A program made the translations under genes and the position numbers. This document shows positions 1 through 64,000 of a DNA stretch of 64,000 nucleotides, piece after piece. Positions within the stretch are counted from its first letter, which is position 1, and each line of letters begins with the position of its first letter. The stretch covers positions 33,130 to 97,129 of the forward strand of contig UQNH01000001.1 in NCBI GenBank assembly GCA_900542365.1, in the 5' to 3' direction. The notes below the pieces were generated by a model. The model searched no databases. It was not told where the DNA came from and saw nothing but the letters and a program-made list of their open reading frames with translations. This DNA is from an uncultured Collinsella sp. (lineage in GTDB: Bacteria > Actinomycetota > Coriobacteriia > Coriobacteriales > Coriobacteriaceae).

Positions 1-240
1 ACGGCGCCCGGTATCGACAAGGCCCGCGCGCTCGAGGGTGCCCTGCCCAAGCTCGGTATCGATGCCAGCGAGGTCGTCTCGTTTGGCGACGGCCAGAACG
101 ACAAGTCCATGATTGAGTGGGCGGGTACCGGTGTTGCCATGGGCAACGCCGTCGATGAGGTTAAGGCGGTAGCCCAGATGGTGACCGCCAATAACAACGA
201 AGACGGTATTGCAGTGGCGCTGGATAAGCTGCTGGGCTAG
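1..240 (+). CDS. Cof-type HAD-IIB phosphatase, C-terminal fragment (5' end outside window)
   Basis: Frame 1 is open from the window edge to TAG at 238-240. The translation ...VSFGDGQNDKSMIEWAGTGVAMGNAVDEVKAVAQMVT... carries the GDGxND HAD motif typical of Cof-like sugar phosphatases. Confidence 0.7.
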   Translation, partial: TAPGIDKARALEGALPKLGIDASEVVSFGDGQNDKSMIEWAGTGVAMGNAVDEVKAVAQMVTANNNEDGIAVALDKLLG

Positions 241-262
241 AATCGCCGATAATGCATGGTTC

Positions 263-288
263 GGGCGCCTGCTTACAGGCGCCCTTTT
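263..288 (+). terminator. Rho-independent terminator of the Cof-like gene
   Basis: Perfect 9-bp stem GGGCGCCTG / CAGGCGCCC with a 4-nt loop, followed by TTTT. It lies inside the track ORF 256-963, which argues against the ATG-256 start. Confidence 0.8.
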
Positions 289-303
289 GTTAGGGAGGGT
301 GCC

Positions 304-963
304 GTGTCCGCATTTCCGTTCGACGCCGTTATCTTTGACATGGACGGTGTCATTGTCGATACCGAGTATTACTATCTGGGCGAGACTGCCGCGTTTGCCA
401 AGGAGCTTGGGTTGAACCTGACCCAAGAGGAGTTGAACGGGCAGGTCGGTACCTCGCATCAGTTCTTTCTCCACATGCTGGTCGATTGGTTTGAGCGTGC
501 CGGTAAGGGACATTTTACTGGCGAGGAGGCGTTGGCCCGTTGGGATGAGTGGGCGCATAAACGTCCGCGCGACTATCAGACTTTGATTAACCCAGGCGCC
601 GTGGATACGATTCGAGAGCTGCCGCGCCGCGGCGTTCGCGTGGCGCTTGCTAGCTCGTCGCCCATGGATAGCATCGAGGAAGTACTCAATGCGTGCGGGC
701 TGTCGGATGCCTTTGAGTATGTGGTGAGTGGCGAGCAGTTTAAGGAGAGCAAGCCCGAGCCCGACATCTACCTGCATGCGCTTGACCTACTGGGGCTGCC
801 CGCGAATCGCTGCTGCTGCGTTGAGGATTCGGTGCCTGGCATCACTGCCGGCAAGCGCGCCGGTCTGACAGTTATTGCCAAGCGCGAGGAGCGCTTTGGC
901 TTTAGCCAAGATGCCGCGGACAAGATTATCGACCAGCTGCCGGAGCTGCTCACGCTTTCTTAG
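304..963 (+). CDS. HAD-IA hydrolase (beta-phosphoglucomutase/phosphatase-like)
   Basis: DxDG motif in AVIFDMDGVIVDTE. GTG-304 is preceded by AGGGAGGG at 292-299. C-terminal motif VEDSVPGITAGKRAG. Confidence 0.8.
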   Translation: MSAFPFDAVIFDMDGVIVDTEYYYLGETAAFAKELGLNLTQEELNGQVGTSHQFFLHMLVDWFERAGKGHFTGEEALARWDEWAHKRPRDYQTLINPGAVDTIRELPRRGVRVALASSSPMDSIEEVLNACGLSDAFEYVVSGEQFKESKPEPDIYLHALDLLGLPANRCCCVEDSVPGITAGKRAGLTVIAKREERFGFSQDAADKIIDQLPELLTLS

Positions 964-1113
964 GAGCGCGGTAGTTGCGCGTTTTTCGGGTCTGATGAGT
1001 AAATAGCCAACATTTTGGTGCGACACCTAGCATACTTTAAGCTAATGCGGGCTTAAGGGCTTGTTGAATGCCTTTAAGCCCGTTTTAGAATTAATTGTGC
1101 TGGGAGAGGGTAT

Positions 1114-1857
1114 ATGCCACCGACTGAAGGGCCGACTGACGGTAAAGCAGCGATACCGCTGTACCAACAGGTCATTGATATCATTAAAAACGAAATCAAC
1201 TCCGGCGCCTACAAGGCAGGCGCGCGGATACCCAACGAATTCGAATTGGCTGAGAGCTATAAAGTTGGCCGCGTTACCGTGCGACGCGCTATTGAGGAGC
1301 TCGTCCAGCAGGGCTATCTAACGAAGCGACAGGGGAAAGGCACGTTTGTCAATGCCCCCAAGCTCAAGCGCAAGATTCGCCAGAAGGATGACGTTCAGAG
1401 TTTTTCGGACGCATGCCGCGTTAACGGAATGGAACCGGGGGCGTGTGTCATTTCGAGAAAGATACTGCCGGCGGATTCCACCGAAGCACAGTTCTTTGGT
1501 GTTCCCGTTGGAACTGACTTGATTTGCGTTGAGCGCGTGCGCACTGCCGATGGCGTCCCTGTCATGCTTGAGAACAACATATATGTTTACGAGGACAACG
1601 CCTATCTATCAACGGCACCTCTATCTAACCAATCCATTTTTGAGTTCGTGCGCAACCGGACGGGCCGCACGCCCGCGTTTACCGACCCGTGCACGCTCGA
1701 GATCGCCTGCGCGTCGCCCGAGGTCGCTCGACTGTTGGCAGTTCCCGTTGGCGAACCCTTGTTTTATATGGAAGCCTTCTTTTTCGATGAGCAGCGGCGG
1801 CCGTTTATCATCGGTCGTCAGCGAATCGTTGGGTCTCGCTACGTTTTTGACATCTAG
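1114..1857 (+). CDS. GntR/HutC-family transcriptional regulator (FrlR-like, UTRA effector domain)
   Basis: N-terminal wHTH IPLYQQVIDIIKNEINSGAYKAGARIPNEFELAESYKVGRVTVRRAIEELVQQGYL. RBS GGAGAGGG. Lies upstream of the frl-like operon. Confidence 0.85.
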   Translation: MPPTEGPTDGKAAIPLYQQVIDIIKNEINSGAYKAGARIPNEFELAESYKVGRVTVRRAIEELVQQGYLTKRQGKGTFVNAPKLKRKIRQKDDVQSFSDACRVNGMEPGACVISRKILPADSTEAQFFGVPVGTDLICVERVRTADGVPVMLENNIYVYEDNAYLSTAPLSNQSIFEFVRNRTGRTPAFTDPCTLEIACASPEVARLLAVPVGEPLFYMEAFFFDEQRRPFIIGRQRIVGSRYVFDI

Positions 1858-1869
1858 GACATTGCGAAT

Positions 1870-1905
1870 GGAAGCGCCCGGTGGATCATCTCACCGGGCG
1901 TTTCC
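1870..1905 (+). terminator. Hairpin after the GntR gene (possible terminator)
   Basis: 14-bp stem GGAAGCGCCCGGTG / CACCGGGCGTTTCC with one G-U pair and an 8-nt loop. The T-tract is weak. Confidence 0.45.
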
Positions 1906-1996
1906 ATACCGTTCACGGCGCAAACGCAACCGTTCAACCGCGTTGCGGCAATCAGTTTGAAATTATCTTGATGAAGGAAAAAGCTGCTGGTAATCT

Positions 1997-2033
1997 ATAG
2001 AACGTCATAGAACGTTTGCATTGTGCAAACGTT
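1997..2033 (+). promoter_or_regulatory. Candidate operator upstream of the transporter gene
   Basis: Direct repeat ATAGAACGT at 1997-2005 and 2007-2015, overlapping a perfect palindrome AACGTTTGCA-TTG-TGCAAACGTT at 2011-2033. It sits 43 nt upstream of the ATG at 2076. Confidence 0.5.
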
Positions 2034-2075
2034 GAAGCGAGATGCGATGCAGTCTCGAGTTCTTTGGAGGTATCT

Positions 2076-3539
2076 ATGTCAGATACGAAGGCGAAGAAGA
2101 CAAACAGACGTTTTAAGTTCAAATTACCGCATGTCTATACGATAATGTTCTTGCTGATCGTTGTCTTTGCGGTCCTGACTTGGATCGTTCCCTCTGGTCA
2201 GTATCAGCGCAAGACGATTTCGACAGCGGCGGGCGAGCGTGAAGTCGCCGTTGCTGGAACCTATGAACAGGTCGATAAGAACTACACCGATTCCGAGACC
2301 GGTGAGACCATCAATTTGGGCCAGGATATCTTCGCGGTCCTGCAAGCGCCCACCAAAGGTATCCAAGAGGCTGCCGACGTCGTTGCGTTCGTCTTATTGA
2401 TTGGCGGATCGTTCGCAATCATCACCAAGACCAACGCTTTGAATGCCGGCATGAGCCGTGTGATTAAAAAGCTTAAGAACAAGGACATCCTCATCATTCC
2501 CATCACGATGACGTTGCTGTCCATTTGCGGCACTACGTTTGGTATGTCTGAGGAAGCCCTGCCGTTCTATGCCATCTTCATTCCCATCATGATGGGTATC
2601 GGTTATGACTCGATGACGGCATTCATCATCTGCTTCCTTGGCCCTAACCTGGGATATTGTGCCTCGACCATCGACCCGTTTAATGTTTTGATCGCCCAAG
2701 GCATCATTGGCATCGAGGGCAATCCGCAACTGTGGCTGCGCGCCGTTTCTTGGGTCATCTTCACTGCCGTCGGTATCGCATGGGCCATGCGCTACGCCAT
2801 GCGCGTCAAGAAAAACCCCGAGTCGTCCATTACGTATGAGGACGATAAGCTCAAGCGTATCGAGTTTTCCGTGACCGATGCCTCCATTGAGGAAGAGTTC
2901 ACTATCCGTCAGAAGCTCGTGCTTATCGATTTTGCTTGCGGTATGGGCATTATCGTCTGGGGTCTTGTTACCCAGGGCTGGTACATGAATGAGATTTCCG
3001 CCGTGTTCCTTGGCATGGGCTTGCTTGCCGGTATCCTGGGCGGTCTTGACCAGCAGACGATCGCTGAGGAGTTCGTTAAGGGTCTCGCCGACTTTGCGTA
3101 CGCTGCCATCGTTATTGGTATCGCTCGCGGTATTCTGGTCATCGCCGAGGGCGGCATGATCATCGACACCATCCTCCAGGCGCTCGCTACTGCGCTCGCC
3201 GGTGCACCCGCCGCCGTCTACACCACGTTTATGTATATCGTCCTTGGCCTGCTCTCTTTGCTGGTTCCCTCGAGTTCTGGCCTGGCGGCGCTCACCATGC
3301 CTGTTATGGGCCCCCTGACCGAGCTTATGGGCCTCAATCCCGAGGCAGCCGTTACCGCGCTCCAGTTTGCTAATCAGACCATCAACACCATCAGTCCCGT
3401 GGCGGGCATGACGGTCGCCGGCCTTGCCGTGGCTAAGATTTCGTTTGGCCAATGGTGGAAGACCATTTGGAAGTTCTTCATTTTCATGGTCGTCTTTGGC
3501 CTGATCGTAACGGCAATCTCTGGCATGCTTCCGATGTAG
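2076..3539 (+). CDS. YfcC-family (DcuC/ArcD-like) membrane transporter
   Basis: MSDTKAKKTNRRFKFKLPHVYTIMFLLIVVFAVLTWIVPSGQY is the typical YfcC N-terminus and the protein is polytopic. ATG-2076 was chosen because the track start at 2016 lies inside the operator palindrome. Confidence 0.8.
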   Translation: MSDTKAKKTNRRFKFKLPHVYTIMFLLIVVFAVLTWIVPSGQYQRKTISTAAGEREVAVAGTYEQVDKNYTDSETGETINLGQDIFAVLQAPTKGIQEAADVVAFVLLIGGSFAIITKTNALNAGMSRVIKKLKNKDILIIPITMTLLSICGTTFGMSEEALPFYAIFIPIMMGIGYDSMTAFIICFLGPNLGYCASTIDPFNVLIAQGIIGIEGNPQLWLRAVSWVIFTAVGIAWAMRYAMRVKKNPESSITYEDDKLKRIEFSVTDASIEEEFTIRQKLVLIDFACGMGIIVWGLVTQGWYMNEISAVFLGMGLLAGILGGLDQQTIAEEFVKGLADFAYAAIVIGIARGILVIAEGGMIIDTILQALATALAGAPAAVYTTFMYIVLGLLSLLVPSSSGLAALTMPVMGPLTELMGLNPEAAVTALQFANQTINTISPVAGMTVAGLAVAKISFGQWWKTIWKFFIFMVVFGLIVTAISGMLPM

Positions 3540-3548
3540 GTGGTTGTG

Positions 3549-5132
3549 ATGTCTGATCGTTTGACGGTCCTGACGTCTAAGAGCGTCTTTACCGGTACGG
3601 GGGACCTGCCGTTTGAAGGTTTCGTAGCGGTCCGTGGCAATCGAATTGAGGCTGTTGGCACCAAGTGTGAGGTAGCTTCGTATTTGACCCAAGCGGACGA
3701 GGTAGTTGACCTGGGCGACCGCACCGTCATGCCTGGCCTGATCGATGTGCATACCTTCTATACGGGCTGGGCGCTGCGGACGTTGGGGTCTGATCTATCC
3801 GGCGTCGCCGATGCCAAAGAGGCCGTGTCGCTCTTGCGTGCATGGAAAGATGATCATCCGGATTGTGCGGCGGCTTTTGGCCACAACATGCCCGAAACGT
3901 TGGCATCGGATGCCGAGAACGCAAATACGGCAGCTGTGTTTGACGATTGTTTTGGCGATATCCCTGTCGTCTGCTTTACACCGGGTGCGGAGACCTGCGT
4001 TCTCAATGCTGCCGCCAGTGCGCGATACGGCTTTACACCCCAGGCGTGCTATGCCGAGAAGATCTGGCGCATGATGAGCGATTTCCTCGCGCTACCCGAG
4101 GTGCGCGCCGGGTATTCGGACTACATGAGCATGCTTAACGAGCGCGGCGTTACCGCCATCAAGGAGATGGCGTTTGATGACTACTACGGCTTTGCCGACG
4201 AAATGGCTCGCCGTGAGGAATCTGGTGAGCTGACGGTTCGCGTCTCTATGATGTCGCAGCCGGTGGGTGCCGGTGCAAATTTGGCATATGCCCGCGAGGC
4301 GCGAGAGCGCTTCCGGGGACCGTTCGTTCGTTTTTCTGGCTTCAACCGTATGACCGATCGCGGCGTATGGGCGGGGCTTGCCGAGATGATTGACCCCTAT
4401 GAGGACACGGCCGATGCGGGAGCTGCCGGCAAGACGGTTGTCGAAGAGCCCGAGTGGGATCTGATTGAGAACGAGCTGCGTGCAATTGATGCTGACGGCT
4501 TCCGATATTCCTTGCATTGCCAGGGCGATGGCGCCGTTCGCCGCACCGTGGCGCTCTATGCCTCGCTGCCTCGAGACGAGCATGGACGGATGCTTCGCCG
4601 CCATGCGATTACCGATCTCGAGAACTCTGACCCGACCGATCTTGTCGAGTTTGGCAAGTTAGGCGGAATTTGCGAGGTCTATCCGCAGATTCTGACGCTG
4701 GACCGGCGCGAGGATTGCCTGTCGATGATGCGTCGACAAATTGGCGAGACGCGACTTTTGCACAGCTGGAATCGCCGCGGCATGGAAGATTCCGGATGCA
4801 CAGTGTGCTGTGGAACGGATTTGCCACTGCTGATTCCGAGCCTGGGCGAGTCAATCTACAGCGCGTGCGGCGGATTCTTCGCCGACGGACTGCCCGTGAA
4901 TGAGGTCAACACGCTGACGCTTGTCGAGCTCTTGCGCGCTTGGACTGCCGGGGGCGCGTACGATCTGATGCGCGAAGACGAGCTGGGTACGCTTGAGGTT
5001 GGCAAGCTTGCCGATATCTGCGTGCTCAATCGGGATGTGTTCGACCTCGATTATCGCGACGCACGCGATCTTGCGGTTGATATGACGATGTCGGACGGAC
5101 AAATCGTGTTCGATCGAAATAAGGAGGCATAA
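3549..5132 (+). CDS. Amidohydrolase-3 family metal-dependent hydrolase
   Basis: VMPGLIDVHTF metal-binding start motif; about 527 aa. RBS AGGTGG 5 nt upstream of ATG-3549. Confidence 0.7.
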   Translation: MSDRLTVLTSKSVFTGTGDLPFEGFVAVRGNRIEAVGTKCEVASYLTQADEVVDLGDRTVMPGLIDVHTFYTGWALRTLGSDLSGVADAKEAVSLLRAWKDDHPDCAAAFGHNMPETLASDAENANTAAVFDDCFGDIPVVCFTPGAETCVLNAAASARYGFTPQACYAEKIWRMMSDFLALPEVRAGYSDYMSMLNERGVTAIKEMAFDDYYGFADEMARREESGELTVRVSMMSQPVGAGANLAYAREARERFRGPFVRFSGFNRMTDRGVWAGLAEMIDPYEDTADAGAAGKTVVEEPEWDLIENELRAIDADGFRYSLHCQGDGAVRRTVALYASLPRDEHGRMLRRHAITDLENSDPTDLVEFGKLGGICEVYPQILTLDRREDCLSMMRRQIGETRLLHSWNRRGMEDSGCTVCCGTDLPLLIPSLGESIYSACGGFFADGLPVNEVNTLTLVELLRAWTAGGAYDLMREDELGTLEVGKLADICVLNRDVFDLDYRDARDLAVDMTMSDGQIVFDRNKEA

Positions 5133-5133
5133 G

Positions 5134-5985
5134 ATGTCTGAATCCAAACCGACGCTGCGCCGCGAACAGATTGCGGGCATGAATATCCACTACATCATGT
5201 GGTCGCTCGATTACTTCCTTGATGTGCAGCAGCGTTTGGGCTTTGAGTCCATTGAGCTGTGGTGTGCGGAGCCGCATGTGACGCTCGACCACACGGGCTA
5301 CTTTGAGGCTGAGGTCCTGGCGAAAAAGGCTGCAGACCGTGGGCTTAGGTATCGTACTCTGTGCCCCGAGAATGTTGTCTATCCTTGGCAGTACTGCGCA
5401 CGCAAACCGCTGCATGAACAGCGCAGCCTGGCGTACTTTAAGCACGGCATTGAGCTTGCCGAGGTACTTGGGTGCGACCGTATGTCCGTCAACTCGGGCT
5501 GGGGCGACTGGGACGAGGACCGCGAGGAAGCCTGGAAGCGCAGCCGCGAGCACTTGTCCATTCTGGCGGAGTATGCCGGTGAGCACGGTCTGGTGCTTAC
5601 GATGGAAAGCCTGCGTCCCGAGGAGAGCAACCTTGTAACGACGGTTTCCGATGCGAAGCGCATGATTGACGAGGTCGCGAGCCCGTACTTACAGCCCATG
5701 GTTGATACAACCGCGATGGGCGTTGCGGGCGAGACGCTCGAGGACTGGTTTGCCGCCTTTGGTGATGGGGCAATTCACGAGATGCACTTTATCGACGGTG
5801 ACCCGTATGGCCATCTGGTGTGGGGCGATGGCAAGCACGATATGGACGCCTTCGTCGCCACGCTTAATGCCCATGGTTTCGATGGCATGCTGGGCCAGGA
5901 AATCACGGACGGGCGTTACTACGATGACCCGGCGGCGGCAGATGCCAAGAACATGGCCGCATTCGAGAAATATCTGATTGACTAA
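5134..5985 (+). CDS. Xylose-isomerase-like TIM-barrel sugar isomerase/epimerase (FrlC-like)
   Basis: 283 aa, RBS AAGGAGG, placed between an amidohydrolase and an FrlB-like SIS gene. E. coli FrlC belongs to the same fold family. Confidence 0.65.
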   Translation: MSESKPTLRREQIAGMNIHYIMWSLDYFLDVQQRLGFESIELWCAEPHVTLDHTGYFEAEVLAKKAADRGLRYRTLCPENVVYPWQYCARKPLHEQRSLAYFKHGIELAEVLGCDRMSVNSGWGDWDEDREEAWKRSREHLSILAEYAGEHGLVLTMESLRPEESNLVTTVSDAKRMIDEVASPYLQPMVDTTAMGVAGETLEDWFAAFGDGAIHEMHFIDGDPYGHLVWGDGKHDMDAFVATLNAHGFDGMLGQEITDGRYYDDPAAADAKNMAAFEKYLID

Positions 5986-6047
5986 AACAACTATCGGCCA
6001 CGCAGCCAACGTCATTGATTGCGGACCAAACAAGAAAGGAACTGGAT

Positions 6048-7016
6048 ATGAACGCACACGATCTGATCAAAGAGGCAATTGCCGAGAAGGGCAAGTTCGA
6101 CAGCGTCTACTGGATTGCTTGCGGTGGCTCCATGATCGATTTGATCCCGGCTCATGAGCTTCTGCAGCGCGAGGCAACCACCTTCACTTCGTATATCTAT
6201 ACGGCTCGCGAGTTTGATATCATGCGCCCGCGCCGCTTGGGTGAGAAATCCCTAGTCATTGCTTGCAGCCACAGTGGCAACACCCCCGAGGTCGTCGAGG
6301 GCTGCGAGATTGCCCTTGCTGCCGGCGCTACGGTGATCGCCCAGACCGACAACGCTGGATCCAAGATTGACTCCGGCAAGTGGACCACGTGGGTCTACCC
6401 CTGGGGCGAGGGCGTGCCGCAGGCCGAGGTCCCCGCTGGCATTTCGCTGTCGCTTGCGGCCGAGCTGCTCGATCAGCAGGAGGGTTACGCCGATCTTGCC
6501 GATATGTATGCCGGTATCGCCGAGATGGATAAGATTCTTCCCCCGGCACGTGAGAAGGTAAATGCCGAGCTAGGTGATCGTTTTGCCAAGCTTTGCCAGG
6601 AGCACGAGTTCTTCTACATTCTGGGCAGCGGTCCCAACTTTAGCCAGACCTACGGTTTCGCTATCTGCTCTCTTATGGAGATGCAGTGGCAGCACTGCAG
6701 CTACATCCACTCTGCCGAGTACTTCCACGGCCCCTTCGAGGCTACTCAGGATGGCGTTTTTTACTTCCTGCAGATGGGCTCCAGCGAGTGCCGTGCTATG
6801 GACGAGCGCGCCCTTGCGTTCCTTAAGACGCATACCGATACGCTGATGGTGCTCGATGCCAAGGAGTACGGTATGGAAGCCGTGCCGGCGAGTGTCCGTG
6901 CCTATCTGGACCCGGTGCTGTTCTACGCCATGAACTGCGAGCTGCGTGCTGCACGCGGCAAGGTGTTTGATCACGATCCCGATTTCCGTCGCTATATGGG
7001 TGTTGTCGAGTACTAG
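6048..7016 (+). CDS. SIS-domain protein, fructosamine-6-phosphate deglycase-like (FrlB-like)
   Basis: VYWIACGGSMIDL and LVIACSHSGNTPE are SIS signatures. About 322 aa with two SIS halves. RBS AAAGGA. Confidence 0.7.
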   Translation: MNAHDLIKEAIAEKGKFDSVYWIACGGSMIDLIPAHELLQREATTFTSYIYTAREFDIMRPRRLGEKSLVIACSHSGNTPEVVEGCEIALAAGATVIAQTDNAGSKIDSGKWTTWVYPWGEGVPQAEVPAGISLSLAAELLDQQEGYADLADMYAGIAEMDKILPPAREKVNAELGDRFAKLCQEHEFFYILGSGPNFSQTYGFAICSLMEMQWQHCSYIHSAEYFHGPFEATQDGVFYFLQMGSSECRAMDERALAFLKTHTDTLMVLDAKEYGMEAVPASVRAYLDPVLFYAMNCELRAARGKVFDHDPDFRRYMGVVEY

Positions 7017-7030
7017 AAGGGGCAAAGGCC

Positions 7031-7894
7031 ATGGCATTTAACGTTAACGCGCTCGGATTTGGCGACAACGTCGTCGATCGCTACGAGCATATCCACACCA
7101 TGTATCCCGGCGGCAATGCGGTGAACTTCGCCGTTTATGCCAAGAAATGCGGTGCCGCACGCTCTGCATACATGGGCATTTTTGGCAATGACGCCGCTGC
7201 CGAGCATGTCATTGCAAGCCTCGAGGATGAGGGTATCGAGCTTGACAAGTGCGAGCAGATGATTGGCGAGAACGGAGCGGCTCGCGTGACCGTCGTTGAC
7301 GGTGACCGTGTCTTCCTCGGCTCCAACGAGGGCGGTATCCGTGGCGATGCGCGCTATGTTCTCGATCGCTTTGACCTTTCGTACATGAAGCAGTTCGATG
7401 TGGTTCATTCGGGCAACTATTGCTTCACCGAGCGCGAGCTGCCCAAGTTGAAGGCTGCGGGCGTCACGGTCTCTTTTGACTTTTCGGACGACTCCACCGA
7501 CGAGTACTACGAGCAGATTGCGCCCTATGTCGATTTTGCTTTCTTTAGTGCGGCGGATGCCGCGAGTGAGGACGAGATTCGCGAGCGTCTGGCATGGGTG
7601 AAGGGTCTGGGTCCGCGTTTTGTGTCGGCTACGGCGGGCGCCGAGGGCTGCATCGCTTACGACGGCGAGCGTTATTACCGCCAGCTGGCTAAACCGGTAA
7701 CGGACATGAAGGACACCATGGGGGCGGGCGACTCGTTCCTCACCTCGTTTTTGATGTGCTATCTCGATTCCGCCAAGCGTGGTGAGGGCGGCGCCGAGGC
7801 CATCGAGCGCGCGCTCGACTTTGCTGCCGGGTTTGCCTCGACCGTGTGCGGCATGGAAGGTTCTTGGGGCCACGGAGCACCAATCGTCGAATAG
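7031..7894 (+). CDS. frlD: PfkB-family fructoselysine/fructosamine 6-kinase
   Basis: GDNVVDRY...GGNAVNFAVY and DTMGAGDSFLTSFL closely parallel E. coli FrlD motifs (GDNCVDIY...GGNAVNVAVY, DTMGAGDSFIAGFL; recalled from memory). Confidence 0.7.
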   Translation: MAFNVNALGFGDNVVDRYEHIHTMYPGGNAVNFAVYAKKCGAARSAYMGIFGNDAAAEHVIASLEDEGIELDKCEQMIGENGAARVTVVDGDRVFLGSNEGGIRGDARYVLDRFDLSYMKQFDVVHSGNYCFTERELPKLKAAGVTVSFDFSDDSTDEYYEQIAPYVDFAFFSAADAASEDEIRERLAWVKGLGPRFVSATAGAEGCIAYDGERYYRQLAKPVTDMKDTMGAGDSFLTSFLMCYLDSAKRGEGGAEAIERALDFAAGFASTVCGMEGSWGHGAPIVE

Positions 7895-8015
7895 CTTAAG
7901 AAAGCGTACGGCGGTCTGGCTATGAGGCCTTGGACAGCCGATGCAAAACAATAAGCGAAACGCGAAAAGGGGGCTCGCCATGTGGTGGGTCCCCTTTTGA
8001 ACATTGGAGAAGACC

Positions 8016-8816
8016 ATGGGTATTAAAGCGTGTGCGGCTGGTTTTTGCTGTGCGGACGTCTATCAAAACATCGGCGTGTTCTATCCGACTGGTAATGGCA
8101 TTGACTGGGGTATCCATCTTGCACGATTGGGCGTTTCGGTATCCGCCGTGTCGGTTGTCGGCAAGGACGAGTACGGAGACAAGATGAGAGAGGCGCTGGC
8201 CGCCGAGGGGTTTGATATCTCTCATCTGCGGGTGGAGGATGGCGACACCTCGGTGATGCTCATGGCATTGAAAGACGGCGTCGATCGCGTGCATCTCGAG
8301 GCAATCGATGGCGTAATGGAGACATATCGTCCGAATGAAGATGACCGGGCGTTTATCCTAGAGCATGACATCATTCATACCGACCTGTTTGGCAATTGTT
8401 TGGACCTCCTGCCCGAGTGGCATAATGCGGGCAAGACGGTGGTTATGGACTTCTCGGTGTTCAGCCAAGATCCCGAATATGCCTGCGAGAATCATTTTCC
8501 CTACGTTGACTACGCATTTATGTCGTTTGAAGATGACACTCCGGAGCTGCGGGACTGGGTACGTCACGCGCAGGAATTGGGGCCGCGCGTTGCGGTTGCC
8601 ACGCTTGGCGAGAAGGGAAGCATTGCCTATGACGGTGAGCGCTTCTATGAGTGCGGGATCGTGCCGGCGGAGAAGGTCGTTAATACCGTGGGTGCCGGCG
8701 ACTCGTATATCGCCGGGTTTACCAAGGGCGTGATCGATGGCCTTGATATTCCGGCGTGTATGAAGGCGGGCGCTGAGCTGTCGTCCCGAGTGATTGGTTC
8801 GTTTGAGCCGTACTAG
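8016..8816 (+). CDS. Second, divergent PfkB-family sugar/fructosamine kinase
   Basis: C-terminal NTVGAGDSYIAGF PfkB signature. Same overall layout as the upstream kinase, but the N-terminal motif has diverged (CCADVY...TGNGIDWGIHL). Confidence 0.65.
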   Translation: MGIKACAAGFCCADVYQNIGVFYPTGNGIDWGIHLARLGVSVSAVSVVGKDEYGDKMREALAAEGFDISHLRVEDGDTSVMLMALKDGVDRVHLEAIDGVMETYRPNEDDRAFILEHDIIHTDLFGNCLDLLPEWHNAGKTVVMDFSVFSQDPEYACENHFPYVDYAFMSFEDDTPELRDWVRHAQELGPRVAVATLGEKGSIAYDGERFYECGIVPAEKVVNTVGAGDSYIAGFTKGVIDGLDIPACMKAGAELSSRVIGSFEPY

Positions 8817-8843
8817 GGTCAAATGCCTGGAAAGGAGTACGAA

Positions 8844-9704
8844 ATGGTTATCGACATGTTGGTCCATCCTATGCTCTACGGCGAGATCTGTACGCCGGGT
8901 GATGAGCCTGATGGATTCGGTTTTTGGTCACGAGAATTTGGTATGGGGCATATGGGCCCCATGGATTGGGATGAGCTTCAAGTCGAGATGGACGTCTGCG
9001 ATGTGCAGAAGAGCGTGCTCATGCCGCTCGATGTAACCACGGCATGCGGAGGGCACTTTGGCACCAATGACCAGATTGCCATGCTGGTTGCCGCACATCC
9101 CGATCGTCTGTGGGGATTTGCGAGCGTAGACCCGCAGGTGAGCGGTGCCGCAGACGAATTGGAGCGCGCCTTTACCGAGTTGGGGGCAAAGGGGCTTTGC
9201 CTGCATCCTGCAAAGCAGGGTTTTGCCCCCGATGATGCTGTGGCCGAGCCGCTTTACGAACTGTGCGAGCGCTATAACAAGCCGGTGGTTTTCCATGCCG
9301 GTATGTCTTGGGAGCCGGGCGCAGAGCTCTCGCGCAGTAACCCGCTTGCATTTGAGCACACAATCGCAACGCATCCAAATGTGCGTTTTAGTTTGACCCA
9401 TTTTGGCTGGCCCTGGGTGCGCGAGACCGTGGCGATGCTGCTCAAGTATCCCAACTGCTACGTGGACACCTCTATCACTTACATCGATTCGCCCGAGGAG
9501 ATGATGCAGCGTCTTTTCACGGTCGATATGGGGCCGCTGTGGTATGAGCGCGCGCTATCGCACCAAGTGATGTTCGCCAGCAATACGCCGCGCTTCCGTG
9601 CATTCAAACTCAAGCGGGCGCTCGATACCGTGCCCATGCGCGATGACGCGCGAGAAAGGCTCTACTGGGGTAATGCCCTGCGTTTTCTTGAAGGGGATGA
9701 GTGA
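8844..9704 (+). CDS. Amidohydrolase-2 (ACMSD-like TIM-barrel) family protein
   Basis: MVIDMLVHP start, FHAG and THFGWPW motifs. RBS AAGGAG 6 nt before ATG-8844. Confidence 0.65.
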   Translation: MVIDMLVHPMLYGEICTPGDEPDGFGFWSREFGMGHMGPMDWDELQVEMDVCDVQKSVLMPLDVTTACGGHFGTNDQIAMLVAAHPDRLWGFASVDPQVSGAADELERAFTELGAKGLCLHPAKQGFAPDDAVAEPLYELCERYNKPVVFHAGMSWEPGAELSRSNPLAFEHTIATHPNVRFSLTHFGWPWVRETVAMLLKYPNCYVDTSITYIDSPEEMMQRLFTVDMGPLWYERALSHQVMFASNTPRFRAFKLKRALDTVPMRDDARERLYWGNALRFLEGDE

Positions 9705-9706
9705 AC

Positions 9707-10135
9707 ATGGTGACGCTCGAGACATTGAGCTATCTATCGACTGCTCCGGACCAGTTCATCGATATTACCGAGGACGTGCACGCTGCCATCGAACGCAGCT
9801 CGGTGACCAATGGCTTGGCGGCGATTATTTTGTCGCATACGACCTGCGGAATCGTGGTAAACGAGGGGCTGCCCTGCGTGGAGACGGATCTTATGGAGAC
9901 GCTTGATCGCATCGCCCCACTCGATGCCCCCTATGCGCATGCACACTTCCTGCCGAGCTACGGAGCCACCGGTAACAACTCCTGTGGGCATATCAAGAGC
10001 ATGATTTGTGGAAACAGTTGCTTCTTTCCCGTCCAAGATGGCCACATCGTGTGCGGAAGTGCCCAGAACATCTATCTTGCGGAGTTTGACGGTCCGCAGA
10101 AGCGAAAAGTGTACGTCGAGGTGCTGGGGGAGTAA
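9707..10135 (+). CDS. YjbQ/UPF0047 family protein (secondary thiamine-phosphate synthase-like)
   Basis: FIDITEDVHAAIERSSVTNGLAAIILSHTTCGIVVNE and the HAH...HIKS pattern are typical of YjbQ. Confidence 0.7.
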   Translation: MVTLETLSYLSTAPDQFIDITEDVHAAIERSSVTNGLAAIILSHTTCGIVVNEGLPCVETDLMETLDRIAPLDAPYAHAHFLPSYGATGNNSCGHIKSMICGNSCFFPVQDGHIVCGSAQNIYLAEFDGPQKRKVYVEVLGE

Positions 10136-10168
10136 CGTCCCTGCAATAACCCTATGAAGGAGCACGTT

Positions 10169-10978
10169 ATGTCGTTTCTAACTTCGATGTTCAAGAACGA
10201 AAAGCCGGTTATCGGAATGCTGCACCTGCGTCCTCTGCCGGGCGATCCGCTGTATTACCCGGGCGGAAGCGTATCGCAGGTCGTGGAAGCCGCCAAGCGC
10301 GATCTCGAGGCGTTGCAGCAGGGCGGTGTCGATGGCATTTTGATTACCAATGAGCTCTCGATGCCCTATGAGCAGCATGTTTCTCCCTCAACCCTTGCAT
10401 CGATGGGCTATGTAATCGGGGCTCTGTCCCATGATCTGTCGACTCCTTGGGGAGCTGAGGCAATTTACGATGGTGATGCCACAATCGAGCTGTGCGCTGC
10501 CGTCGACGCGCAGTTCACGCGCTGCAATTTTTGCGGTGCCTGGGCCGGTGATCTCGGGCTGATTAACCGAGATTTCGCTCACACCATGCGTCGCAAGGCG
10601 GCGCTGCGCTTGGACGACCTCAAGCTTTTTCACTTCATCACGAGCGAGGGCGAGGTTTATCTCAACGACCGCACGACCGCGGACATTGCCGATTCACTTC
10701 TCTTTAATTGCCTACCGGATGCGATGGTCATCGGCGGTTCGGCTGCCGGTCGTGGCGCTTCGGGCGAGCTTGCCGACGAGGTCCGCGAGCGTGTTGGCGA
10801 AGTGCCCGTGGTATGTGGCACCGGTTGTCGCGAAAATACCGTGGCTGACGTATTTGCTCACTACGATGGCGCGTTTGTCGGCACGTGCTTAAAGCGCGAC
10901 GGAAAGCTGGATGCCCCGATTGATGTTGAGCGGGTGGTTCGTTTTATGGCTGCCGCTCGTACGGCGCGAGGGGAGTAG
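10169..10978 (+). CDS. BtpA/SgcQ family protein
   Basis: KPVIGMLHLRPLPGDPLY is the BtpA-family N-terminal signature. RBS AAGGAG before ATG-10169. Confidence 0.7.
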   Translation: MSFLTSMFKNEKPVIGMLHLRPLPGDPLYYPGGSVSQVVEAAKRDLEALQQGGVDGILITNELSMPYEQHVSPSTLASMGYVIGALSHDLSTPWGAEAIYDGDATIELCAAVDAQFTRCNFCGAWAGDLGLINRDFAHTMRRKAALRLDDLKLFHFITSEGEVYLNDRTTADIADSLLFNCLPDAMVIGGSAAGRGASGELADEVRERVGEVPVVCGTGCRENTVADVFAHYDGAFVGTCLKRDGKLDAPIDVERVVRFMAAARTARGE

Positions 10979-10984
10979 GCACCT

Positions 10985-12502
10985 ATGGCGCTCTATCTGG
11001 GTATTGATATTGGGACAAGCGCCTCTAAAGGCGTTTTAATCGATGATCGATGCAACATCGTTTGCCAAGCCTCTTGTGGACATGAGACGGACAACCCGTG
11101 TGATGGATGGTACCAGCATGATGCTGAGGCAGTTTGGTGGGGCGATTTTTGCCGCTTGTCGCGCGAGCTGGTGATGCTATCGGGGGTTAACGCGGCGCAG
11201 ATCGGATGCGTGGGCCTTTCCGCATTGGGTTGCGACTGTGTGCCGGTCGATACCGAGTGCAACGCGCTGGCGCCCGCGATTTTGTATGGAGTCGATGCAC
11301 GTTCGAAGCCGCAGATTGACGAGCTCCTTTCCGAATATGGGTCAGGTCGCGCACGCGAACTTTTCGGGCACGATCCCTGCTCATCAGATATTGCTCCTAA
11401 GATCTTATGGTTTAAGGAGAATATGCCCGAGGTGCACGAACGTGCCGCGAAGTTCCTGACGGCATCATCGTTTCTATGCGCAAAGTTGACGGGGCGTTTT
11501 ACGGTGGACCGTTACTTGGCGGAGGATTTTCTTCCCCTATACGACCGCTACACTTGGAGGGTTGATGCTCGGGAATGTGCTCGTTTCTGCCGGCCTGACC
11601 AGATGGCGGAGGTAATGTCGGCTACCGATATTGCCGGGGCGATTACGCAGCGCGCGGCTGAGGCGACAGGGCTCGCGGCAGGGACACCTGTCTTAGTGGG
11701 AACGGGCGACTCTGGTGCCGAGGCCATTTCGACGGGTGTATTTCGTCCCGGCGATATGATGGTTCAGTTGGGGAGCACGGCGTATTTCATCTACCTAGCT
11801 GATCATATGGTCGATGATGCCCGCCTGTGGCCAGGGACGTTTATCATTCCCGGAACTTACGGGATCTGCGCGGGGACCAATACGGCGGGTGCACTCACAT
11901 CGTGGCTGCGCCAAGAGCTGTATCGCGACGCCGTGGAGGCCGAGGGCCACGGTGGCCCCGATGCATATTCGGTCATGGCGCATGATGCCGCCGATGTGGC
12001 GCCGGGTGCCGATGGGCTCCTGTGCCTGCCGTACTTTGCGGGGGAGCGTACTCCGCTCAACGATCCCGAGGCACGTGGCGTCTTCTTTGGCCTGACCGGA
12101 AGGCATACGCGAGCCCATATGGTTCGCGCCGCCTTGGAAGGCGTCGCGTATACCGTTGCATCCCATGTCGACATTATCGAGCGAGAGCATGGACTGCCAA
12201 TTGGGCGCATTATGCTTGTCGGAGGTGGAACCAAGAATCCAGTTTGGATGCAGGCTATCGCCGACGTATGCGGGCGCGAGGTCTCGGTTGCCAAGGTTAC
12301 GGTGGGCGCATGCTTCGGTGATGCCATCATGGCAGCTCTCGCAGGTGGCGCCTATGCATCATGGGATGAACTCGCCCAAGTCCTTGGCGTTGCACAAACA
12401 ATCGTGCCCGATATGGATGCCCACGAGCTATATGCGTCGCGTCGTCATATCTTTGACGAATTGTATGCACGTAACCGTGATCTCATGCACGAATTGGTGT
12501 AA
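10985..12502 (+). CDS. FGGY-family carbohydrate kinase (xylulokinase-like)
   Basis: MALYLGIDIGTSASKGVLID N-terminus, GTGDSGAEA and GGGTKNPVWMQ motifs. Confidence 0.8.
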   Translation: MALYLGIDIGTSASKGVLIDDRCNIVCQASCGHETDNPCDGWYQHDAEAVWWGDFCRLSRELVMLSGVNAAQIGCVGLSALGCDCVPVDTECNALAPAILYGVDARSKPQIDELLSEYGSGRARELFGHDPCSSDIAPKILWFKENMPEVHERAAKFLTASSFLCAKLTGRFTVDRYLAEDFLPLYDRYTWRVDARECARFCRPDQMAEVMSATDIAGAITQRAAEATGLAAGTPVLVGTGDSGAEAISTGVFRPGDMMVQLGSTAYFIYLADHMVDDARLWPGTFIIPGTYGICAGTNTAGALTSWLRQELYRDAVEAEGHGGPDAYSVMAHDAADVAPGADGLLCLPYFAGERTPLNDPEARGVFFGLTGRHTRAHMVRAALEGVAYTVASHVDIIEREHGLPIGRIMLVGGGTKNPVWMQAIADVCGREVSVAKVTVGACFGDAIMAALAGGAYASWDELAQVLGVAQTIVPDMDAHELYASRRHIFDELYARNRDLMHELV

Positions 12503-12523
12503 TGCTGCCGAATTGTACTGCCT

Positions 12524-12570
12524 GCCAATAGGGACTGCGTTGTGCGATTCGCATGTCCCTTGGCATTTTT
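12524..12570. terminator. Imperfect hairpin plus T-tract between convergent genes
   Basis: GCCAATAGGGACTGCG...CGCATGTCCCTTGGC followed by ATTTTT. Confidence 0.5.
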
Positions 12571-12581
12571 GCCCACAGGGG

Positions 12582-13364
12582 TTAGCGAAGGTCAAAAACA
12601 GAGTGCGCATTTGCTAAAACTACCGACTCGATGCGCTTTGCGTCACAGTTTTTGAGTGAGGCAATGTGCATCGAGGTCCTTGCGAGCGATCTGATGAGCG
12701 ATTGCACACTTGTTTCTGTGTTTGGTTCGGCCGGCGCATCGGTCTCGAGCAGTAGACGGTCGAGTGGAATCTGTCGGGCATATTCGCGACCGCGCTTGGT
12801 GGCGAGCATACGCTCGTTCACGGAAAAATAGCAGCCTGCGTTTCGCGCACGGACGAACTCGTTCGAGGTACCGCTAAACCAGTGAAAGATGACGGCGGGG
12901 GAGTTGGGGCTTGGGGTGAGCAATCCATATGACTCAAGGGCGTCCAGTACGGTTCCTGCCGAACGAACAGCGTGAATTGATATCACGCGCCCGGCAAGAG
13001 GGTGCTGCACGAGTGCATCGCAGAGCCGGTCAAATGCCTGTACTTGTAGCGACTCGCTTCCGGCAAAACGAGCGGAAAAGTCGAGCCCGACCTCGCCGAT
13101 CAAGCGTTCTTGTGCAGCGACTTCGCAAAGCAGATTGATTTCAGCGTTGCCACATCGTCCGTCGGCGAGCCACCAGGGATGGAGGCCGATGCCGGCAAAG
13201 ATATTTGAACGGCCGCAGGCGCGCTTCTTGGCGCGTGCAAAGTCGTGCGGATCGACGCCGCAGTCAAATAGAATCAGGCCCAGCGCCGTTGCCTCATCGG
13301 CAACGGCGTCCGGGTGAGCCATTAGATCAAGATGGCAGTGTGCATCAAATAACCGGGGCTCCAT
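12582..13364 (-). CDS. TatD-family metal-dependent hydrolase/DNase
   Basis: MEPRLFDAHCHLDL N-terminus; 260 aa. Confidence 0.8.
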   Translation of the reverse strand: MEPRLFDAHCHLDLMAHPDAVADEATALGLILFDCGVDPHDFARAKKRACGRSNIFAGIGLHPWWLADGRCGNAEINLLCEVAAQERLIGEVGLDFSARFAGSESLQVQAFDRLCDALVQHPLAGRVISIHAVRSAGTVLDALESYGLLTPSPNSPAVIFHWFSGTSNEFVRARNAGCYFSVNERMLATKRGREYARQIPLDRLLLETDAPAEPNTETSVQSLIRSLARTSMHIASLKNCDAKRIESVVLANAHSVFDLR

Positions 13365-13378
13365 CTCGGCGCGCTCCG

Positions 13379-14170
13379 CTAGTCTAGGCGCTGGCCATCG
13401 GCGCGCACGCGCTCGGTGCCGCGGCCACTGATCTGACGGATAACCTCGCCGGCGATCATCTGGCCCATGATGGGCGGCATAAAGCTGGCGGTTCCCAGCT
13501 CGGTGCGCTCGTGGATGTTGGAAGGATCGCGGGGCTGTGTCTTAACCGATTCCTCGCAGCTAAACAGTACGTGTAGGCTCTTGATTCCGCGCTTCTTACA
13601 TTCTTTGCGCATAATGCGGCTCATGGGGTCACGTACCGTATCGAAGATGTCGGCAAAGCGGAGGCACTCGGGATGGAGTTTGTTGGCCCCGCCCATGGAG
13701 CTAACCAAACGGATGTCATGGTCCTGAGCATATTTGGCAATGGTGAGCTTGGCCGAGATGGTGTCGATGGCGTCGACGACGTAGTCGAGCTTGCCACCCG
13801 TCTGCTCCAAAACGCCCGCGAAGAACTCGTCGATGTTGTCGCTCAGCAGGTATTCGGTGCGCTTGATAACGCTGGCGGCGGGATTGATGTCGTGGATCAT
13901 GGCTTCCATCACGTCAACCTTGCGCTTGCCGACGGTGCTGTGAAAGGCGATGGCCTGTCGATTGATGTTGCTGGGCGCGACGATATCCTTGTCCAGAATC
14001 ACAAAATGACCGATGCCGCCGCGGACAAGTGCCTCGCAGCAGTTGGAGCCCACGCCTCCGCAGCCGAGCACCAGCACCGTGGCGTTGGCGAGTCTATCGA
14101 GTGCCTCACGGCCCATGATGATCTCGAGTTTGGTGTCGCGTGTCTCGACGAGAGCGGCGGTTTCGGTCAT
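13379..14170 (-). CDS. tcdA: tRNA threonylcarbamoyladenosine dehydratase (ThiF/E1-like)
   Basis: VLVLGCGGVGSNCCEALVRGGIGHFVILDKDIVAPSNINRQ. The second ATG (14170) has a 6-nt spacer from GGAGG, whereas the first ATG (14176) abuts it. Confidence 0.75.
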   Translation of the reverse strand: MTETAALVETRDTKLEIIMGREALDRLANATVLVLGCGGVGSNCCEALVRGGIGHFVILDKDIVAPSNINRQAIAFHSTVGKRKVDVMEAMIHDINPAASVIKRTEYLLSDNIDEFFAGVLEQTGGKLDYVVDAIDTISAKLTIAKYAQDHDIRLVSSMGGANKLHPECLRFADIFDTVRDPMSRIMRKECKKRGIKSLHVLFSCEESVKTQPRDPSNIHERTELGTASFMPPIMGQMIAGEVIRQISGRGTERVRADGQRLD

Positions 14171-14257
14171 AGACATCCTCCGATGGGGAAGCGAATCGTG
14201 TTTTAGCTATCACCATTATAGGTATTATCGCGATTCCATTTGAGCCCTAGGGGCTTG

Positions 14258-14286
14258 TTGAAATGAGGCGGTGATTCGCATAAGAT
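14258..14286 (+). promoter_or_regulatory. Near-consensus sigma-70-type promoter with no ORF behind it
   Basis: TTGAAA (14258-14263), a 17-nt spacer, then TAAGAT (14281-14286). Confidence 0.5.
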
Positions 14287-14292
14287 GAAGCA

Positions 14293-14387
14293 GATGGCAC
14301 CCGTTGCCGCGGGTTAGCCAACTCCGAAACACGTTTATGGCGTGAGAAGTGGCCGTCTTCGCATTACGCGGAGGCGGCTATTTTTTT
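14293..14387 (+). ncRNA. Candidate small RNA or 5' leader (about 95 nt) ending in an intrinsic terminator
   Basis: Lies downstream of the promoter above. Terminator stem GCCGTCTTCGC (14352-14362) / GCGGAGGCGGC (14368-14378), 11 bp with 2 G-U pairs, loop ATTAC, then TATTTTTTT. No RBS-preceded ORF lies inside. Confidence 0.4.
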
Positions 14388-14397
14388 GAGTACAAGA

Positions 14398-14435
14398 TTA
14401 GATAGTTAGACAAACATCTAAATATCGAGTATAGT
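14398..14435 (+). promoter_or_regulatory. Candidate sdpR promoter with an inverted-repeat operator
   Basis: TTAGAC (14406-14411), 18-nt spacer, TATAGT (14430-14435). Inverted repeat TTAGAT (14398-14403) / ATCTAA (14416-14421) overlaps the promoter. Confidence 0.4.
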
Positions 14436-14469
14436 GTGCGCGTCATGAGGGGTGCTGAGAGGAGGTCCT

Positions 14470-14748
14470 ATGCCGGGAGAGGGTTTTAAGGCGCTTGCCG
14501 ATCCAACGCGACGGCGCATTTTGGAGTTGCTGCGCGAGGGCAATTGTACGGCCGGGGAGCTTGCCGAGCATTTTGACATCAGCAAGCCGTCATTGAGCCA
14601 TCATTTGGCGACGCTCAAAAACGCCGGGCTGGTGACCGACGAGCGCCATGGCCAAAACATCGTTTACAGCTTAAACACCACCGTCATGCAGGACTTGATT
14701 GGCTGGTTTATGGGCTTTACAAACACGGAAGGTGATAAGGATGAATAA
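14470..14748 (+). CDS. sdpR: ArsR-family autorepressor, SdpR-like
   Basis: FKALADPTRRRILELLREGNCTAGELAEHFDISKPSLSHHLATLKNAGLV. RBS GAGGAGG. Overlaps the sdpI-like gene. Confidence 0.75.
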   Translation: MPGEGFKALADPTRRRILELLREGNCTAGELAEHFDISKPSLSHHLATLKNAGLVTDERHGQNIVYSLNTTVMQDLIGWFMGFTNTEGDKDE

Positions 14749-15445
14749 CGAAAACAAGGGCATTCACCCCACGGGGGTATCGTCGCGCGTGTGGATTGCG
14801 CTGGTCGTTCTGTGCGTCGCCAATGTCGTAGCGCACCTCATGGTGATGCCGAGCTTGCCTGCACAGATTCCCACGCACTGGGGCGCGAACGGCGCCGTCG
14901 ATGGTTGGGGTCCTAGCTGGATGGCCTCCGCGCTCGGCGTGCTGCCTCTGGCGCTTCTCGCAATGTTCTGCGTGGTGCCGCGCATCGATCCCAAAGGTGA
15001 GGCATATCGAACCTCGGGCAAGTTCTATCAGGGCTTCGTAATCGCCTTCACCTTGTTCATGTGCGCCATAAGCTGGCTGGGAGAGCTTACGGTCTGGGGC
15101 GTGGTGCCGGCGGTCGGTTCGGTCAACGTGCTGATTTCCGGTGCTATCGGTTTGCTGTTCATCGGCGTAGGCAACTACTTGCCGCGTGTGAAGCAGAACT
15201 ATACGCTCGGTATCAAGACGCCTTGGGCGCTTGCCGATCCCGAGAACTGGCGCCGTACGCAGCGTTTTGGCGGCGCCTGCTTTATGGTGCTGGGTATTGG
15301 CCTGATTGTGATGGGCGTGGCAGGTGCGGTGCTTTCGAGTGAAGTCGTTGCCGCGGTGATTGCGGTTCTGGCGTTTGGTTCAGCCGGAGCTGCCTACGTC
15401 TATTCGTATCTGCTGTGGCGTAAATCGCAGCGAGCCGTTCGCTAA
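14741..15445 (+). CDS. sdpI: SdpI-family membrane immunity/signal protein (DUF1648 + SdpI)
   Basis: Polytopic. Contains the IPTHWGANGAVDGWG motif and a C-terminal SdpI-like region with IKTPWALADPENWRRTQRFGG. The ATG overlaps the sdpR stop codon. Confidence 0.7.
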   Translation: MNNENKGIHPTGVSSRVWIALVVLCVANVVAHLMVMPSLPAQIPTHWGANGAVDGWGPSWMASALGVLPLALLAMFCVVPRIDPKGEAYRTSGKFYQGFVIAFTLFMCAISWLGELTVWGVVPAVGSVNVLISGAIGLLFIGVGNYLPRVKQNYTLGIKTPWALADPENWRRTQRFGGACFMVLGIGLIVMGVAGAVLSSEVVAAVIAVLAFGSAGAAYVYSYLLWRKSQRAVR

Positions 15446-15629
15446 GGTTGCGGAAAACTAGCGTACGCAGTTCATAGTATGTTCTGGGGGACTTTTCCCA
15501 GGTAGTATTAGGGGGTGTGGGCAACCATGCCCCTTTTTCGTTAAGTTTCAGAGCTGGTTTCCTCATTTCGTTTCCACTAAAGCGAATCAAGAATAGGGAA
15601 ACAGCAGGTAGAAAGGATAAAACAGGCAT

Positions 15630-17309
15630 ATGGCGGAGTTTATCTACCAGATGTATCAGGCTCGCAAGGCCCATGGCGACAAGGTAATCCTTGACGACGT
15701 GACCCTGAGCTTCTACCCCGGTGCCAAGATCGGTGTCGTGGGCCCCAACGGCATGGGCAAGTCGACCCTGCTCAAGATCATGGCCGGCATTGAGGAGGTC
15801 TCCAACGGCGATGCCAGGCTCACCCCCGGCTACACCGTGGGTATCCTGCAGCAGGAGCCGCCGCTCGACGACGACAAGACCGTCATCGAGAACGTGCGCA
15901 TGGCGTTTGGCGACATGATCGCCAAGGTCGATCGCTTCAATAAGATCGGCGAGGAGATGTGCGACCCGGATTGCGACATGGACGCCCTCATGGCAGAGAT
16001 GGGCAAGCTCCAGGACGAGATTGACGCCGCCGACGGCTGGGATATCGATTCCAAACTCGGCCAGGCCATGGACGCTCTGCAGCTGCCCGATTCCGACATG
16101 CCGGTCAACGTGCTTTCCGGCGGCGAGCGCCGCCGTGTGGCCCTGTGCAAGCTGCTGCTTGAGGCTCCCGACCTGCTGCTGCTCGACGAGCCCACGAACC
16201 ACCTGGACGCTGAGTCGATCCTGTGGCTCGAGCACTTCCTGCACAACTACCAGGGCGCGGTGCTTGCCGTCACGCACGATCGCTACTTCCTGGATAACGT
16301 TGCCGAGTGGATCTGCGAGGTCGACCGCGGCCACCTTTATCCCTACAAGGGCAACTACTCCACGTATCTGGAGACCAAGGCCGCGCGTATCGAGGCGCAG
16401 GGCAACCGCGATGCCAAGCTCGCCAAGCGCATGGAGGCCGAGCTCGAGTGGGTACGCAGCTCGCCCAAGGCTCGCCAGGCCAAGAACAAGGCCCGTCTGG
16501 CTCGCTACGAGGAGATGGAGGCCGAGGCCCGCGCAAGCCAGAAGCTCGACTGGACCGACATCCGCATCCCTGTGGGCCCGCGTCTGGGCAACAAGGTGCT
16601 CGAGGCCCATCACGTGCACAAGGAGTTCGATGGCCGTGTGCTCATCGACGATCTTTCGTTTACGCTGCCGCGCAACGGCATCGTGGGCGTGATCGGTCCC
16701 AACGGCGTGGGCAAGACCACACTGTTCAAGACGATTGTGGGTCTGGAGCCGCTGACTTCGGGCGAGCTCGAGGTGGGCGAGACCGTCAAGATTTCTTACG
16801 TCGACCAGAACCGTTCCGGCATCGACCCCGATAAGAACCTATGGGAGGTCGTCTCGGACGGCCTGGACCACATGATGGTGGGCGAGACCGAGGTTCCGAG
16901 CCGCGCTTATGTGGCGAGCTTTGGCTTTAAGGGCCAGGACCAGCAGAAGCGCGCTGGCGTGCTCTCCGGCGGCGAGCGCAACCGTCTGAACTTGGCGCTT
17001 ACGCTCAAGCAGGGCGGCAACCTGCTGCTCCTCGACGAGCCCACGAACGACCTCGACGTCGAGACGCTGTCCTCGCTCGAAGCGGCGCTGCTCGAGTTCC
17101 CGGGCTGCTCGGTGGTCATTAGCCACGATCGTATGTTCCTGGACCGCGTTGCCACGCACATTCTGGCGTGGGAGGGCACCGACGAGAATCCGGGCAACTG
17201 GTATTGGTTCGAGGGCAACTTCGAGGCCTATCAGGCCAACCGCATCGAGCGCCTGGGCGAGGACGCAGCCCAGCCGCATCGTATTCACCGCAAGCTCACG
17301 CGTGACTAG
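15630..17309 (+). CDS. ettA: Energy-dependent translational throttle protein EttA (ABC-F)
   Basis: MAEFIYQMYQARKAHGDKVILDDVTLSFYPGAKIGVVGPNGMGKSTLLKIMAG. Two ABC cassettes; 559 aa. Confidence 0.9.
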   Translation: MAEFIYQMYQARKAHGDKVILDDVTLSFYPGAKIGVVGPNGMGKSTLLKIMAGIEEVSNGDARLTPGYTVGILQQEPPLDDDKTVIENVRMAFGDMIAKVDRFNKIGEEMCDPDCDMDALMAEMGKLQDEIDAADGWDIDSKLGQAMDALQLPDSDMPVNVLSGGERRRVALCKLLLEAPDLLLLDEPTNHLDAESILWLEHFLHNYQGAVLAVTHDRYFLDNVAEWICEVDRGHLYPYKGNYSTYLETKAARIEAQGNRDAKLAKRMEAELEWVRSSPKARQAKNKARLARYEEMEAEARASQKLDWTDIRIPVGPRLGNKVLEAHHVHKEFDGRVLIDDLSFTLPRNGIVGVIGPNGVGKTTLFKTIVGLEPLTSGELEVGETVKISYVDQNRSGIDPDKNLWEVVSDGLDHMMVGETEVPSRAYVASFGFKGQDQQKRAGVLSGGERNRLNLALTLKQGGNLLLLDEPTNDLDVETLSSLEAALLEFPGCSVVISHDRMFLDRVATHILAWEGTDENPGNWYWFEGNFEAYQANRIERLGEDAAQPHRIHRKLTRD

Positions 17310-17318
17310 TAGCAAGTA

Positions 17319-17349
17319 GAAAGGCCGCCAGCAAGGGCGGCCTTTCTTG
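17319..17349 (+). terminator. ettA terminator
   Basis: GAAAGGCCGCC / GGCGGCCTTTC stem with a 6-nt loop, followed by TTGT. Confidence 0.65.
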
Positions 17350-17589
17350 TAGCAATTGCACTGCAGCTATGCCCTGGCTGCTGGTTTGATTCATAATCAA
17401 AGTCATCTCTTTGGGATTAAAGCCCGTTTTTGCTATGAGTGATTTTCTAATTCCGTTTAAAACGTAAAGACGTATTGGGTTACAAGGACATAAGCAAATC
17501 GAATTGAAATATAACCAGTGCTGTAACGTTACAAAAAAGGTTATAGAATAGGAGTATCTTATAAGTCGCTCCTCTAGAAAGAAGAACAT

Positions 17590-18717
17590 ATGCTTTCGCG
17601 TCGTCGTTTTCTGCAACTTGTCGCGTCTTCAATTGTCGCCTTAGCCGCACGTCCGAAAGAGGTTTTTGCTTTGACGGGCAATATTGATGGTGAGCAGATA
17701 CAATTTACTTCAGAAATTGCGCAAGAGCTTGCCGATAAATATATAAAGGGACTCCTCGGCTCTTCGTATACGCCTTCTGACCCTATTCCTTTTGTAGACG
17801 TTGATGGGTCCCCGCTTGGCTACATTGTTCCGGTTGTGACATTCAATAGAGCCGCGGGCTATTTGGTTTTAGATGCTTCAGATGATGAAATACTTACGGG
17901 ATATCGTTTTGGAGACGGCTTAGTCAGCCCTATGGATCGGGGAGGAGATCTTGGTGTTGAGTCTTATTCTTTCAATAACCCAGTCGTAATGATCAATCCA
18001 TTCGAATTCGGTGTGCAATCTTTGGACGGTTCAATAACAACAAATTGCGGAAGAACAATCCCGGCTGTTTCCATAGAAGGACGGCCTGTCGTTTTATCGA
18101 ATAAACCTTCAAGCTGGAACGATGTCGTAATTTACGCAACTCAAATGCAGGATTACACAGTATCTGGATTTCGTTCCATTTCTCAGTTTATGTCATATGA
18201 TGAAAGCGAGATTAAGAGGCTTACTGCCCACTATGCTTGTATGGTGACAGCTTTTTCGAACGTTGCGGAACTGTATGGCATTGCCAATTTATATAACGAC
18301 CCTTCGCAATATATGCAGATATGGAATTACACCAATACCCATGCTCTTTCCGATGAAGAACAGACTGTTCCCGGCGTTGTTTTGGGCGGAACGCCGATAT
18401 CAACCTGTGCAACGGGGTTTACAAATTACTGCGCAAGCAGAGGAAGTACTCTTATCGCCCGCACTGTCTCCTCTCCGGCTATCGCGAGCATTCAAAATGA
18501 GATTAACTCTAATAGACCGAATGTTTTACATGCGAGTTTGTACAACGGATCAGCCCATTCTGTAACAGCGGAGGCTTACGCCACACTTACTGGTAAGAAA
18601 ACTGGAGAGACAAGGCAGATGATTGGCATAGCGGACGGCTGGAATTCATCTTTATCCTTCCTGAAGTATGATCAGAGCTATTATGCGTGGACTTATGGAA
18701 CGACTTTTTCGAAGTAG
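17590..18717 (+). CDS. Tat-signal secreted protein, possible papain-fold (C39-like) cysteine peptidase
   Basis: Twin-arginine signal MLSRRRFLQLVASSIVALAA. HYACMVTAFSNVAELYG and GSAHSVTAEAY...DGWN resemble Cys/His/Asp-type C39-like motifs; the functional call is inference. AT-richer than the flanks. Confidence 0.45.
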   Translation: MLSRRRFLQLVASSIVALAARPKEVFALTGNIDGEQIQFTSEIAQELADKYIKGLLGSSYTPSDPIPFVDVDGSPLGYIVPVVTFNRAAGYLVLDASDDEILTGYRFGDGLVSPMDRGGDLGVESYSFNNPVVMINPFEFGVQSLDGSITTNCGRTIPAVSIEGRPVVLSNKPSSWNDVVIYATQMQDYTVSGFRSISQFMSYDESEIKRLTAHYACMVTAFSNVAELYGIANLYNDPSQYMQIWNYTNTHALSDEEQTVPGVVLGGTPISTCATGFTNYCASRGSTLIARTVSSPAIASIQNEINSNRPNVLHASLYNGSAHSVTAEAYATLTGKKTGETRQMIGIADGWNSSLSFLKYDQSYYAWTYGTTFSK

Positions 18718-19087
18718 GACGATTCGTCTAGCTCTGTCTTTGGTGCTGATGGCTTCATTGGTGGGCTGTTCAACAAAGGAAGAGATATCGCGCGGAGGTT
18801 CCGGAGAAGTGACTGCGACAGACTCAGGTTCATTAGAAATAGCTGGCGGGCATGCCGATGTGATGTTACAAGGAAAAGGCGTGCTTAGGTCGATTGATGC
18901 TGAAGACGCTGTCTGCTCAATAGAGGATTTGAAGACAGGTGAAACTGCATCGTACCGAGTTTCAGATAATGCTGCGAATATGATTGAGTCGATACCGACT
19001 GGAGCGCAGGTTTCTTTTAGATACTTTGCTCCGCAACTTGAGGATGAGCTTGCTTCTCTGGTGTCTATATGCGCCGATGACAACTAA
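18695..19087 (+). CDS. Lipoprotein, unknown function
   Basis: Signal plus lipobox in MERLFRSRTIRLALSLVLMASLVGC. Overlaps the 3' end of the upstream gene. ATG-18683 is an alternative start. Confidence 0.55.
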   Translation: MERLFRSRTIRLALSLVLMASLVGCSTKEEISRGGSGEVTATDSGSLEIAGGHADVMLQGKGVLRSIDAEDAVCSIEDLKTGETASYRVSDNAANMIESIPTGAQVSFRYFAPQLEDELASLVSICADDN

Positions 19088-19102
19088 AAGGCCTGAATTC
19101 AA

Positions 19103-19144
19103 ACGGCCTCAGATGGTCAATTGGCTATCCGAGGCCGTTTTTTA
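19103..19144. terminator. Hairpin plus T-tract between convergent genes
   Basis: ACGGCCTC ... GAGGCCGT with a 20-nt loop, followed by TTTTTT. Confidence 0.5.
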
Positions 19145-20449
19145 CTCGACCGGGGCTTCGACCTTGTCGATGGCCCAGGTGGCTCCGAGGCCGCCGGTGG
19201 TGTTGCGGCGAATGCGTACGGTGACTTCGTGGCGTTTGCCGGCCTGTGTGTAGCGCAGGGGGAAGCTCGCGCGGTTACGGCCGGCCTCGATGGTACCGCG
19301 CTCGCGAGCGATCCAGTAGTACTCGCCGACGATGCCGAGGGTGTCGGCGCCGTAGGGGAGATAAGTCGACAGCTGGTGCAGCAGCGGGCTAGGGCAGAAG
19401 ACCTCGGTCGCGAAATCGATGGGGAAGTCCCCGGGGATGGTTGGTGCTGCGGAAGCGGGGGCCGGTGCTGAATTGGGGACCGGAGTCGGTGCAGGTGTGG
19501 GAGCCTGGTCACAGGCGGGTGCGGATGCGGACTCAATGACAGGTGCAGACTCAGATGCCGCTTCTGGCTTAGCTATGGAATCTGTCGGTTCCACGGAGAT
19601 GGACGTGTCTTCGGTCCCGGTTTTGGCATCGGCCTGCGGAGTGTCCTCTGCCTCGACGTTCGGCTTGGCCTCGACCGGCGTGGATACCATGGTGGTGATG
19701 CCGGCGTTGGCGTTCTCGGGGTCGTAGACAACCGTGAGCGAGATGGCAGGCTGGGGCGCCTCGGGCTCCGGTGTTGCCTCGGCAGCATCTTGATCCGCGA
19801 GCTCGTCGGACTGATTGTCCTCGGTGTTGTCGCCAAAGACATCGTGGTTCTGGAACACGGGCGCCTCGGGCTGGCCAGCCGCCTCTTCGGTTGTCGACTT
19901 GGATGCCTCGTTGAGCTCCGCAGTGGCTTCCTGCTCGGATATGACTTCGGGATCGGTCGTGGCGGCGATTTCGGTTTCGGCCTCTGCTGTTACTCCAATA
20001 GCGACTTCGATCTCTGTCTCGGGTTCGGGTTCCGGCACGGCTCCAACCATGGCTTCGGGCTCGGGACGCTTAACGTGCTTGGGGCGCACGGCCTTCAGGT
20101 CCTTCTTGCCGTGCTTCTTCTTTTTGTAGGACTGCTTGGCGCCCTTGGTAGCCTTGCGCTTGTCCTCGTCCTTGGCAAGGGCGGCATCCCATGCCTCGTT
20201 GGCGATGACGGTGGCATACAGGCGGCCGCCCTTAAAGACGGTCAGTTTAATGCAGTCGTCGAGTTCCTCGAGCAACTCGCGCGTGGACTCGAAGCCCAAG
20301 TCATAAGCGGCCATGTCGCCGGCGGCGAGCGCCTCCTCGACCTGCGTCATAAACGTTTGCTTACCGCACCCAATCGCGTCGCGCAGCAGGCGATACAGAT
20401 AGATGTGGTTGCCCAGCGATAGCGTGGGCCTAACTATTGTCTTGCTCAT
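19142..20449 (-). CDS. Hypothetical protein: OST-HTH/LOTUS-like N-domain, long acidic/Pro-Thr-Ala-rich linker, conserved C-domain
   Basis: Start MSKTIVRP with RBS GAGGAG. The N-terminal segment DLGFESTRELLEELDDCIKLTVFKGGRLYATV resembles OST-HTH (inference). The middle is low complexity. Confidence 0.5.
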   Translation of the reverse strand: MSKTIVRPTLSLGNHIYLYRLLRDAIGCGKQTFMTQVEEALAAGDMAAYDLGFESTRELLEELDDCIKLTVFKGGRLYATVIANEAWDAALAKDEDKRKATKGAKQSYKKKKHGKKDLKAVRPKHVKRPEPEAMVGAVPEPEPETEIEVAIGVTAEAETEIAATTDPEVISEQEATAELNEASKSTTEEAAGQPEAPVFQNHDVFGDNTEDNQSDELADQDAAEATPEPEAPQPAISLTVVYDPENANAGITTMVSTPVEAKPNVEAEDTPQADAKTGTEDTSISVEPTDSIAKPEAASESAPVIESASAPACDQAPTPAPTPVPNSAPAPASAAPTIPGDFPIDFATEVFCPSPLLHQLSTYLPYGADTLGIVGEYYWIARERGTIEAGRNRASFPLRYTQAGKRHEVTVRIRRNTTGGLGATWAIDKVEAPVE

Positions 20450-20521
20450 GGCAAATCTCCTCTTTACACACGTAAAGCATCTTACCATCGCATAGCGTTC
20501 GCCATGGCGGCACCCAAGGCA

Positions 20522-20555
20522 AACGGGCGCGAACCGCTATCGATTCGCGCCCGTT
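20522..20555 (-). terminator. Perfect 12-bp hairpin between two minus-strand genes (possible U-tract-poor terminator)
   Basis: AACGGGCGCGAA / TTCGCGCCCGTT with a 10-nt loop. Confidence 0.5.
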
Positions 20556-20585
20556 GTACAGGTTGCCTATCTGGGGATGCAGTGC

Positions 20586-21527
20586 TTAGTTGCCCGATGC
20601 CGTGCCTTGGCTCGAGCTGTTAGATGTCGTGCCCAATGTGGTGTCACTCGAATTGCTGTTGCTGCTGCCTGCTGTGCCCGTTCCCGACGTGGTGTCGCTC
20701 GTCTGGCCGCCCGTGCTCGGTTGAGAGCCGTCAGTCGTTTGGCTTGAGTCAGTCGTGCCGGATTGCGTGCCGCTGTTGGCCGTAGAGGAATCGGCGCCCT
20801 GCGATTGATCGGGGGTGTTCGATGACGAGTCGGTGGATGCGGAGTTACCCTGCGGGTCGTCCTGCTGGCTTTGCGATTGACCGGAGCTATCCGCGTCGTG
20901 CTCGGTCGTATGCGACGAAAGGATCGGCTCGGGGCGCTCGCCCAGGCCCTCACCGGCAGTGGTGATAAGGATGGCGCCGGCGCAGGCGATGACCGCGACG
21001 ATGGCGATGGCGATCGAGAAGACGATGACCTTCTTTTGCGTCTGGCTGCGCTCTGCCGCCGCCTTGGCGCGCAGGCTGTTGGGAGCGACGCGCGCCGTGG
21101 TCGCGCGTCCCGCAACCTGGCGCATCTCCTGCGTGGTTGCGGCGCCACCTAGGTGCTCCTCGACATTGGGCTCAACGGGCTCGTAGGCGCCGGTAGGGTA
21201 GTCGACAGCGGCATGCGTGCCCTTGATTGCTTCGGCGCTGGCGGAGATAAAGTGGCGATAGACCTGCGAGGACACAACAGTGATGACTGAGCTCACAGCG
21301 GCACCAATCACCGAGCCGGCAATGCCGATCTTTGAAGCAAGCGCCACGCTCGTGGCGGCAGCTGCGGCGCCGGCGATGATCTGGGGAATGGAAATGTCGT
21401 CGAACAGGCCCTTTTTGGGCGCGATGGCCATGGTCTGTCCGATGGAATGGTTCTCGTGCACGCCGTTGTTGAGTGATGCCGGCGTCATGACGCGCGTGCG
21501 CGGCGCGTCGGTGTACTTGGTTGTCAT
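20586..21527 (-). CDS. Membrane protein with a Ser/Thr/Gly/Gln-rich extracellular tail
   Basis: Start MTTKYTD with RBS GGGAGGA. Two hydrophobic segments, followed by low complexity such as SSTANSGTQSGTTDSSQTTDGSQPSTGG. Confidence 0.55.
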   Translation of the reverse strand: MTTKYTDAPRTRVMTPASLNNGVHENHSIGQTMAIAPKKGLFDDISIPQIIAGAAAAATSVALASKIGIAGSVIGAAVSSVITVVSSQVYRHFISASAEAIKGTHAAVDYPTGAYEPVEPNVEEHLGGAATTQEMRQVAGRATTARVAPNSLRAKAAAERSQTQKKVIVFSIAIAIVAVIACAGAILITTAGEGLGERPEPILSSHTTEHDADSSGQSQSQQDDPQGNSASTDSSSNTPDQSQGADSSTANSGTQSGTTDSSQTTDGSQPSTGGQTSDTTSGTGTAGSSNSNSSDTTLGTTSNSSSQGTASGN

Positions 21528-21701
21528 ACGGGGTCCTCCCGGTGTAAATCTGCTTCGTTTCGTGTAGCCATCAGGGTACCCACCAGATGTGAATCGTACG
21601 TGACATTTAACAGATACCATCAACTCATCAAGGGGGCCTGCTGTCTTTGGTGCGATAGCTTGATGCTAAACTGGATTTATGTTTGCGAGGTGGTTTACGT
21701 G

Positions 21702-21920
21702 ATGTACCCGTATATGACATTCGAAGATGGAACCGAGGTCATTCATTCTGACCTGATTACAGATGGCGATATCGAAAAGGTTATCGTGCATTTTGAACGA
21801 CCGACGGCAGAGGGTTTCGACTCCGCTCGTTGTGAGTTGCCTTCCTGTTCGTGGACTGACTGGGAAGGGCATTTTACTCAGAGTGAAAAACGAGCTTTCG
21901 AAGAGTGTCTGAGCAAATAA
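21702..21920 (+). CDS. Small hypothetical protein (72 aa)
   Basis: MYPYMTFEDGTEVIHSDL...; RBS GCGAGGTGG. First gene of the AT-rich islet. Confidence 0.45.
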   Translation: MYPYMTFEDGTEVIHSDLITDGDIEKVIVHFERPTAEGFDSARCELPSCSWTDWEGHFTQSEKRAFEECLSK

Positions 21921-22020
21921 TTTAGATTAGTTCGAGTTTAGTTCGAATAAAGAAGCTGAATGCGATGACCTAAAGCGTATGCATTTTTAGTATTAGATGC
22001 GTATGAAATGGAGGATGTGA

Positions 22021-22302
22021 ATGGATGAGCTAATAGACTTTAAAAAACGATTTCTCAAGAATGGCGAGCTGGTTTCAATTCCAAAAAAGGAAAGCTATAA
22101 AAGAATCATGCTGCTATGGGCCGTCTCTTTCTTTGAATTAAATACAAGTTATACGGAGCTTCAGGTTAATCGTGTGCTGTCACAGCTCTATCCTGATTAT
22201 GCCGTGTTGAGGCGGTGCTTGGTTGATTATGGATTCCTATTAAGGGATGAACGAGGCCTGAAATACGAGGTTAATCGTGATGTTCACGGTATTGAGAGCT
22301 AG
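22021..22302 (+). CDS. DUF2087 domain protein (regulator-associated domain)
   Basis: YTELQVNRVLSQLYPDYAVLRRCLVDYGFLLRDERG matches the DUF2087 pattern. RBS GGAGGA. Confidence 0.65.
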   Translation: MDELIDFKKRFLKNGELVSIPKKESYKRIMLLWAVSFFELNTSYTELQVNRVLSQLYPDYAVLRRCLVDYGFLLRDERGLKYEVNRDVHGIES

Positions 22303-23464
22303 CCGTCCGGTTCGGGTCCTATATATTGCTAGAGGGATAAGCGAAATAGGCAATTGGTGTGCGAATATTGCTTTGCCAATGCTAATTTACGAGGTAACTC
22401 ACGATGTTTCTGCAACTGCTTTGATGGTCTGCTGCAGATTTGCCCCCTCTCTGTTTTCAGTTGCGCTCGCGCAGCTGCCTCAGAAGATGGGTATCGGGAC
22501 ACTGCAGGCCATGAGATTGGCAGACTTAATTCGCGCGGGATTATTCGTTTGCTATATTTTTGTTGATAGTAAATGGAGTATGTTTGCTATTACGTGCGCG
22601 GTATCGCTTTGCCGAACGGTAGAAATGCCCTGCTTTTACTCGTTGTTAAGAGCCAATACGAATAGTATCAATCGCGACGTAATTAATAATTCGTTTGGGT
22701 TCCTGCAGAATTTGATGATGGTTCTGGGGCCAGTTGCCGGCGGTTTTGTTGTCGCTCAATTTGGGGCGGAGGCTGTTCTTGCATTAGACGCGCTTTCTTT
22801 TGCCGCGTCGTTCTGGTTGCTGCGAGATGTTCCGTCGGTTATCGAGGTTAATGATAAAGAGGGAATAAGCAAAAATGAAAAAAACAGGACTGCATTTAGT
22901 GATCTTAGCGCGAAGCACTTGGCAATTGGTTTCCTATTAATCGATATTTCTAGTGGCGTGGCATTCGGCTCTCTGAATTCTCTTTTGCCAGCTATAGCGC
23001 AATTGCAATTTGACTCGTCATCGATACAATACGGATTCCTTCAGAGTAGTCTTACAATCGGACTGTTGTTCGGAAATACAATATATGGTCGTTTAATCAG
23101 TGGTTCCGATTGCGTTAAATCATATTGTTTTGTGACGTATCTTGCGCTCGGTGCGTATCTGGCGTTTGGCTATCGCTATGCGTCTGGGATATCGTTTATT
23201 TTCCTTTTTATCGTCGGTGCCGGAAACGCCATTCAAGATGTGCTTCTCATAACATCGCTGCAGGATTTGGCGAGAGACGGATCTGAATCGATAAGCCTGT
23301 TTTCAATTAGGGAGTCTTTGCAATCGGTTGCTGTTGTTATTTCAACACTTCTTGTTTCGCTGTTCACGAGCATCGCGATGTTCTCAATTCTCGTTACAGG
23401 ACTTGGTGTATTTTCAATTATGATGGTAGTTGTGTTTCAATTGAATTATTTGCGAAAGATGTGA
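22280..23464 (+). CDS. MFS transporter
   Basis: About 394 aa with roughly 12 hydrophobic segments. Overlaps the DUF2087 gene 3' end. GTG-22277 is an alternative start. Confidence 0.75.
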   Translation: MFTVLRASRPVRVLYIARGISEIGNWCANIALPMLIYEVTHDVSATALMVCCRFAPSLFSVALAQLPQKMGIGTLQAMRLADLIRAGLFVCYIFVDSKWSMFAITCAVSLCRTVEMPCFYSLLRANTNSINRDVINNSFGFLQNLMMVLGPVAGGFVVAQFGAEAVLALDALSFAASFWLLRDVPSVIEVNDKEGISKNEKNRTAFSDLSAKHLAIGFLLIDISSGVAFGSLNSLLPAIAQLQFDSSSIQYGFLQSSLTIGLLFGNTIYGRLISGSDCVKSYCFVTYLALGAYLAFGYRYASGISFIFLFIVGAGNAIQDVLLITSLQDLARDGSESISLFSIRESLQSVAVVISTLLVSLFTSIAMFSILVTGLGVFSIMMVVVFQLNYLRKM

Positions 23465-23471
23465 CGTTGAT

Positions 23472-25793
23472 ATGCCTAAAACGCTTTTAGTATTTCCCCC
23501 AGGATGGAGTCCAGTGGGGCCGTATCTTGCCTTGCCTGTTTTGAAGTCATATCTTCAAGAGGTTGAACAATACAAAGTTGACATTGTTGACTTAAACGTG
23601 GAATTTTACGATGACCTCCTATCTTTTAGACATGTCGAAGAGTGCTGTAAAAGGTATCGGGAATCAAAGGATTCGTTTAGTTCGAATGTCCAATTAACAA
23701 TCGAGTTGATACAAAAGTCGGCACTTAATGTTGACGAGGCAAAAGATATTTTCAGATCGAAGAGATACTTTAATCTAAAAGAAAGACAATATGCTGAAAA
23801 CATTTTTAGAAATGCACTCTATATCATAAATCACGTCTCATATGGAGTTAAATACACGTTCAACTCCATAGATCTGCCCTATGATTATTATTCGACACCA
23901 GAAATAATGAAATCGCTTGCGGATACCTTGCATAATCCGTTTATTTCCTTCTATGAAACTGCCTTTCTTAAGCGTATTCAGAGGGAAAAAATCGAGTTTA
24001 TTGGGATTTCGGTGAGCGGCTGTTTCCAATTGATTTCTGCAGTTACGTTAGCGAAACTGATTAAAGAAGAATGTCCATCTGTTAAACACGTCTCATTGGG
24101 CGGCAATTACATTACTCGTTTAGCAGATGACTGCATGAAAGAATGGCATCCCTTTTTTGAATACATTGATTCGATAATGATGTATGACGGCGAAGAGCCG
24201 CTTGCACGTCTTCTTGAGGCTCTTGACTCTGGTGATGACAATCTCGACTGTGTTCCAAACCTTTGCCATGCTAAAGGTGGAAAGATATATAAAAACCATC
24301 GGATTGAGCAAACATTTATCAACGATACAGTTCCCGATTTCGATGGCTTCGCCCTTTCTAAATACTTCATGCCTGAGCTAATATTGCCGGTTTATTCCTC
24401 TAGGCAGTGTTTTAATCATTGCGCCTTCTGCACCATTCCCGGTGCTACCGGTGGTTGTTACCGAAAGATGCCTATATCGAGAGTATTTGAAATAATGTGT
24501 CGGTTAAATGAAAAATACGGCACGAGAGTTTTCTCTTTTGTGGATGAAACATTCGAAGGCAAAAGAATGGAGCAACTCGCGGATGAAATAAACGCATCGG
24601 GAAAAACGTTTTTCTGGCATGGAGAAACGAGGTTCTCTCCAACCCTAAGTACAGACGTTTTTAACAAGATATACCAAAGTGGATGTAGGCAGATTCAGTT
24701 TGGCCTCGAGTCATACAACCAAAGAGTTCTTGATCTAATGAAGAAGAACACGAGAGTTGATTGGATTGATCGCAATATCCATGATTGTCTCAATGCGGGT
24801 ATTCCTGTTCATCTATTTTTTATGATTGGCTTTCCGACCGAAACTAAAGAAGAGGCTCTGAACACCTTAGCTTATACAGAGAATGTTTTGAATTATTCAA
24901 AACAGGTATGTGGTGTTCCATATTCCACGAGAGGATTTACGAATTTTGGTCTCGTTATGGGGTCGGATGTTTGGAATCATCCCGATAAGTATGGTGTCTC
25001 TGTAATGCCGCAGTCCCAATATGAGGATTTGCGCCTCGAAGTAGATTATGTTTCAGGCACTGGTTTAACTTTAAATGAAGCAAAATCCTTATCTGATGAG
25101 CATCATATTGATTTTTATATGCAAGAGGTCATAAACGGTAGCGACACAATTGACTTGCCCCAGCGGCTTCATATTTCAGAGGTGACCTGGATCCTAGATT
25201 CTATTCACGCTGTCAGGTATAAGGGACATTTGACCAAAGTAAAGCGACGGCTAACTAGTCTAAATCCAGCTGATCGAATCTGGCTGGATTCCAAGACCTC
25301 TGTCGTGCTCGTTGAGCCATTTGCCTACTTCTATAATTCTGAATACCATCATGTCTATGCTGTTTCCCAGTTGGTATACCATAAGTTGGCCCGTTTATTG
25401 GAGGCCGATTGTAGCATTTCTCTTATTCTTGATCAGGGCGACCTCGAGCTGACAAGGGCGATAGAAGAACTGTTGCATTATGGATTGCTGAATACAAATA
25501 TCGATGCCGATTATGTAATGCACGATAATGGTTTTCAATTGGTTAAAAGTTCGTTTGTTAAAGAAGTCGGACGCTCAAAAGAGGGGTTAAGAGTACTGCT
25601 GAGTTGTGCCACCCATAGAATGTGTGCGGTTAATGATTTTTCGTTCGCTTTGCTTTCGTTGTTTGAAAAGCCGATTACTAAGAACGAGGTGCGCGACATT
25701 TTGAAAAAAGAGGGACTATCGACAAGCGAGGAGCAATTAAACAAGTTGGTTGATAATTGCATGAAAGCAGATATACTACAACTGATTAGATAG
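23472..25793 (+). CDS. B12-binding-domain radical SAM enzyme (RiPP-maturase-type C-methyltransferase-like) with a C-terminal PqqD/RRE-like region
   Basis: CFNHCAFC = CX3CX2C at 24408-24431. The N-terminus TLLVFPPGWSPVGPYLALPVLKSYLQ...DLNVEFYD resembles class-B rSAM bacteriocin-maturation proteins. The C-terminal ~175 aa contain two PqqD-like segments. Confidence 0.8.
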   Translation: MPKTLLVFPPGWSPVGPYLALPVLKSYLQEVEQYKVDIVDLNVEFYDDLLSFRHVEECCKRYRESKDSFSSNVQLTIELIQKSALNVDEAKDIFRSKRYFNLKERQYAENIFRNALYIINHVSYGVKYTFNSIDLPYDYYSTPEIMKSLADTLHNPFISFYETAFLKRIQREKIEFIGISVSGCFQLISAVTLAKLIKEECPSVKHVSLGGNYITRLADDCMKEWHPFFEYIDSIMMYDGEEPLARLLEALDSGDDNLDCVPNLCHAKGGKIYKNHRIEQTFINDTVPDFDGFALSKYFMPELILPVYSSRQCFNHCAFCTIPGATGGCYRKMPISRVFEIMCRLNEKYGTRVFSFVDETFEGKRMEQLADEINASGKTFFWHGETRFSPTLSTDVFNKIYQSGCRQIQFGLESYNQRVLDLMKKNTRVDWIDRNIHDCLNAGIPVHLFFMIGFPTETKEEALNTLAYTENVLNYSKQVCGVPYSTRGFTNFGLVMGSDVWNHPDKYGVSVMPQSQYEDLRLEVDYVSGTGLTLNEAKSLSDEHHIDFYMQEVINGSDTIDLPQRLHISEVTWILDSIHAVRYKGHLTKVKRRLTSLNPADRIWLDSKTSVVLVEPFAYFYNSEYHHVYAVSQLVYHKLARLLEADCSISLILDQGDLELTRAIEELLHYGLLNTNIDADYVMHDNGFQLVKSSFVKEVGRSKEGLRVLLSCATHRMCAVNDFSFALLSLFEKPITKNEVRDILKKEGLSTSEEQLNKLVDNCMKADILQLIR

Positions 25794-25806
25794 AGGAGGT
25801 TTCTGC

Positions 25807-25917
25807 ATGGACGTTATTAACAAAGATCTCTTGGAGCAACTGAAAGAGTCTCAGGAAGAGGGCGTCGTGGTAGAAGTGTTCGACTTTGAGGACTACATGG
25901 ATAAATTCTGCCATTAG
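25807..25917 (+). CDS. Candidate RiPP precursor peptide (36 aa), absent from the ORF track
   Basis: ATG lies 7 nt after GAGGAGG. Translation MDVINKDLLEQLKESQEEGVVVEVFDFEDYMDKFCH. Starts 14 nt after the rSAM stop codon and is followed by an intrinsic terminator. Confidence 0.65.
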   Translation: MDVINKDLLEQLKESQEEGVVVEVFDFEDYMDKFCH

Positions 25918-25943
25918 TTTCGGAATTTTCTTGCCTCGCTTAA

Positions 25944-25976
25944 AGGAGAAGTCGATTATCGATTTCTCCTTTTTTA
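25944..25976 (+). terminator. Rho-independent terminator closing the rSAM-peptide operon
   Basis: AGGAGAA (25944-25950) / TTCTCCT (25964-25970), followed by TTTTT. Confidence 0.75.
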
Positions 25977-26105
25977 GTTAAAGATATTTTTGGAATACAT
26001 GCTCTTAGCACAGGTTAGCGTCTCAGTAAACTGGGAGGTTGCTTTGGCTAGTTAGAGATATGTGAACGTCCGTTAGACTGAATCTCAGGGTAGAAGGGGC
26101 CTCCA

Positions 26106-28106
26106 GTGTCCAGATCAACAAGGCAATGCTGCGTTTCGGCTAATAAGAACGACGGCTTTCTGCGGGTTGCGGCGGCGTCGCCGCGGATTCGCGTGGCCGA
26201 TGTCGAGGGCAATGCCGAGGTTGCGCTGGCGGCTGTTCGCGATGCTGCCGAGCGTGGCGTTCGCGCGCTGGTGCTGCCCGAGCTTAATCTGTGCGGCTAT
26301 ACCGCGGCCGATCTGTTCCATAACCGTACATTGCTGCATGCCTGCGAGACCGTACTGGCACATATTCTCGATGAAACTCGCGAGCTGCCGATCGTCTTTA
26401 CCGTTGGCTTGCCCGTTGCGGTGGCAGAAAACATCTACAACTGCGCCGCCGTGTGCTGCGCGGGCGAGCTCTTGGGCCTCACGGCCAAGAAGTATCTGCC
26501 CAACTATGGCGAGTTCTATGAACGCCGTTGGTTTGCTCCGGCGCCTACGGATCCCGTGTGGGTTGATTTTGCCGGTCAGGGCCCGGTCCCGCTTGGTTCG
26601 GGGCTCATTTACCGTTGCTGTGATGAGGGCGCCGAGGACCTGGTGCTGGGCGTTGAGGTCTGCGAGGACCTGTGGGTGCCGGCGCCCCCTTCGACCGAGA
26701 TGGCGCTTGCCGGTGCGACGGTGATTCTCAACCCGTCGGCCTCGGACGAGATTATCGGTAAGGCAGATTACCGCCGCAGCCTTATCTCCAATCAGAGTGC
26801 GCGCCTGTACTGCGCCTATGCCTATGCGGATGCGAGCGAGGGCGAGTCCACGACCGATATGGTCTTTGCGGGGGAGAACCTCGTCTACGAAAACGGTTCG
26901 AAGCTCGCCGCGACGAAGCTCCTCACTTGCGATATGGCCGTCGCCGACGTCGATCTTGACCGCCTGGTTGCCGAGCGCCGTCGCTCGACGACGTGGACAC
27001 GCGCGGACGATGCGCTGGAGGCCACGACCGTTGAGTTTTCGTTTGAGGGCGCGCTGGCCAAAGAGCCTGTTCTGCGCGATGCCTGCGATATCGACCGCGT
27101 TTTCCCTCGCGCGCCTTTTGTGCCGGCCGACCACGGTGATCTGGCCGAGCGCTGCGAGACTATTCTCAATCTGCAGACTGCTGGCCTCAAGACTCGCCTT
27201 GCCCATACGGGCACCAAGGCGGCCGTCATCGGCCTTTCGGGCGGCCTGGACTCCACGCTGGCACTGCTTGTGACCGTGCGCGCCTTCGATGCACTGGGGC
27301 TGCCGCGCACGGGTATCACGGCGGTCTCCATGCCCGGCTTTGGCACGACGCACCGCACCAAGTCCAATGCCGAGTCGCTTGCTCGCGGTCTGGGTGTCTC
27401 CTTCCGCGAGGTCTCGATCCATGCTGCCGTTGAGCAGCACTTTAAGGACATCGAGCACGACCCGGCCGTTCGGGACGTGACCTACGAGAACAGCCAGGCG
27501 CGCGAGCGTACGCAGATTCTCATGGACTTGGCCAACCAGGCCGGCGGCTTTGTCATCGGTACCGGCGACCTGTCGGAGCTGGCGCTCGGCTGGGCTACGT
27601 ACAACGGCGACCATATGAGCATGTACGCCGTCAACGCGAGCGTGCCCAAGACGCTCGTACGCCATCTGGTGCGCTATGCGGCCGATGTCTTTGGCGGGCG
27701 CATCGCCACCACGCTGCTCGACATCCTCGATACGCCGGTGTCTCCCGAACTTCTGCCGCCCACGGGCGACGGCGAGATCGCCCAGAAGACCGAAGACCTG
27801 GTGGGCCCCTACGAGCTGCACGACTACTTCCTCTACTACCTGCTGCGCTTTGGCTTTGAGCCGGGCAAGATCTACCGCATGGCGCTCAAGAGCTTTGGGG
27901 GCGTCTATGACGAGGTGACGATTCATACGTGGCTGCGTACGTTCTACCGCCGCTTCTTTGCTCAGCAGTTTAAGCGCAGCTGCCTGCCCGACGGTCCCAA
28001 GGTGGGCTCGGTGACGCTCAGCCCGCGCGGCGATTGGCGCATGCCGAGCGACGCCAGCTCGCGCCTGTGGCTCGCGCAGATCGACGCACTCAATCCGATT
28101 GACTAA
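26106..28106 (+). CDS. nadE: Glutamine-dependent NAD+ synthetase (CN-hydrolase + NAD synthetase domains)
   Basis: GFLRVAAASPRIRVADVEGN N-terminus, SGGLDSTL PP-loop, 666 aa. The GTG start is uncertain. Confidence 0.85.
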   Translation: MSRSTRQCCVSANKNDGFLRVAAASPRIRVADVEGNAEVALAAVRDAAERGVRALVLPELNLCGYTAADLFHNRTLLHACETVLAHILDETRELPIVFTVGLPVAVAENIYNCAAVCCAGELLGLTAKKYLPNYGEFYERRWFAPAPTDPVWVDFAGQGPVPLGSGLIYRCCDEGAEDLVLGVEVCEDLWVPAPPSTEMALAGATVILNPSASDEIIGKADYRRSLISNQSARLYCAYAYADASEGESTTDMVFAGENLVYENGSKLAATKLLTCDMAVADVDLDRLVAERRRSTTWTRADDALEATTVEFSFEGALAKEPVLRDACDIDRVFPRAPFVPADHGDLAERCETILNLQTAGLKTRLAHTGTKAAVIGLSGGLDSTLALLVTVRAFDALGLPRTGITAVSMPGFGTTHRTKSNAESLARGLGVSFREVSIHAAVEQHFKDIEHDPAVRDVTYENSQARERTQILMDLANQAGGFVIGTGDLSELALGWATYNGDHMSMYAVNASVPKTLVRHLVRYAADVFGGRIATTLLDILDTPVSPELLPPTGDGEIAQKTEDLVGPYELHDYFLYYLLRFGFEPGKIYRMALKSFGGVYDEVTIHTWLRTFYRRFFAQQFKRSCLPDGPKVGSVTLSPRGDWRMPSDASSRLWLAQIDALNPID

Positions 28107-28224
28107 GGTTGGCTAAATTGAACCTATATAGGGGTTGCAAGCGGTACACTTTTGCAATCTGATGGCCCGTATCGCGCGGCGCTCTTGTCGGAGCGCCGCG
28201 TTTTTCATATCGAAAGGTGGCACC

Positions 28225-29388
28225 ATGCAGGCATCGCAGCGTCTCGACCGCTTTGGCGCGGAGGTCTTCGCCTCGCTCAACAACGAACTTCTCGCGCTGA
28301 AGGCTCAGGGCAAGACCATTTACAACATGAGCGTGGGCACGCCCGACTTTAAGCCGTACGACCATGTGGTCGAGGCGCTCACGCATGCAGCCCAAGATCC
28401 CGAGATGTGGAAGTATGCCCTGCGCGACCTGCCCGAACTCAAACAAGCCGTGTGCGATTACTATGAGCGTCGCTTTGGCGTTTCGGGCATTACACCGTCC
28501 ATGGTGCAGTCGTGCAACGGCACGCAGGAGGGCGTGGGCCATTTGGGCCTGGCCCTGCTCGATCCGGGTGACACCATCCTGGTTCCCGATCCGTGCTACC
28601 CGGTCTTTGAGGCGGGTGCCAAGATCGCCGATGCCAAGCTCGAGTACTATCCGCTGGTGGCGGAGCACAATTACCTGCCCTATGTGGCGGGTATCGATCC
28701 CGAGGTGGCCGATCGTGCCAAGTATATGATCGTGTCGCTGCCCGCGAACCCGGTCGGCTCGGTGGGCACTCCCGAGGTCTACGAGGAGATCATCGCTTTC
28801 GCCCGCGAGCACGACCTGCTCATCGTCCATGACAACGCGTACTCCGACATCGTGTTCGACGGCGAGCCGGGCGGCAGCTTCTTGCAGTATCCCGGCGCGC
28901 TCGAGGTGGGCGTTGAGTTCTTCTCGCTCTCCAAGTCGTTTAACGTCACCGGTGCGCGTATCGGCTTTTTGGTCGGCCGCGAGGATGTGGTCTCTGCCTT
29001 TGCCAAGCTGCGCGGCCAGATCGACTTCGGTATGTTCTTCCCGATCCAGAAGGCCGCCATCGCCTGCCTGAACGGTCCGCGCGATGAGGTCGAGGCGCAG
29101 CGTCTGAAGTACCAGGAGCGCCGCGATGCCCTGTGCGACGGTCTTGAGGGCCTGGGCTGGGAGCGTCCCAACGCGCATGGTTCTATGTTTGTGTGGGCCA
29201 AGCTTCCCGGTGGTCGCACCGATTCCATGGCGTTTTGCGAGGAGCTCATGGAGAAGGCCGGCGTTGTGGTGACGCCGGGCGCGAGCTTTGGTCCTTCGGG
29301 CGAGGGACACGTGCGCATGGCGCTGGTCCTGCCGCCCGACCAGATTGCTTTGGCTGTCGAGGCCATTCGTGAGGCGGGCCTGTATTAG
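28225..29388 (+). CDS. Class I/II PLP-dependent aminotransferase
   Basis: MQASQRLDRFGAEVFASLNNE..., SLSKSFNVTGARIG (PLP lysine motif). RBS AAAGGTGG. Confidence 0.8.
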   Translation: MQASQRLDRFGAEVFASLNNELLALKAQGKTIYNMSVGTPDFKPYDHVVEALTHAAQDPEMWKYALRDLPELKQAVCDYYERRFGVSGITPSMVQSCNGTQEGVGHLGLALLDPGDTILVPDPCYPVFEAGAKIADAKLEYYPLVAEHNYLPYVAGIDPEVADRAKYMIVSLPANPVGSVGTPEVYEEIIAFAREHDLLIVHDNAYSDIVFDGEPGGSFLQYPGALEVGVEFFSLSKSFNVTGARIGFLVGREDVVSAFAKLRGQIDFGMFFPIQKAAIACLNGPRDEVEAQRLKYQERRDALCDGLEGLGWERPNAHGSMFVWAKLPGGRTDSMAFCEELMEKAGVVVTPGASFGPSGEGHVRMALVLPPDQIALAVEAIREAGLY

Positions 29389-29589
29389 AAAGGTATTTCG
29401 ACTCGTCAATAGCTCGAAACCGATTTCGTGCAGTTATTTTACGAATACTGCAAACAATTTCGGTAAACGGTCGATTTTTGGCTGCGAATAGGAGCATAAT
29501 CAAAGTCCCGATTGGATGTATTGGGATTACGGCAAGCCGCTCGGGTCGTTCCCGGGCGGCTTGTTTGTGGAGAGAGATGGGAGTTTCTA

Positions 29590-30540
29590 ATGGTTAACGA
29601 GAAGAAGGTCGCTATTGTCGGCTGCGGTTTCGTCGGTTCGTCTTCGGCGTTCGCACTGATGCAGAGTGGTCTGTTCTCCGAGATGGTCCTCATCGACGTG
29701 GACAAGAACCGCGCCGAGGGTGAGGCCCTGGATATCGCGCACGGCATGACGTTTGCCGAGCCGATGAAGATCTACGCCGGCGATTATTCTGATGTCGCCG
29801 ACGCCGCCATGATCGTCGTCACCGCTGGCGCTGCCCAGAAGCCCGGTGAGACCCGCCTGGACTTGGTCAACAAGAACGTAAACATCTTTAAGTCCATTAT
29901 CCCCGAGATTAAGAAGTCCGGCTTCGACGGCATTCTGCTCATCGTCTCCAACCCGGTTGATGTTCTGACCTATGCTGCCATCAAAATGTCCGGCCTGCCC
30001 GAGGGCCATGTCATCGGCTCCGGCACCGTGCTCGACACTGGCCGTCTGCAGCAGATGCTTGGTGCCCACGTCGAGGTTGACCCGCGCGATGTCCAGGCCT
30101 ATGTCATGGGCGAGCACGGCGACTCCGAGTTTGTCGCTTGGTCCAGCGCTCAGGTTGCCGGCGTTCCGCTGAACACCTTCTGCGAGCTTCACGGTCATCT
30201 GGAGCACGAGGCTGCCGAGAAGCGTATCGCCGAGGACGTCAAGAACTCCGCCTACACCATCATCGAGAAGAAGCACGCTACCTACTATGGCGTTGCCATG
30301 GCCGTCAAGCGCATCTGCACTGCCGTCATGCGCGATGAGCAGACCGTTCTGCCTGTTTCCTCGCTCATGGTGGGCGAGTATGGTCTGTCCGATCTGGCCA
30401 TCTCCATGCCGACCGTTGTTGGCCGCGACGGCGTTGTCTGCCGCGTCCCCGTGCCGCTGAACGATGACGAGCAGCATGAGCTCACCGCCTCCGCCAAGGC
30501 CCTCAAGGACATCATCGACAGCGTCGACTTCTCCTGCTAG
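29590..30540 (+). CDS. ldh: L-lactate dehydrogenase
   Basis: KVAIVGCGFVGSSSAFAL, VVTAGAAQKPGETRLDL, GEHGDSEF. Confidence 0.9.
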   Translation: MVNEKKVAIVGCGFVGSSSAFALMQSGLFSEMVLIDVDKNRAEGEALDIAHGMTFAEPMKIYAGDYSDVADAAMIVVTAGAAQKPGETRLDLVNKNVNIFKSIIPEIKKSGFDGILLIVSNPVDVLTYAAIKMSGLPEGHVIGSGTVLDTGRLQQMLGAHVEVDPRDVQAYVMGEHGDSEFVAWSSAQVAGVPLNTFCELHGHLEHEAAEKRIAEDVKNSAYTIIEKKHATYYGVAMAVKRICTAVMRDEQTVLPVSSLMVGEYGLSDLAISMPTVVGRDGVVCRVPVPLNDDEQHELTASAKALKDIIDSVDFSC

Positions 30541-30570
30541 ATTGGGCTCGTTTGCCAGCAAGCTACAATG

Positions 30571-30607
30571 AAGGCGCCTGGGTCCACGCGACCCGGGCGC
30601 CTTTTTG
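30571..30607 (+). terminator. ldh terminator
   Basis: AAGGCGCCTGGGTC / GACCCGGGCGCCTT (14 bp, 1 G-U pair) followed by TTTTTGG. Confidence 0.8.
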
Positions 30608-30653
30608 GTGCAAGGGGGACAGGTTGCTTTGCACCATTGTTGATGGGAGAGCC

Positions 30654-31814
30654 ATGTCGGATTCGCCTAATTTTTTGACCTATGCCCAGACGGCGTTTGA
30701 TCCGTTTGAGGAACGGTCGTTCTGCGCGGTTGATAGCCTGGTCTTTGCGTGGCTGTCCTATTTGCGTTTGCCGGGGGATATGGCGGAGCTGACGAACTGG
30801 CAGGGCCTTGACGTACGCGAGCTGCTGCGCGCCGAGTGCTACCAAGACATGATTGGCGACCTGTGGGATCCGGAGGGGAGCCGTTCCTTGTTGGAGGCTG
30901 TGGCAGCAAGCCCTCGCTACCGTGGCGTTCGTGTTTGCGGCTATCGTACCGTGAGTGATGCCGAGACGACGGAGCAGTTTGCGGCTATGACGTTCCGATT
31001 TCCGGCGGGGTTTAGCTATCTTTCCTTCCGGGGGACCGACAGCACGATTGTGGGCTGGAAAGAGGACTTTAACATGGCGTTCCGGTGTCCTGTGCCGGCC
31101 CAGGAATCCGCGGCGCGTTATGTGGACGAGGCAGCGGATACGATTGACGGGCCGCTTTTGTGCGGAGGTCATTCCAAGGGTGGAAACCTTGCGGTGTACG
31201 GTGCGGCGATGTGCTCCGATGTCGCCCGTGAGCGAATCGAACGGGCGTATTCCCATGATGGTCCGGGCTTCGTCGAGGAGTTTCTGAACGGCAACGCCTT
31301 CGCTGATCTATCCAGTCGAATCGACAAGACCCTGCCTCAGTCATCGATTTTTGGCATGATGTTTGAGACGCAGGAGGACTACGCCATCGTTGAGAGCACC
31401 GAATTTAGCCTGCTGCAGCATAACCCCTTTAGCTGGGTGGTCGATGGCTGCGACTTTGTGTATCGCGAGCGTCTGTCCGCCGGCGCGCGCTACGTCGACG
31501 GTTCCATTCGCGAGATGCTGCTTGCAGTGACACCTAACGAGCGCGAGCGTTTTGTAGATGCATTGTTCTCCGTGTTTGAGGCCACGGGTGCGGTGCGGTT
31601 TGCGGATATCGCTGGGAATCTACGCGGGAACCTGCCTGTGATGCTTCAGGCTGCACAAGGCTTCGACAAGGATACGCGACGCTTTGTCTCGCAGACCATC
31701 GCGGCAATCCTTAAATGCGCGCTGCTGCCCAAGCGGCCCCAGATCGACATGCCTGCCGCCGGTAAGAGCCTGGCAGAACAGCTCGATGCGTGGCAGTCCG
31801 AGCTCCTGCACTAG
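30654..31814 (+). CDS. Mbeg1-like/DUF2974 alpha-beta hydrolase (lipase-like)
   Basis: MSDSPNFLTYAQTAFDPFEE...; GGHSKGGNLAVYGA is a GxSxG nucleophile elbow. Confidence 0.6.
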   Translation: MSDSPNFLTYAQTAFDPFEERSFCAVDSLVFAWLSYLRLPGDMAELTNWQGLDVRELLRAECYQDMIGDLWDPEGSRSLLEAVAASPRYRGVRVCGYRTVSDAETTEQFAAMTFRFPAGFSYLSFRGTDSTIVGWKEDFNMAFRCPVPAQESAARYVDEAADTIDGPLLCGGHSKGGNLAVYGAAMCSDVARERIERAYSHDGPGFVEEFLNGNAFADLSSRIDKTLPQSSIFGMMFETQEDYAIVESTEFSLLQHNPFSWVVDGCDFVYRERLSAGARYVDGSIREMLLAVTPNERERFVDALFSVFEATGAVRFADIAGNLRGNLPVMLQAAQGFDKDTRRFVSQTIAAILKCALLPKRPQIDMPAAGKSLAEQLDAWQSELLH

Positions 31815-31925
31815 CTGCTGGTGCACGGTGGTCAGGTTTCTTTGCATCAATCTTCGAAGCGCTTGGGGCGGGCTCGACCGCTATACTGGTTCGTGCTCAA
31901 ATCGATCTAGAACGGAATGCCGTAT

Positions 31926-32930
31926 ATGAAAATCAACCATGCAATTCTGCATATCCTGGACTTTGATTCTGCCGTCAACGTCATGAGCCAGCGCGAGCTG
32001 GATATCGAGAGCCGCACCGTGCTCAACTTTGTGACCACACACTTGCGCCGTGCCCGTACATCGGCCGATAACAAACGCGCCACGTTTGCCGAGAACTCTG
32101 CGTTTGGTGGTGAGCTCAAGGGCTATTTCTTTGGCGAGCGCGAGTTTGTGGACCTGTCGCAGCAGATTGCGGAGTTTATCTCCTCCGAGCTCACCAAGGC
32201 TGAGAAAGCCGAGTCCACCGACGTGCTCGTGGCTGATTTTGACGACGATGAGGATGCCCGCTGGTTTGCCGTGATGCTGCTGGGCTCCAAGCAGGCTTTT
32301 ATGCACGAAGTGGGCCGCGAGGAGGGAGAGGTGCGCAACGACATCGCGCGCCACTACGCCATTCTGCCGAACCCCTCGCAAAAGGTGTCGAGCTATGCCA
32401 TCGTGCGTGCGAGCACCATGGAGATCGGTTACGTGGACAAGAAGCGCAAGATTGCCGGTGAGGACCGTATGCTTATCCCCGATGGCCTGCTGCAGTGCGA
32501 CACGGGCGTATCAGGCAAGGAGGTCATCGACACCGTGACGCGTGTGGTCGAGGAAGTCGCCGAGGAGCACGGTGCCAATACGGCCGTGGCGCTCGCCAAG
32601 GTTAAGGCTGCCGTCGCCGAGAAAGTCGAGGATGACGAGGAGCTGCCGCCCTGGGATATCGTCGATGAGGTCTTTGAGGACGAACCGGTTATCAAGGAGA
32701 GCGTGCGCGCGGCACTGACTGAGGAGAAGGTGCCTGAGCGTGTGCCCGTGGAGCGCAAGCAGGTCGAACGCGCGGCGGTGCGCAACCACAAGATTCGTAC
32801 CGATACGGGCATCGAGATCAGCTTTCCGGCCGAGATGGGCTCGAACTCCGAGTACATCGAGTTCGTCAACGAACCCAACGGCCTCATCTCCATCGAGCTC
32901 AAGAATATCGGCAGCATCGAGAATCGATAG
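31926..32930 (+). CDS. Nucleoid-associated protein (NdpA/YejK-like)
   Basis: MKINHAILHILDFDS N-terminus is typical of the NA37 family; 334 aa. Confidence 0.5.
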   Translation: MKINHAILHILDFDSAVNVMSQRELDIESRTVLNFVTTHLRRARTSADNKRATFAENSAFGGELKGYFFGEREFVDLSQQIAEFISSELTKAEKAESTDVLVADFDDDEDARWFAVMLLGSKQAFMHEVGREEGEVRNDIARHYAILPNPSQKVSSYAIVRASTMEIGYVDKKRKIAGEDRMLIPDGLLQCDTGVSGKEVIDTVTRVVEEVAEEHGANTAVALAKVKAAVAEKVEDDEELPPWDIVDEVFEDEPVIKESVRAALTEEKVPERVPVERKQVERAAVRNHKIRTDTGIEISFPAEMGSNSEYIEFVNEPNGLISIELKNIGSIENR

Positions 32931-32957
32931 CGGCTCGAGTAGATTGACCGTAACGAA

Positions 32958-32990
32958 AAGGCCAAAGCCCTTTGGGGCTTCGGCCTTCTT
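32958..32990. terminator. Bidirectional terminator between convergent genes
   Basis: AAGGCCAAAGCCC / GGGCTTCGGCCTT (13 bp, 1 mismatch) with loop TTTG. Confidence 0.65.
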
Positions 32991-33008
32991 GGTAAAACCG
33001 CGTAACTA

Positions 33009-33728
33009 TTAAAGCTGACGTAGTCCCTCTTCGAGGCCGGTCTTGCTGTCGGTTTTCTCATCGCGCATCTTGATGACGCGGGCGGGGACACCGGCCACGA
33101 CGGCGCCGGCGGGGACGTCCTCGACGCATACGGCGCCGGCGGCAACGACAGCACCCTTGCCCACGCGCACGCCCTCCAGGACCACGGCGTTGGCGCCAAT
33201 CATGACATCATCTTCGATGATGACGGGCGTGGCGCTCGCAGGCTCAACGACGCCTGCCAGTACGGTGCCGGCGCCGATATGGCAGTTCTTGCCCACGGTT
33301 GCGCGGCCGCCCAGGACGGCGCCCATATCAATCATAGAGCCCTCGCCGATAACGGAGCCGATGTTGATGATGGTGCCCATCATGATGACGGCGCGGTCGC
33401 CGATCTCGACGCGGTCGCGGATGATTGCGCCCGGCTCGATGCGGGCGTTGATGCCCTTGAGGTCGAGCATGGGCACGGCGGAGTTGCGGCAGTCGTTCTC
33501 TACGTCGTAGTAGTCGATGGAGTCGGCATTGGCATCGAGGATGACCTTGAGCTCATCCCAGTCACCAAAGACGGTCTTGCCACGACGACCGCCGTAGACG
33601 TGCGCATTGCCCCACTGGACCTTCATGCCCGGCTTTTCGCGCACGTACAGTTTGACGGGCGTTTTCTTGGGCGCGGTGGCGATGTAGTCGATAATCTCCT
33701 GTGCATCCATCTCGGCTGCGTTGCTCAT
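33009..33728 (-). CDS. dapH: Tetrahydrodipicolinate N-acetyltransferase
   Basis: Near-colinear with B. subtilis DapH as recalled: [32 protein letters not shown]...[21 protein letters not shown]. Confidence 0.9.
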
Positions 33729-33767
33729 TTGCTATCTCTCCTTTGGGCGGATTCGGTTGATACCTGG

Positions 33768-34508
33768 TTAGGCAAACATGACCTGGTCGAACGTATAGAA
33801 GCCGGGTTCACGGGCGACGAGCTTCTGCGCGGCTGCCAGGGCGCCGTTGACAAAGATCTGACGGCTCGTGGCGCGGTGGGTGAGCGTGACTTCCTCGTCC
33901 TGGCCAAAGAAACCCACCTCGTGCACACCGGCTACGGTGCCGCCGCGCAGCGAGTGCATGCCGATTTCCTTGGGGTCGCGCGCTCCGCACATGCCCTCGC
34001 GGCCATAGACGGGGTGGTAGCCTGCCTCGGGCTCGGCCTCGACTACGGCGTCGAGCAGCAGCTTGGCAGTGCCGCTGGGGGCGTCGACTTTTTGGTTATG
34101 GTGCGTCTCGACGATTTCGCAGTCAAAGCCGGGCAGCTCACGCGTGGCCTGGGCCACTAGATGACGCAGGGCTGCGATGCCGATCGAGTAATTGCCCGAG
34201 TGCATAACGCGGGTGTTCTGGCCCAGCTCACGCAGACGGTCCATCTGCTCGGGGGTGTAGCCTGTGGTGCCCGAGACCAACGCCGCGCCCGTGCGCTCGA
34301 CATAGGCGACGACGGCATCGAAGGTCACGACGTTCGAGAAGTCGATGATGACGTCGGCTGCCGGGGTGCTCTCGAGCTCGGACAGGTCAAAACCGATCTG
34401 GGCCACGATATCAAAAACGGGCTCTCCAGCGGCGTTGACAATGCCCTCGGCGGTAGTGTGGATGAGCGAGCCCATGCGGCCCGTTCCCATAATGACGGTC
34501 TTAATCAA
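33768..34508 (-). CDS. dapB: 4-hydroxy-tetrahydrodipicolinate reductase
   Basis: IMGTGRMG N-terminus, EIVETHHNQKVDAPSGTA signature. The start overlaps the dapA stop. Confidence 0.9.
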   Translation of the reverse strand: MIKTVIMGTGRMGSLIHTTAEGIVNAAGEPVFDIVAQIGFDLSELESTPAADVIIDFSNVVTFDAVVAYVERTGAALVSGTTGYTPEQMDRLRELGQNTRVMHSGNYSIGIAALRHLVAQATRELPGFDCEIVETHHNQKVDAPSGTAKLLLDAVVEAEPEAGYHPVYGREGMCGARDPKEIGMHSLRGGTVAGVHEVGFFGQDEEVTLTHRATSRQIFVNGALAAAQKLVAREPGFYTFDQVMFA

Positions 34509-35391
34509 GCAGACCAGCTCCCTTCAGAGCATCGGTAAGTGCGGCGCGCGTGTTATCGGCCATGGGGCACAGCGGCATGCGGTAGTTGGCTTCGATCATG
34601 CCCATCTGGGCGAGTGCCTCCTTGACGGGGATGGGGTTGACCTCGCTAAAGAGGGCATTGATGAGCGGCTGTCCGGCAATTTGGATATCGCGGGCGCGCT
34701 CCACGTCGCCGTCCAGATAGGCGCGGCACATGTCGTGCACGAGCTGCGGCTGAACATCGGCCCACACGCTGATGGTGCCCGAGGCGCCCAGGCTCATGAG
34801 CGGCACGGTGAGCGTGTCTTCGCCCGAGTACATACGGAAGTCGTCGGACAGCAGGTGGGCGATCTTGGCCGCGTAGGCGACGTTGCCCGAGGCTTCCTTA
34901 ATACCCATGATGTTGGGGTGCGCGGCCAAGCGCTCTACGTTGCGCTCGCTGATGCCGCAGCCGCAGCGGCCGGGGATGTTGTACAGGATGCAGGGGATAT
35001 CTACGGCATCGGCAACGGTCTTAAAGTGCTGGTAGATGCCCTCTTCATTAGACTTGTTGTAGTAGGGGGTAATGAGCAGCAGGCCGTCGGCGCCCAGGCC
35101 CTGATAGGTGAGCGACTTGGTGAGCATGGTTTGCGTGGAGTTGGAACCCGAGCCGGCGATGACGGGGACGCGGCCTGCAACCTGCTTGACCACGGCGGCG
35201 ACGACGGAGTTGTCCTCGTCATCGGTCATCGTGGCGCTCTCGCCGGTGGTGCCCAGGGTGAGGATGGCGTCGGTGCCATTTTGCAGGTGGAAATCGATAA
35301 GGCGCTCGAGTGCGTCAAAGTCGACGCTGCCGTCCTTTTTAAACGGCGTAACAAGGGCGACGATCGAGCCCTCGAGGTTGCGGATATCCAT
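34501..35391 (-). CDS. dapA: DapA moiety with its own SD and ATG inside the long ORF
   Basis: AAGGAGAAGAAC-ATG (ATG at 35391-35389). MDIRNLEGSIVALVTPFKKDGSVDFDALERLIDFHL...GTTGES...IKEASG; 296 aa. Confidence 0.75.
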   Translation of the reverse strand: MDIRNLEGSIVALVTPFKKDGSVDFDALERLIDFHLQNGTDAILTLGTTGESATMTDDEDNSVVAAVVKQVAGRVPVIAGSGSNSTQTMLTKSLTYQGLGADGLLLITPYYNKSNEEGIYQHFKTVADAVDIPCILYNIPGRCGCGISERNVERLAAHPNIMGIKEASGNVAYAAKIAHLLSDDFRMYSGEDTLTVPLMSLGASGTISVWADVQPQLVHDMCRAYLDGDVERARDIQIAGQPLINALFSEVNPIPVKEALAQMGMIEANYRMPLCPMADNTRAALTDALKGAGLLD

Positions 35392-36810
35392 GTTCTTCTC
35401 CTTCGCTTCCGCGATCTGGATGCGTTTGTTCCATTGGACGGCGACGGCCAGGCGCTCGTCCTGAGCGCGACGACGAGCGCTTTCGGCGCGCGACTTGGCC
35501 AGCAGCTCTCGGCCGCTCGGCAACACGTCGAGCGTGGCAAAATAATCGCCCGGGCGCTCGGCGCGGCGGATAAGGTCGGCCGAGCCGTCGGGGCGCAGCA
35601 GCACCTCGGCGGAGCGCAGACGGCCGTTGTAGTTGTAGCCCATGGAGTAACCATGCGCGCCGGTATCGTGGATCACGAGCACATCACCCATGTCGACCCG
35701 CGGTAGCTCGCGGTCGATGGCGAACTTGTCGTTGTTCTCGCACAGATTGCCCGTAATGTCGTACGTGTTTGTGACAGGCGCCGCGGTCTTGTCGGAGCCA
35801 CCCGGCTGGCCCATCACCGTAATGTGGTGGTAGGCGCCATACATGGCAGGGCGGATCAGATCGACGGCGCTTGCGTCGACACCGATATAGTCCTTGTAGA
35901 TTTGCTTCTCGTGGATGGCCTTGGTGACCAGGCAGCCGTAGGGGCCCATCATAAAGCGGCCCATCTCGGTGCAGATTGCCACATCGCCCATGCCGGCGGG
36001 AACCAGAATCTCGTCGTAGGCCGCATGCACTCCTTCGCCGATGGCATGGATATCGTTGGCCTGCTGCTCGGGCAGGTAGGGGATGCCGACGCCGCCGGAC
36101 AGATTGATAAAGGCGACGTGTGCGCCGGTCTCGCGCTCCAGGCGCACGGCAAGCTCAAAGAGGATGCGCGCGAGCTTGGGGTAGTAGTCGTTGGTGACGG
36201 TGTTGCTGGCAAGGAATGCGTGGATGCCAAAGTTTTCGGCGCCCTTGGCCTTGAGCGTGCGAAAGGCCTCGAAGAGCTGCTCGGTGGTCATGCCGTATTT
36301 GGAGTCGCCGGGGTTGTCCATGATGCCGTTGGAGAGCTGGAACAGACCGCCCGGATTAAAGCGGCAGCTGACCGTCTTGGGGATGGGGCCTGCGACGCGC
36401 TCAAAGAACTCGATGTGGCTGATGTCGTCAAAGTTGACGATGGCGCCCAGCTTGTCGGCGAGCTCAAAGTCCGCTGCCGGCGTGTCGTTGGATGAGAACA
36501 TGATGTCGTGTCCCGTGATACCCAGCGAGCGGGCGATCATGAGCTCGGTATAGCTCGAGCAATCGCAGCCGCAGCCGTATTCGTTGAGAATGGAGATGAG
36601 CGCCGGGTTGGGATTGGCCTTGACGGCAAAGTATTCCTTAAAGCCCGGGTTCCATGCGAAGGCGTCGCGCACCTCTTGCATGTTGCGTCGGATGCCCGCC
36701 TCGTCATATAGATGAAATGGCGTGGGGAACTGCTCGACGATATGCTCGAGCGTCTTCTTGTCCACAAACGGCTGCTTGGCCGCATATGCCTCGTTGGGGG
36801 TTAATGCCAT
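34501..36810 (-). CDS. Continuous 769-codon ORF: diaminopimelate decarboxylase (LysA) read in-frame into 4-hydroxy-tetrahydrodipicolinate synthase (DapA)
   Basis: N-terminal ~430 aa are an Orn/DAP/Arg decarboxylase (FPTPFHLYDE, YFAVKANPNP). A ~45-aa Arg/Ala/Glu-rich linker follows with no stop codon, then a complete DapA. Confidence 0.7.
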   Translation of the reverse strand: MALTPNEAYAAKQPFVDKKTLEHIVEQFPTPFHLYDEAGIRRNMQEVRDAFAWNPGFKEYFAVKANPNPALISILNEYGCGCDCSSYTELMIARSLGITGHDIMFSSNDTPAADFELADKLGAIVNFDDISHIEFFERVAGPIPKTVSCRFNPGGLFQLSNGIMDNPGDSKYGMTTEQLFEAFRTLKAKGAENFGIHAFLASNTVTNDYYPKLARILFELAVRLERETGAHVAFINLSGGVGIPYLPEQQANDIHAIGEGVHAAYDEILVPAGMGDVAICTEMGRFMMGPYGCLVTKAIHEKQIYKDYIGVDASAVDLIRPAMYGAYHHITVMGQPGGSDKTAAPVTNTYDITGNLCENNDKFAIDRELPRVDMGDVLVIHDTGAHGYSMGYNYNGRLRSAEVLLRPDGSADLIRRAERPGDYFATLDVLPSGRELLAKSRAESARRRAQDERLAVAVQWNKRIQIAEAKEKNMDIRNLEGSIVALVTPFKKDGSVDFDALERLIDFHLQNGTDAILTLGTTGESATMTDDEDNSVVAAVVKQVAGRVPVIAGSGSNSTQTMLTKSLTYQGLGADGLLLITPYYNKSNEEGIYQHFKTVADAVDIPCILYNIPGRCGCGISERNVERLAAHPNIMGIKEASGNVAYAAKIAHLLSDDFRMYSGEDTLTVPLMSLGASGTISVWADVQPQLVHDMCRAYLDGDVERARDIQIAGQPLINALFSEVNPIPVKEALAQMGMIEANYRMPLCPMADNTRAALTDALKGAGLLD

Positions 36811-36881
36811 GTCCCGTAAACCTCGCTATCCAGACGGCGCCATCTGCGCATCGAATCCGCATAGCGTGGACCCAATGTCCG

Positions 36882-37038
36882 GATAGCGCTCCCGCATTGC
36901 TGCAGACAGTCCTGCGGGTGTTTCCCGCAGGCCCACCAGGTTGTTCGTGCCCGAAAAGCCCAGTTCGGCGGGTTTCGCCTCCCCACGGGGTCAAAGCCTG
37001 CCGGCTCACCCGCGGTTCTTCGTGCCCGCGCCTCTATC
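36882..37038 (-). promoter_or_regulatory. Lysine riboswitch (L-box) in the lysA-dap operon leader
   Basis: The minus strand reads GATAGAGGCGCGGGCACGAAG...GGGGAGGCGAAACCCGCCGAACTGGG...GGACTGTCTGCAG...GGGAGCGCTATC. This matches L-box hallmarks (AGAGGCGC, GGGGAG..GCCGAA, ACUGUC, closing P1 GAUAG/CUAUC). No U-tract terminator follows. Confidence 0.75.
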
Positions 37039-37189
37039 AAGTGGTAACGACCCTACCACGTTGCACTTTACCAAACAAGAGTATTCGTATATAACGTTTA
37101 AAAAATGCAGGGATATGCTGGAAATAAGGGTGTAGCAATCTTGCGGCACAATAGATAGCAGCCGACGCGCACCTACGAAAGGAACCAAT

Positions 37190-38377
37190 ATGGCCGAGCT
37201 CCAAGAACTCCGTCGCTACCGCCGCGACTTGCACAGGATCCCGGAGCTCGACTTCGATCTTCCGCAGACGATCGCCTATATCGAGGGCGTGTTGGCACCG
37301 CTCACCTGCGAGGTGACCCATCCGTGCCCCGGCTGCGTCTGCGCTTTCTTCGACGCTGGCGTTGGCGCCGCGCATGCCACGGCGATTCGCGCCGATATGG
37401 ATGCGCTGCCCATTGCCGAGGCAACGGGGGCAGCGTTCGCTTCGACCCATCCCGGCAAGATGCATGCTTGCGGGCACGATGGACACATGGCCATGGCGCT
37501 TTCGGCGGCAACCTTTGTCGACCGTACGATCCGTGAGCAGCCGGGCGCCATTAAGCGCAATGTGCTCTTTGTGTTTCAGCCGGCCGAGGAGACGACTGGT
37601 GGTGCCAAGACGGTGTGCGAGAGCGGCGTGTTCGAGCGCTACGGGGTGGATCGCATCTTCGGCTTCCACGTGTGGCCCGATCTGCCCGCCGGCACGTTGG
37701 CGAGCTGCTCCGGTCCGTTGCTGGCGCGTTCGAGTGAGACACACATTCATATCCATGGCACGAGCATCCATATCGCTAAGACCTATGGCGTTCCGGTCGA
37801 GGAGTCGCACGATGCGGCGCTGGCGGCTGCCAAGTTCTTGGTTTCCGAGCGCGAGCTCATGGACGAGTTGGGTGTCGACGAGCCCTGCATTGGTAAGTTC
37901 GGCCTGCTGCAGGCCGGCACCGTCTGCAATGCGGTGGCGGGGGAGGCCCATGTGGCTGGCAGCCTGCGCGTGTTTACGGACGGTATGTTCGACCGTGCGC
38001 GCGAGGGTGTGCGCCGCGTGCTAGACGATGCCTGCGCCGCAACGGGCTGCACATATGACCTCGATTTTGCCGAGGGCTATCCGCCGGTCGATAACGACCC
38101 CGAGTTGTTCGCCCACATTGCGCCCGCCTTGTCCGAGCTGCAACTTGTGGACGAGCCGCTGCTAATCGCCGAGGATTTCGCGTTCTATCAGCGCCATCTG
38201 CCGGGCGTGTTTTTCTTGCTGGGCACGGGCGTGCCAGAGGGACAAGAAAACCCGAGCGATTCGGATGGCTGCCCCGCCTATGCCACGAGCGCTCTGCATA
38301 CCGATACCATGCTCTTTGACGAGGAAATCCTACTCAAAGGCCTCGATGTCTACAAACGATTGCTTTTGCTTGACTAA
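37190..38377 (+). CDS. M20D amidohydrolase, probable N-acetyl-diaminopimelate deacetylase
   Basis: LRRYRRDLHRIPELDFDLPQT, HACGHDGH. Divergent from the dapH-containing operon, consistent with the acetylase branch. Confidence 0.7.
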   Translation: MAELQELRRYRRDLHRIPELDFDLPQTIAYIEGVLAPLTCEVTHPCPGCVCAFFDAGVGAAHATAIRADMDALPIAEATGAAFASTHPGKMHACGHDGHMAMALSAATFVDRTIREQPGAIKRNVLFVFQPAEETTGGAKTVCESGVFERYGVDRIFGFHVWPDLPAGTLASCSGPLLARSSETHIHIHGTSIHIAKTYGVPVEESHDAALAAAKFLVSERELMDELGVDEPCIGKFGLLQAGTVCNAVAGEAHVAGSLRVFTDGMFDRAREGVRRVLDDACAATGCTYDLDFAEGYPPVDNDPELFAHIAPALSELQLVDEPLLIAEDFAFYQRHLPGVFFLLGTGVPEGQENPSDSDGCPAYATSALHTDTMLFDEEILLKGLDVYKRLLLLD

Positions 38378-38479
38378 GGCTTGAAGGACTATTTGTTCTA
38401 GAAAACACGAACAAACGTACGATATAATAGAGATGTAAGTCTATAGAAACGTTTGACGTTACTAACGTAAGGCGATACT

Positions 38480-38761
38480 ATGATTGCATCGTATAAAGAT
38501 GAGGATACCGAACGCTTTGCCATGGGTGTGCGGGTCAGGAGGTTCGTGCCCTTTGAGCGTGTTGCGTTGAGGAAGATTCGCCAACTGCAGGTTTGTGCTT
38601 CGCTTGATGATCTTCGCGTTCCACCGGGCAACCGCCTGGAAGCTTTGAAGGGCGATCGTGCCGGTCAATATAGCATCCGTGTTAACGAGCGCTATCGGGT
38701 CTGCTTTGAGTGGAGACAGGAGATGGCTTGGAATGTCGAAATCGTCGATTATCACAAGTGA
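38480..38761 (+). CDS. higB: HigB-type (killer protein) RelE/ParE-superfamily toxin
   Basis: LDDLRVPPGNRLEALKGDRAGQYSIRVNERYRVCFEW; 93 aa. Confidence 0.85.
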   Translation: MIASYKDEDTERFAMGVRVRRFVPFERVALRKIRQLQVCASLDDLRVPPGNRLEALKGDRAGQYSIRVNERYRVCFEWRQEMAWNVEIVDYHK

Positions 38762-39074
38762 TGAGACTTCGGCCGATTTGTTGTCGCCGGTGACTCCTGG
38801 TGAGCTTCTCAAAGAGGAGTTTCTTGTTCCCATGGGCATTTCTCAATATCGCCTTGCGAAAGAGACCGGGATTCCGGCTCAGCGTATCGGGCAGATTGTC
38901 TTGGGAAAACGTCGCGTGACGGCCGACACCGACCTTCGTCTTTGCCGTTATTTTGGCCTGACGGATGGTTATTGGCTGCGCGCTCAGGTGGCGTTTGACC
39001 TTGAGGCAGAGAAAAGGCGGATTGAACCGGAACTCGATAAGATCGTTCCTGTTCAGCAGGCCATCGCACTGTAG
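38733..39074 (+). CDS. higA: HigA-type HTH antitoxin
   Basis: TPGELLKEEFLVPMGISQYRLAKETGIPAQRIGQIVLGKRRVTADTDLRLCRYFG. Overlaps higB by 29 nt. Confidence 0.85.
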   Translation: MSKSSIITSDETSADLLSPVTPGELLKEEFLVPMGISQYRLAKETGIPAQRIGQIVLGKRRVTADTDLRLCRYFGLTDGYWLRAQVAFDLEAEKRRIEPELDKIVPVQQAIAL

Positions 39075-39100
39075 TGCTCAAAGATGATGGGGGGGTGGCG

Positions 39101-39424
39101 ATGAGGCGACGCCGACAGTCTGCCGTATATAGTCCGGGTGGATGCGGGTGTGGCTTGTTACTGCTTCCGGTCATCGCTGTGAGCATTGGCGTGATGTTTG
39201 CGCTTGCCGGGGTGGCAGCAGCGGCACTCGTGTTGCTGATTGTGGCCATTGGCGTGACGGTCTGGCTGTACCGTTCTCGCGAGCAACGCCGCGCCGATGG
39301 TAAGACCAATGTTGGATGGACTATCTTTTTAGTCGTCGCCTACCTATTGAGCATCAGCTATTTAGTTTTCTTTATCCTGTTGCTTGTGAGCACCTTTACC
39401 GGGGAATCCGTCACGGTGGGTTGA
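39101..39424 (+). CDS. Small membrane protein, unknown function
   Basis: MRRRRQSAVYS... followed by three hydrophobic segments. RBS GGGGGTGG. Confidence 0.45.
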   Translation: MRRRRQSAVYSPGGCGCGLLLLPVIAVSIGVMFALAGVAAAALVLLIVAIGVTVWLYRSREQRRADGKTNVGWTIFLVVAYLLSISYLVFFILLLVSTFTGESVTVG

Positions 39425-39588
39425 TGCGCTGCTAGCAGACGGTCACGCAAAGTGCGTTTGCTCGGCGTCTGGATAGCTGCATTGGCCGTTTACCGCAACC
39501 TTAGCTCTCAGCTAATGAATTCAAGTTCAATCCTTTCTACGATGTGCTGTGTGCCGGCGCGGTAGCCGGATCGTAGGAAGGATGAATA

Positions 39589-40032
39589 ATGGCAAAAGAG
39601 GGAAAGAAGCCGATCGGCAAGATTGTCCTAGGCGTCATCGTGGTGCTGGTTATCGTCGGTGCCGTGGGCTCTATGGGTGGCAATTCAACCGATTCGTCTG
39701 CGAGCGATTCGGCAAAACCTGCCGAGGCGACACAGCAGGCTGAGGAGCAAAAAGAACCGCAAGAACCGTATACCATTGCTGACGAGGCTGAAGACACCTC
39801 CAATCAGTTTGCCTATAAGATCACGGGCACGCTGACCAATAACACGGACAAGGAAAAGAGCTACATTCAGATTGAGTATGTTCTGTATGATGCCGATGGC
39901 AACCAGGTTGGAACGGCTCTTGCAAACACCAATCATCTGAAGGCGGGCGGCTCCTGGAAGTTCGAGGCGCTGGGTACGGTGTCTCCTGACCAGGTTGCTA
40001 GCTGGGAGCGTTCGGATGTAAGCGGTTTTTAG
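39589..40032 (+). CDS. FxLYD-domain membrane-anchored protein
   Basis: N-terminal TM segment, acidic linker, then IEYVLYDADGNQVG...GGSWKFEA (FxLYD pattern). Confidence 0.6.
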   Translation: MAKEGKKPIGKIVLGVIVVLVIVGAVGSMGGNSTDSSASDSAKPAEATQQAEEQKEPQEPYTIADEAEDTSNQFAYKITGTLTNNTDKEKSYIQIEYVLYDADGNQVGTALANTNHLKAGGSWKFEALGTVSPDQVASWERSDVSGF

Positions 40033-40065
40033 CATGTTGCATGCACTGGGGGGAGGTGAAGTCGT

Positions 40066-40488
40066 ATGCCCGATAAAAAGCTGACCGAGGAGCTGCTCAA
40101 TGAGCTTCTCGATGCGCCGAACATCGATGGCTATATCAGGGAGCACGACTTTGCCGCCCCGTCGCTTTCGGACTACCTGAAGCAGCTGCTGCAGGAAAAG
40201 GGCTTGGAGCGCTCGCGCGTGGTTCGTATGGCCGATCTCAATGAGACCTTCGGCTATCAGATCTTTACCGGTGCGCGTCACCCGAGTCGCAATAAGGTGC
40301 TGCAGATTGCCTTTGCGATGGCGCTGACGCTCAAAGAGGCCAACCGTGCACTGACGGCTGCCGGGGTAAGCGTCCTCAACTGCAAGGATCGCCGTGATGC
40401 GATTATCATCTTTTGCATCGATCGCGGGTGCAGCCTCCAAAAGGTCAACGAGGAGCTGTATCGCTTTGGCGAGGAGACGGTGAGTTAG
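40066..40488 (+). CDS. XRE-like HTH protein
   Basis: LSDYLKQLLQEKGLERSRVVRMADLNETFGYQIFTGARHPSRNKVLQIAFAM. Confidence 0.5.
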   Translation: MPDKKLTEELLNELLDAPNIDGYIREHDFAAPSLSDYLKQLLQEKGLERSRVVRMADLNETFGYQIFTGARHPSRNKVLQIAFAMALTLKEANRALTAAGVSVLNCKDRRDAIIIFCIDRGCSLQKVNEELYRFGEETVS

Positions 40489-40556
40489 CGGCTGATATCT
40501 GAGCCGGCGGAGCTGCCGAACAACGATGCAAACGAACGGGGCGCGGATGCCATGGG

Positions 40557-41966
40557 GTGTCTGCGCCCTGCGCTATGATGGAGGCTATGGATACTCAGAC
40601 CACAACATATTCCGATGACGAGCTGACCGCAGCGCTTGCCGAACATCTGGCGTCGCTCGATCGCGACGACAGCTATCGCGTGGAGCGTGTACTTAAGCGC
40701 TCGTCCGTTGAAACAACCGAGCTCGTGTACTTTGAAGGAACCGGCGGTGGTTCGCTCGGCCCCTTTGTCCGTAAACGCATCGATGCTTCGGCTCAAATCG
40801 GCGGGGCATACGGGCGTCTGTTTGCCGCCCAGCGGGCAGGCAGGCGTTTTGAGCACCTGCCCAGAATCGTCGATTGTCATCGTGTGGGCGACGAGCTCAA
40901 CGTGGTTATGGAATACATCGAAGGGGAGACGCTCAGGGCGCTGGTGGACCGTCTGGGAGCCACCCCCGATTATGCGCGTGAATTGTATCCTGCCCTATGC
41001 GATGCCGTGGGCGAGCTCCACGCCGGTTTTGCAATGGCGGGGGAGACGTCGGCGCCGGTGATCCATCGCGACCTCAAACCGTCGAATATCATCGTGACGG
41101 GTGCGAACTGTACGCTCGATGAGGGCCTGACGTTTTCGTCGCTGGTGATTATCGACTTGGGGATCGCGCGCGTATGGCGCGATGGCGCCGATGCCGACAC
41201 CGTCAAGTTTGGCACGCGACCCTATGCGCCGCCCGAGCAGTATGGGTTTGGGCAGACGAGTGTGCGCAGCGACGTCTACGCACTGGGCGCCCTGTTGTTC
41301 TTCTGCTTGACGGGAGTCGACCCTAAACCAGGGCTCGACATGCGCGAGCAATGCGAGGCGCGTGGCATTCCCACTCCACTTGCCGATGCCGTCTGCATGT
41401 CGATGGCGCTCGACCCGGCCAAGCGTTTTGCGAGTGCGGAAGCGTTGGGACGGGCGACGCGCTCGGCATACGATCTGAGCCGCCCCGTGCGGCCTCCTAC
41501 ACCTGCGCCTGTCCGTACTCCGGCCTCGGAGACGGTGTTGACGCTCCAAGGGCTCCAGAACCCCGCAGGGCTTCCTAGGCCTGCCGCCTCCGCTGCATGC
41601 GGTCCGCTCTCTCGCGTTCCGGAGTCTCTGGGGCGCATTTGGAATGCGCTCGTCTGTTTCTCGCTACTTGTGTTCTTTGCCGGAAGTCACTTTGCCGTCT
41701 TTCACCCCACGGGAGCAAACCAAAGCTACCCGACGTGGCTTCTCATAATCGAGTATTTTTTCTTTGTCGATGGCCTTATGGTGCTTATGCATTTTGCGCT
41801 GCTCGATAAGCGCCGTCTTCGTCGGCGATTCGCACTGCTCGACAGCTATCGCGGCAAGAAACTCGCGAAACTTTGGCTCAAGGCATTGGGTGTGCTGCTC
41901 CTATGCATGATCGTCATAGTCGCGGTTGCCAATGCGACCGGCGTCGTCGATACCTCCGCTACCTAA
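40557..41966 (+). CDS. Ser/Thr protein kinase with a C-terminal polytopic membrane region
   Basis: IHRDLKPSNIIV catalytic loop, DLGIAR, PYAPPEQ. A Pro-rich linker is followed by 3-4 TM segments. Confidence 0.8.
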   Translation: MSAPCAMMEAMDTQTTTYSDDELTAALAEHLASLDRDDSYRVERVLKRSSVETTELVYFEGTGGGSLGPFVRKRIDASAQIGGAYGRLFAAQRAGRRFEHLPRIVDCHRVGDELNVVMEYIEGETLRALVDRLGATPDYARELYPALCDAVGELHAGFAMAGETSAPVIHRDLKPSNIIVTGANCTLDEGLTFSSLVIIDLGIARVWRDGADADTVKFGTRPYAPPEQYGFGQTSVRSDVYALGALLFFCLTGVDPKPGLDMREQCEARGIPTPLADAVCMSMALDPAKRFASAEALGRATRSAYDLSRPVRPPTPAPVRTPASETVLTLQGLQNPAGLPRPAASAACGPLSRVPESLGRIWNALVCFSLLVFFAGSHFAVFHPTGANQSYPTWLLIIEYFFFVDGLMVLMHFALLDKRRLRRRFALLDSYRGKKLAKLWLKALGVLLLCMIVIVAVANATGVVDTSAT

Positions 41967-41970
41967 AAGA

Positions 41971-41993
41971 AAAGGGCCCCATTGGGGCCCTTT
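41971..41993. terminator. Bidirectional terminator
   Basis: Perfect AAAGGGCCCC-ATT-GGGGCCCTTT. Confidence 0.8.
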
Positions 41994-42003
41994 GCAGTTG
42001 CAC

Positions 42004-43134
42004 CTAGATGCGGTTCATCTGAGCGGCGACTTTGTTGTACCAGTCCTGCCACGTGGGCGGGCAGTACTTTTTGGCCGCTGCCGGGGTAAGGGTGGAGCCG
42101 TAGTTGGCGCCCAGATAGGCAACGTGAGCGGAGATGCCCTCGCTCCAGCTGCCAAAGCTGCGCCAACCGCCGCCACGGGCACTCCAGCCCCAGGCGTTGT
42201 AAGAATTGGCGCAATAAGCACCCTTGGTGCTCTCGATGCAGGCGATGGCGGGGGACCAACGGGGGTCGACACCGGTATTCCAAGCGGCGACGGCAAAGTT
42301 ATAGCCCTGGCCTGCCATGGGGGAGCCGGCGAGATAATTGTCGATGCGGCTCGTCCACTCATTAATGAACGAATCGTAATCGGAACTACCGGTATTGGAG
42401 TTGTTCACCGTGGTGTCTATGGTGGTGTTGGTGTTGGTGGCCTGGCTGCTGGAATTGCCGCCGCTTACGCCCTCGCCCGAGAGCTTCTCGGCGGCAGCGG
42501 CCTTATCGGCCTCAAGCTTGGCAAGCTCGGCGGCATTTTCCTGCTCGGCTTTTGCCTGTGCCTCGCTGCGGAGCTGCTGGGCCTGCGCCAGCGCATCCTC
42601 GGCGTTTTTCTGCTCTGCCTCAAGCTGTGACTTGGCCTGCTGGAGCTCGGCCTTGTTCTGCTCGAGTTCGGTTTGCATATTATTGAGCTCTTCGATCTCG
42701 TCGACGCTCGAGCTCGTGATCTGGTTGGTGTATTTGCAGGTCGTGATGAACTCACCCAGGCTCTGCGCATTGACCAGGAAGCTCACGATGGGATTGGTGC
42801 CTTTCTGATACTTGTACAGATCGCGCATGGCGGAGCTTGCTTTGGCCTGCTGCTCGGGAAGCTTAGCCTCGATTTCCTCGATGCTTGCCTCATTGGAGTC
42901 AATCTGCTTTTGCAGGTCATCGAGTTTGGTGCGGGCGTCGTTGTAGGCGCTCGTGGCGGCTTCGATCTTCTGCTGGGCTGCGGAAAGCTGGTCCTGCGTT
43001 GCCTGCGAGGCGGCATACGCCGCAACGGGGGAGAGCATCGGCGTGGCCGTCAGCGCAACGGCGAGCGCGGCGCTCGTGATGATACGAGCCGGCTTCGACG
43101 CAATGAGCGCTGCGGCGCGATGATTCGAATGCTG
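42004..43134 (-). CDS. Secreted coiled-coil protein (PcsB-like organisation) with a C-terminal putative cell-wall-active domain
   Basis: Signal peptide ...SPVAAYA. About 200 aa of heptad-like Q/A/E/K-rich sequence, an S/T/N linker, then a conserved Trp-rich C-domain (DPRWSPAIACIESTKG...NAWGW). Confidence 0.45.
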   Translation of the reverse strand, partial: QHSNHRAAALIASKPARIITSAALAVALTATPMLSPVAAYAASQATQDQLSAAQQKIEAATSAYNDARTKLDDLQKQIDSNEASIEEIEAKLPEQQAKASSAMRDLYKYQKGTNPIVSFLVNAQSLGEFITTCKYTNQITSSSVDEIEELNNMQTELEQNKAELQQAKSQLEAEQKNAEDALAQAQQLRSEAQAKAEQENAAELAKLEADKAAAAEKLSGEGVSGGNSSSQATNTNTTIDTTVNNSNTGSSDYDSFINEWTSRIDNYLAGSPMAGQGYNFAVAAWNTGVDPRWSPAIACIESTKGAYCANSYNAWGWSARGGGWRSFGSWSEGISAHVAYLGANYGSTLTPAAAKKYCPPTWQDWYNKVAAQMNRI

Positions 43135-43200
43135 CATCCAGTCCCTCTGCAATCAATCGTAGGTAATGGTTCGAACGGTATTCTACTACTGCTTTCGACC

Positions 43201-43244
43201 TCAACTTGAACCTTAAAGGTTCTAAAGGGTCAAGTTGAACTTGA
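43201..43244. repeat. Nested palindromes in the 5' region of the coiled-coil protein gene
   Basis: TCAACTTGA (43201-09) is inverted with TCAAGTTGA (43230-38). Perfect palindrome AACCTTAAAGGTT at 43208-43220. Perfect 7-1-7 palindrome TCAAGTTGAACTTGA at 43230-43244. Confidence 0.6.
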
Positions 43245-43530
43245 GGCTTTGGCCTTGACCTGCGGGAATGGTGAATTGTTGAGAAACCATAGAGTTCAAC
43301 TTTAACGTTACGGAACCCTGTCGAGAGGGTTTTTGTTTATCAAAAGTCGCCTCATGTGGGGTTTTGCAACTACAGGGTCCCATCACGGCGAGGGCGGATT
43401 TCATGCTGGATAATTGCGCTGATTGCCATAGATACGGTGGAGCTTTGGGCGCCGGCGGTTTGGCACGCTAGAATAAATCAGTTGCGCAAAGACCGCCCGT
43501 TGTGTGGGCAGTTCATGATAGGAAGTTTCC

Positions 43531-44787
43531 ATGGCATTGCAGTTTACAGAGCGCGAGTTTATTCCCGTGCTGCTCGGTGGCGACATCAACGCCTATTCGG
43601 TGGCGCGCGCCTTCTATGAGGAGTACCAGGTCAAGAGTCTGGTCTTTGGCAAGTATCAGACGGGTCCCGCGTACCGCAGCCAGATTATCGACTACACGCC
43701 CAACGTGGACATCGATACCATGCCCGTGATGCTCAGGACCGTCAACGGCATTGCCCAAGCGCATGCCGATAAGACGATTGTCCTTGTGGGCTGTGGCGAT
43801 AACTATGTTGCCCTCGTGGCTCAGGCCAAGGATGCCCATGAGCTGGCGGATAACATCGTCGCGCCTTACGCTCCCTATAGCATGCTTGAGCAGTGTCAGA
43901 AGAAGGAGATCTTCTACGAGCTGTGCGAGAAGCATGGCGTGCCCTATCCGCATACCTTTACCTTCACCATGGCGATGCTGAACGCCCAAGGCGAGGCGCC
44001 TGCCGAAGTGCTCGACCAGATCGATTTTCCCTACCCGATGATTCTGAAGCCTTCTGACGGCATCATGTGGTGGCAGCACGAGTTCGAGGGCCAGAAAAAG
44101 GCCTATGAGATTGCCGACCGTGCCGAGCTGGAACAGGTCATTCGCGACTCGTATGCCAGCGGCTACACCGACGACCTGATCTTGCAGGATCGCGTGCCCG
44201 GCAATGACGAGTACATGCGCGTGCTCACCAGTTATTCCGACCGCAACGGCAAGGTGCGCATGATGTGCCTGGGTCACGTGCTGCTCGAGGAGCATCAGCC
44301 TCACGGTGTCGGCAACCACGCCTGTATCATCACCGAGCCCAATGACGAGCTCATGGGCGGCGTGCGCAAGTTGCTCGAGGACCTTCACTTTGTGGGCTAT
44401 TCCAACTTTGACGTTAAGTATGACGAGCGCGACGGCTCGTTTAAGTTCTTCGATTTCAACACGCGCCAAGGTCGCAGCAACTACTACGTCACTAACAGCG
44501 GCTTTAACGTTGCCAAGTATGTGGTGGACGAGTATGTGTTCAACCGCCCGTTTGAGCCGGAGTTTGTGACGGCGCAGGACGAGGCGCTGTGGATGGTCGT
44601 TCCCATGGGGGTCGTCGACAAGTACGTCAAGGATCCCGAGCTGCGCGCTAAGGTGCATCGCCTGGACAAGGAAGGCAAGGGCGCCGACCCTTCGTTTATG
44701 AAGGGCGACTTTGTCTTTAACCGCTGGCTGCGCATGTGGCACACCAAGCTGCGCCACTTTAAGCTGTTCAAGACGTATTACAAGTAG
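43531..44787 (+). CDS. ATP-grasp carboxylate-amine ligase, D-aspartate ligase-like
   Basis: 418 aa. N-terminus FIPVLLGGDINAYSVARAFYEEY is typical of the D-Asp ligase ATP-grasp group. Directly followed by an Asp/Glu racemase gene. Confidence 0.6.
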   Translation: MALQFTEREFIPVLLGGDINAYSVARAFYEEYQVKSLVFGKYQTGPAYRSQIIDYTPNVDIDTMPVMLRTVNGIAQAHADKTIVLVGCGDNYVALVAQAKDAHELADNIVAPYAPYSMLEQCQKKEIFYELCEKHGVPYPHTFTFTMAMLNAQGEAPAEVLDQIDFPYPMILKPSDGIMWWQHEFEGQKKAYEIADRAELEQVIRDSYASGYTDDLILQDRVPGNDEYMRVLTSYSDRNGKVRMMCLGHVLLEEHQPHGVGNHACIITEPNDELMGGVRKLLEDLHFVGYSNFDVKYDERDGSFKFFDFNTRQGRSNYYVTNSGFNVAKYVVDEYVFNRPFEPEFVTAQDEALWMVVPMGVVDKYVKDPELRAKVHRLDKEGKGADPSFMKGDFVFNRWLRMWHTKLRHFKLFKTYYK

Positions 44788-44871
44788 ATGAGTGCGGCGC
44801 CCGTCCGGTTTACATCGGGCGGGCGCGGGTATGATACGCGCAATTGCGCAAACGTCACCAAGGAGGCGGCG

Positions 44872-45618
44872 ATGGAAAAGCTGGGAGTTATCGGCGGCAT
44901 GGGCGCCGAGGCCACGTCGTATTACTACGACCAGGTGGTGCGCCATACGGCTGCTGCCTGCGATCAGGAACATATCGACATGGTGGTGCTCTCCAAGTCG
45001 ACCATGCCCGACCGCACGCTTGCCATTAAGACCGGCGAGCATGCCAAGCTGCTGGCGACCATGAAAGAGTGTGCCCAGGCACTCGAGTCGCTGGGCTGTG
45101 CGCACATTGCCATTCCCTGCAACACGTCGCACTACTTCTACGACCAGATCCAGTCGTTTACGAAGGTGCCGATTATCCACATGCCGCGTGAGTCGGTGCG
45201 CTATGCCCTTGCGGGTGCGGTGATGGGGGAGTGCGAGTTCGACCCCAACCTGAGTATGCCGGCCGAGCCGGTGCACAAGATTGGCATTATGGGCACCGAC
45301 GGAACCGTGGGCGCGGGCGTCTACGGCCGCGAATGCGAGGCTGCGGGTGTTGAGGTCGTCTATCCCAGCGAGAAACGTCAGAACGATGTGATGTCGCTTA
45401 TCTACGATGATGTGAAGGCCGGACGTGAGCCCGATATGGATAAGTTCGACCGCGTGATGTGGGAGTTCGCCCGTAGCGGCTGCGACCGTGTCATTCTGGC
45501 CTGCACCGAGCTATCGGTGCTGCAGAAGTATCGAGAGATGCCCGAGATCACCCTTGACGCCATGGACGTCCTGGTGCGCGAATCCATCATCCGCAGCGGC
45601 GCCCCCTACCGCCTCTAG
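44872..45618 (+). CDS. Aspartate racemase family protein
   Basis: MEKLGVIGGMGAEATSYYY..., IPCNTSH and ILACTELS (two catalytic Cys motifs). RBS AAGGAGG. Confidence 0.8.
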   Translation: MEKLGVIGGMGAEATSYYYDQVVRHTAAACDQEHIDMVVLSKSTMPDRTLAIKTGEHAKLLATMKECAQALESLGCAHIAIPCNTSHYFYDQIQSFTKVPIIHMPRESVRYALAGAVMGECEFDPNLSMPAEPVHKIGIMGTDGTVGAGVYGRECEAAGVEVVYPSEKRQNDVMSLIYDDVKAGREPDMDKFDRVMWEFARSGCDRVILACTELSVLQKYREMPEITLDAMDVLVRESIIRSGAPYRL

Positions 45619-45677
45619 CTTCCGACCTGCCAAAAAGGGACAGGTTTATTTTGGTAGGTTTTATCTGGTGAAACAGT

Positions 45678-45715
45678 AAAGGCCTCGGCTCGTTTGGTGC
45701 GAGCCGAGGCCTTTT
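45678..45715. terminator. Bidirectional terminator
   Basis: Perfect 15-bp stem AAAGGCCTCGGCTCG / CGAGCCGAGGCCTTT with a 7-nt loop. Confidence 0.85.
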
Positions 45716-45743
45716 GCGTTGGGCGGTTGCTGTCGGTGGTGAA

Positions 45744-46490
45744 CTAGAAAAGGAAGCCGATGGAGATAAGGGCGATACTGACGATAAGTACGGCGATATC
45801 CAGGCCTTTGATGGGGTAGCGCTTATACGAACTCGCACGCGTGCGCAGGTAGAAGCCGCGCTGCTCGGCGGCAAGCGCGGTGGCATCGGTCTTGCCCACG
45901 CTCGAAATAAGCAGTGGCACGCACAGCGGCAGCATGAGCTTGAGTTTCTTGACGGGATTCTTAGTGTCGTATTCTACGCCGCGTGCAGTCTGCGCCTCCA
46001 TGATGGCGTTCATTTCCTGGCCAAATACCGGCACAAAGCGCAGCGCCGTGGTAAAGGTGAAGGCATAGCGATATGGCACGTGCAGCACCTCGACGCAGGC
46101 GTTGGCGAGGTCGTTGAGCTTGGTCACCATAAGCATGAGGATGAGCGGCAGCGCCACGCCCAACAGACGCAGGCAGGCCTTTGTTCCGGTGATGAGGCCC
46201 TCGTCGGTGACAAAGCCCCACACCACGTTGCCATCGCGCATAAAGGCCAGCTGGAGCACCAGCATGATAAGCGCGAGCGGAATCAGCAACTTGAGTAGCG
46301 AGAACAGACGGTTGACGACGCCGGCATAGGCACCCAGTACAAGGGTGAGTGCCAAAAAGCCCAGCAGCGCCACGTAGGTGTCGGACAAGAAGATGCCGAT
46401 GATGATGGCGGCGGCGAGGCCCAGTTTGATGACGGGGTTCAGGCGATGCAGCAGCGTATCGCCCGGCATGTAGTCGATGACGTTAACCAC
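45744..46490 (-). CDS. ecfT: ECF transporter transmembrane (T) component
   Basis: CbiQ/EcfT-like polytopic protein with the ARG...R motifs (EAQTARGVEY, LAAEQRGF). GTG-46490 overlaps the ecfA stop codon. ATG-46469 is an alternative start. Confidence 0.75.
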   Translation of the reverse strand: MVNVIDYMPGDTLLHRLNPVIKLGLAAAIIIGIFLSDTYVALLGFLALTLVLGAYAGVVNRLFSLLKLLIPLALIMLVLQLAFMRDGNVVWGFVTDEGLITGTKACLRLLGVALPLILMLMVTKLNDLANACVEVLHVPYRYAFTFTTALRFVPVFGQEMNAIMEAQTARGVEYDTKNPVKKLKLMLPLCVPLLISSVGKTDATALAAEQRGFYLRTRASSYKRYPIKGLDIAVLIVSIALISIGFLF

Positions 46491-48234
46491 GGCGGTCCAT
46501 CTCCTCGGTAATACGAACGATATCGGTGACCTCACTCACCTGCGCAAAGGCAGGCGAGACGGAGGATGCCAGGCGGCGTGAGAGTTCAATGACCTGGGGC
46601 GGCTCGACGTAGGCACGCTGCATGAGTTCGATGTTCGAAAACAGCTCGTGCGTGCGGCCGCGGTCGAGGATGCGGCCGTTTGCCATTACCACAATGCGCT
46701 CGGCAAAATCCGAAACGACTTCCATATCGTGGCAGACCATGATAACGGCGCAACCGCGCTCGGCCATGGTGCGCACCGTTTCCATGACGGTCATGCACTC
46801 GCGGTAATCAAGGCCGCTCGTGGGCTCGTCGAGCACGACGATCTTGGGCTCTACGACCACGACAGAGGCGAGTGCCACCATCTGGCGCTGACCGCGCGAA
46901 AGCGAGAAAGGTGCCTCATCGGCAGGCAGGCCAAAGCGGTCGATGACGAGCTGGGCGCGACGCAGAGCCTCGGCGCGGTCCATGCCGCCAAGCTCCAAGC
47001 CAAAGGCGACCTCGTCGAGCACGGTGTCCTTGCAGATCTGACGGTCAGGGTTTTGGAAGAGGGTTGCGACTTCGCGGGCGATACGGCTCGTGGGAACGGC
47101 TGCGGTATCCAGTCCCGTGACGCGCACGCTGCCTGAGGCGGGCTTAAGCAGGCCTGTGAGCAGCTTGGTGAGCGTGGTCTTGCCGGCACCGTTCTGGCCG
47201 ACGATGCCCACGAGCTCGCCGGGATAGAGGGTTAGGTTGAGGTCGTGGACGGCGGCGCCGCCATTGGGATAGGCAAACTCAACATGGTCGAAGGTGAGCA
47301 CGGGCTCGGCGTCCTTGGCGTGCGGGCGCAACGACGGTGCGTGCGGTGAGCCGGCGGGTGCCTGAATGTCGCTGCTTGCGTGTGCGGGGTCGACGATGCC
47401 CGTAATCAGGCGCTCGGCCTCATCGACATCCAAGCAAGGGGTACCGCTTACCAGGCCATCGGCCTGGAGGCTATTGAAGATACGCGTGACGCGAGGGCAG
47501 TCGACGCCGATGGCACGGAGCTCGTCGGTATGCGCGAAGACCTCGTGTGGCTCGCCCTGCAGCGCGATTTCGCCCTGGTTGAGCACGAGCACGCGGTTGC
47601 AGTACTCCGAGAGCAGGGCGACCTTTTGCTCAACGACGACGATGGTGATTCCAAGTGCGCGGTTTGCCTCACGTAGCGTCTCGAAGACCAACGTGGAGCT
47701 GGCGGGGTCGAGTGCCGCGGTGGGCTCGTCGAGAACCAAGACGCGCGGACGCATAGCGAGGATGGCAGCGATGGCTACCTTTTGCTTCTGTCCGCCCGAG
47801 AGGGTGGCGATCTCGCGGTCGCGCAGGTCGCTGATGCCGACGGTCTCGAGGGTTTCGGTGACGCGCTGCTCAATCTGGTCGTGCGGCACGCCAAAGTTCT
47901 CGAGGCCAAAGGGCATCTCATCCTCAACCACGGAGGCGACCATCTGCGTGTCGATGTCTTGCAGCACGCTGCCGACGATCTGCGACACATCGGTGAGCGA
48001 AACTTCACAGGTGTCGTTGCCGTCGACAGTGACGGAGCCAAAGAACGTGCCGGTGTAATGGTGGGGTACGGCTCCCGACAGACAGGCGGCAAGTGTAGAT
48101 TTGCCGGCGCCCGAAGGACCGATAATGCCAATAAAATCTCCCCTGTTCACGCCGAGCGAGATATGCTTAAGCACCTGCTCGGTCTGCGTGCCATAGGAGA
48201 ACGAGACATCGTCGACGTTGATGATCGTTTCCAT
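46483..48234 (-). CDS. Fused double ATPase of an ECF transporter (EcfA1-EcfA2)
   Basis: Two Walker A sites (GPSGAGKST, GQNGAGKTT), two signature motifs (LSGGQKQ, LSRGQRQ); 583 aa. Confidence 0.85.
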   Translation of the reverse strand: METIINVDDVSFSYGTQTEQVLKHISLGVNRGDFIGIIGPSGAGKSTLAACLSGAVPHHYTGTFFGSVTVDGNDTCEVSLTDVSQIVGSVLQDIDTQMVASVVEDEMPFGLENFGVPHDQIEQRVTETLETVGISDLRDREIATLSGGQKQKVAIAAILAMRPRVLVLDEPTAALDPASSTLVFETLREANRALGITIVVVEQKVALLSEYCNRVLVLNQGEIALQGEPHEVFAHTDELRAIGVDCPRVTRIFNSLQADGLVSGTPCLDVDEAERLITGIVDPAHASSDIQAPAGSPHAPSLRPHAKDAEPVLTFDHVEFAYPNGGAAVHDLNLTLYPGELVGIVGQNGAGKTTLTKLLTGLLKPASGSVRVTGLDTAAVPTSRIAREVATLFQNPDRQICKDTVLDEVAFGLELGGMDRAEALRRAQLVIDRFGLPADEAPFSLSRGQRQMVALASVVVVEPKIVVLDEPTSGLDYRECMTVMETVRTMAERGCAVIMVCHDMEVVSDFAERIVVMANGRILDRGRTHELFSNIELMQRAYVEPPQVIELSRRLASSVSPAFAQVSEVTDIVRITEEMDRRG

Positions 48235-48254
48235 GGATACCTTTCAGAGTCATC

Positions 48255-48294
48255 GGGGACGTTCTTACATGACTAGTCGTTTAAGAACGTCCCC
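48255..48294 (-). promoter_or_regulatory. Intercistronic 13-bp perfect hairpin between the S-component and ATPase genes
   Basis: GGGGACGTTCTTA / TAAGAACGTCCCC with a 14-nt loop that itself contains the palindrome GACTAGTC. No U-tract. Confidence 0.6.
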
Positions 48295-48340
48295 AAGAGC
48301 TAGTTGTTTGGGACAGTCTTTACCGATGGGGCACTGTGGG

Positions 48341-48913
48341 TTAGTTGAGCTTCAGGGCCTTCTGGATGGGCAGGTAGAGGGCGCCGACCAGGATGGCGTT
48401 AAAGACGGCGGTCATGGCGACAACGGGCAGCATGGCTGCGGCGAGCTCGCCCACCACGCCGAGCATGGCCATCTTGATGACCATGAAGATGACGCCCGAG
48501 ACAAAGGTGGTCACGAACGTTGCGACGATGGCGACAATAGGCTTAACCTGGCCGCCCTTGGTAGCAGCGTTGACAATGACAGCCATGAGCATGGCGGCAA
48601 TGCCCTCGGCGGCAAAATCGACAAACGGCGAGGTGGTGGTGATCTGGATCACGGCGGCCGAAATGAGGCCGATGACGAGCGCCTGGCCAATGTTGGGGCG
48701 AACGACCAAGATGGTGAGGCAGAAGGCCGAGATGATGAACTCGGGGCTGATCATGCCGCCCGAGATGCTGGAGATAGCCTTGCCGACGGTGAAGTTGAGA
48801 ATGAAGCCGGCAGCAAGCAGAATGGCGAGCAGGACAAGGGCACGGATATCGAGTTTGCCACGGTCGGCGGTCTGGACGGTGCGGGGCTGGGCGGCGGTGG
48901 TGTTCTGAGACAT
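48341..48913 (-). CDS. trpP: ECF S component, TrpP-like (probable tryptophan transporter)
   Basis: 190 aa, 6 TM segments. Segment-wise resemblance to B. subtilis TrpP as recalled (PEFIISAFCLTILVV, ALVIGLISAAVIQITT, LPVVAMTAVFNAIL). A WWW leader ORF lies upstream. Confidence 0.6.
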   Translation of the reverse strand: MSQNTTAAQPRTVQTADRGKLDIRALVLLAILLAAGFILNFTVGKAISSISGGMISPEFIISAFCLTILVVRPNIGQALVIGLISAAVIQITTTSPFVDFAAEGIAAMLMAVIVNAATKGGQVKPIVAIVATFVTTFVSGVIFMVIKMAMLGVVGELAAAMLPVVAMTAVFNAILVGALYLPIQKALKLN

Positions 48914-48990
48914 GGTGAAAGTCCTTTCAAAAAGGGGAGTGCAAGAAAAAACGGAGGCGCGTGATGCGAATGCGATCGGGCTCGAGATAG

Positions 48991-49020
48991 AAAAAGGCCC
49001 CCGGTCGAAACCGGAGGCCT
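48991..49020 (-). terminator. Attenuator terminator in the trpP leader
   Basis: RNA GGCCUCCGG-UUUCGA-CCGGGGGCC (9 bp, 1 G-U pair) followed by UUUUU. Lies between the leader ORF and the trpP start. Confidence 0.65.
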
Positions 49021-49057
49021 TCCAATCACCTAGAGCGCAAAAACAGGCGTGAGGGAC

Positions 49058-49126
49058 TCACCGTCGACCGATCGTATTCGCATCACGCCACCACCAGTTG
49101 TTGAGAGACGTCATCGAGTTCTTCAT
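49058..49126 (-). CDS. Trp-rich leader peptide (22 aa), absent from the ORF track
   Basis: AAGGAG is followed by 8 nt and then ATG. Translation MKNSMTSLNNWWWRDANTIGRR. The three consecutive TGG codons are at 49088-49096. Confidence 0.7.
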   Translation of the reverse strand: MKNSMTSLNNWWWRDANTIGRR

Positions 49127-49318
49127 GTTGGTGGCTCCTTTCGTGATGCCGTGGCTCGGTAGCACCTGATTGCTGTTGCGCTGCACTATAGCACAGCGAT
49201 ATATGTGCAGGGAAATCTTTTTTGAAAAGATTTCAGCGGCGTTTCCCGCCGGTCAGATGACGGGCTAGGAGGGCAAGGCCGCTCACGCTGTCTCGCCCTC
49301 CTTTAGAACGTGAGGGCC

Positions 49319-51124
49319 TTAGGCCTTCTTGCGTCGATAGATCACGAAGCCGCAGACACCGATGATGACGACGGCGCCAACAGCCATGGCGGCCATGTTG
49401 TTGCCCTCGGACTTCTCCTCGGGGGCCTCTTCCTTCTCGACCTCGGGCTCGGCTACGTCCTCATCGGAGAGCGCCTCGTCGGCGTAGGTGATGGACTCGA
49501 CCAGGCAGTCGTTGTCGGCATCGTAGTCACTCGGGACGAACTTCTCGGAGAAGTCGCCCTTCTTGAGGTAATCGCGCATCTCCTCGAGCATGGCCTTGCA
49601 CTTGACGTAGGTGTTCTTGGTCGCGGCCTTGCCAGCCTTGTTGGCCAGGGCGGTGCGGGCCTCGGTGCCCTCGGCAGCCTGCATGGCCTCGTCGACGGTC
49701 AGGTTCTGCTCGATGAGCTCCTTCTGCAGAGCGTCGAGATAGGCGCGGACGCCGGTGGCGCAGTTGTCGCGGTTCTCCTCGGCGAGCGTGTTGATGTCCA
49801 TGAGGACGTAATTGATGGAGTTCTTGGGCTCCTCGTTGTTCACGACGTCTTCCTCTTCACAGTGATCGAAGGAGACATCCTGATCGCTGAAGTAGGGGCT
49901 GACCTCGGTGAGCAGTGCGGAGTAGAAGGGAATAGCGACGGAGAACTCGGCGTTGGAGAGCATCTCCCACTGGATGGTCGCGATCTCGGGGTCCATGCCC
50001 TGACGGATCTGGAAGGTGTGGATCTCGGTGTTGCGGTTGGAGCCGATGGCATAGGCACCGTCGGTGTTGGCGTTGAGGCCGGCGACATTCTCGCCACGAG
50101 TGGCAAAGCTGCGGATCATCTCGAAGGTGTTCCAGTCGGACTTGCCGGGCTGGAAGAACAGCGGCTGCATCTCGTGGACCAGGGCGCCGGTCGTGGCACG
50201 AGCATCTTCGCGCTCGTCCTTAACGATCTCGTAGTCGGTGCCCTCGGCAAGCGGAGCCATGAAGTAATCGCGGCCCTGGATATAGCGAGACCAAGAATGC
50301 ATGGCCTGCTCGCTAATTTCCTCACCGTAGGTCTGGGCAACGTCGAACTGGCCGTCCTCGAAGTACTTGGCAAAGCCCTTTTCTTCGGGCATGGTCTGAA
50401 TGTCCTTGGAGTGGAGGCAGTTCTCGGTATCGTCGAGGTTGACCTTGTAGTTAAGGTTGCCGATGTTGGGGTTGACCGAGGCGATGTCGTCGGTGAGCTT
50501 CATGGCAATCCACTGATGGCCAGAAAGTCCGGCGAACAGCCAGGTCTCGTTGTTGTCGGCGATGATGACCTGGTCGTTGGTGCAGATGCCCTGCTCGTCG
50601 ACCAGGCTACCGAGGAGCTCGACGCCCTCGCGGGCCGTGGCGCTCTCGCCCAGGATAACGCTGGCGTAATTGTACTCACCGATGCCGGTCTCCTCGGTAA
50701 TGGGGTCGGCCTCCTCAGCCTTCTCGTTGTAGGAGGTGCTCAGCGTGGCAGAGCAGGAGACACCCTTCTCGTTGATGCCAGCCTCGGAATAAGCGTCATA
50801 GCGATCTTCCCACTGAGAGGGGTTGTCGCGAACGAAGGTGTAGCGGTAGGTCGCGCCCTTGGACTTGTACTCAAAGCCTGATTCGAGCGAGCTATACTCG
50901 CTGCCGTCCTTGTGCGCAGGCTCAATGCCAAAGTGCTTGATATAGCGCGGGCTAAAGTCCTCTGCGCGGCCGTAGTACGTGTTGCCGTCCGCCGTGAGTT
51001 TGCTGCCCATGTAGATCTGGGTGCAAGCGAGCGCCGAGGTCGGCATGGCCATAATGGCCGCTGCTCCGAATGCAAGGCTGCAGCCAAGCTTCTTGAGCGT
51101 GTTGACAGGATGAGTAAACCTCAT
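49319..51124 (-). CDS. C69-family dipeptidase with a signal peptide and an acidic linker + TM anchor at the C-terminus
   Basis: The signal ends ...TSALA, followed by the nucleophile Cys in CTQIYMGSKLTADGNTYYGRAEDF. C-terminus ...EKEEAPEEKSEGNNMAAMAVGAVVIIGVCGFVIYRRKKA. RBS GGGAGGG. Confidence 0.8.
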   Translation of the reverse strand: MRFTHPVNTLKKLGCSLAFGAAAIMAMPTSALACTQIYMGSKLTADGNTYYGRAEDFSPRYIKHFGIEPAHKDGSEYSSLESGFEYKSKGATYRYTFVRDNPSQWEDRYDAYSEAGINEKGVSCSATLSTSYNEKAEEADPITEETGIGEYNYASVILGESATAREGVELLGSLVDEQGICTNDQVIIADNNETWLFAGLSGHQWIAMKLTDDIASVNPNIGNLNYKVNLDDTENCLHSKDIQTMPEEKGFAKYFEDGQFDVAQTYGEEISEQAMHSWSRYIQGRDYFMAPLAEGTDYEIVKDEREDARATTGALVHEMQPLFFQPGKSDWNTFEMIRSFATRGENVAGLNANTDGAYAIGSNRNTEIHTFQIRQGMDPEIATIQWEMLSNAEFSVAIPFYSALLTEVSPYFSDQDVSFDHCEEEDVVNNEEPKNSINYVLMDINTLAEENRDNCATGVRAYLDALQKELIEQNLTVDEAMQAAEGTEARTALANKAGKAATKNTYVKCKAMLEEMRDYLKKGDFSEKFVPSDYDADNDCLVESITYADEALSDEDVAEPEVEKEEAPEEKSEGNNMAAMAVGAVVIIGVCGFVIYRRKKA

Positions 51125-51351
51125 AATCCCTCCCAACTGTTGAGACCCCGCAAAGCTATGTGGAATCTCAGCTAATAAATACATCTATTAGCCTATAGGA
51201 AGTCTAAAGAGTATTCATCTATTTCGATGAAATACTCGATGAGCGTCCTAAAATATGCGATGAACGGATAAGAATACTCATTATGTAGCTTTACTTAAAT
51301 AAAGGCACCCTGCAATTACTCTACCTGAATAAAGCACCTTGCACGGGGCGC

Positions 51352-51396
51352 AAAGAAAAATCCCCCGCTGTTTGGCAAATGCATAAACAACGGGGG
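51352..51396 (-). terminator. Terminator of the dagK-like/small-peptide unit
   Basis: RNA CCCCCGUUGUUU / AAACAGCGGGGG (12 bp, 1 G-U pair), 11-nt loop, then AUUUUUCUUUG. Confidence 0.8.
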
Positions 51397-51432
51397 AGAC
51401 GATGATTGGATGAATATCATACCAATGTGGAA

Positions 51433-51525
51433 TTACTTCTTCCGGCGGTGGATCACGTTAATCGCATAGCCGATGAGCATGGCCAAAACGATGACGATAA
51501 AGCCGAGCAGGGGATTGTCGTTCAT
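51433..51525 (-). CDS. 30-aa single-TM peptide, absent from the ORF track
   Basis: GGAGGA is followed by 4 nt and then ATG, immediately after the upstream stop codon. Translation MNDNPLLGFIVIVLAMLIGYAINVIHRRKK. Lies upstream of the operon terminator. Confidence 0.45.
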   Translation of the reverse strand: MNDNPLLGFIVIVLAMLIGYAINVIHRRKK

Positions 51526-51534
51526 GGGGTCCTC

Positions 51535-52452
51535 CTATTTTCCGAGTGGGGAGAATTCGTCGACGATGAGGTCGAGGCATTGCGGAAGCGCGCGGGCTCC
51601 AAAGACGCCCGAGTTGCTGGAGATGATCTCGCCATCGAACTGCATGCCCAGCGACGGGGTGCAGGTGATCTTGGCTTCTTTGGTCTGGATGATCTTAAAC
51701 TGCGGACGGCCGAGCACCTTGCCGGCGGGGTCGAGCGCGGCGGTGATCACGGTCGGGAGCAGCTGCACGGTTTTTACGGGCTCGATGACCGCGATGTCGA
51801 CCATGCCGTCGTTCATGCGACAGTCGGGGAACAGGTTGATGTCGTTTTGGATGACCGAGGTGTTGCCGGCCATGCAGCAGATGCCATCGAGCTCCTCGAC
51901 AATGCCATCGTGCTCAATGGTAAAGTGCGCCACCGTGGGGTTGGGCGTGGCGAGCGCGGAGAGGAAGTAGGCGATCTCGCCAATGTCGTTTTTGGTGGGA
52001 GCGGCCTTCATCATGATTTCGGCGTCGTAGCCCGAGCCGGCGATGATGATAAAGCCGTGGCGCTTCTCGTTGCCGTTTTCGTCGAGCCAAAAGAGCTCGC
52101 CCATGTCCACTTTGACCGTGCGGCCGGCGCGGCAGGCCTTGGCGAGCGCCGCCGCCTCGGGGGCATTGCCGATGTTGTTAAAGAATAGACAGGCCGTGCC
52201 GGAGGGGAAGACGAGCGTGGGGACACCGCACCCGCGCATCTGGTCGAGCACGTTGGAGACGGTACCGTCGCCGCCCGAAACGACCACGCGGTCGAACTCG
52301 CGAACGTCCGCCACCGCGTCCTCGGGCTCCATGCCATCGCCGATAAAACGCATCACGACCTCGTCGCCACCCTGCGCGAGGGCGTGCGTGAACGCGTAGA
52401 TTTCATCTGAGCTGGGGCCCGATGCCGGGTTGTGGATGATAAGGCAGCGCAT
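51535..52452 (-). CDS. Diacylglycerol/lipid kinase family protein (YegS/BmrU-like)
   Basis: MRCLIIHNPASG..., VVVSGGDGTVSNV. Confidence 0.8.
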   Translation of the reverse strand: MRCLIIHNPASGPSSDEIYAFTHALAQGGDEVVMRFIGDGMEPEDAVADVREFDRVVVSGGDGTVSNVLDQMRGCGVPTLVFPSGTACLFFNNIGNAPEAAALAKACRAGRTVKVDMGELFWLDENGNEKRHGFIIIAGSGYDAEIMMKAAPTKNDIGEIAYFLSALATPNPTVAHFTIEHDGIVEELDGICCMAGNTSVIQNDINLFPDCRMNDGMVDIAVIEPVKTVQLLPTVITAALDPAGKVLGRPQFKIIQTKEAKITCTPSLGMQFDGEIISSNSGVFGARALPQCLDLIVDEFSPLGK

Positions 52453-52550
52453 ACTTACGTTCCCGTTCTGTGACTAACCGAGTATAGTTGTAGGGCAATG
52501 CCGATATCCTACCCGTGTTTTTCGGGCCTAACCTTATTCGATGGGTTGAT

Positions 52551-53684
52551 ATGTACATTTCCACACATCAGGCTCTGCTCGACTTTTGCCAGCGCGCTCG
52601 TGAGTTCGACGCGATTGCCGTCGATACCGAGTTTTTGCGCGAGCGCACGTTCCACCCGCGCCTGTGCTTGGTCCAGATTGCCACCCCTGCCGAGAGCGTC
52701 GCGGTCGATCCTTTGGTGATCGACGACCTGTCGCCGCTCGCCGAGCTTATGGGCGATGAGAGTGTGACCAAGGTCTTTCACGCCTGCTCGCAGGATATGG
52801 AGGTTATGCTCCATACCGTGGGCGTGCTGCCGCGTCCCATTTTTGACACGCAGGTGGCCGCCGCCTTCTTGGGCGAGCGCCAGCAGATTTCCTACGGCGC
52901 GCTCGTGCAGACGTTTTGCGGCGTCTCATTGCCCAAGACCGAGTCACTGACCGATTGGTCGCGCCGCCCGCTGACCGACAAACAGATCGAGTACGCGATT
53001 GATGACGTCAAGTACCTGATCGTCGCCTATACCGAGATGATGAGTCGCCTGCGCGAGCTGGGCCGGGTGGACTGGGTACTCGACGAGTTGCGCCCACTGG
53101 CCGACGAGTCGCATTACCGCGCCGATCGTCACGAGGCATTCCGCAAGGTCAAGCGCATCAACTCGTGCAGCCGTCACCAGTTGGGCATCGCGCGCGAGCT
53201 CGCCGCCTGGCGCGAGGACCGCGCCGAGCGCCGCAACATCCCGCGCAAGTGGGTCATGTCCGACGATACGTTGCTGGCGCTCGTCAAGCGCAACCCTGTG
53301 CGCGTTGAGGAGTTCCGTAGCATTCGCGGTACCGATCAGCTGGGGGAGCGCGATGTGGACGGTGCGTTGATGGCCATCAAGCGCGGCGCGAGCTGCCCGC
53401 ACGATCGCCTGCCGCTCATGGTGCGCGGACATCGCCAGATCTCGCCGGAGCTGGAGAGCGTGACCGACCTGATGTATGCACTCATTCGCTTGGTTGCCGA
53501 GCGCTCGGGCGTGGCTACCTCGGTCATTGCCTCACGCGATGACCTGGCCGACTACATTGAGCATCCCGAGCAGAGCCGCCTGCGTGAAGGTTGGCGTTTT
53601 GAGCTTGTGGGCTCGCGCCTGGACGATCTGCTTTCCGGCAACATGGGCCTCACCGTGAAGGACGGAAAGATTGAGTTGTTATAG
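52551..53684 (+). CDS. rnd: Ribonuclease D
   Basis: IAVDTEFLRERTFHPRLCLVQIAT (DEDD exonuclease motif I), YAIDDVKYL, plus an HRDC-like region. Confidence 0.8.
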   Translation: MYISTHQALLDFCQRAREFDAIAVDTEFLRERTFHPRLCLVQIATPAESVAVDPLVIDDLSPLAELMGDESVTKVFHACSQDMEVMLHTVGVLPRPIFDTQVAAAFLGERQQISYGALVQTFCGVSLPKTESLTDWSRRPLTDKQIEYAIDDVKYLIVAYTEMMSRLRELGRVDWVLDELRPLADESHYRADRHEAFRKVKRINSCSRHQLGIARELAAWREDRAERRNIPRKWVMSDDTLLALVKRNPVRVEEFRSIRGTDQLGERDVDGALMAIKRGASCPHDRLPLMVRGHRQISPELESVTDLMYALIRLVAERSGVATSVIASRDDLADYIEHPEQSRLREGWRFELVGSRLDDLLSGNMGLTVKDGKIELL

Positions 53685-53748
53685 GGAAGCCTAGTCGGCT
53701 GAGTGGGTAGAATGCCTCCAACGTGTAACTCGATTCGGAGGAATTCGC

Positions 53749-54453
53749 ATGCCTTATTACTATGGATATGGCTTTGGCATCGACCCGCTGTACCTGCTGG
53801 TTGTTCTTGTTTGTACAGTGCTTGGCCTTGCTGCGCAGAGCTATATCAACTCGACGTACAAGACCTGGTCCAAGGTTCGCTCGGACGGCGACACGGGTGC
53901 CACGGTCGCTCGCCGCATGCTCGACGCCAACGGTTGCAACGCCGTGGGTATCAAGGGCGTCGCCGGTGAGCTCACCGACCATTACAACCCGCAGGATAAC
54001 AACCTATATCTGTCGGATTCCAACCGTTCGGGCGGGTCGGTCGCAAGCGTTGCCGTCGCCTGCCACGAGGCGGGCCATGCTGCCCAGCGTCAAAGCGGTT
54101 ACGCCATGATGAAGGTACGCACCGCCCTCGTGCCGGTCGTCAACTTTACCCAGAACACTTGGACCATCGTGTTGCTCATGGGCCTGTTCATGAACGTCGC
54201 GGGGCTCACGACCCTCGCGCTGGTCTTCTTCTCGTTTAGCGTGCTGTTCCAACTGGTTACGCTGCCGGTCGAGATTGATGCCAGCCGCCGCGCCGTGGCG
54301 TACATCGAGCAGTCGGGCATGAGCTCCAAGCAGGTCAACGGTGCCAAGAAGGTCCTGACGGCAGCCGCGCTCACCTATGTTGCCGCAGCGCTCACCTCGA
54401 TTATTCAGCTGCTCTACCTTATGGCTCGTTACGACAGAAACTCCAACCGATAA
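53749..54453 (+). CDS. Zinc metallopeptidase (Zn_peptidase_2 family), membrane-associated
   Basis: MPYYYGYGFGIDPLYLLVV... N-terminus and HEAGHA. Confidence 0.8.
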   Translation: MPYYYGYGFGIDPLYLLVVLVCTVLGLAAQSYINSTYKTWSKVRSDGDTGATVARRMLDANGCNAVGIKGVAGELTDHYNPQDNNLYLSDSNRSGGSVASVAVACHEAGHAAQRQSGYAMMKVRTALVPVVNFTQNTWTIVLLMGLFMNVAGLTTLALVFFSFSVLFQLVTLPVEIDASRRAVAYIEQSGMSSKQVNGAKKVLTAAALTYVAAALTSIIQLLYLMARYDRNSNR

Positions 54454-54541
54454 CAAATTGGGTCGCTGGGCGCCGTGGGGATTTGTGTCCCTGCGGCGCT
54501 GTACTATGTGTTGGACTTGAATTTGCGCAGGGCCGGAGCCC

Positions 54542-56020
54542 ATGTGCACGATGACGAAAGGGGGCTGCGTGGGAGGCTGGAATCTGACCGGCAATACCGT
54601 TTCCGCCGAGTTCGACGGATCGGACGAGCAGGAGCGCAAGGAGCTCAGCGTGAGTCAGGCGGTGGAGATCGCTGCCGGTGCGCTCGATGCCATTCCGCAG
54701 CTGAGTGTCCTGGGCGAGGTCACGGGCTTCCGTGGCCCCAATGCCCGAAGCGGCCACTGCTACTTCCAAATCAAGGACGACTCGGCGGCCGTCGACTGCA
54801 TCATCTGGAAGGGCGCCTACCTTAAGCGCACCTTCGATCTGCGCGACGGCATGCAGGTGAGCTTTAAGGGCAGCTTCAATCTCTACAAGCCTACGGGTCG
54901 CATGAGCTTCGTCGCCCGCTCGTTCTCGCTGGCGGGGGAGGGCTTGCTGCGTCAGCAGGTGGCTCAGTTGGCCGAAAAGCTGCGTCGCGAAGGTCTGATG
55001 GACGAGGCGCGCAAACGTCGCATTCCGGTGTTTTGCTCGCGCGTGGCAGTCGTCACCTCGCTTTCGGGTGCCGTCATCGACGACGTCAAGCGCACACTGC
55101 GCCGTCGCAACCCGCTCGTCGAGCTCGTCTGCGTGGGCGCCAAGGTTCAAGGTGAGGGCGCGCCTGCAGAGCTTATTGAAGGCTTACGCCGCGCCGCTGC
55201 CATTACGCCGGCGCCCGATTGCATTTTGCTCGTGCGTGGCGGTGGCTCCTTCGAGGACCTCATGACTTTTAACGACGAGGAGCTTGCCCGCGCGGTGGCA
55301 GCCTGCCCCGTGCCTGTGGTGACGGGCATTGGGCATGAACCCGATACCTCGATTTGCGACATGGTGAGCGACCGCCGCGCCTCCACGCCAACGGCGGCGG
55401 CAGAATCGGTGGCGCCGGCTATGACGGAGTTGGCCGACGTGCTCGAGGCGCGTCATCAGCGTCTGGGCGCCGCGGTGGCTTCGATGATTGGGTCGGATCA
55501 GGTCGACCTGGAGATGCTCGATCAGCGCGGTCGCCGCGCCTGGGACACCTATACGGCTCGACTGGGCGACGCGCTCGATGCAGCCGCGTGCCGCCCGTGC
55601 CTCAACGATCCAACGTTTATGGTCGAGCGCCGCGAGTCCGAGCTTGCCCTGACGGCCGATCGTCTGTCCGGCGCCATAACGCGTTCGGTTGGGACCTTCC
55701 GCTCCAACTTCGAGCGTCTGCCCGAGCGCTTGATCGCAAGCACCTCAGGGCTCGACGGCAAGCGCCATGCGCTCATGCTCGCGAGTTCTCGCCTGGAGCA
55801 TCAGGGGCGCACGATGCTCAGCAAACCCGCGTCCGACCTGGGCCGTGCGGCAGCCTCGCTCGATGCCCTGTCGCCGCTCAAGGTGCTTGCCCGCGGCTAT
55901 TCCATCGCGTACAGCGACGATGGTGTGGCTACGAGCGCCAAGACCTTTAAGCCCGGCGACGCCATTCGTGTGCGCATGGCAGACGGCAACGTGGCGGCAA
56001 CGGTCGATATGGTCGAGTAG
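54542..56020 (+). CDS. xseA: Exodeoxyribonuclease VII large subunit
   Basis: OB-fold GEVTGFRGPNARSGHCYFQIKD, VVTSLSGAVIDD, VRGGGSFEDL. The start codon is uncertain. Confidence 0.85.
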   Translation: MCTMTKGGCVGGWNLTGNTVSAEFDGSDEQERKELSVSQAVEIAAGALDAIPQLSVLGEVTGFRGPNARSGHCYFQIKDDSAAVDCIIWKGAYLKRTFDLRDGMQVSFKGSFNLYKPTGRMSFVARSFSLAGEGLLRQQVAQLAEKLRREGLMDEARKRRIPVFCSRVAVVTSLSGAVIDDVKRTLRRRNPLVELVCVGAKVQGEGAPAELIEGLRRAAAITPAPDCILLVRGGGSFEDLMTFNDEELARAVAACPVPVVTGIGHEPDTSICDMVSDRRASTPTAAAESVAPAMTELADVLEARHQRLGAAVASMIGSDQVDLEMLDQRGRRAWDTYTARLGDALDAAACRPCLNDPTFMVERRESELALTADRLSGAITRSVGTFRSNFERLPERLIASTSGLDGKRHALMLASSRLEHQGRTMLSKPASDLGRAAASLDALSPLKVLARGYSIAYSDDGVATSAKTFKPGDAIRVRMADGNVAATVDMVE

Positions 56021-56062
56021 ACCGCGTTTCACAGTGATAGACCCTTAGGAAAGGAAACAGAT

Positions 56063-56329
56063 ATGGCAGAGAAGACCCCGGTCGAGCAGCTTACGTACAA
56101 GCAGGCCTCGCAGGAGCTGGAGCTCATCATCCGCAGCCTGGAGTCGGGCGATATGGAGCTCGAGGAGTCGCTCGAGAGCTATACCCGCGGCGTCGAGCTC
56201 CTCAAGAGCCTGCGCACCCGCCTGTCCGATGCCGAGCAGAAGGTCTCGGTGCTCCTTAAGGACGTCGACGGCAACGACGTGCTCGCCGACGGCGAAGCCG
56301 CCAACACCGACGACAGTCTCTCGTTCTAG
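56063..56329 (+). CDS. xseB: Exodeoxyribonuclease VII small subunit
   Basis: YKQASQELELIIRSLESGDMELEESLESYTRGVELLK. Confidence 0.85.
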   Translation: MAEKTPVEQLTYKQASQELELIIRSLESGDMELEESLESYTRGVELLKSLRTRLSDAEQKVSVLLKDVDGNDVLADGEAANTDDSLSF

Positions 56330-56378
56330 CCATCCCGACCAAATATAATTACCTTGGTCTGCGAGAAAGGAACCAACC

Positions 56379-56714
56379 ATGTGTGATTGCATCTTCTGCA
56401 AAATCGCCAACCACGAGATCCCCTCGACCGTTGTCTATGAGGACGACCAGGTCATCGCCTTCGACGACCTCAATCCCCAGGCGCCGGTCCACACGCTCGT
56501 GATCCCCAAGAAGCACTACAGCGACATCGCCGACAACGTGCCGGCCGAGACCATGGGCGCCATGGCCCACGCCATCCAGGAGGTTGCCAAGGCCAAGGGC
56601 CTGGAGGACGGTTTCCGCGTCATCTCCAACAAGGGCGTCAACGCCGGCCAGACCGTCATGCACTTCCACATGCACGTCCTCGGCGGCAAAAACCTGGGCG
56701 AGAACCTGCTCTGA
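56379..56714 (+). CDS. HIT-family (histidine triad) protein
   Basis: CIFCKI... and HFHMHVLGG. Confidence 0.85.
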   Translation: MCDCIFCKIANHEIPSTVVYEDDQVIAFDDLNPQAPVHTLVIPKKHYSDIADNVPAETMGAMAHAIQEVAKAKGLEDGFRVISNKGVNAGQTVMHFHMHVLGGKNLGENLL

Positions 56715-56909
56715 AAACGGCTCACACGACGTTTTCGTCGCCGGTTGAGACCATCTTTTCTCTGCTAATGCTAACCCGGAGATGCCTGTTCAAGTGGGTG
56801 TCTCCGGGCTCGTTATTTGTTGCGAACCGGTGACAATTCGAATTCACATGAGTAGCCAGGTCGCGGCCGATCTACGCTAACGCCTTGAAATCGAGTTAAG
56901 GATTGTTTG

Positions 56910-57806
56910 ATGAATTTGTCGCAATTGGAGTACCTCGATGCCGTTGTAAGACTGGGCGGTGTTCGCCGAGCAGCTTCTGCGCTTCATGTAACGCCGCAAG
57001 CCGTCTCGGTCGCAATTAAAAAACTTGAATCCGAACTGGGCGTTAAGCTGATTGATCGCGCAGGGCGTGAGACCGCCCCCACTTCAGAGGGAAGAGAATT
57101 CGCTCTCCGTGCTCAGGACGTTTTGAACCAGATTGATGGGCTCAAGCATTTTGCCAGCCAAGATCTTCGAGGCGTTTCTCCTGATGGCCACTTTCGACTT
57201 TACGTTCCTTGTCTGCACGGTAGGGGCGAACTGTTTTCTGACGATTGCTACGATAGGTTTGTAGAGGAGCATCCTGAGATCCACCTAGACGTCTGGCATC
57301 AGCCGAGTGCGGCATGCTTTGAATCATTGATGATGGGCATTTCGGATGCCGCCGTTTCGTTTGAAGAACCTCGCGACGATAGTTTGCATTACAAAAATCT
57401 CGGAGAGAAGAGCCTTAAGGTACTTGCCTACTCCGACCATCCCTCTTTATCCCGCTCGATTCGAATCGAAGACCTCTTTGACGGCAGGGTTGCCGTTCCC
57501 ATTAACTTGGGACCTTGTTTGACTGCCCTTTCAAAGTGTCCGGAAACTCAACTTCATGATTTGAAATTCCGTGACGTGGAGTATTCGAACCTCGAGCAAT
57601 GCCGTTTTCTAAGTTCAGGAGGAAGAATACTCGCGTTTTCTGGCTCCCAGATCTGTGCAGAAAACTCATCAATCTTGGAACTCGACATTAGCGCTTCTAA
57701 AGAGTGCTACCTTCCGGTCTATTTCTGTTATAGAAAAAACGAATGGACGGAAAGGCATCGTACTGTGTTTTGGCATCTTATGAAAACTCTATGCGATATT
57801 AGATAG
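56910..57806 (+). CDS. LysR-family transcriptional regulator (first gene of the AT-rich islet)
   Basis: MNLSQLEYLDAVVRLGGVRRAASALHVTPQAVSVAIKKLESELGVKLIDR. RBS AAGGA. Confidence 0.85.
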   Translation: MNLSQLEYLDAVVRLGGVRRAASALHVTPQAVSVAIKKLESELGVKLIDRAGRETAPTSEGREFALRAQDVLNQIDGLKHFASQDLRGVSPDGHFRLYVPCLHGRGELFSDDCYDRFVEEHPEIHLDVWHQPSAACFESLMMGISDAAVSFEEPRDDSLHYKNLGEKSLKVLAYSDHPSLSRSIRIEDLFDGRVAVPINLGPCLTALSKCPETQLHDLKFRDVEYSNLEQCRFLSSGGRILAFSGSQICAENSSILELDISASKECYLPVYFCYRKNEWTERHRTVFWHLMKTLCDIR

Positions 57807-57916
57807 GTGCAGGGTAAAAATTATTTGTCGGTCTCTTCCTTCTAATTGACGGTTTTCGAGTTATTTTCCATTCAAGCGATCGCCATGTTCTGATGACAGG
57901 ATAGAAAGGATTGCGA

Positions 57917-57994
57917 ATGACTCCCCTTAACAAAACAAACACCGACGTAAGCTCTGAACGCGTTGTCTGTATGTACAACGCTTGCAAAGCTTAG
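57917..57994 (+). CDS. Candidate RiPP precursor peptide (25 aa, two Cys), absent from the ORF track
   Basis: GAAAGGA is followed by 7 nt and then ATG. Translation MTPLNKTNTDVSSERVVCMYNACKA. Lies 55 nt upstream of the first rSAM/SPASM gene and is followed by a hairpin plus T8. Confidence 0.6.
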   Translation: MTPLNKTNTDVSSERVVCMYNACKA

Positions 57995-58005
57995 CCTTGA
58001 CGCGA

Positions 58006-58037
58006 GGGGCGGCTCATTTCTGGGCCGCCTTTTTTTT
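58006..58037 (+). terminator. Hairpin plus T-tract between precursor ORF and rSAM genes (attenuator-type terminator)
   Basis: GGCGGC (58008-13) / GCCGCC (58024-29) with a 10-nt loop, followed by TTTTTTTT (58030-37). Confidence 0.6.
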
Positions 58038-58049
58038 GAAGGGGATCAA

Positions 58050-59420
58050 ATGCCATTAATTAAACTGAATGAACTCGAACTCATTAGCTTGGACGAGAAT
58101 AATTCCGTTCTTATCAATTTGATGAATGGAAACGCCGACATTGTGAATGCGGCTGTTGCGCTTGCTATTCGTTCAGGCTGTTTTGATGGGCTTGATATTG
58201 ATACGCTCGATTTACTGATCGAGCGCGGCTATGTCTTTGACTCTGAGCATGCACGTGACAAATTTGTTGAACGAATCGATAAACGGTTGGCTTGGGAGTC
58301 GACTAGGGAAATACCAAATTTCATTGTCGTCCCAACCTATTCATGCAACCTTGATTGCTACTACTGTTTTGAAAGGGCGAGTATTTCGCGTGGCATTCGC
58401 CTTAATAAAGAAATTGAATTAGATGTCGAGCGTTTTTTCTCGTTTGTGGCCAAAGTCCTTTCTGAGTTTGAGAATGGCTATGGGGATTTTGATATGTCGA
58501 AAGTGCTGGTAACAATTACGGGCGGAGAACCTCTACAAGATTTTACGTTTCGGACAATTGAAAAGCTTCTCATAGGCTGCAGAAATAGGGGCTTTAGGGT
58601 TTCGTTCGTTACGAACGCGCTTGCTGTTCCAGAGTATTTGCATCTACTCTCTGATTACGTCTCCGTTATTGATGATATGCAAATAACGTTAGATGGCGCC
58701 CAAAGGGAGCATGATTCAATTAGGGTGGCCATTGACGGTAAACCGACCTTCAATCGAATCGTCCACTCAATTGAGCTGCTAAGCTGTCTTGATCTTAACT
58801 TGCAGGTAAGAATCAACGTGACGCGACGAAATGTAGGCACGTTGACTGAAATTGGACCTCTCATTCAAAAGTTTGATCGAGTTCTATTCTATGTTTACCT
58901 TATGCAGCAAGAGGGACGTTGTCAGAGTGAGAACGTCCTTGATGAGCTTGAAGGAATTAAAGCCCTAGACAGGCTAAAGGATGAAAACGGCGACCTCGAT
59001 AACCTTCTTGTTGAGTATCACGGGAGAAAGTTGATCGAATCAATATTTAGTGGCAAGAAGTTTCATCCAAAAATTAAAACTTGCACTGCTATGTGTAATC
59101 AATTCATATACGACCAATTTGGCTATGTATATAAATGCTGGTGGGCCATGGGCAATCGGTCTCGAGCCGTGGGTTTCGATGACGATAACGGAATTGCATG
59201 GAATAAGAAGCTGCTGTCTTACTACCGGGATCGCTCTGTGCTTAAAATGGATGCCTGCCGAGTTTGCCGTTATAGATATGTTTGTGGCGGCGGATGCACT
59301 GGGAGGCTTACCCTATATGACATGAGGAAAGGCTCTGTATCATGCCCGGATTTTCATTCGATTTTGGACTATGAAGTGCATCGGCACTGCGCCTCTCGTA
59401 GCGATGAGGGGTGTTGCTGA
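58050..59420 (+). CDS. Radical SAM/SPASM-domain peptide-modifying enzyme 1
   Basis: CNLDCYYC at 58344-58367 (CX3CX2C). C-terminal SPASM motif CRVCRYRYVCGGGC (CX2CX5CX3C). About 95 aa N-terminal extension, possibly RRE. RBS GAAGGGGA. Confidence 0.8.
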   Translation: MPLIKLNELELISLDENNSVLINLMNGNADIVNAAVALAIRSGCFDGLDIDTLDLLIERGYVFDSEHARDKFVERIDKRLAWESTREIPNFIVVPTYSCNLDCYYCFERASISRGIRLNKEIELDVERFFSFVAKVLSEFENGYGDFDMSKVLVTITGGEPLQDFTFRTIEKLLIGCRNRGFRVSFVTNALAVPEYLHLLSDYVSVIDDMQITLDGAQREHDSIRVAIDGKPTFNRIVHSIELLSCLDLNLQVRINVTRRNVGTLTEIGPLIQKFDRVLFYVYLMQQEGRCQSENVLDELEGIKALDRLKDENGDLDNLLVEYHGRKLIESIFSGKKFHPKIKTCTAMCNQFIYDQFGYVYKCWWAMGNRSRAVGFDDDNGIAWNKKLLSYYRDRSVLKMDACRVCRYRYVCGGGCTGRLTLYDMRKGSVSCPDFHSILDYEVHRHCASRSDEGCC

Positions 59421-60706
59421 TGCTTGCGCAAGCGGACTTTACGACGGTTGTCGAATTTAGCAGGGTGTCGGTGTTGGCTAATTATCTGTTGGGCACCCTA
59501 GATGCTATTGATGCCGATTATATTGACGAGGATCATTCGATTTCTGTAGAGACTCTCGATAAGGCCGAATCGGCCTATCTTCAAAAACGGGGGCACCTGC
59601 AAGTCCGGGACCATGAACAGCGTGAGTTAATATGTCGTCTCTGGAGTTCCTATCTGCAAAAGCACGAAACTACTTGCTATGTCTATCTACAATTAACCCA
59701 TGAATGCAACTTGCGTTGCTCCTATTGCTTTCAAGCTTCAAATGGCTACCAGCATCGGACTATGGCGCCGGGCACCCTTCATAATATTGAATCGTGCTTA
59801 AAGAGATTGCTTAAGACATCGTGCGATCCTGCTCGGATTGTTATCGTTTTATATGGCGGAGAGCCATTACTGCCTAAAAATATGAATCTGGTTTTAGAGG
59901 CTTTAGACATATGCAAAAGACATGGCTTTCGACTTCGGGTAATCACTAATGGGACTCAACTGCCTCATTATCTAGAAATTCTGAAGCGAAGTATTGGAGT
60001 GTTGGACGGTGTTACCGTTACGCTGGACGGCGCTCGCTTTTCACATGATAAAGTTCGAAGGACGCTTGATGGGGAGGGGACATATGATCGGGTTGTCTCT
60101 TCTAGTAAAGCTGCTATGCGAAATGGGATTGACGTAACGGTTCGCCTAAATGTATCCCAAGATAATATCGATATGCTGAGACATTCCAATTGGAGGTACT
60201 CTGACTTTAAGTACGAGATTCATCGTGTTGAATATCCTCTATACGAAAAGGCCGTTTCTTTCTGGCAATTGCTAGAACTATGCTTGAATGGCTATATATC
60301 TTTGACAGAGCTTGCCGTGAATCAAGTCGGCTATTTTTACCAGATATTTGAAGAAGATCAAGCGCATTATCCTCTATTCGGTGACTGTCTATCTGGGTCG
60401 GTGCTTCTGTTTTCTCCAGAGGGGGCTGTCTATGATTGTAACGAAGCCGGTACCGATTCGGTTCCATTGGGTATGGTTGAGGATGATTCCTGTTCATATT
60501 TTGAAAGTGTTGAAAGATACCTTAGCGGCCGAGCCTTTCAGATGGAAATCCCCTGTTCAGAGTGCCCTGCCTCTCCTGTTTGCGGAGGCGCCTGTCGCGT
60601 GAGGCGCGGGGATTCCTCTTCTTATAAGAAATGCCCGTATTACTCTGATATTTCCGATATGCTAAAAAGATATATATCCTGGAAAACTGGGCTTCAGGGG
60701 GTTTAA
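59420..60706 (+). CDS. Radical SAM/SPASM-domain peptide-modifying enzyme 2 (paralogue of enzyme 1)
   Basis: CNLRCSYC at 59705-59728. SPASM motif CSECPASPVCGGAC. The ATG overlaps the upstream TGA (TGATG); GTG-59411 is an alternative start. Shares GGEPL, GFR..TN and TLDGA..HD blocks with enzyme 1. Confidence 0.8.
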   Translation: MLAQADFTTVVEFSRVSVLANYLLGTLDAIDADYIDEDHSISVETLDKAESAYLQKRGHLQVRDHEQRELICRLWSSYLQKHETTCYVYLQLTHECNLRCSYCFQASNGYQHRTMAPGTLHNIESCLKRLLKTSCDPARIVIVLYGGEPLLPKNMNLVLEALDICKRHGFRLRVITNGTQLPHYLEILKRSIGVLDGVTVTLDGARFSHDKVRRTLDGEGTYDRVVSSSKAAMRNGIDVTVRLNVSQDNIDMLRHSNWRYSDFKYEIHRVEYPLYEKAVSFWQLLELCLNGYISLTELAVNQVGYFYQIFEEDQAHYPLFGDCLSGSVLLFSPEGAVYDCNEAGTDSVPLGMVEDDSCSYFESVERYLSGRAFQMEIPCSECPASPVCGGACRVRRGDSSSYKKCPYYSDISDMLKRYISWKTGLQGV

Positions 60707-60707
60707 A

Positions 60708-61901
60708 ATGCTTAAAAGGGTCATACTGCCCTACATGCTGTTCGTGTTCCTGTCGAACTTCAGCACGATCCTCTATTTCTTGACCGTCTATCTTGAGCAC
60801 GAGGGTTTCTCGCTCACGACTATCTCAGCAATGCTGCTTGCCTACCAGATCGGCAAGTTCGTCTCAGAGGTGCCTACTGGGTATATTGCTGACCGCTATG
60901 GCCGAAAAGCGAGCGGGCTGCTGGGTGTTGCTGGTCTAATTGCATACTACCTTGCGCTGCTCTTTGTGCAATCGCCGACTGTGCTTCTGATCGCCTTTGT
61001 CGTCAAAGGCATTTCTCTTGCCTGCATCAGTGGCTCTATTGAAGCCATCTACATTGACAGTGTCCCCCAAGAAGCTTTGGTTTCCCTAAACGTTATTGAG
61101 CGATTCGTTTTCTATGCCTCCTATGCGATTTCAGCGTTCCTTGGCGGCATGATTTCGGCTGCGCAGGCTTATCGGGTTGGTCTTTCGTGCGATATCGTAG
61201 CTATGGTTTTAACGCTCGCTGTCGTTGCCCTGATTCACGAACCTCGCGACGGTTCAAAGACGATGGCGCGGGATGACCATGTGACCGTTGGGCAAATAAC
61301 TCAAGCGATTTTGTACAACCCCTGCCTAATTGAGGCGTATGTCATGGACGTTTCGCAGGCGTTTGCCTTCGTTTCACTCGAGGATTTTTTCACGCTGATG
61401 TTAAACGAGAGGGGGATGAACTCCGTTGCCGCAGGCGCGACGGTTGCGGTCCAACTCTTATGCTCTGCTGGTCTCGGGCTGGCCATTCCATCGCTGCTTA
61501 AGAGAATCGATCAACGACGCTTCGCTCGTTTAACGGGCTGCACGAGGTATTTGCTGACTGCGCTCTTTCTGCTGCCATTTATGCCGCGCTCGCTTCTACC
61601 TCTGTTGTATATTCTGCAGACTATTGCGTACGTTTTCTTTGCCCCGATTAAATATTCCATTTTCCAGAGCAATGCACCTGCGCAGTTTCGCTGTTCTCTC
61701 ATTTCGGTTCAGAGCTTGATGGTTTCGGTTGGAGCGATCTTGTTCTATGCGTTCAACGCGCTGTTTGTTTCGTCTATTGGGGTCTCTTCATCCATATTAG
61801 TGGCGCTTCTTCTGTCTGCGCTCCTTTATATTCCGGCGCTTTTCAAGCTTACGAAAGACCGCGGTGGTTCCCGTTCGAAGAATGTGTCTCTCAGGGCTTG
61901 A
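60708..61901 (+). CDS. MFS transporter
   Basis: ADRYGRK motif, about 12 TM segments. The ATG lies 1 nt after the rSAM2 stop codon. Confidence 0.8.
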   Translation: MLKRVILPYMLFVFLSNFSTILYFLTVYLEHEGFSLTTISAMLLAYQIGKFVSEVPTGYIADRYGRKASGLLGVAGLIAYYLALLFVQSPTVLLIAFVVKGISLACISGSIEAIYIDSVPQEALVSLNVIERFVFYASYAISAFLGGMISAAQAYRVGLSCDIVAMVLTLAVVALIHEPRDGSKTMARDDHVTVGQITQAILYNPCLIEAYVMDVSQAFAFVSLEDFFTLMLNERGMNSVAAGATVAVQLLCSAGLGLAIPSLLKRIDQRRFARLTGCTRYLLTALFLLPFMPRSLLPLLYILQTIAYVFFAPIKYSIFQSNAPAQFRCSLISVQSLMVSVGAILFYAFNALFVSSIGVSSSILVALLLSALLYIPALFKLTKDRGGSRSKNVSLRA

Positions 61902-61997
61902 TATATCAGCTCCCGCTTAGGACGAACGTACGTTTAGGGGTATTATTGAAGCGTATGTAACCTGGCGGCGCCACACCGCCTGTTAGTAGGGAGACAC

Positions 61998-63176
61998 ATG
62001 AACGTTCTGGTCGTCAACGCGGGATCTTCGACCCTTAAGTATCAGGTCATCGATACCAAGTCCCACAAGGTGTCCGCAAAGGGCTCCTGCGAGCGCGTCT
62101 GCTTTACCGGTGGTACCTTCACCCATGCTGCCAACGGCTCCAAGAAGGTGACCGAGAACATCGAGTTCCCCGACCACAAGGTCGCCATCGAGGTCGTCCT
62201 GAAGGACCTCGAGGCCAACGGCGTCAAGATCGAGGGCATTGGCCACCGTATCGTTCAGGGCGGTTGGTACTTTGGCGATTCCTCCCTCGTCGACGAGGAC
62301 GTCCTCGCCAAGATCCGCGAGGTCGCTCCGCTCGCCCCGCTGCACAACAACCCCGAGGCCAACGTTATCGAGTACTGCCTGGAGCAGTATCCCGACCTGC
62401 CCAACGTCACGGTCTACGATACTGCTTTCCACTTCAATATGCCCGAGGTCGCCAAGACCTACGCCCTGCCCAAGGACGTCTGCGACAAGCTGCACATCCG
62501 TAAGTACGGCGCCCACGGCACCAGCTACCGCTACATCTCCAAGAAGGTTGCCGAGATGACCAACGGCGAGGCTCGCAAGGTCGTCGTGTGCCACATCGGT
62601 TCCGGCGCTTCCCTGTGCGCCATCGAGGACGGCAAGTGCATGGACACCACCATGGGCTTGACGCCGCTCGACGGTGTCATGATGGGCACCCGCTGCGGCT
62701 CCATCGACCCGGCCACCGTGTGCTACCTGCAGCGCGAAGGCGGCTACACCTTCGACGAGGTCGACGAGATGATGAACAAGAAGTCCGGCCTTTTGGCTGT
62801 GACCGGTGGCAAGACCAACGACTGCCGCAACGTTGAGGAGCTCGCCGCTGCCGGCGACCCCGAGGCCCAGCTCGCCTTCGATATGTTCGTCTACAAGATT
62901 GCCGCCAAGGCCGCCGAGATGGCTACCTCCATGTGCGGCATGGACACCCTGGTCTTTACCGCCGGCATCGGCGAGCACGCTCCGGCCGTCCGCGCTGGCG
63001 TGGCCGATCGTCTGGCCTTTATGGGCGTCAAGATGGACCATGCCCGCAACGCTCTGCGCGGCGACGGCGCTTGGTGCCTGTCAGCCAAGGATTCCAAGGT
63101 CAAGATTTTCGTCATCCCCACGGACGAGGAGTTCATGATCGCTTCCGACGTCGAGCGCATCGTCAACGGCAAGTAA
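61998..63176 (+). CDS. ackA: Acetate kinase
   Basis: MNVLVVNAGSSTLKYQVID, GHRIVQGG, KYGAHGTSYRY. Confidence 0.9.
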   Translation: MNVLVVNAGSSTLKYQVIDTKSHKVSAKGSCERVCFTGGTFTHAANGSKKVTENIEFPDHKVAIEVVLKDLEANGVKIEGIGHRIVQGGWYFGDSSLVDEDVLAKIREVAPLAPLHNNPEANVIEYCLEQYPDLPNVTVYDTAFHFNMPEVAKTYALPKDVCDKLHIRKYGAHGTSYRYISKKVAEMTNGEARKVVVCHIGSGASLCAIEDGKCMDTTMGLTPLDGVMMGTRCGSIDPATVCYLQREGGYTFDEVDEMMNKKSGLLAVTGGKTNDCRNVEELAAAGDPEAQLAFDMFVYKIAAKAAEMATSMCGMDTLVFTAGIGEHAPAVRAGVADRLAFMGVKMDHARNALRGDGAWCLSAKDSKVKIFVIPTDEEFMIASDVERIVNGK

Positions 63177-63340
63177 TTGATGCAAGGGGAGGGGACTGGA
63201 TGGCCTTGTGCCGTTCAGCCCCCCTTTATGCTCTTTGGGCGAAGAGTTTAATAGATATTTATTGAATTCTGATAACTTCTTATTAAGGGTACGGCCGCCT
63301 TATAGGTTTGCCGACCGTACTGTAATCACGAAGGAGTCTC

Positions 63341-64000
63341 ATGAACGTACTTGTTGTCAACGCCGGCAGCTCGAGCCTTAAATATCAGCTTTTGGATACC
63401 GATACCCGCGAGGTTTTCGCCAAGGGCAACTGCGAGCGTATCGGCTCGGAGATGGGCATTTTTGGCCACTCCGAGAACGGTGGTGCCAAGCTGACCGAGG
63501 AGATTCCTTTTCCCGATCATCGCTGCGCCATTGCGCGCGTGCTCGAGGAGCTCGAGAAGACCGACTTTACGATCGATGGCATCGGCCACCGTATCGTTCA
63601 GGGTGGCTGGCACTTCGATGATTCCGCGGTCGTCGACGATGAGGTCATGGCTAAGATCCTTGAGGTGGCTCCGCTCGCCCCGCTGCACAATTACGGCGAG
63701 GCCGCGGCGATTGAATATTGCCGCGAGAAGTATCCGGAGCTGCCCAACGTGGCTGTTTTCGACACCTCGTTCCACATGACCATGCCCGAGGTCGCCTACA
63801 CCTACGCCCTGCCCAAGGACGTGTGCGACAAGTACCACGTGCGCAAATATGGCGCGCACGGTACGAGCCACCGTTACGAGTGGATGATGGCCAAGGAGAT
63901 CCTGGGTACGCGCTGCCACCGTCTGCTTTCGTGCCATCTGGGCAACGGCGCCTCGCTTGCCGCCATCGAGGACGGTGTGTGCCGCGATACCACGATGGGC
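63341..64000 (+). CDS. Second acetate/propionate kinase paralogue, 5' part (runs off the window)
   Basis: RBS AAGGAG precedes ATG-63341. MNVLVVNAGSSSLKYQLLDTDT..., GHRIVQGGWHF, KYGAHGTSHRY. Open to the window end and not in the ORF track. Confidence 0.85.
   Translation, partial: MNVLVVNAGSSSLKYQLLDTDTREVFAKGNCERIGSEMGIFGHSENGGAKLTEEIPFPDHRCAIARVLEELEKTDFTIDGIGHRIVQGGWHFDDSAVVDDEVMAKILEVAPLAPLHNYGEAAAIEYCREKYPELPNVAVFDTSFHMTMPEVAYTYALPKDVCDKYHVRKYGAHGTSHRYEWMMAKEILGTRCHRLLSCHLGNGASLAAIEDGVCRDTTMG

Follow-up and report, generated by a model that had tools for sequence, protein, structure and literature searches.

A low-GC locus of about 5 kb in a genome of the Collinsella aerofaciens group represents a genuine, uncharacterised radical-SAM RiPP family, whose chemistry and biological role we infer below. 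We read the locus as a self-contained set of genes for making a RaS-RiPP, a ribosomal peptide modified by radical SAM enzymes, and for exporting it, likely in a competitive role, and give this reading a probability of about 0.75. The DNA analysed, hereafter the window, is a 64,000-nt stretch from an uncultured Collinsella sp. (GCA_900542365.1, contig UQNH01000001.1, positions 33,130-97,129 of the forward strand), in which the locus lies between a HIT gene and ackA. It carries five + strand genes, encoding a LysR regulator, a 25-aa peptide, two radical SAM/SPASM enzymes (rSAM1 and rSAM2) and an MFS transporter, and all five ORFs are intact.

A preliminary description of this DNA had set out the same genes with their coordinates, and each element proved to be present there. 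The sharp fall in GC content it reported amounts to 0.40-0.51 at ~57400-61900 against 0.56-0.69 in the flanks (0.59-0.69 on the left, up to 56650, and 0.56-0.66 on the right, between 61900 and ~63250), with in-between values of 0.50-0.54 over the 5' half of the LysR gene, all in 300-nt windows. The left edge is marked by a terminator-like hairpin 3' of the HIT gene (56775-56808, +; a 15-pair stem, then a T-rich tail), from which GC declines. Our gene inventory agreed with the description in showing no peptidase, ABC or C39 genes at the locus and no integrase or meaningful flanking repeat around it, and no dedicated immunity gene was present at the locus either.

The precursor peptide gene and its regulatory surroundings

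The peptide gene (57917-57994, +) encodes MTPLNKTNTDVSSERVVCMYNACKA, made up of a leader, MTPLNKTNTDVSSERVV, and a core, CMYNACKA. As described earlier for this unannotated ORF it has a ribosome-binding site, AGAAAGG (57903-57909, +), 7 nt upstream of the ATG, and in nine loci from differing taxa both the AGG or GGAGG core of this site and the ATG itself are invariant. All related copies of the ORF likewise carry such a site. The ORF also co-occurs with homologous radical SAM genes, being found upstream of them in all 14 related loci that have upstream sequence; these come from two identified phyla and from contigs that are either low-GC and unassigned or CPR (candidate-phyla-radiation)-like. 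The arrangement far exceeds chance expectation, the complete order of genes being repeated in unrelated genomes, and the peptide is always accompanied by an rSAM1-type enzyme. Among Collinsella alleles the dN/dS of the peptide gene is 0.02-0.14, with mostly synonymous differences (seven synonymous codons and one nonsynonymous between the window and allele L091, dN/dS ~0.02); the ORF is a genuine gene, maintained by purifying selection.

The peptide had been thought to bear no known family signature, which is incorrect insofar as a signature exists, M-x-x-[LI]-N...C-x-Y, and is just uncatalogued. Both of its parts are common to 12 of 12 distinct precursors, with M1, N5, C18 and Y20 invariant. 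The core is much more conserved than the enzymes among the Collinsella alleles, VCMYNACKA being unchanged in five peptide variants, that of the window and those of four other alleles with rSAM1 proteins only 52-76% identical to the window's. Across the family the Cys-to-Cys spacing varies (3, 5 or 7 residues).

Upstream lies the presumed pathway regulator, a LysR-family protein of 298 aa (56910-57806, +), an earlier assignment upheld by matches to HTH_1 (70 bits) and LysR_substrate (41 bits) that both exceed the Pfam cut-offs; no NCBIfam equivalog was reached in the profile search. The gene is conserved ahead of the cassette in every Collinsella allele as well as in locus L097, and its product would control a promoter within the 110-nt spacer preceding the peptide gene. 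Here TTGAC (57846-57850) and the 12-mer TCAAGCGATCGC (57872-57883), the latter with one exact copy in the window, are unchanged in five Collinsella alleles while the surrounding spacer varies, and the non-coding block that holds them (57846-57883, +) is on this conservation a candidate promoter or operator.

Between the peptide gene and rSAM1 a GC-rich hairpin runs into T8 (58004-58037, +). The feature, also noted before, folds as a 13-bp stem (58004-58033; T8 at 58030-58037) with a free energy of -25.7 kcal/mol (z = -2.95 versus shuffles), and each of the nine loci folded has a strong hairpin after the end of the peptide gene, their sequences being unrelated. Its probable function is that of an attenuator, terminating transcription only partially and so fixing how many precursor transcripts are made for each enzyme transcript; since it would pass only some transcripts into rSAM1-rSAM2-MFS, the precursor may be made in transcript excess over these genes.

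Two paralogous radical SAM/SPASM enzymes and a transporter

rSAM1 (456 aa; 58050-59420, +) and rSAM2 (428 aa; 59420-60706, +) are joined by a TGATG overlap (59418-59422), and the 397-aa MFS transporter (60708-61901, +; PF07690, MFS_1, 93 bits) starts 1 nt past the rSAM2 stop codon (TAA-A-ATG, 60704-60710). The transporter, presumed to export the product and possibly to protect the producer, lies downstream of the enzyme gene or genes in all full loci except the CPR-like group. Both enzymes have the CX3CX2C triad (CNLDCYYC, C99/C103/C106 in rSAM1; CNLRCSYC, C96/C100/C103 in rSAM2) and a SPASM motif (C403-x2-C406-x5-C412-x3-C416 and C379-x2-C382-x5-C388-x3-C392 respectively), and they are colinear paralogues (25% identity, E = 3e-30) with the blocks GGEPL, GFR....TN and TLDGA...HD in common. 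The preliminary description had read motifs, junctions and shared blocks in the same way. In profile searches its enzyme assignment held for the radical SAM domain (PF04055, 50 bits for rSAM1 and 67 bits for rSAM2) and the SPASM domain (TIGR04085, 45.7 and 38.4 bits; cut-off 27); at the N-termini the Pfam PqqD/RRE models matched neither protein. The AF2 models (pLDDT 86.4 for rSAM1 and 84.7 for rSAM2) nevertheless place a beta-beta-beta-alpha-alpha-alpha domain at both N-termini (residues 9-85 in rSAM1), which anSME lacks, and from this topology together with full-length structural alignment to CteB the domains are predicted to be RRE-like. The two proteins are complete, three-cluster-type radical SAM/SPASM enzymes with such N-terminal domains.

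The best Foldseek match of both enzymes is CteB (E = 2e-16 and 3e-15), followed by TigE and SuiB for rSAM1 and by anSME and TigE for rSAM2, and CteB is also the nearest PDB sequence (phmmer, E = 1.5e-16 for rSAM2 and 1.8e-7 for rSAM1). PapB, CefB and the SCIFF maturase are the nearest HMMs, and both enzymes fell below every curated equivalog cut-off by a wide margin in the profile search. Identity as a sulfatase-maturase was rejected (56-67 bits with the anSME model TIGR03942, whose cut-off is 349), as was that of a cofactor enzyme, the mycofactocin, PQQ-type and heme models being equally far under their cut-offs. The clustering with such enzymes that had earlier been raised as a possibility was not seen, the best HMMs being those of peptide maturases and the best folds CteB, TigE and SuiB, followed closely by anSME.

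Comparison with known systems shows partial likeness in each case. CteB, the SCIFF (thermocellin) maturase (PDB 5WGG, 5WHY; TIGR03974), has the same N-terminal RRE-type domain, radical SAM core and SPASM domain, and its substrate is likewise a short precursor with Cys from an adjacent gene, however it is only 16-19% identical to the Collinsella enzymes, which reach 74 bits against the model's cut-off of 425. SCIFF precursors are ~45 aa with six Cys and have one enzyme, as against 25 aa, two Cys and two paralogous enzymes. The top NCBIfam match of rSAM2 is PapB, of the ranthipeptide freyrasin (NF047865, 98 bits, E = 7e-28), far under the cut-off of 340 and aligned over the radical SAM core only; PapB has no paralogous partner, and the Collinsella core is without its Asp/Glu acceptor and repeated CxxxD/E motif. 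PapB joins Cys to the carbon beside a carboxylate, that of the C-terminal residue included (PMC12373016), and the second Cys of our family lies 1-2 residues from the C-terminus. For rSAM1 the top NCBIfam match, and the sole one also spanning its N-terminal domain, is the 'Cys-every-fifth' maturase CefB (NF038107, 124 bits over residues 11-445, far under the cut-off of 600); C18 and C23 are indeed five residues apart, although this spacing is not family-wide. A literature search found no paper on the CefA/CefB system and none describing the present enzyme/peptide family.

Enteropeptins and suisactin, likened here by spacing rather than enzyme homology, have very short cores with thioethers between adjacent residues (6-membered thiomorpholine) or from i to i+2 (9-membered), the spans of C-K and C-x-Y (PMC12395415). 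Their producers are gut or animal commensals, as is Collinsella, but the Collinsella locus lacks genes for an arginase or a methyltransferase, its precursor motif is unrelated to theirs, and its chemistry is a prediction. The streptide operon (StrA/StrB/StrC; SuiB, PDB 5V1Q) likewise combines a short precursor, an RRE-bearing radical SAM/SPASM enzyme and a transporter and lacks a protease of its own, and SuiB is a strong fold match to rSAM1 (E = 7e-14); in contrast, the cross-link of streptide is a C-C bond between Lys and Trp in KxxxW where the Collinsella peptide has no Trp, and the Collinsella cassette has two enzymes and a LysR instead of Rgg/SHP. Two paralogous radical SAM/SPASM maturases per cluster, in gut Gram-positives, are found for ruminococcin C (RumMC1/2) and thuricin CD (TrnC/D) (PMC8188230, PMC12093266). 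In those clusters several or two-component precursors of at least 30 aa with 3-4 thioethers each are accompanied by ABC transporters and peptidases, unlike the single 25-aa precursor, MFS pump and lack of a peptidase here. The RumMC model gave 40 bits against a cut-off of 720.

Distribution of the family and assignment of the enzymes

The same HIT...ackA site is occupied in the window and in four further Collinsella alleles, giving the five peptide variants. Further peptide and enzyme loci (L095 and L096; L097, L103 and L104; Pseudobutyrivibrio ruminis, L098 and L099; L105; L116; L117) extend the taxa to other Collinsella species, P. ruminis and low-GC contigs of gut or rumen that have no taxonomic assignment. 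At the HIT...ackA site most C. aerofaciens genomes have only the LysR and MFS genes, without the peptide and both enzymes, the MFS homologue of such strains being 61% identical. The locus is old, polymorphic and syntenic and not a recent mobile insertion; the 'islet' of the preliminary description is one allele of it and no simple insertion, and the common allele keeps homologous LysR and MFS genes. Elsewhere the regulators differ (a 606-aa HTH protein in L098, an HTH_3 protein in L117), and in two diverged CPR-like loci the single-enzyme homologue has a Tet(M)-like ribosomal protection protein beside it.

The number of enzymes follows the peptide motif. Loci with only an rSAM1 homologue have C-x-Y and neither a second Cys nor Lys (L106 and L107, MKSINEVKEVVAEVYVCTYNAH; L118 and L119, ending in NASCMYHNASCMYHA), whereas peptides of two-enzyme loci add a second Cys and a near-terminal Lys (CxYxxCK), present in 10 of 10 two-enzyme-type peptides if L105, whose contig stops before rSAM2, is counted. 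Where gene content is readable, rSAM2 is present solely with these extended peptides. We therefore propose that rSAM1 acts on C-x-Y and rSAM2 on the second Cys and near-terminal Lys, the single-enzyme side of this comparison comprising two independent peptide types. The spacing in L116 differs (CAYCMK), so the second cross-link would have no fixed register.

Proposed pathway and alternative readings

In the proposed pathway the conserved leader (M-x-x-L-N-K-x-N) would dock onto the RRE-like domains, rSAM1 would form a short-range cross-link inside C18-x-Y20 and rSAM2 another that involves C23 together with K24 or the C-terminus. A housekeeping protease would cut off the leader and the MFS pump would send out a very small bicyclic peptide of ~7-8 residues. 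By analogy with distant relatives, the cross-links are most likely thioethers formed from Cys, as in small-ring sactionines or ranthionines, for which the rings of enteropeptin and suisactin provide precedents. The RiPP-type reading of the preliminary description is thus supported by peptide conservation and by the peptide-maturase affinities of the enzymes.

The same substrate might instead carry no thioethers, one or both enzymes cross-linking Tyr20 or Lys24 through C-C or C-O bonds (cyclophane- or streptide-like) or epimerising residues, with the two Cys serving as disulfide or metal ligands. Tyr20 is as invariant as Cys18, Y-N-A matches the three-residue aromatic-x-x pattern of cyclophane-forming maturases, and the nearest relatives include SuiB, DynA and TigE, the last a non-thioether maturase (a cyclopropyl synthase). 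The rSAM1 family moreover has eight conserved Cys in the SPASM region, and its auxiliary cluster may be fully ligated, as that of SuiB is. We nonetheless find this doubtful, though a real possibility, as Cys stays with Tyr in every single-enzyme peptide copy, including a duplicated CMYH unit, which argues that Cys takes part in the reaction; a second Cys occurs only with a second enzyme where downstream genes are readable, a disulfide is impossible in the single-Cys peptide of L106, and the two enzymes reach only 47-60 bits with the YhhB cyclophane model (cut-off 445). Far less credible is an incidental ORF beside enzymes that mature another protein or a cofactor in the manner of anSME or cofactor biosynthesis. 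The fold match to anSME and the weak TIGR03942 hits point that way, against which stand the conservation of ORF, ribosome-binding site and hairpin across the phyla and contigs given above, a dN/dS well under 1, the absence of sulfatase or quinoprotein genes nearby, the distance of all such models from their cut-offs and the added peptide-binding-type domain of both enzymes. Decay or inactivity of the cassette in the window's strain is improbable. Its rSAM1 has Arg290 at a position that is Cys in all 20 other family members (EGRC versus [EDG]GC), which could affect the auxiliary cluster, and peptide and enzymes are already gone from most C. aerofaciens genomes; however a Cys is present at the adjacent 291, as in alleles with CC there, all other invariant residues and the five ORFs are retained, and strong purifying selection acts on the peptide inside the window's allele group. 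The exact rSAM1 protein moreover occurs in 89 blocks of the sequence collection, with full-length neighbour genes at each of the ten places listed.

As to biological role, competition between strains or species, in which the pump would also protect the producer, appears most likely on circumstantial grounds, namely the LysR and MFS homologues kept in enzyme-less strains and the Tet(M)-like neighbour of the single-enzyme homologue. Such a role would account for most strains without the enzymes retaining both regulator and pump. A signalling role would fit the LysR regulator equally well. With otherwise the same biosynthesis, the product could be an autoinducer-like cell-cell signal, sensed by LysR and exported or re-imported by the MFS protein, and strains with LysR and MFS only would then be listeners. 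Streptide is under quorum-sensing control and its minimal layout of precursor, radical SAM enzyme and transporter is similar; the different regulators beside the cassette elsewhere and the retention of LysR and MFS also favour a signal, and a core so well conserved relative to the enzymes would suit a ligand matched to a conserved receptor. This we hold to be rather unlikely overall, given that the usual ligands of LysR proteins are small metabolites of the cytoplasm and that the Collinsella loci have no receptor kinase or Rgg/PlcR-type sensor. The Tet(M)-like protein in the CPR-like relatives points to an antibiotic, and an efflux pump retained without toxin genes is the classic orphan immunity pattern.

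Anatomy and conservation of the precursor locus

The GC content drops to 0.40-0.51 (300-nt windows) between approximately 57400 and 61900, against 0.59-0.69 before 56650 and 0.56-0.66 from 61900 to approximately 63250. The low-GC stretch is flanked on the left by a HIT-family gene (56379-56714) and on the right by a tandem pair of acetate kinase genes, the nearer of which is at 61998-63176, and contains five genes on the forward strand. These are a LysR regulator (56910-57806; Pfam HTH_1 and LysR_substrate), a 25-codon ORF for the peptide MTPLNKTNTDVSSERVVCMYNACKA (57917-57994) with AGAAAGG 7 nt 5' of its ATG, two genes with Pfam Radical_SAM matches encoding proteins of 456 aa (rSAM1, 58050-59420) and 428 aa (rSAM2, 59420-60706), and a gene for a 397-aa MFS transporter (60708-61901; Pfam MFS_1). 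The sharp fall in GC and the packed same-strand five-gene unit had been noted in a preliminary description of this DNA and are confirmed in full, together with the TGATG overlap of the two enzyme genes (59418-59422), the single base between the rSAM2 stop and the MFS ATG and the hairpin with T8 that follows the peptide gene (13-bp stem, -25.7 kcal/mol, z = -2.95). The low-GC locus carries no integrase gene, meaningful flanking repeat, peptidase or ABC/C39 exporter, again as described. A longer, TTG-started ORF (57963) was considered as the true start of rSAM1 and ruled out, as homologues begin at the ATG at 58050. Exact copies of the proteins in the window occur in Collinsella isolates (among them WP_117799053.1 'unclassified Collinsella'; Collinsella sp. 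AF18-8LB; assembly GCA_003459895.1) and in human gut metagenomes, and the flanking acetate kinase is identical to a C. aerofaciens protein.

At the left edge of the low-GC locus, 3' of the HIT gene, a 15-pair hairpin with a T-rich tail (56775-56808) is likely to be the terminator of the xseA-xseB-HIT unit. On the right the acetate kinase genes encode 392 aa each (61998-63176 and approximately 63340 to the window end), with pta on the opposite strand downstream of them in the source contig, and every Collinsella contig examined shows the duplication.

The preliminary description had proposed an uncharacterised RiPP-type locus and had named conservation of the peptide ORF beside homologous rSAM pairs as a test. 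Contigs with rSAM1 homologues were taken at falling identity and their upstream ORFs read, and a homologous short ORF was found directly 5' of the rSAM1 homologue in every locus with enough upstream sequence. In total 12 distinct homologous peptides were recovered from Collinsella, Pseudobutyrivibrio, CPR-like (candidate phyla radiation) and other contigs. At the same HIT...ackA site in other Collinsella the peptides are MTPLNKTNADVSSERVVCMYNACKA (contigs L091 and L092), MKPLNKTNTEVKSERTVCMYNACKA (L093) and MKSLNKTNADAKSERIVCMYNACKA (L094); Pseudobutyrivibrio ruminis encodes MKPLNENNANVESERIVCSYHLCK (L098, L099) and other taxa encode MKSLNKNNTDVRPDRSACAYHLCK (L095), MKALNENNNTVSVANSVCLYKHCK (L097, L103, L104), MTSLNKNNVNVEGERQVCVYSRCK (L105), MKSLNKKQIKKDSKKFRCTYSLCK (L117) and MKSLNVKVVKNAGEVKCSLDNCAYCMK (L116). 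All 12 peptides share M1, N5, C18 and Y20. In the DNA the start codon ATG and a ribosome-binding core of AGG or GGAGG never change, while synonymous changes are seen in the codons for Cys, Tyr, Lys, Leu and Asn. Codon differences among the Collinsella alleles are mostly synonymous with dN/dS of 0.02-0.14: the window and L091 differ by seven synonymous and one nonsynonymous codon (dN 0.017, dS 0.68), and more distant Collinsella pairs with estimable dS give a dN/dS of at most approximately 0.06. On this comparative sequence evidence the 25-codon ORF is a real, conserved gene, and the test of conservation beside the enzymes does not refute the proposal. Radical-SAM-modified ribosomal peptides (RaS-RiPPs) have a short precursor gene beside the maturase gene and conserved together with it, and we conclude that the locus is a genuine biosynthetic cassette for such a peptide, the modification itself being predicted. 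By their sequences the precursors form a small unnamed family whose leaders carry M-x-x-[LI]-N and whose cores carry C-x-Y; the window contains the two-enzyme form of this family, CxYxxCK.

Conserved non-coding elements surround the peptide gene. A strong hairpin 3' of the peptide stop was found in 9/9 loci folded, usually followed by a T-run, and the hairpin sequences are unrelated; the hairpin in the window was missed by a simple terminator scan and confirmed by folding. A sigma-70 scan of the LysR-peptide spacer gave no convincing promoter. The spacer contains an invariant TTGAC and a 12-mer, TCAAGCGATCGC, within 57846-57883. The 12-mer (57872-57883) has a palindromic core, GCGATCGC, and is shared unchanged, 5' of the peptide gene, by five Collinsella alleles; no second exact copy occurs in the window. 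We infer regulatory roles for the hairpin, the TTGAC and the 12-mer.

Two paralogous SPASM enzymes and their proposed division of labour

Both enzymes have a radical SAM core (PF04055; 50 bits for rSAM1 and 67 bits for rSAM2, cut-off 29.5) with CX3CX2C motifs, CNLDCYYC in rSAM1 and CNLRCSYC in rSAM2, that are invariant in their respective families, and both have a SPASM domain (NCBIfam TIGR04085; 45.7 and 38.4 bits, cut-off 27). The seven-Cys SPASM pattern, which includes CX2CX5CX3C, is conserved at residues 345, 363, 403, 406, 412, 416 and 432 of rSAM1 and at 323, 340, 379, 382, 388, 392 and 405 of rSAM2; over the SPASM region as a whole eight Cys are conserved in the rSAM1 family and seven in the rSAM2 family. 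The two proteins are colinear paralogues (25% identity, E = 3e-30), and their domain content and relationship are as originally reported. At residues 290-291 (58917-58922) rSAM1 of the window reads EGRC, with Arg at 290 and the family-conserved Cys shifted by one residue; in 20/20 other family members this Cys directly follows the Gly. A stored rSAM1-family protein (P0025, compare contig L011) has Trp at family-invariant Gly positions, for example CGTWC, and this indicates that it comes from a UGA=Gly organism and that the source database applied the wrong genetic code to it.

Isolated enzyme termini searched against Pfam gave no PqqD match, even at E = 10, and no SPASM match. In AlphaFold models (overall pLDDT 86.4 for rSAM1 and 84.7 for rSAM2) an N-terminal domain precedes the radical SAM barrel and SPASM domain, with three strands then three helices at residues 9-85 of rSAM1 and three strands then two helices (of at least 4 residues) at residues 8-81 of rSAM2, both at a pLDDT of approximately 79-96. 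The top Foldseek match is CteB for both enzymes, followed by TigE and SuiB for rSAM1 and by anSME and TigE for rSAM2, with ChlB also among the matches. Full-length alignments were obtained with CteB, TigE and SuiB, of which CteB and SuiB bear RiPP recognition elements (RREs). Judged by predicted structure only, the N-terminal domains appear RRE-like. By sequence the closest solved structure is likewise CteB (E = 1.5e-16 for rSAM2 and 1.8e-7 for rSAM1).

The NCBIfam matches of both enzymes are only to peptide-maturase and other radical SAM/SPASM models and all fall far under the cut-offs, the best being CefB (124 bits, cut-off 600), TIGR04463 (87, cut-off 525) and DynA (75, cut-off 450) for rSAM1 and PapB (98, cut-off 340), CefB (93, cut-off 600) and the SCIFF maturase (74, cut-off 425) for rSAM2. 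As with PapB and SCIFF, the curated maturase equivalogs RumMC (40, cut-off 720), StsB (66, cut-off 625) and CcpM (68, cut-off 500) are not reached. A role in anaerobic sulfatase maturation or cofactor synthesis, for which the structural match of rSAM2 to anSME might be cited, is rejected on these scores, the sulfatase-maturase model TIGR03942 giving 56 and 67 bits (cut-off 349) and the closest matches being peptide maturases. The neighbourhood contains no sulfatase gene, and anSME lacks the extra N-terminal domain found in both rSAM1 and rSAM2. The assignment to peptide maturation made in the preliminary description therefore stands.

Both enzyme families are small. Among 1.84 billion representative proteins searched with a profile, four rSAM1-family members exceed 600 bits and approximately 14 more score 380-495 bits, and under approximately 330 bits the matches form an unbroken series of generic radical SAM/SPASM proteins. 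The rSAM2 family comprises approximately 15 clusters, after which the matches fall from E = 1e-48 to 1e-34, and none of the close members of either family is informatively named. Among the matches listed for species-representative genomes, the relatives found with full-length rSAM1 alignments have at most 28% identity; the viral contigs scanned gave no match and plasmids (tblastn) only generic relatives of 25-30% identity.

The number of enzymes varies with the form of the peptide. The gene order peptide, rSAM1, rSAM2, MFS is found in the Collinsella alleles, L095, L097, L098, L116 and L117, and the peptides of these loci contain C-x-Y, then another Cys and a Lys that is the C-terminal residue or its neighbour; the L105 peptide is of the same type, on a contig that ends ahead of the rSAM2 position. 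At L106 and L107 the order is peptide (MKSINEVKEVVAEVYVCTYNAH), rSAM1, MFS, as read by tblastn instead of from ORFs on these frameshift-ridden contigs, and at L118 and L119 it is methyltransferase, peptide (MKSINTNIVSVEKISSTNASCMYHNASCMYHA), rSAM1, GTPase, methyltransferase. L011 has the gene order of L118 downstream of the enzyme, and no homologous peptide was found on it. The tblastn scores identify the single enzyme of one-enzyme loci as an orthologue of rSAM1, not of rSAM2, and the peptides of such loci have C-x-Y once or twice and neither the second Cys nor the Lys. The simplest reading of this covariation is that C-x-Y would be the target of rSAM1 and the C..K part that of rSAM2. Because only two single-enzyme peptide types were sampled (n=2), we treat this division of labour as a well-motivated hypothesis.

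Minor variants of gene content were also seen. In L102 (129-2051) the MFS gene comes immediately after an rSAM1 homologue, rSAM2 being absent from between them, and the contig ends ahead of the peptide. Upstream of the cassette L095 has a third, divergently transcribed radical SAM/SPASM gene (675-1961, reverse strand), and downstream its MFS gene is followed by an ABC transporter made up of one ATPase and two membrane proteins (6274-8732).

Likely chemistry, product and novelty

The nearest characterised relatives of the enzymes, CteB and PapB, are thioether synthases, and by analogy we lean indirectly towards thioether chemistry of the sactipeptide or ranthipeptide kind. Short-range thioethers have precedents. 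In enteropeptins a six-membered thiomorpholine joins Cys to its neighbouring residue and the rings of suisactin are nine-membered (PMC12395415), and PapB joins Cys to the carbon beside a carboxylate, including that of the C-terminal residue (PMC12373016). A C18-Y20 link made by rSAM1 and a C23-K24 or C-terminal link made by rSAM2 would fit these precedents, and the product would then be bicyclic, with 7-8 residues. The precursor itself differs from the usual sactipeptide or ranthipeptide pattern, in which several Cys donors precede downstream acceptors or CxxxD/E is repeated, whereas the core here (CMYNACKA) is only 7-8 residues long, with two Cys and neither Asp nor Glu. The spacing also differs in L116 (CAYCMK). 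One less likely alternative is Tyr-centred C-C chemistry in place of thioethers. A Y-x-x motif is present in the peptide, but the enzymes score only 47 and 60 bits against the YhhB model (cut-off 445) and so differ from those of the three-residue cyclophanes (triceptides, YhhB/XyeB-type). A streptide-type KxxxW core is also missing, Trp occurring in 0/12 precursors. We regard as unlikely a bolder version in which CxY is the substrate for a cross-link unseen in ribosomal peptides (for example Cys-Tyr by a SPASM enzyme), the second enzyme closes a C-terminal Cys-Lys ring, the product of approximately seven residues is a bicyclic ribosome-targeting antibiotic, and producer and resistant non-producer alleles are kept as a balanced polymorphism in human gut Collinsella.

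Collinsella is an abundant and strain-diverse human gut genus, and to our knowledge few Collinsella products able to affect neighbouring microbes have been described. Among 8 million full texts we found neither the peptide sequences nor the term 'Cys-every-fifth', and no relevant paper on Collinsella with radical SAM, RiPP or ranthipeptide; a literature search on radical SAM and RiPP with a ribosomal protection protein likewise gave nothing relevant and two human-microbiome RiPP surveys leave Collinsella unmentioned. The general biosynthetic logic is already known and the locus is one of many uncharacterised radical SAM peptide clusters; what is new is the precursor family, the inferred split between the enzymes and the polymorphism of producers versus LysR+MFS. 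As one 25-aa precursor, two enzymes and one pump fit on one plasmid the cassette is a very tractable target, and the natural controls, one-enzyme loci with CxY only versus two-enzyme loci with CxY..CK, make the maturase split directly testable. If the 7-8-residue core carries two enzymatic cross-links it would be among the smallest constrained RiPP scaffolds and useful in peptide engineering.

Polymorphism at the ackA site and hints to function

The flanking proteins of L091 and L092 have 97-100% identity to those of the window and the cassette is much more diverged (LysR 88-91%, MFS 85-87%, rSAM1 74-76% and rSAM2 73-74% identity), with one leader residue different in the peptide. L093, from a different Collinsella species (ackA 87%, xseA 64%), also has the cassette at this site, its enzymes being 54% (rSAM1) and 46% (rSAM2) identical to those of the window. 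All 8/8 megabase-scale C. aerofaciens contigs listed (L108-L115, including CP048433.1 and CP024160.1) instead have a reduced allele of only LysR (58%) and MFS (61% identity) between HIT and ackA, for example at 4710-6880 of L113 (CP024160.1). No peptide ORF is found in the 120-nt spacer of the reduced alleles, their genes are of similarly low GC and the site is never empty. The exact ackA protein occurs in 26,991 blocks of the collection versus 89 for the rSAM1 allele of the window.

Recent insertion of a mobile island is rejected, as non-carriers have LysR+MFS homologues at the site and diverged cassette alleles occupy the same position; on these comparisons the pattern indicates an old resident polymorphic locus. 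The full cassette with a LysR gene is also found in an unrelated organism (L097, beside a conjugation gene) and the cassette occurs in Lachnospiraceae, and therefore the full form is probably ancestral and LysR+MFS a deletion derivative. Because relatives occur in Lachnospiraceae the locus may originate from a low-GC donor. Full cassette versus LysR+MFS at one site with near-identical flanks provides a ready system for producer/non-producer coexistence in the gut. Loss of the toxin genes with LysR and pump kept is how orphan immunity would be expected to look, and an eavesdropping listener would look the same.

A hint to the target comes from the CPR-like single-enzyme loci, in which a gene for a GTPase of 679-684 aa directly follows the maturase gene. 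The best NCBIfam match of the GTPase is the tetracycline ribosomal-protection family (tet_protect, 539 bits, under the cut-off of 775), with EF-G at 285-344 bits. The order maturase, Tet(M)-like GTPase, methyltransferase is kept between the code-25 contigs L011 (829-5279) and L118 (3820-8422), which are approximately 51% identical, and L119 likewise has a single rSAM1 homologue followed by a Tet(M)-like GTPase and a methyltransferase. The GTPase may confer self-resistance to a ribosome-targeting peptide, and it is these protection genes beside single-enzyme homologues that hint at ribosome targeting. Their position weakly suggests that the CPR-like branch, at least, makes a ribosome-directed compound.

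Some further features of individual loci were observed. In L097 (5653-8807) the cassette and LysR gene adjoin genes for an HTH_3 regulator, an LRR_5 protein and a TraG/VirD4-type coupling protein, which suggests that this cassette lies on or beside a conjugative element. The reduced allele of L113 has a degenerate version of the 12-mer, tCCAAGattCCGA, 5' of its MFS gene, and in that of L108 (CP048433.1) an IS (Transposase_mut) lies between the LysR and MFS genes.

Follow-up and report, generated by a model that had tools for sequence, protein, structure and literature searches.

A 25-codon open reading frame (ORF) lying directly upstream of two radical-SAM/SPASM (rSAM/SPASM) enzyme genes in a Collinsella aerofaciens-group genome encodes, in the reading we favour with moderate confidence, the precursor of an undescribed radical-SAM RiPP that is probably cross-linked by thioethers and has no name in the databases searched. 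The prediction of an unannotated RiPP precursor gene ahead of its modifying enzymes draws support from comparative evidence, namely the recurrence of the ORF at related loci and the purifying selection acting on it. The features of the locus, which lies in the 64,000-nt stretch of DNA analysed here (the window), are as follows.

56907-57806, + strand: LysR-family transcriptional regulator, first gene of a low-GC island (Pfam HTH_1, 1.2e-19; LysR_substrate, 2e-10)
57846-57851, + strand: TTGACG, weak candidate for the -35 box of the promoter serving peptide and operon; TGAC is invariant in six Collinsella-type loci
57872-57883, + strand: conserved block TCAAGCGATCGC, holding the palindrome GCGATCGC, between the candidate -35 box and the Shine-Dalgarno (SD) sequence
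57904-57910, + strand: SD sequence GAAAGGA of the peptide ORF, 6 nt 5′ of the ATG
57917-57994, + strand: putative precursor peptide gene, ATG at 57917, TAG at 57992-57994, 25 codons, encoding MTPLNKTNTDVSSERVVCMYNACKA
58004-58037, + strand: stem-loop (58004-58033) plus T8, resembling an intrinsic terminator, between precursor and enzymes
58050-59420, + strand: rSAM/SPASM maturase 1 (rSAM1), 456 aa, with a putative RRE-like N-terminal domain, a CNLDCYYC motif and a seven-Cys SPASM domain
59411-60706, + strand: rSAM/SPASM maturase 2 (rSAM2), about 428-431 aa, start GTG 59411 or ATG 59420, Pfam Radical_SAM
60708-61901, + strand: MFS transporter that presumably exports the mature product (Pfam MFS_1, 2.3e-26)

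The probable precursor ORF and its relatives

Direct reading of the sequence, together with a pattern check, bears out the predicted 25-aa ORF. The predicted GAAAGGA SD sequence is present 6 nt upstream of the ATG; AGAAAGG is invariant in the six aligned Collinsella-type loci, and distant loci carry GGAGG-type SD sequences at equal spacing. The operon has a single sizeable intergenic gap, the one holding this ORF, and the pattern C.Y..CK occurs once in the six reading frames of the window, again in this ORF. As had been noted, the program-made ORF list gives the rSAM ORF an upstream extension to TTG 57963, which overlaps the peptide ORF out of frame. The rSAM1 start is instead ATG 58050, preceded by GAAGGGGA at 58038-58045, and rSAM1 homologues of 448-456 aa begin at the equivalent Met. 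Overextended rSAM calls are also found in public data (469 aa in P0004 and 485 aa in P0006). This backward extension by gene callers, an annotation blind spot, accounts for the missing precursor gene: the exact peptide has no match in a collection of 15 billion proteins, and the gene is thus unannotated. Peptide sequence strings gave no match in the literature searched, the sources searched hold no name or literature for the peptide family, and neither the peptide nor five relatives matched a Pfam or NCBIfam family, NCBIfam precursor models included. A 62-aa antisense ORF at 57799-57987 shows no conservation between loci, and we discarded it for that reason.

We compared 11 two-enzyme loci (clade A), whose rSAM1 proteins are 38-87% identical to the window copy and whose hosts range from 34 to 58% GC; the loci inspected for a peptide ORF upstream of rSAM1 relatives were L081-L090, L175 and L177. 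An equivalent ORF of 24-25 codons lies directly 5′ of the rSAM1 relative in all 11 clade-A loci, in one of which the peptide reads as 38 aa from its sole ATG. A search for homologous loci without an equivalent short ORF, set beforehand as a refuting test, thus failed to refute the prediction. In an alignment of seven peptides, M1, L4, N5, N8, C18, Y20, C23 and K24 are invariant, and the L175 and L177 peptides retain L, N, N, C, Y, C and K. The C-x4-C spacing, a check suggested by the original prediction, is kept 5′ of every orthologous rSAM gene examined. The predicted two-Cys C-terminal motif stands in that both Cys are conserved; the motif itself is wider, C-x-Y-x-x-C-K, with Tyr and Lys also invariant. 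This pattern of conservation suggests a leader of about residues 1-16 (invariant L4, N5 and N8) and a core of about residues 17-25 (invariant C18, Y20, C23 and K24).

Nucleotide substitutions tell the same way. Peptide dN/dS is about 0.02-0.1 (dN 0-0.14 against dS from 0.14 to saturation), and 14 of the 18 differences between the peptide ORFs of the window and L084 fall at codon position 3. Comparison within a single species gives identities of 97-100% for flanking genes, only 74-87% for rSAM1 and 96-100% for the peptide. By these measures the peptide ORF is under strong purifying selection. A chance intergenic ORF without function could be suspected from a length of only 25 codons and from its absence from gene calls and databases; the chance of this is negligible in our estimation, given a correctly spaced SD sequence, the low dN/dS and conservation at 11 of 11 orthologous loci. 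Since it recurs at all the two-enzyme loci with substitutions overwhelmingly at third codon positions, the ORF stands far beyond chance, and on this comparative evidence it is a real gene.

A sister clade (clade B) has a single maturase. Its rSAM protein scores 212-268 bits against rSAM1 and 79-113 bits against rSAM2, which identifies it as the rSAM1 orthologue; rSAM2 is absent. A short precursor ORF lies directly 5′ of the rSAM gene in all five clade-B loci examined, and the encoded peptides end in C-x-Y-H, one of them with a tandem NASCMYH repeat. The C-x-Y-H unit reaches hosts of 23-26% GC. Adjoining the clade-B cluster is a TetM-like ribosomal protection gene, which scores 539 bits to tet_protect, below the family cutoff of 775. 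Beyond these loci, at least among the relatives listed from an rSAM1-profile search of genome and metagenome contigs, identity was 30% or lower throughout and one useful locus (L091) emerged; in an Absconditicoccaceae locus (L001), neither code 11 nor code 25 gave a recognisable precursor.

The hairpin after the stop codon and the region upstream

A terminator-like hairpin with a T8 tract had been predicted to follow the ORF, and folding confirms it. The stem is formed by GGGGCGGCTC (58006-58015) pairing with GGGCCGCC (58022-58029), with T8 at 58030-58037; the predicted folding energy of the segment 57995-58045 is -25.6 kcal/mol (z = -3.97), a stability that none of 200 shuffled sequences reached (ViennaRNA). 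The hairpin, shown by the ViennaRNA fold, was not listed at 58004-58037 by a terminator scan. A post-stop hairpin recurs in all 14 loci, including unrelated sequences, 2-12 nt 3′ of the stop codon (about 35 nt in L175), and in L085 its stability is no better than that of shuffles. In an alignment of six loci, 97.9% of cells pair and there is one compensatory change, G-C to A-U; covariation among such close relatives is statistically weak (88 of 500 shuffles), and we discounted it as stand-alone evidence for that reason. A known riboswitch or sRNA at 56700-58200 was likewise rejected: Rfam gave nothing above threshold there, its only match being sbrA, over the hairpin, at 21.5 bits (threshold 45; E = 0.16). 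Stem-loops 3′ of the structural gene are typical of sactipeptide operons, and by analogy the hairpin is plausibly leaky, setting the ratio of precursor to enzymes.

A small ORF, a terminator hairpin 2-12 nt past its stop codon in most loci and an operon beyond also make up the classic layout of an attenuator, in which the ORF would be a regulatory leader peptide and the true substrate would be encoded elsewhere. We consider this very improbable. L, N, N, C, Y, C and K are kept across the whole GC range of the clade-A hosts, and the C-x-Y-H unit persists in the still lower-GC hosts of clade B; there is no regulatory codon run, and dN/dS is far below 1. The minimum-free-energy folds examined predict the terminator stem and no anti-terminator. 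RRE-bearing maturases need a leader-containing substrate, for which the cassettes offer no other candidate ORF, and the tandem core repeat in clade B is typical of RiPP substrates.

Upstream, the LysR gene occupies the same position in L081-L085, L088 and L177, 37-91% identical to the window copy. The sequence TTGACG at 57846-57851 is a weak candidate for a -35 box; no convincing -10 element was found with it, and a promoter scan made no call. An inverted repeat of LysR type around the -35 box was rejected, as it is not conserved between loci. Within the conserved block at 57872-57883, CAAGCGATCGC is invariant in the six aligned loci while the surrounding non-coding DNA diverges, making the block a candidate operator or 5′-UTR element.

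Two putative maturases and a proposed pathway

The clade-A cassette consists of the peptide, rSAM1, rSAM2 and an MFS exporter, often with the LysR gene. rSAM2 is found immediately 3′ of rSAM1 in every clade-A locus, and the MFS gene is the third cassette gene wherever the clade-A sequence extends far enough to include it (33-87% identical to the window copy). No dedicated leader peptidase or immunity gene is present in the cassette. In Collinsella the cassette forms a low-GC island, whose distribution is patchy and horizontally moving.

rSAM1 matches Pfam Radical_SAM and the SPASM model TIGR04085 (41 bits against a cutoff of 27). The Cys residues of its CX3CX2C motif (C99, C103 and C106) and of its SPASM domain (C345, C363, C403, C406, C412, C416 and C432) are invariant. 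In the AF2 model (pLDDT 87.9), residues 9-58 adopt a beta-beta-beta-alpha-alpha arrangement at pLDDT >90, to which no Pfam PqqD/RRE model matches. The top Foldseek matches of rSAM1 are CteB, anSME, TigE and SuiB, with full-length alignments to the RRE-bearing CteB, SuiB and TigE; an rSAM1 profile finds CteB in the PDB at 2.4e-23, the alignment entering CteB at residue 44, within its N-terminal domain. rSAM2 is a distant paralogue, 25% identical to rSAM1 over its full length (E = 3e-30), with CX3CX2C and SPASM Cys residues aligned with those of rSAM1. Its best PDB sequence match is again CteB (1.5e-16) and its best NCBIfam match PapB (97.8 bits, below the cutoff of 340). Model and alignment together suggest that both maturases carry an RRE-like N-terminal domain. 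The NCBIfam families nearest to them, namely CefB, TIGR04463, Clo7bot, PapB and SCIFF, all concern Cys-containing peptides; the scores of rSAM1 and rSAM2 lie far below the cutoffs of the NCBIfam maturase families. Weak HMM matches include the cyclophane synthases DynA and YhhB/XyeB/FxsB.

These observations fit a pathway in which a promoter 5′ of 57917, probably controlled by LysR, would drive the peptide, rSAM1, rSAM2 and MFS genes. The positionally conserved hairpin with its T8 tract would, by analogy, end most transcripts, so that the small precursor mRNA would exceed the enzyme mRNA, and read-through would supply the enzymes. The polar leader (M-x-x-L-N-x-x-N...) would be bound by the RRE-like N-terminal domain of both maturases. 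We propose that rSAM1 acts on the C18-x-Y20 unit, because in clade B the sole remaining maturase is the rSAM1 orthologue and the sole remaining unit is C-x-Y-(H), and that rSAM2 acts on the C-terminal C23-K24 unit specific to clade A. Judging by the Cys invariance and by the enzyme families closest to the maturases, the likeliest chemistry is one Cys-derived thioether per enzyme, of sactionine or ranthionine type; two such links would close the core, some 8-9 residues long, into a compact bicycle. With no dedicated peptidase encoded, a housekeeping protease would remove the leader, and the MFS pump would export the product. By analogy with clade B and its TetM-like gene, the likeliest role would be that of an exported bioactive peptide used in competition; signalling is possible.

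The same precursor could instead undergo non-thioether chemistry, forming a new Cys-Tyr or Tyr-Lys cross-link or undergoing oxidative Cys processing, which would make it a new RiPP class. Candidate outcomes are an aryl C-S bond, a C-C bond like those of streptide (Lys-Trp) or of triceptide cyclophanes, or an anSME-like oxidation of Cys. Tyr20 and Lys24 are as invariant as both Cys, the unit common to clades A and B is C-x-Y, and the reactions of the structural neighbours differ: anSME oxidises, TigE cyclopropanates and SuiB forms a C-C bond (Lys-Trp). The weak matches to cyclophane synthases point in this direction too, with no known family cutoff reached. Such chemistry is nevertheless unlikely, if a serious contender, in that the top sequence and profile relatives (CteB, PapB, CefB and Clo7bot) either form thioethers or mature Cys-rich peptides, and in the known cyclophane motifs (Omega1-X2-X3) the aromatic residue comes first rather than after a Cys. 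One specific version, which we put forward tentatively and regard as doubtful, is that the C-x-Y-x-x-C-K and sister C-x-Y-H peptides constitute a new class in which an rSAM/SPASM enzyme forms a cross-link at the invariant Tyr, for example Cys-Tyr, and the second paralogue closes a C-terminal Cys/Lys ring, giving a bicyclic peptide of 8-9 residues. If true, it would bring a cross-link type not described before to a peptide from a common human-gut actinobacterium.

The locus offers a concrete and cheap target. Bacteria of the Collinsella aerofaciens group are abundant human-gut commensals, and a strongly conserved, strain-variable, unannotated putative RiPP locus in them may lead to a new gut bioactive peptide and possibly to new radical-SAM chemistry. 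The distinct cores of the comparative set, eight from clade A and three from clade B, provide a ready motif for genome mining. The TetM-like gene in clade-B clusters raises the testable hypothesis that the scaffold may target the ribosome.

Comparison with known systems

PqqA/PqqE and MftA/MftC resemble the present system in having a precursor of about 23-30 aa, a Tyr near the C-terminus, here only presumably modified, and rSAM/SPASM enzymes, and a cofactor-like or signalling small molecule of this kind had been suggested as the product in place of an exported bioactive or antimicrobial peptide. The very short precursor (24-25 aa) with its conserved residues in the last 7-8 positions by the C-terminus, the lack of a dedicated protease or immunity gene, and the adjoining LysR gene, as in many metabolite-responsive operons, fit that suggestion. 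The defining motifs and accessory genes do not. In place of the E-x3-Y of PqqA, the peptide has a variable E14 six residues ahead of Y20; it ends in C-K(-A), not in the G-V-Y of MftA; and the MftC model (TIGR03962) scores 57.8 bits where 265 are required. The ORF is accompanied solely by LysR, two rSAM genes and MFS; no pqq genes, pqqB/C/D included, and no mftB/D/E/F are present. PqqD and MftB are separate proteins, whereas the putative RRE-like domain here forms part of the enzyme, and an exporter is present. A patchy, horizontally moving island is also unlike a core cofactor. The cofactor suggestion is thus unsupported and, to our mind, improbable; the constant MFS exporter and the ribosomal-protection-type gene linked to clade B favour an exported bioactive peptide.

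Sactipeptide systems (SboA/AlbA, thuricin CD, SkfA/SkfB and StsA/StsB) likewise place a small structural gene directly 5′ of one or more rSAM/SPASM maturases. Sactipeptide cores are usually far longer than 8-9 residues, and their clusters usually encode proteases or ABC transporters. The maturases score far below the cutoffs of the AlbA, StsB, RumMC and SkfB models. Two rSAM enzymes are also found in the thuricin CD cluster (PMC12093266).

For rSAM1 and its relatives, the highest NCBIfam scores are those to CefB (124-141 bits), of the Cys-every-fifth system CefA/CefB (NF038107), and both Cys of the peptide are likewise five residues apart. rSAM1 itself scores 123.7 bits against a cutoff of 600, placing it outside the family, and the peptide has a single C-x4-C pair rather than a repeat. 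To our knowledge, the CefA/CefB, TIGR04463 and Clo7bot (TIGR04334) families are biochemically uncharacterised, and a search of the literature on CefB and Clo7bot found nothing relevant.

The ranthipeptides (CteA-CteB, PDB 5WGG; PapA-PapB, freyrasin) share the same three-part maturase, an RRE-like domain (putative in the present enzymes) followed by radical-SAM and full SPASM domains. Among solved structures, both maturases come closest to CteB, whether compared by sequence, profile or fold; in NCBIfam, rSAM2 matches PapB best; and the substrates contain Cys in both systems. The scores stop short of equivalog membership: against the PapB family (NF047865), rSAM1 reaches 62.7 bits and rSAM2 its 97.8 of the 340 required, and against the SCIFF family (TIGR03974, ScfB/CteB) the score is 73.6 bits against 425. 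The SCIFF precursor has six Cys in about 45 aa and PapA a repeated C-x3-D/E, whereas the present peptide has two Cys in 24-25 aa, no acidic acceptor in its conserved core, and invariant Tyr and Lys. In contrast to the ranthipeptides, two paralogous maturases here would serve one 25-aa peptide, with an MFS exporter in place of a peptidase or ABC system. PapB joins Cys to the carbon alpha to a carboxylate, the C-terminal carboxylate included (PMC12373016), and this linkage may be relevant to a core that ends in C-K-COOH.

A 25-codon gene upstream of rSAM-1

By direct sequence reading and pattern checks, the elements at 57917-58037 match exactly the original prediction of a short ORF followed by a terminator-like hairpin. 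The peptide lies in a five-gene block, all on one strand, with the following features.

56907-57806, +, LysR regulator
57872-57883, 5' of the peptide Shine-Dalgarno sequence (SD), upstream block TCAAGCGATCGC with palindrome GCGATCGC
57904-57910, +, SD of the peptide, GAAAGGA, 6 nt 5' of the ATG
57917-57994, +, peptide ORF, ATG to TAG, encoding MTPLNKTNTDVSSERVVCMYNACKA
58006-58037, +, stem-loop, GGGGCGGCTC (58006-58015) pairing with GGGCCGCC (58022-58029), then T8 (58030-58037)
58050-59420, +, rSAM/SPASM-1 (rSAM-1), exact match to WP_117799053.1, 'unclassified Collinsella'
59411-60706, +, rSAM/SPASM-2 (rSAM-2)
60708-61901, +, MFS transporter

The true start of rSAM-1 is ATG 58050, which has its own SD (GAAGGGGA), and homologues of 448-456 aa begin at the equivalent Met. 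The mechanical ORF list starts the rSAM ORF at TTG 57963, so that it crosses the peptide ORF in a different frame, as had been noted from the sequence. The same over-extension occurs in public calls (P0004, 469 aa; P0006, 485 aa) and is systematic: in two contigs with rSAM-1 relatives (L083, 6001-7410; L085, 1284-2741), as in the window, the call starts at an upstream TTG (57963 in the window), covers the hairpin and reaches into the peptide ORF. This hides the precursor gene, which annotation has missed because rSAM calls sometimes overrun it. The 25-aa peptide has no exact match in a 15-billion-sequence protein collection and has therefore been annotated by nobody; the motif C.Y..CK occurs once across the six frames of the 64-kb window.

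We compared contigs carrying rSAM-1 relatives at 87, 76, 74, 54, 52 and about 38-44% identity, with hosts spanning 34% to 58% GC. The equivalent short ORF on which the original prediction depended is present in every relative inspected: each contig fetched has one directly 5' of rSAM-1, with an SD at proper spacing.

Peptides upstream of rSAM-1 relatives
MTPLNKTNTDVSSERVVCMYNACKA
MTPLNKTNADVSSERVVCMYNACKA
MKPLNKTNTEVKSERTVCMYNACKA
MKSLNKTNADAKSERIVCMYNACKA
MKSLNKNNTDVRPDRSACAYHLCK
MKALNENNNTVSVANSVCLYKHCK
MKPLNENNANVESERIVCSYHLCK
MKPLNEGNKELTSSSDDCMYKLCK
...IKPLNQNSSVLEPERVICRYKDCKE

Residues L4, N5, N8, C18, Y20, C23 and K24 are invariant in the alignment, and also in L175 and L177; in L175, a start at the only in-frame ATG would lengthen the peptide by 13 residues at its N-terminus. 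Among six Collinsella-type loci, changes in the peptide ORF are overwhelmingly synonymous (dN 0-0.14 versus dS 0.14 to saturation), 14 of 18 differences between the window and L084 falling at codon position 3, while antisense ORFs over the peptide locus show no conservation between loci. An equivalent ORF in every relative, together with this synonymous bias, shows that the peptide ORF is a real protein-coding gene.

The hairpin and the low-GC island

For the segment 57995-58045 the predicted folding energy is -25.6 kcal/mol (z = -3.97), a value that none of 200 shuffles reaches. Each of the 14 loci examined has a stem-loop downstream of the peptide stop, at a distance of 2-12 nt (about 35 nt in L175) and usually with a T-rich stretch 3' of it. 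Loci of 23-26% GC whose sequence is unrelated keep it too. Dinucleotide shuffling (200 shuffles per locus) gave no more than 2 equally good folds in 10 of the 14. Among six close relatives 97.9% of hairpin cells pair and one compensatory G-C to A-U change is seen. Covariation among these relatives is statistically weak (88/500), so the evidence for the hairpin is positional conservation, not covariation. An Rfam scan over it returned only a sub-threshold sRNA match. The parallel with other bacteriocin and RiPP operons suggests that it may act as a partial terminator. Further upstream, CAAGCGATCGC within the 57872-57883 block is invariant in six of six Collinsella-type loci while adjacent non-coding DNA varies; the block could serve as an operator or as part of the 5'-UTR.

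The island (56900-61900) has 43-52% GC, compared with 59-67% in its flanks (52000-56800, 62000-64000).

Identity of the window to three conspecific loci
Flanking XseB, HIT and AckA, protein: 97-100%
Flanking DNA, nucleotide: 90-97%
Island DNA, nucleotide: 67-90%
rSAM-1, protein: 74-87%
rSAM-2, protein: 73-85%
Peptide, protein: 96-100%

The 78-nt peptide ORF keeps 88-97% nucleotide identity between conspecific loci, with almost all changes synonymous. With the peptide at 96-100% and the rSAM proteins at 73-87%, the precursor is thus under tighter constraint than any other element of an island that is diverging fast or recombining. The cassette adjoins a tRNA 3' end in L175 and a conjugation gene in L088, consistent with mobility. 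In L175 (58% GC) it starts about 200 bp after the tRNA gene 3' end (...GGTTCGAACCCCCTATTCTCCACCA, 1-30), which suggests integration at the tRNA locus.

The surroundings vary. L086, a two-enzyme locus of the window type (clade A), has a third, divergently transcribed rSAM/SPASM gene upstream (675-1940, -), best matching a StsB-type sactisynthase (126 bits, under the family cutoff), and, beyond the MFS gene, an ABC transporter (region 6274-8732, +). Exact-sequence look-ups assign the window to Collinsella; its acetate kinase shares its full sequence with the C. aerofaciens enzyme. Two tandem acetate-kinase paralogues, about 72% identical in nucleotides, follow the island in related loci (L081, 9876-12397; L084, 10010-12547); in the window the first copy spans 61998-63176, and BLAST similarity to it continues over 63326-64000, up to the window end. 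Many long opposite-strand or alternative-frame ORFs on both strands of the GC-rich flanks (49310-56000) appear to be GC-driven shadow ORFs, not genes. Examples are:

49310-50881, +
54004-54639, -
61983-63041, -

Two putative maturases and a single-enzyme sister clade

Both enzymes are radical-SAM/SPASM proteins (motifs CNLDCYYC and CNLRCSYC) with the full 7-Cys SPASM set, and by sequence they are distant paralogues (25% identity over their full length, the N-terminal roughly 85 residues included). Neither reaches any NCBIfam cutoff, the best matches being CefB for rSAM-1 (124 bits, cutoff 600) and PapB for rSAM-2 (98 bits, cutoff 340); maturases of Cys-containing peptides make up most of the top-ranked neighbours (CefB, TIGR04463, Clo7bot, PapB, SCIFF, CcpM). 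CteB (5WGG) is the closest solved structure by sequence, profile and fold. In the AF2 model of rSAM-1 (pLDDT 87.9), an N-terminal three-strand-plus-helices domain resembles the RRE of CteB and SuiB; because Pfam gives no PqqD match there, we regard an RRE as likely rather than proven. The family is rare: a search of 1.84 billion representatives at 50% identity gave only about five clusters with ≥39% identity and 155 with E ≤1e-30.

More distant rSAM-1 relatives (27-31% identity, hosts of 23-26% GC) form a sister clade, clade B (L171, 4820-8421; L091, 4313-7851; also L172 and L173/L174). The hosts of L173/L174 probably use an alternative genetic code, since these loci cannot be translated under code 11. 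Clade B loci have only one rSAM, an orthologue of rSAM-1 (212-268 bits) and not of rSAM-2 (79-113 bits). Their upstream peptides (MDAINSNIIVEVKDVCSVKSTCHYHV; (M)ESFNTNVLTDPKELVSEACSCRYHV; MKSINTNIVSVEKISSTNASCMYHNASCMYHA, with a tandem repeat of the C-x-Y-H unit, NASCMYH x2) retain [ILF]-N-x-N as their leader motif and have C-x-Y-H at the C-terminus. The pairing of a lone rSAM-1 orthologue with peptides that end in this unit suggests how the enzymes divide the core: rSAM-1 would act on C-x-Y and rSAM-2 on the clade-A-specific C-terminal C23-K24 unit.

In annotated clade B loci the gene after the rSAM encodes a 678-684-aa protein, which in L171/L172 has EF-G-type domains and best matches the tetracycline ribosomal-protection family (539 bits in L171, cutoff 775); L091 has a 668-aa ORF in this place. 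These clusters also carry an alanine racemase and a methyltransferase with weak similarity to daptide-type enzymes, and some an M29 aminopeptidase gene. The neighbouring TetM-like GTPase hints that the clade B scaffold is a ribosome-targeting RiPP with self-resistance.

Proposed maturation and relation to known systems

The peptide is very probably the precursor of an rSAM-modified RiPP. Its leader would dock on the RRE-like domains of rSAM-1 and rSAM-2, each of which would introduce a single cross-link into the C-terminal core (V)C-M-Y-N-A-C-K-A. Cys-derived thioethers are the most likely products, at roughly even chances; chemistry on the invariant Tyr or Lys, outside known thioether types, is distinctly less probable. 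PapB prefers a carbon alpha to a carboxylate, the C-terminal carboxylate included (PMC12373016), and by analogy this would fit a core ending one or two residues after C23. Export of the product would fall to the MFS pump, transcription is probably controlled by the LysR protein and the conserved CAAGCGATCGC, and the hairpin would set precursor:enzyme stoichiometry. We favor this scheme as a whole with moderate confidence. The original suggestion of a cofactor-like product gained no support: the peptide has neither E-x3-Y nor a V-Y terminus, pqq and mft genes are absent, the score for MftC falls far under the cutoff of that model, and the cassette always includes an exporter.

No family model, database name or paper was found for the peptide or the enzymes, in a literature search that lacked most subscription-journal papers. 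We classify the locus as a known kind, the rSAM/SPASM RiPPs, with a new combination of features. Compared with other such systems, its precursor is unusually short, two paralogous enzymes of predicted RRE-rSAM-SPASM architecture serve one core of about 8 residues, and the cassette has no peptidase and includes an MFS exporter.
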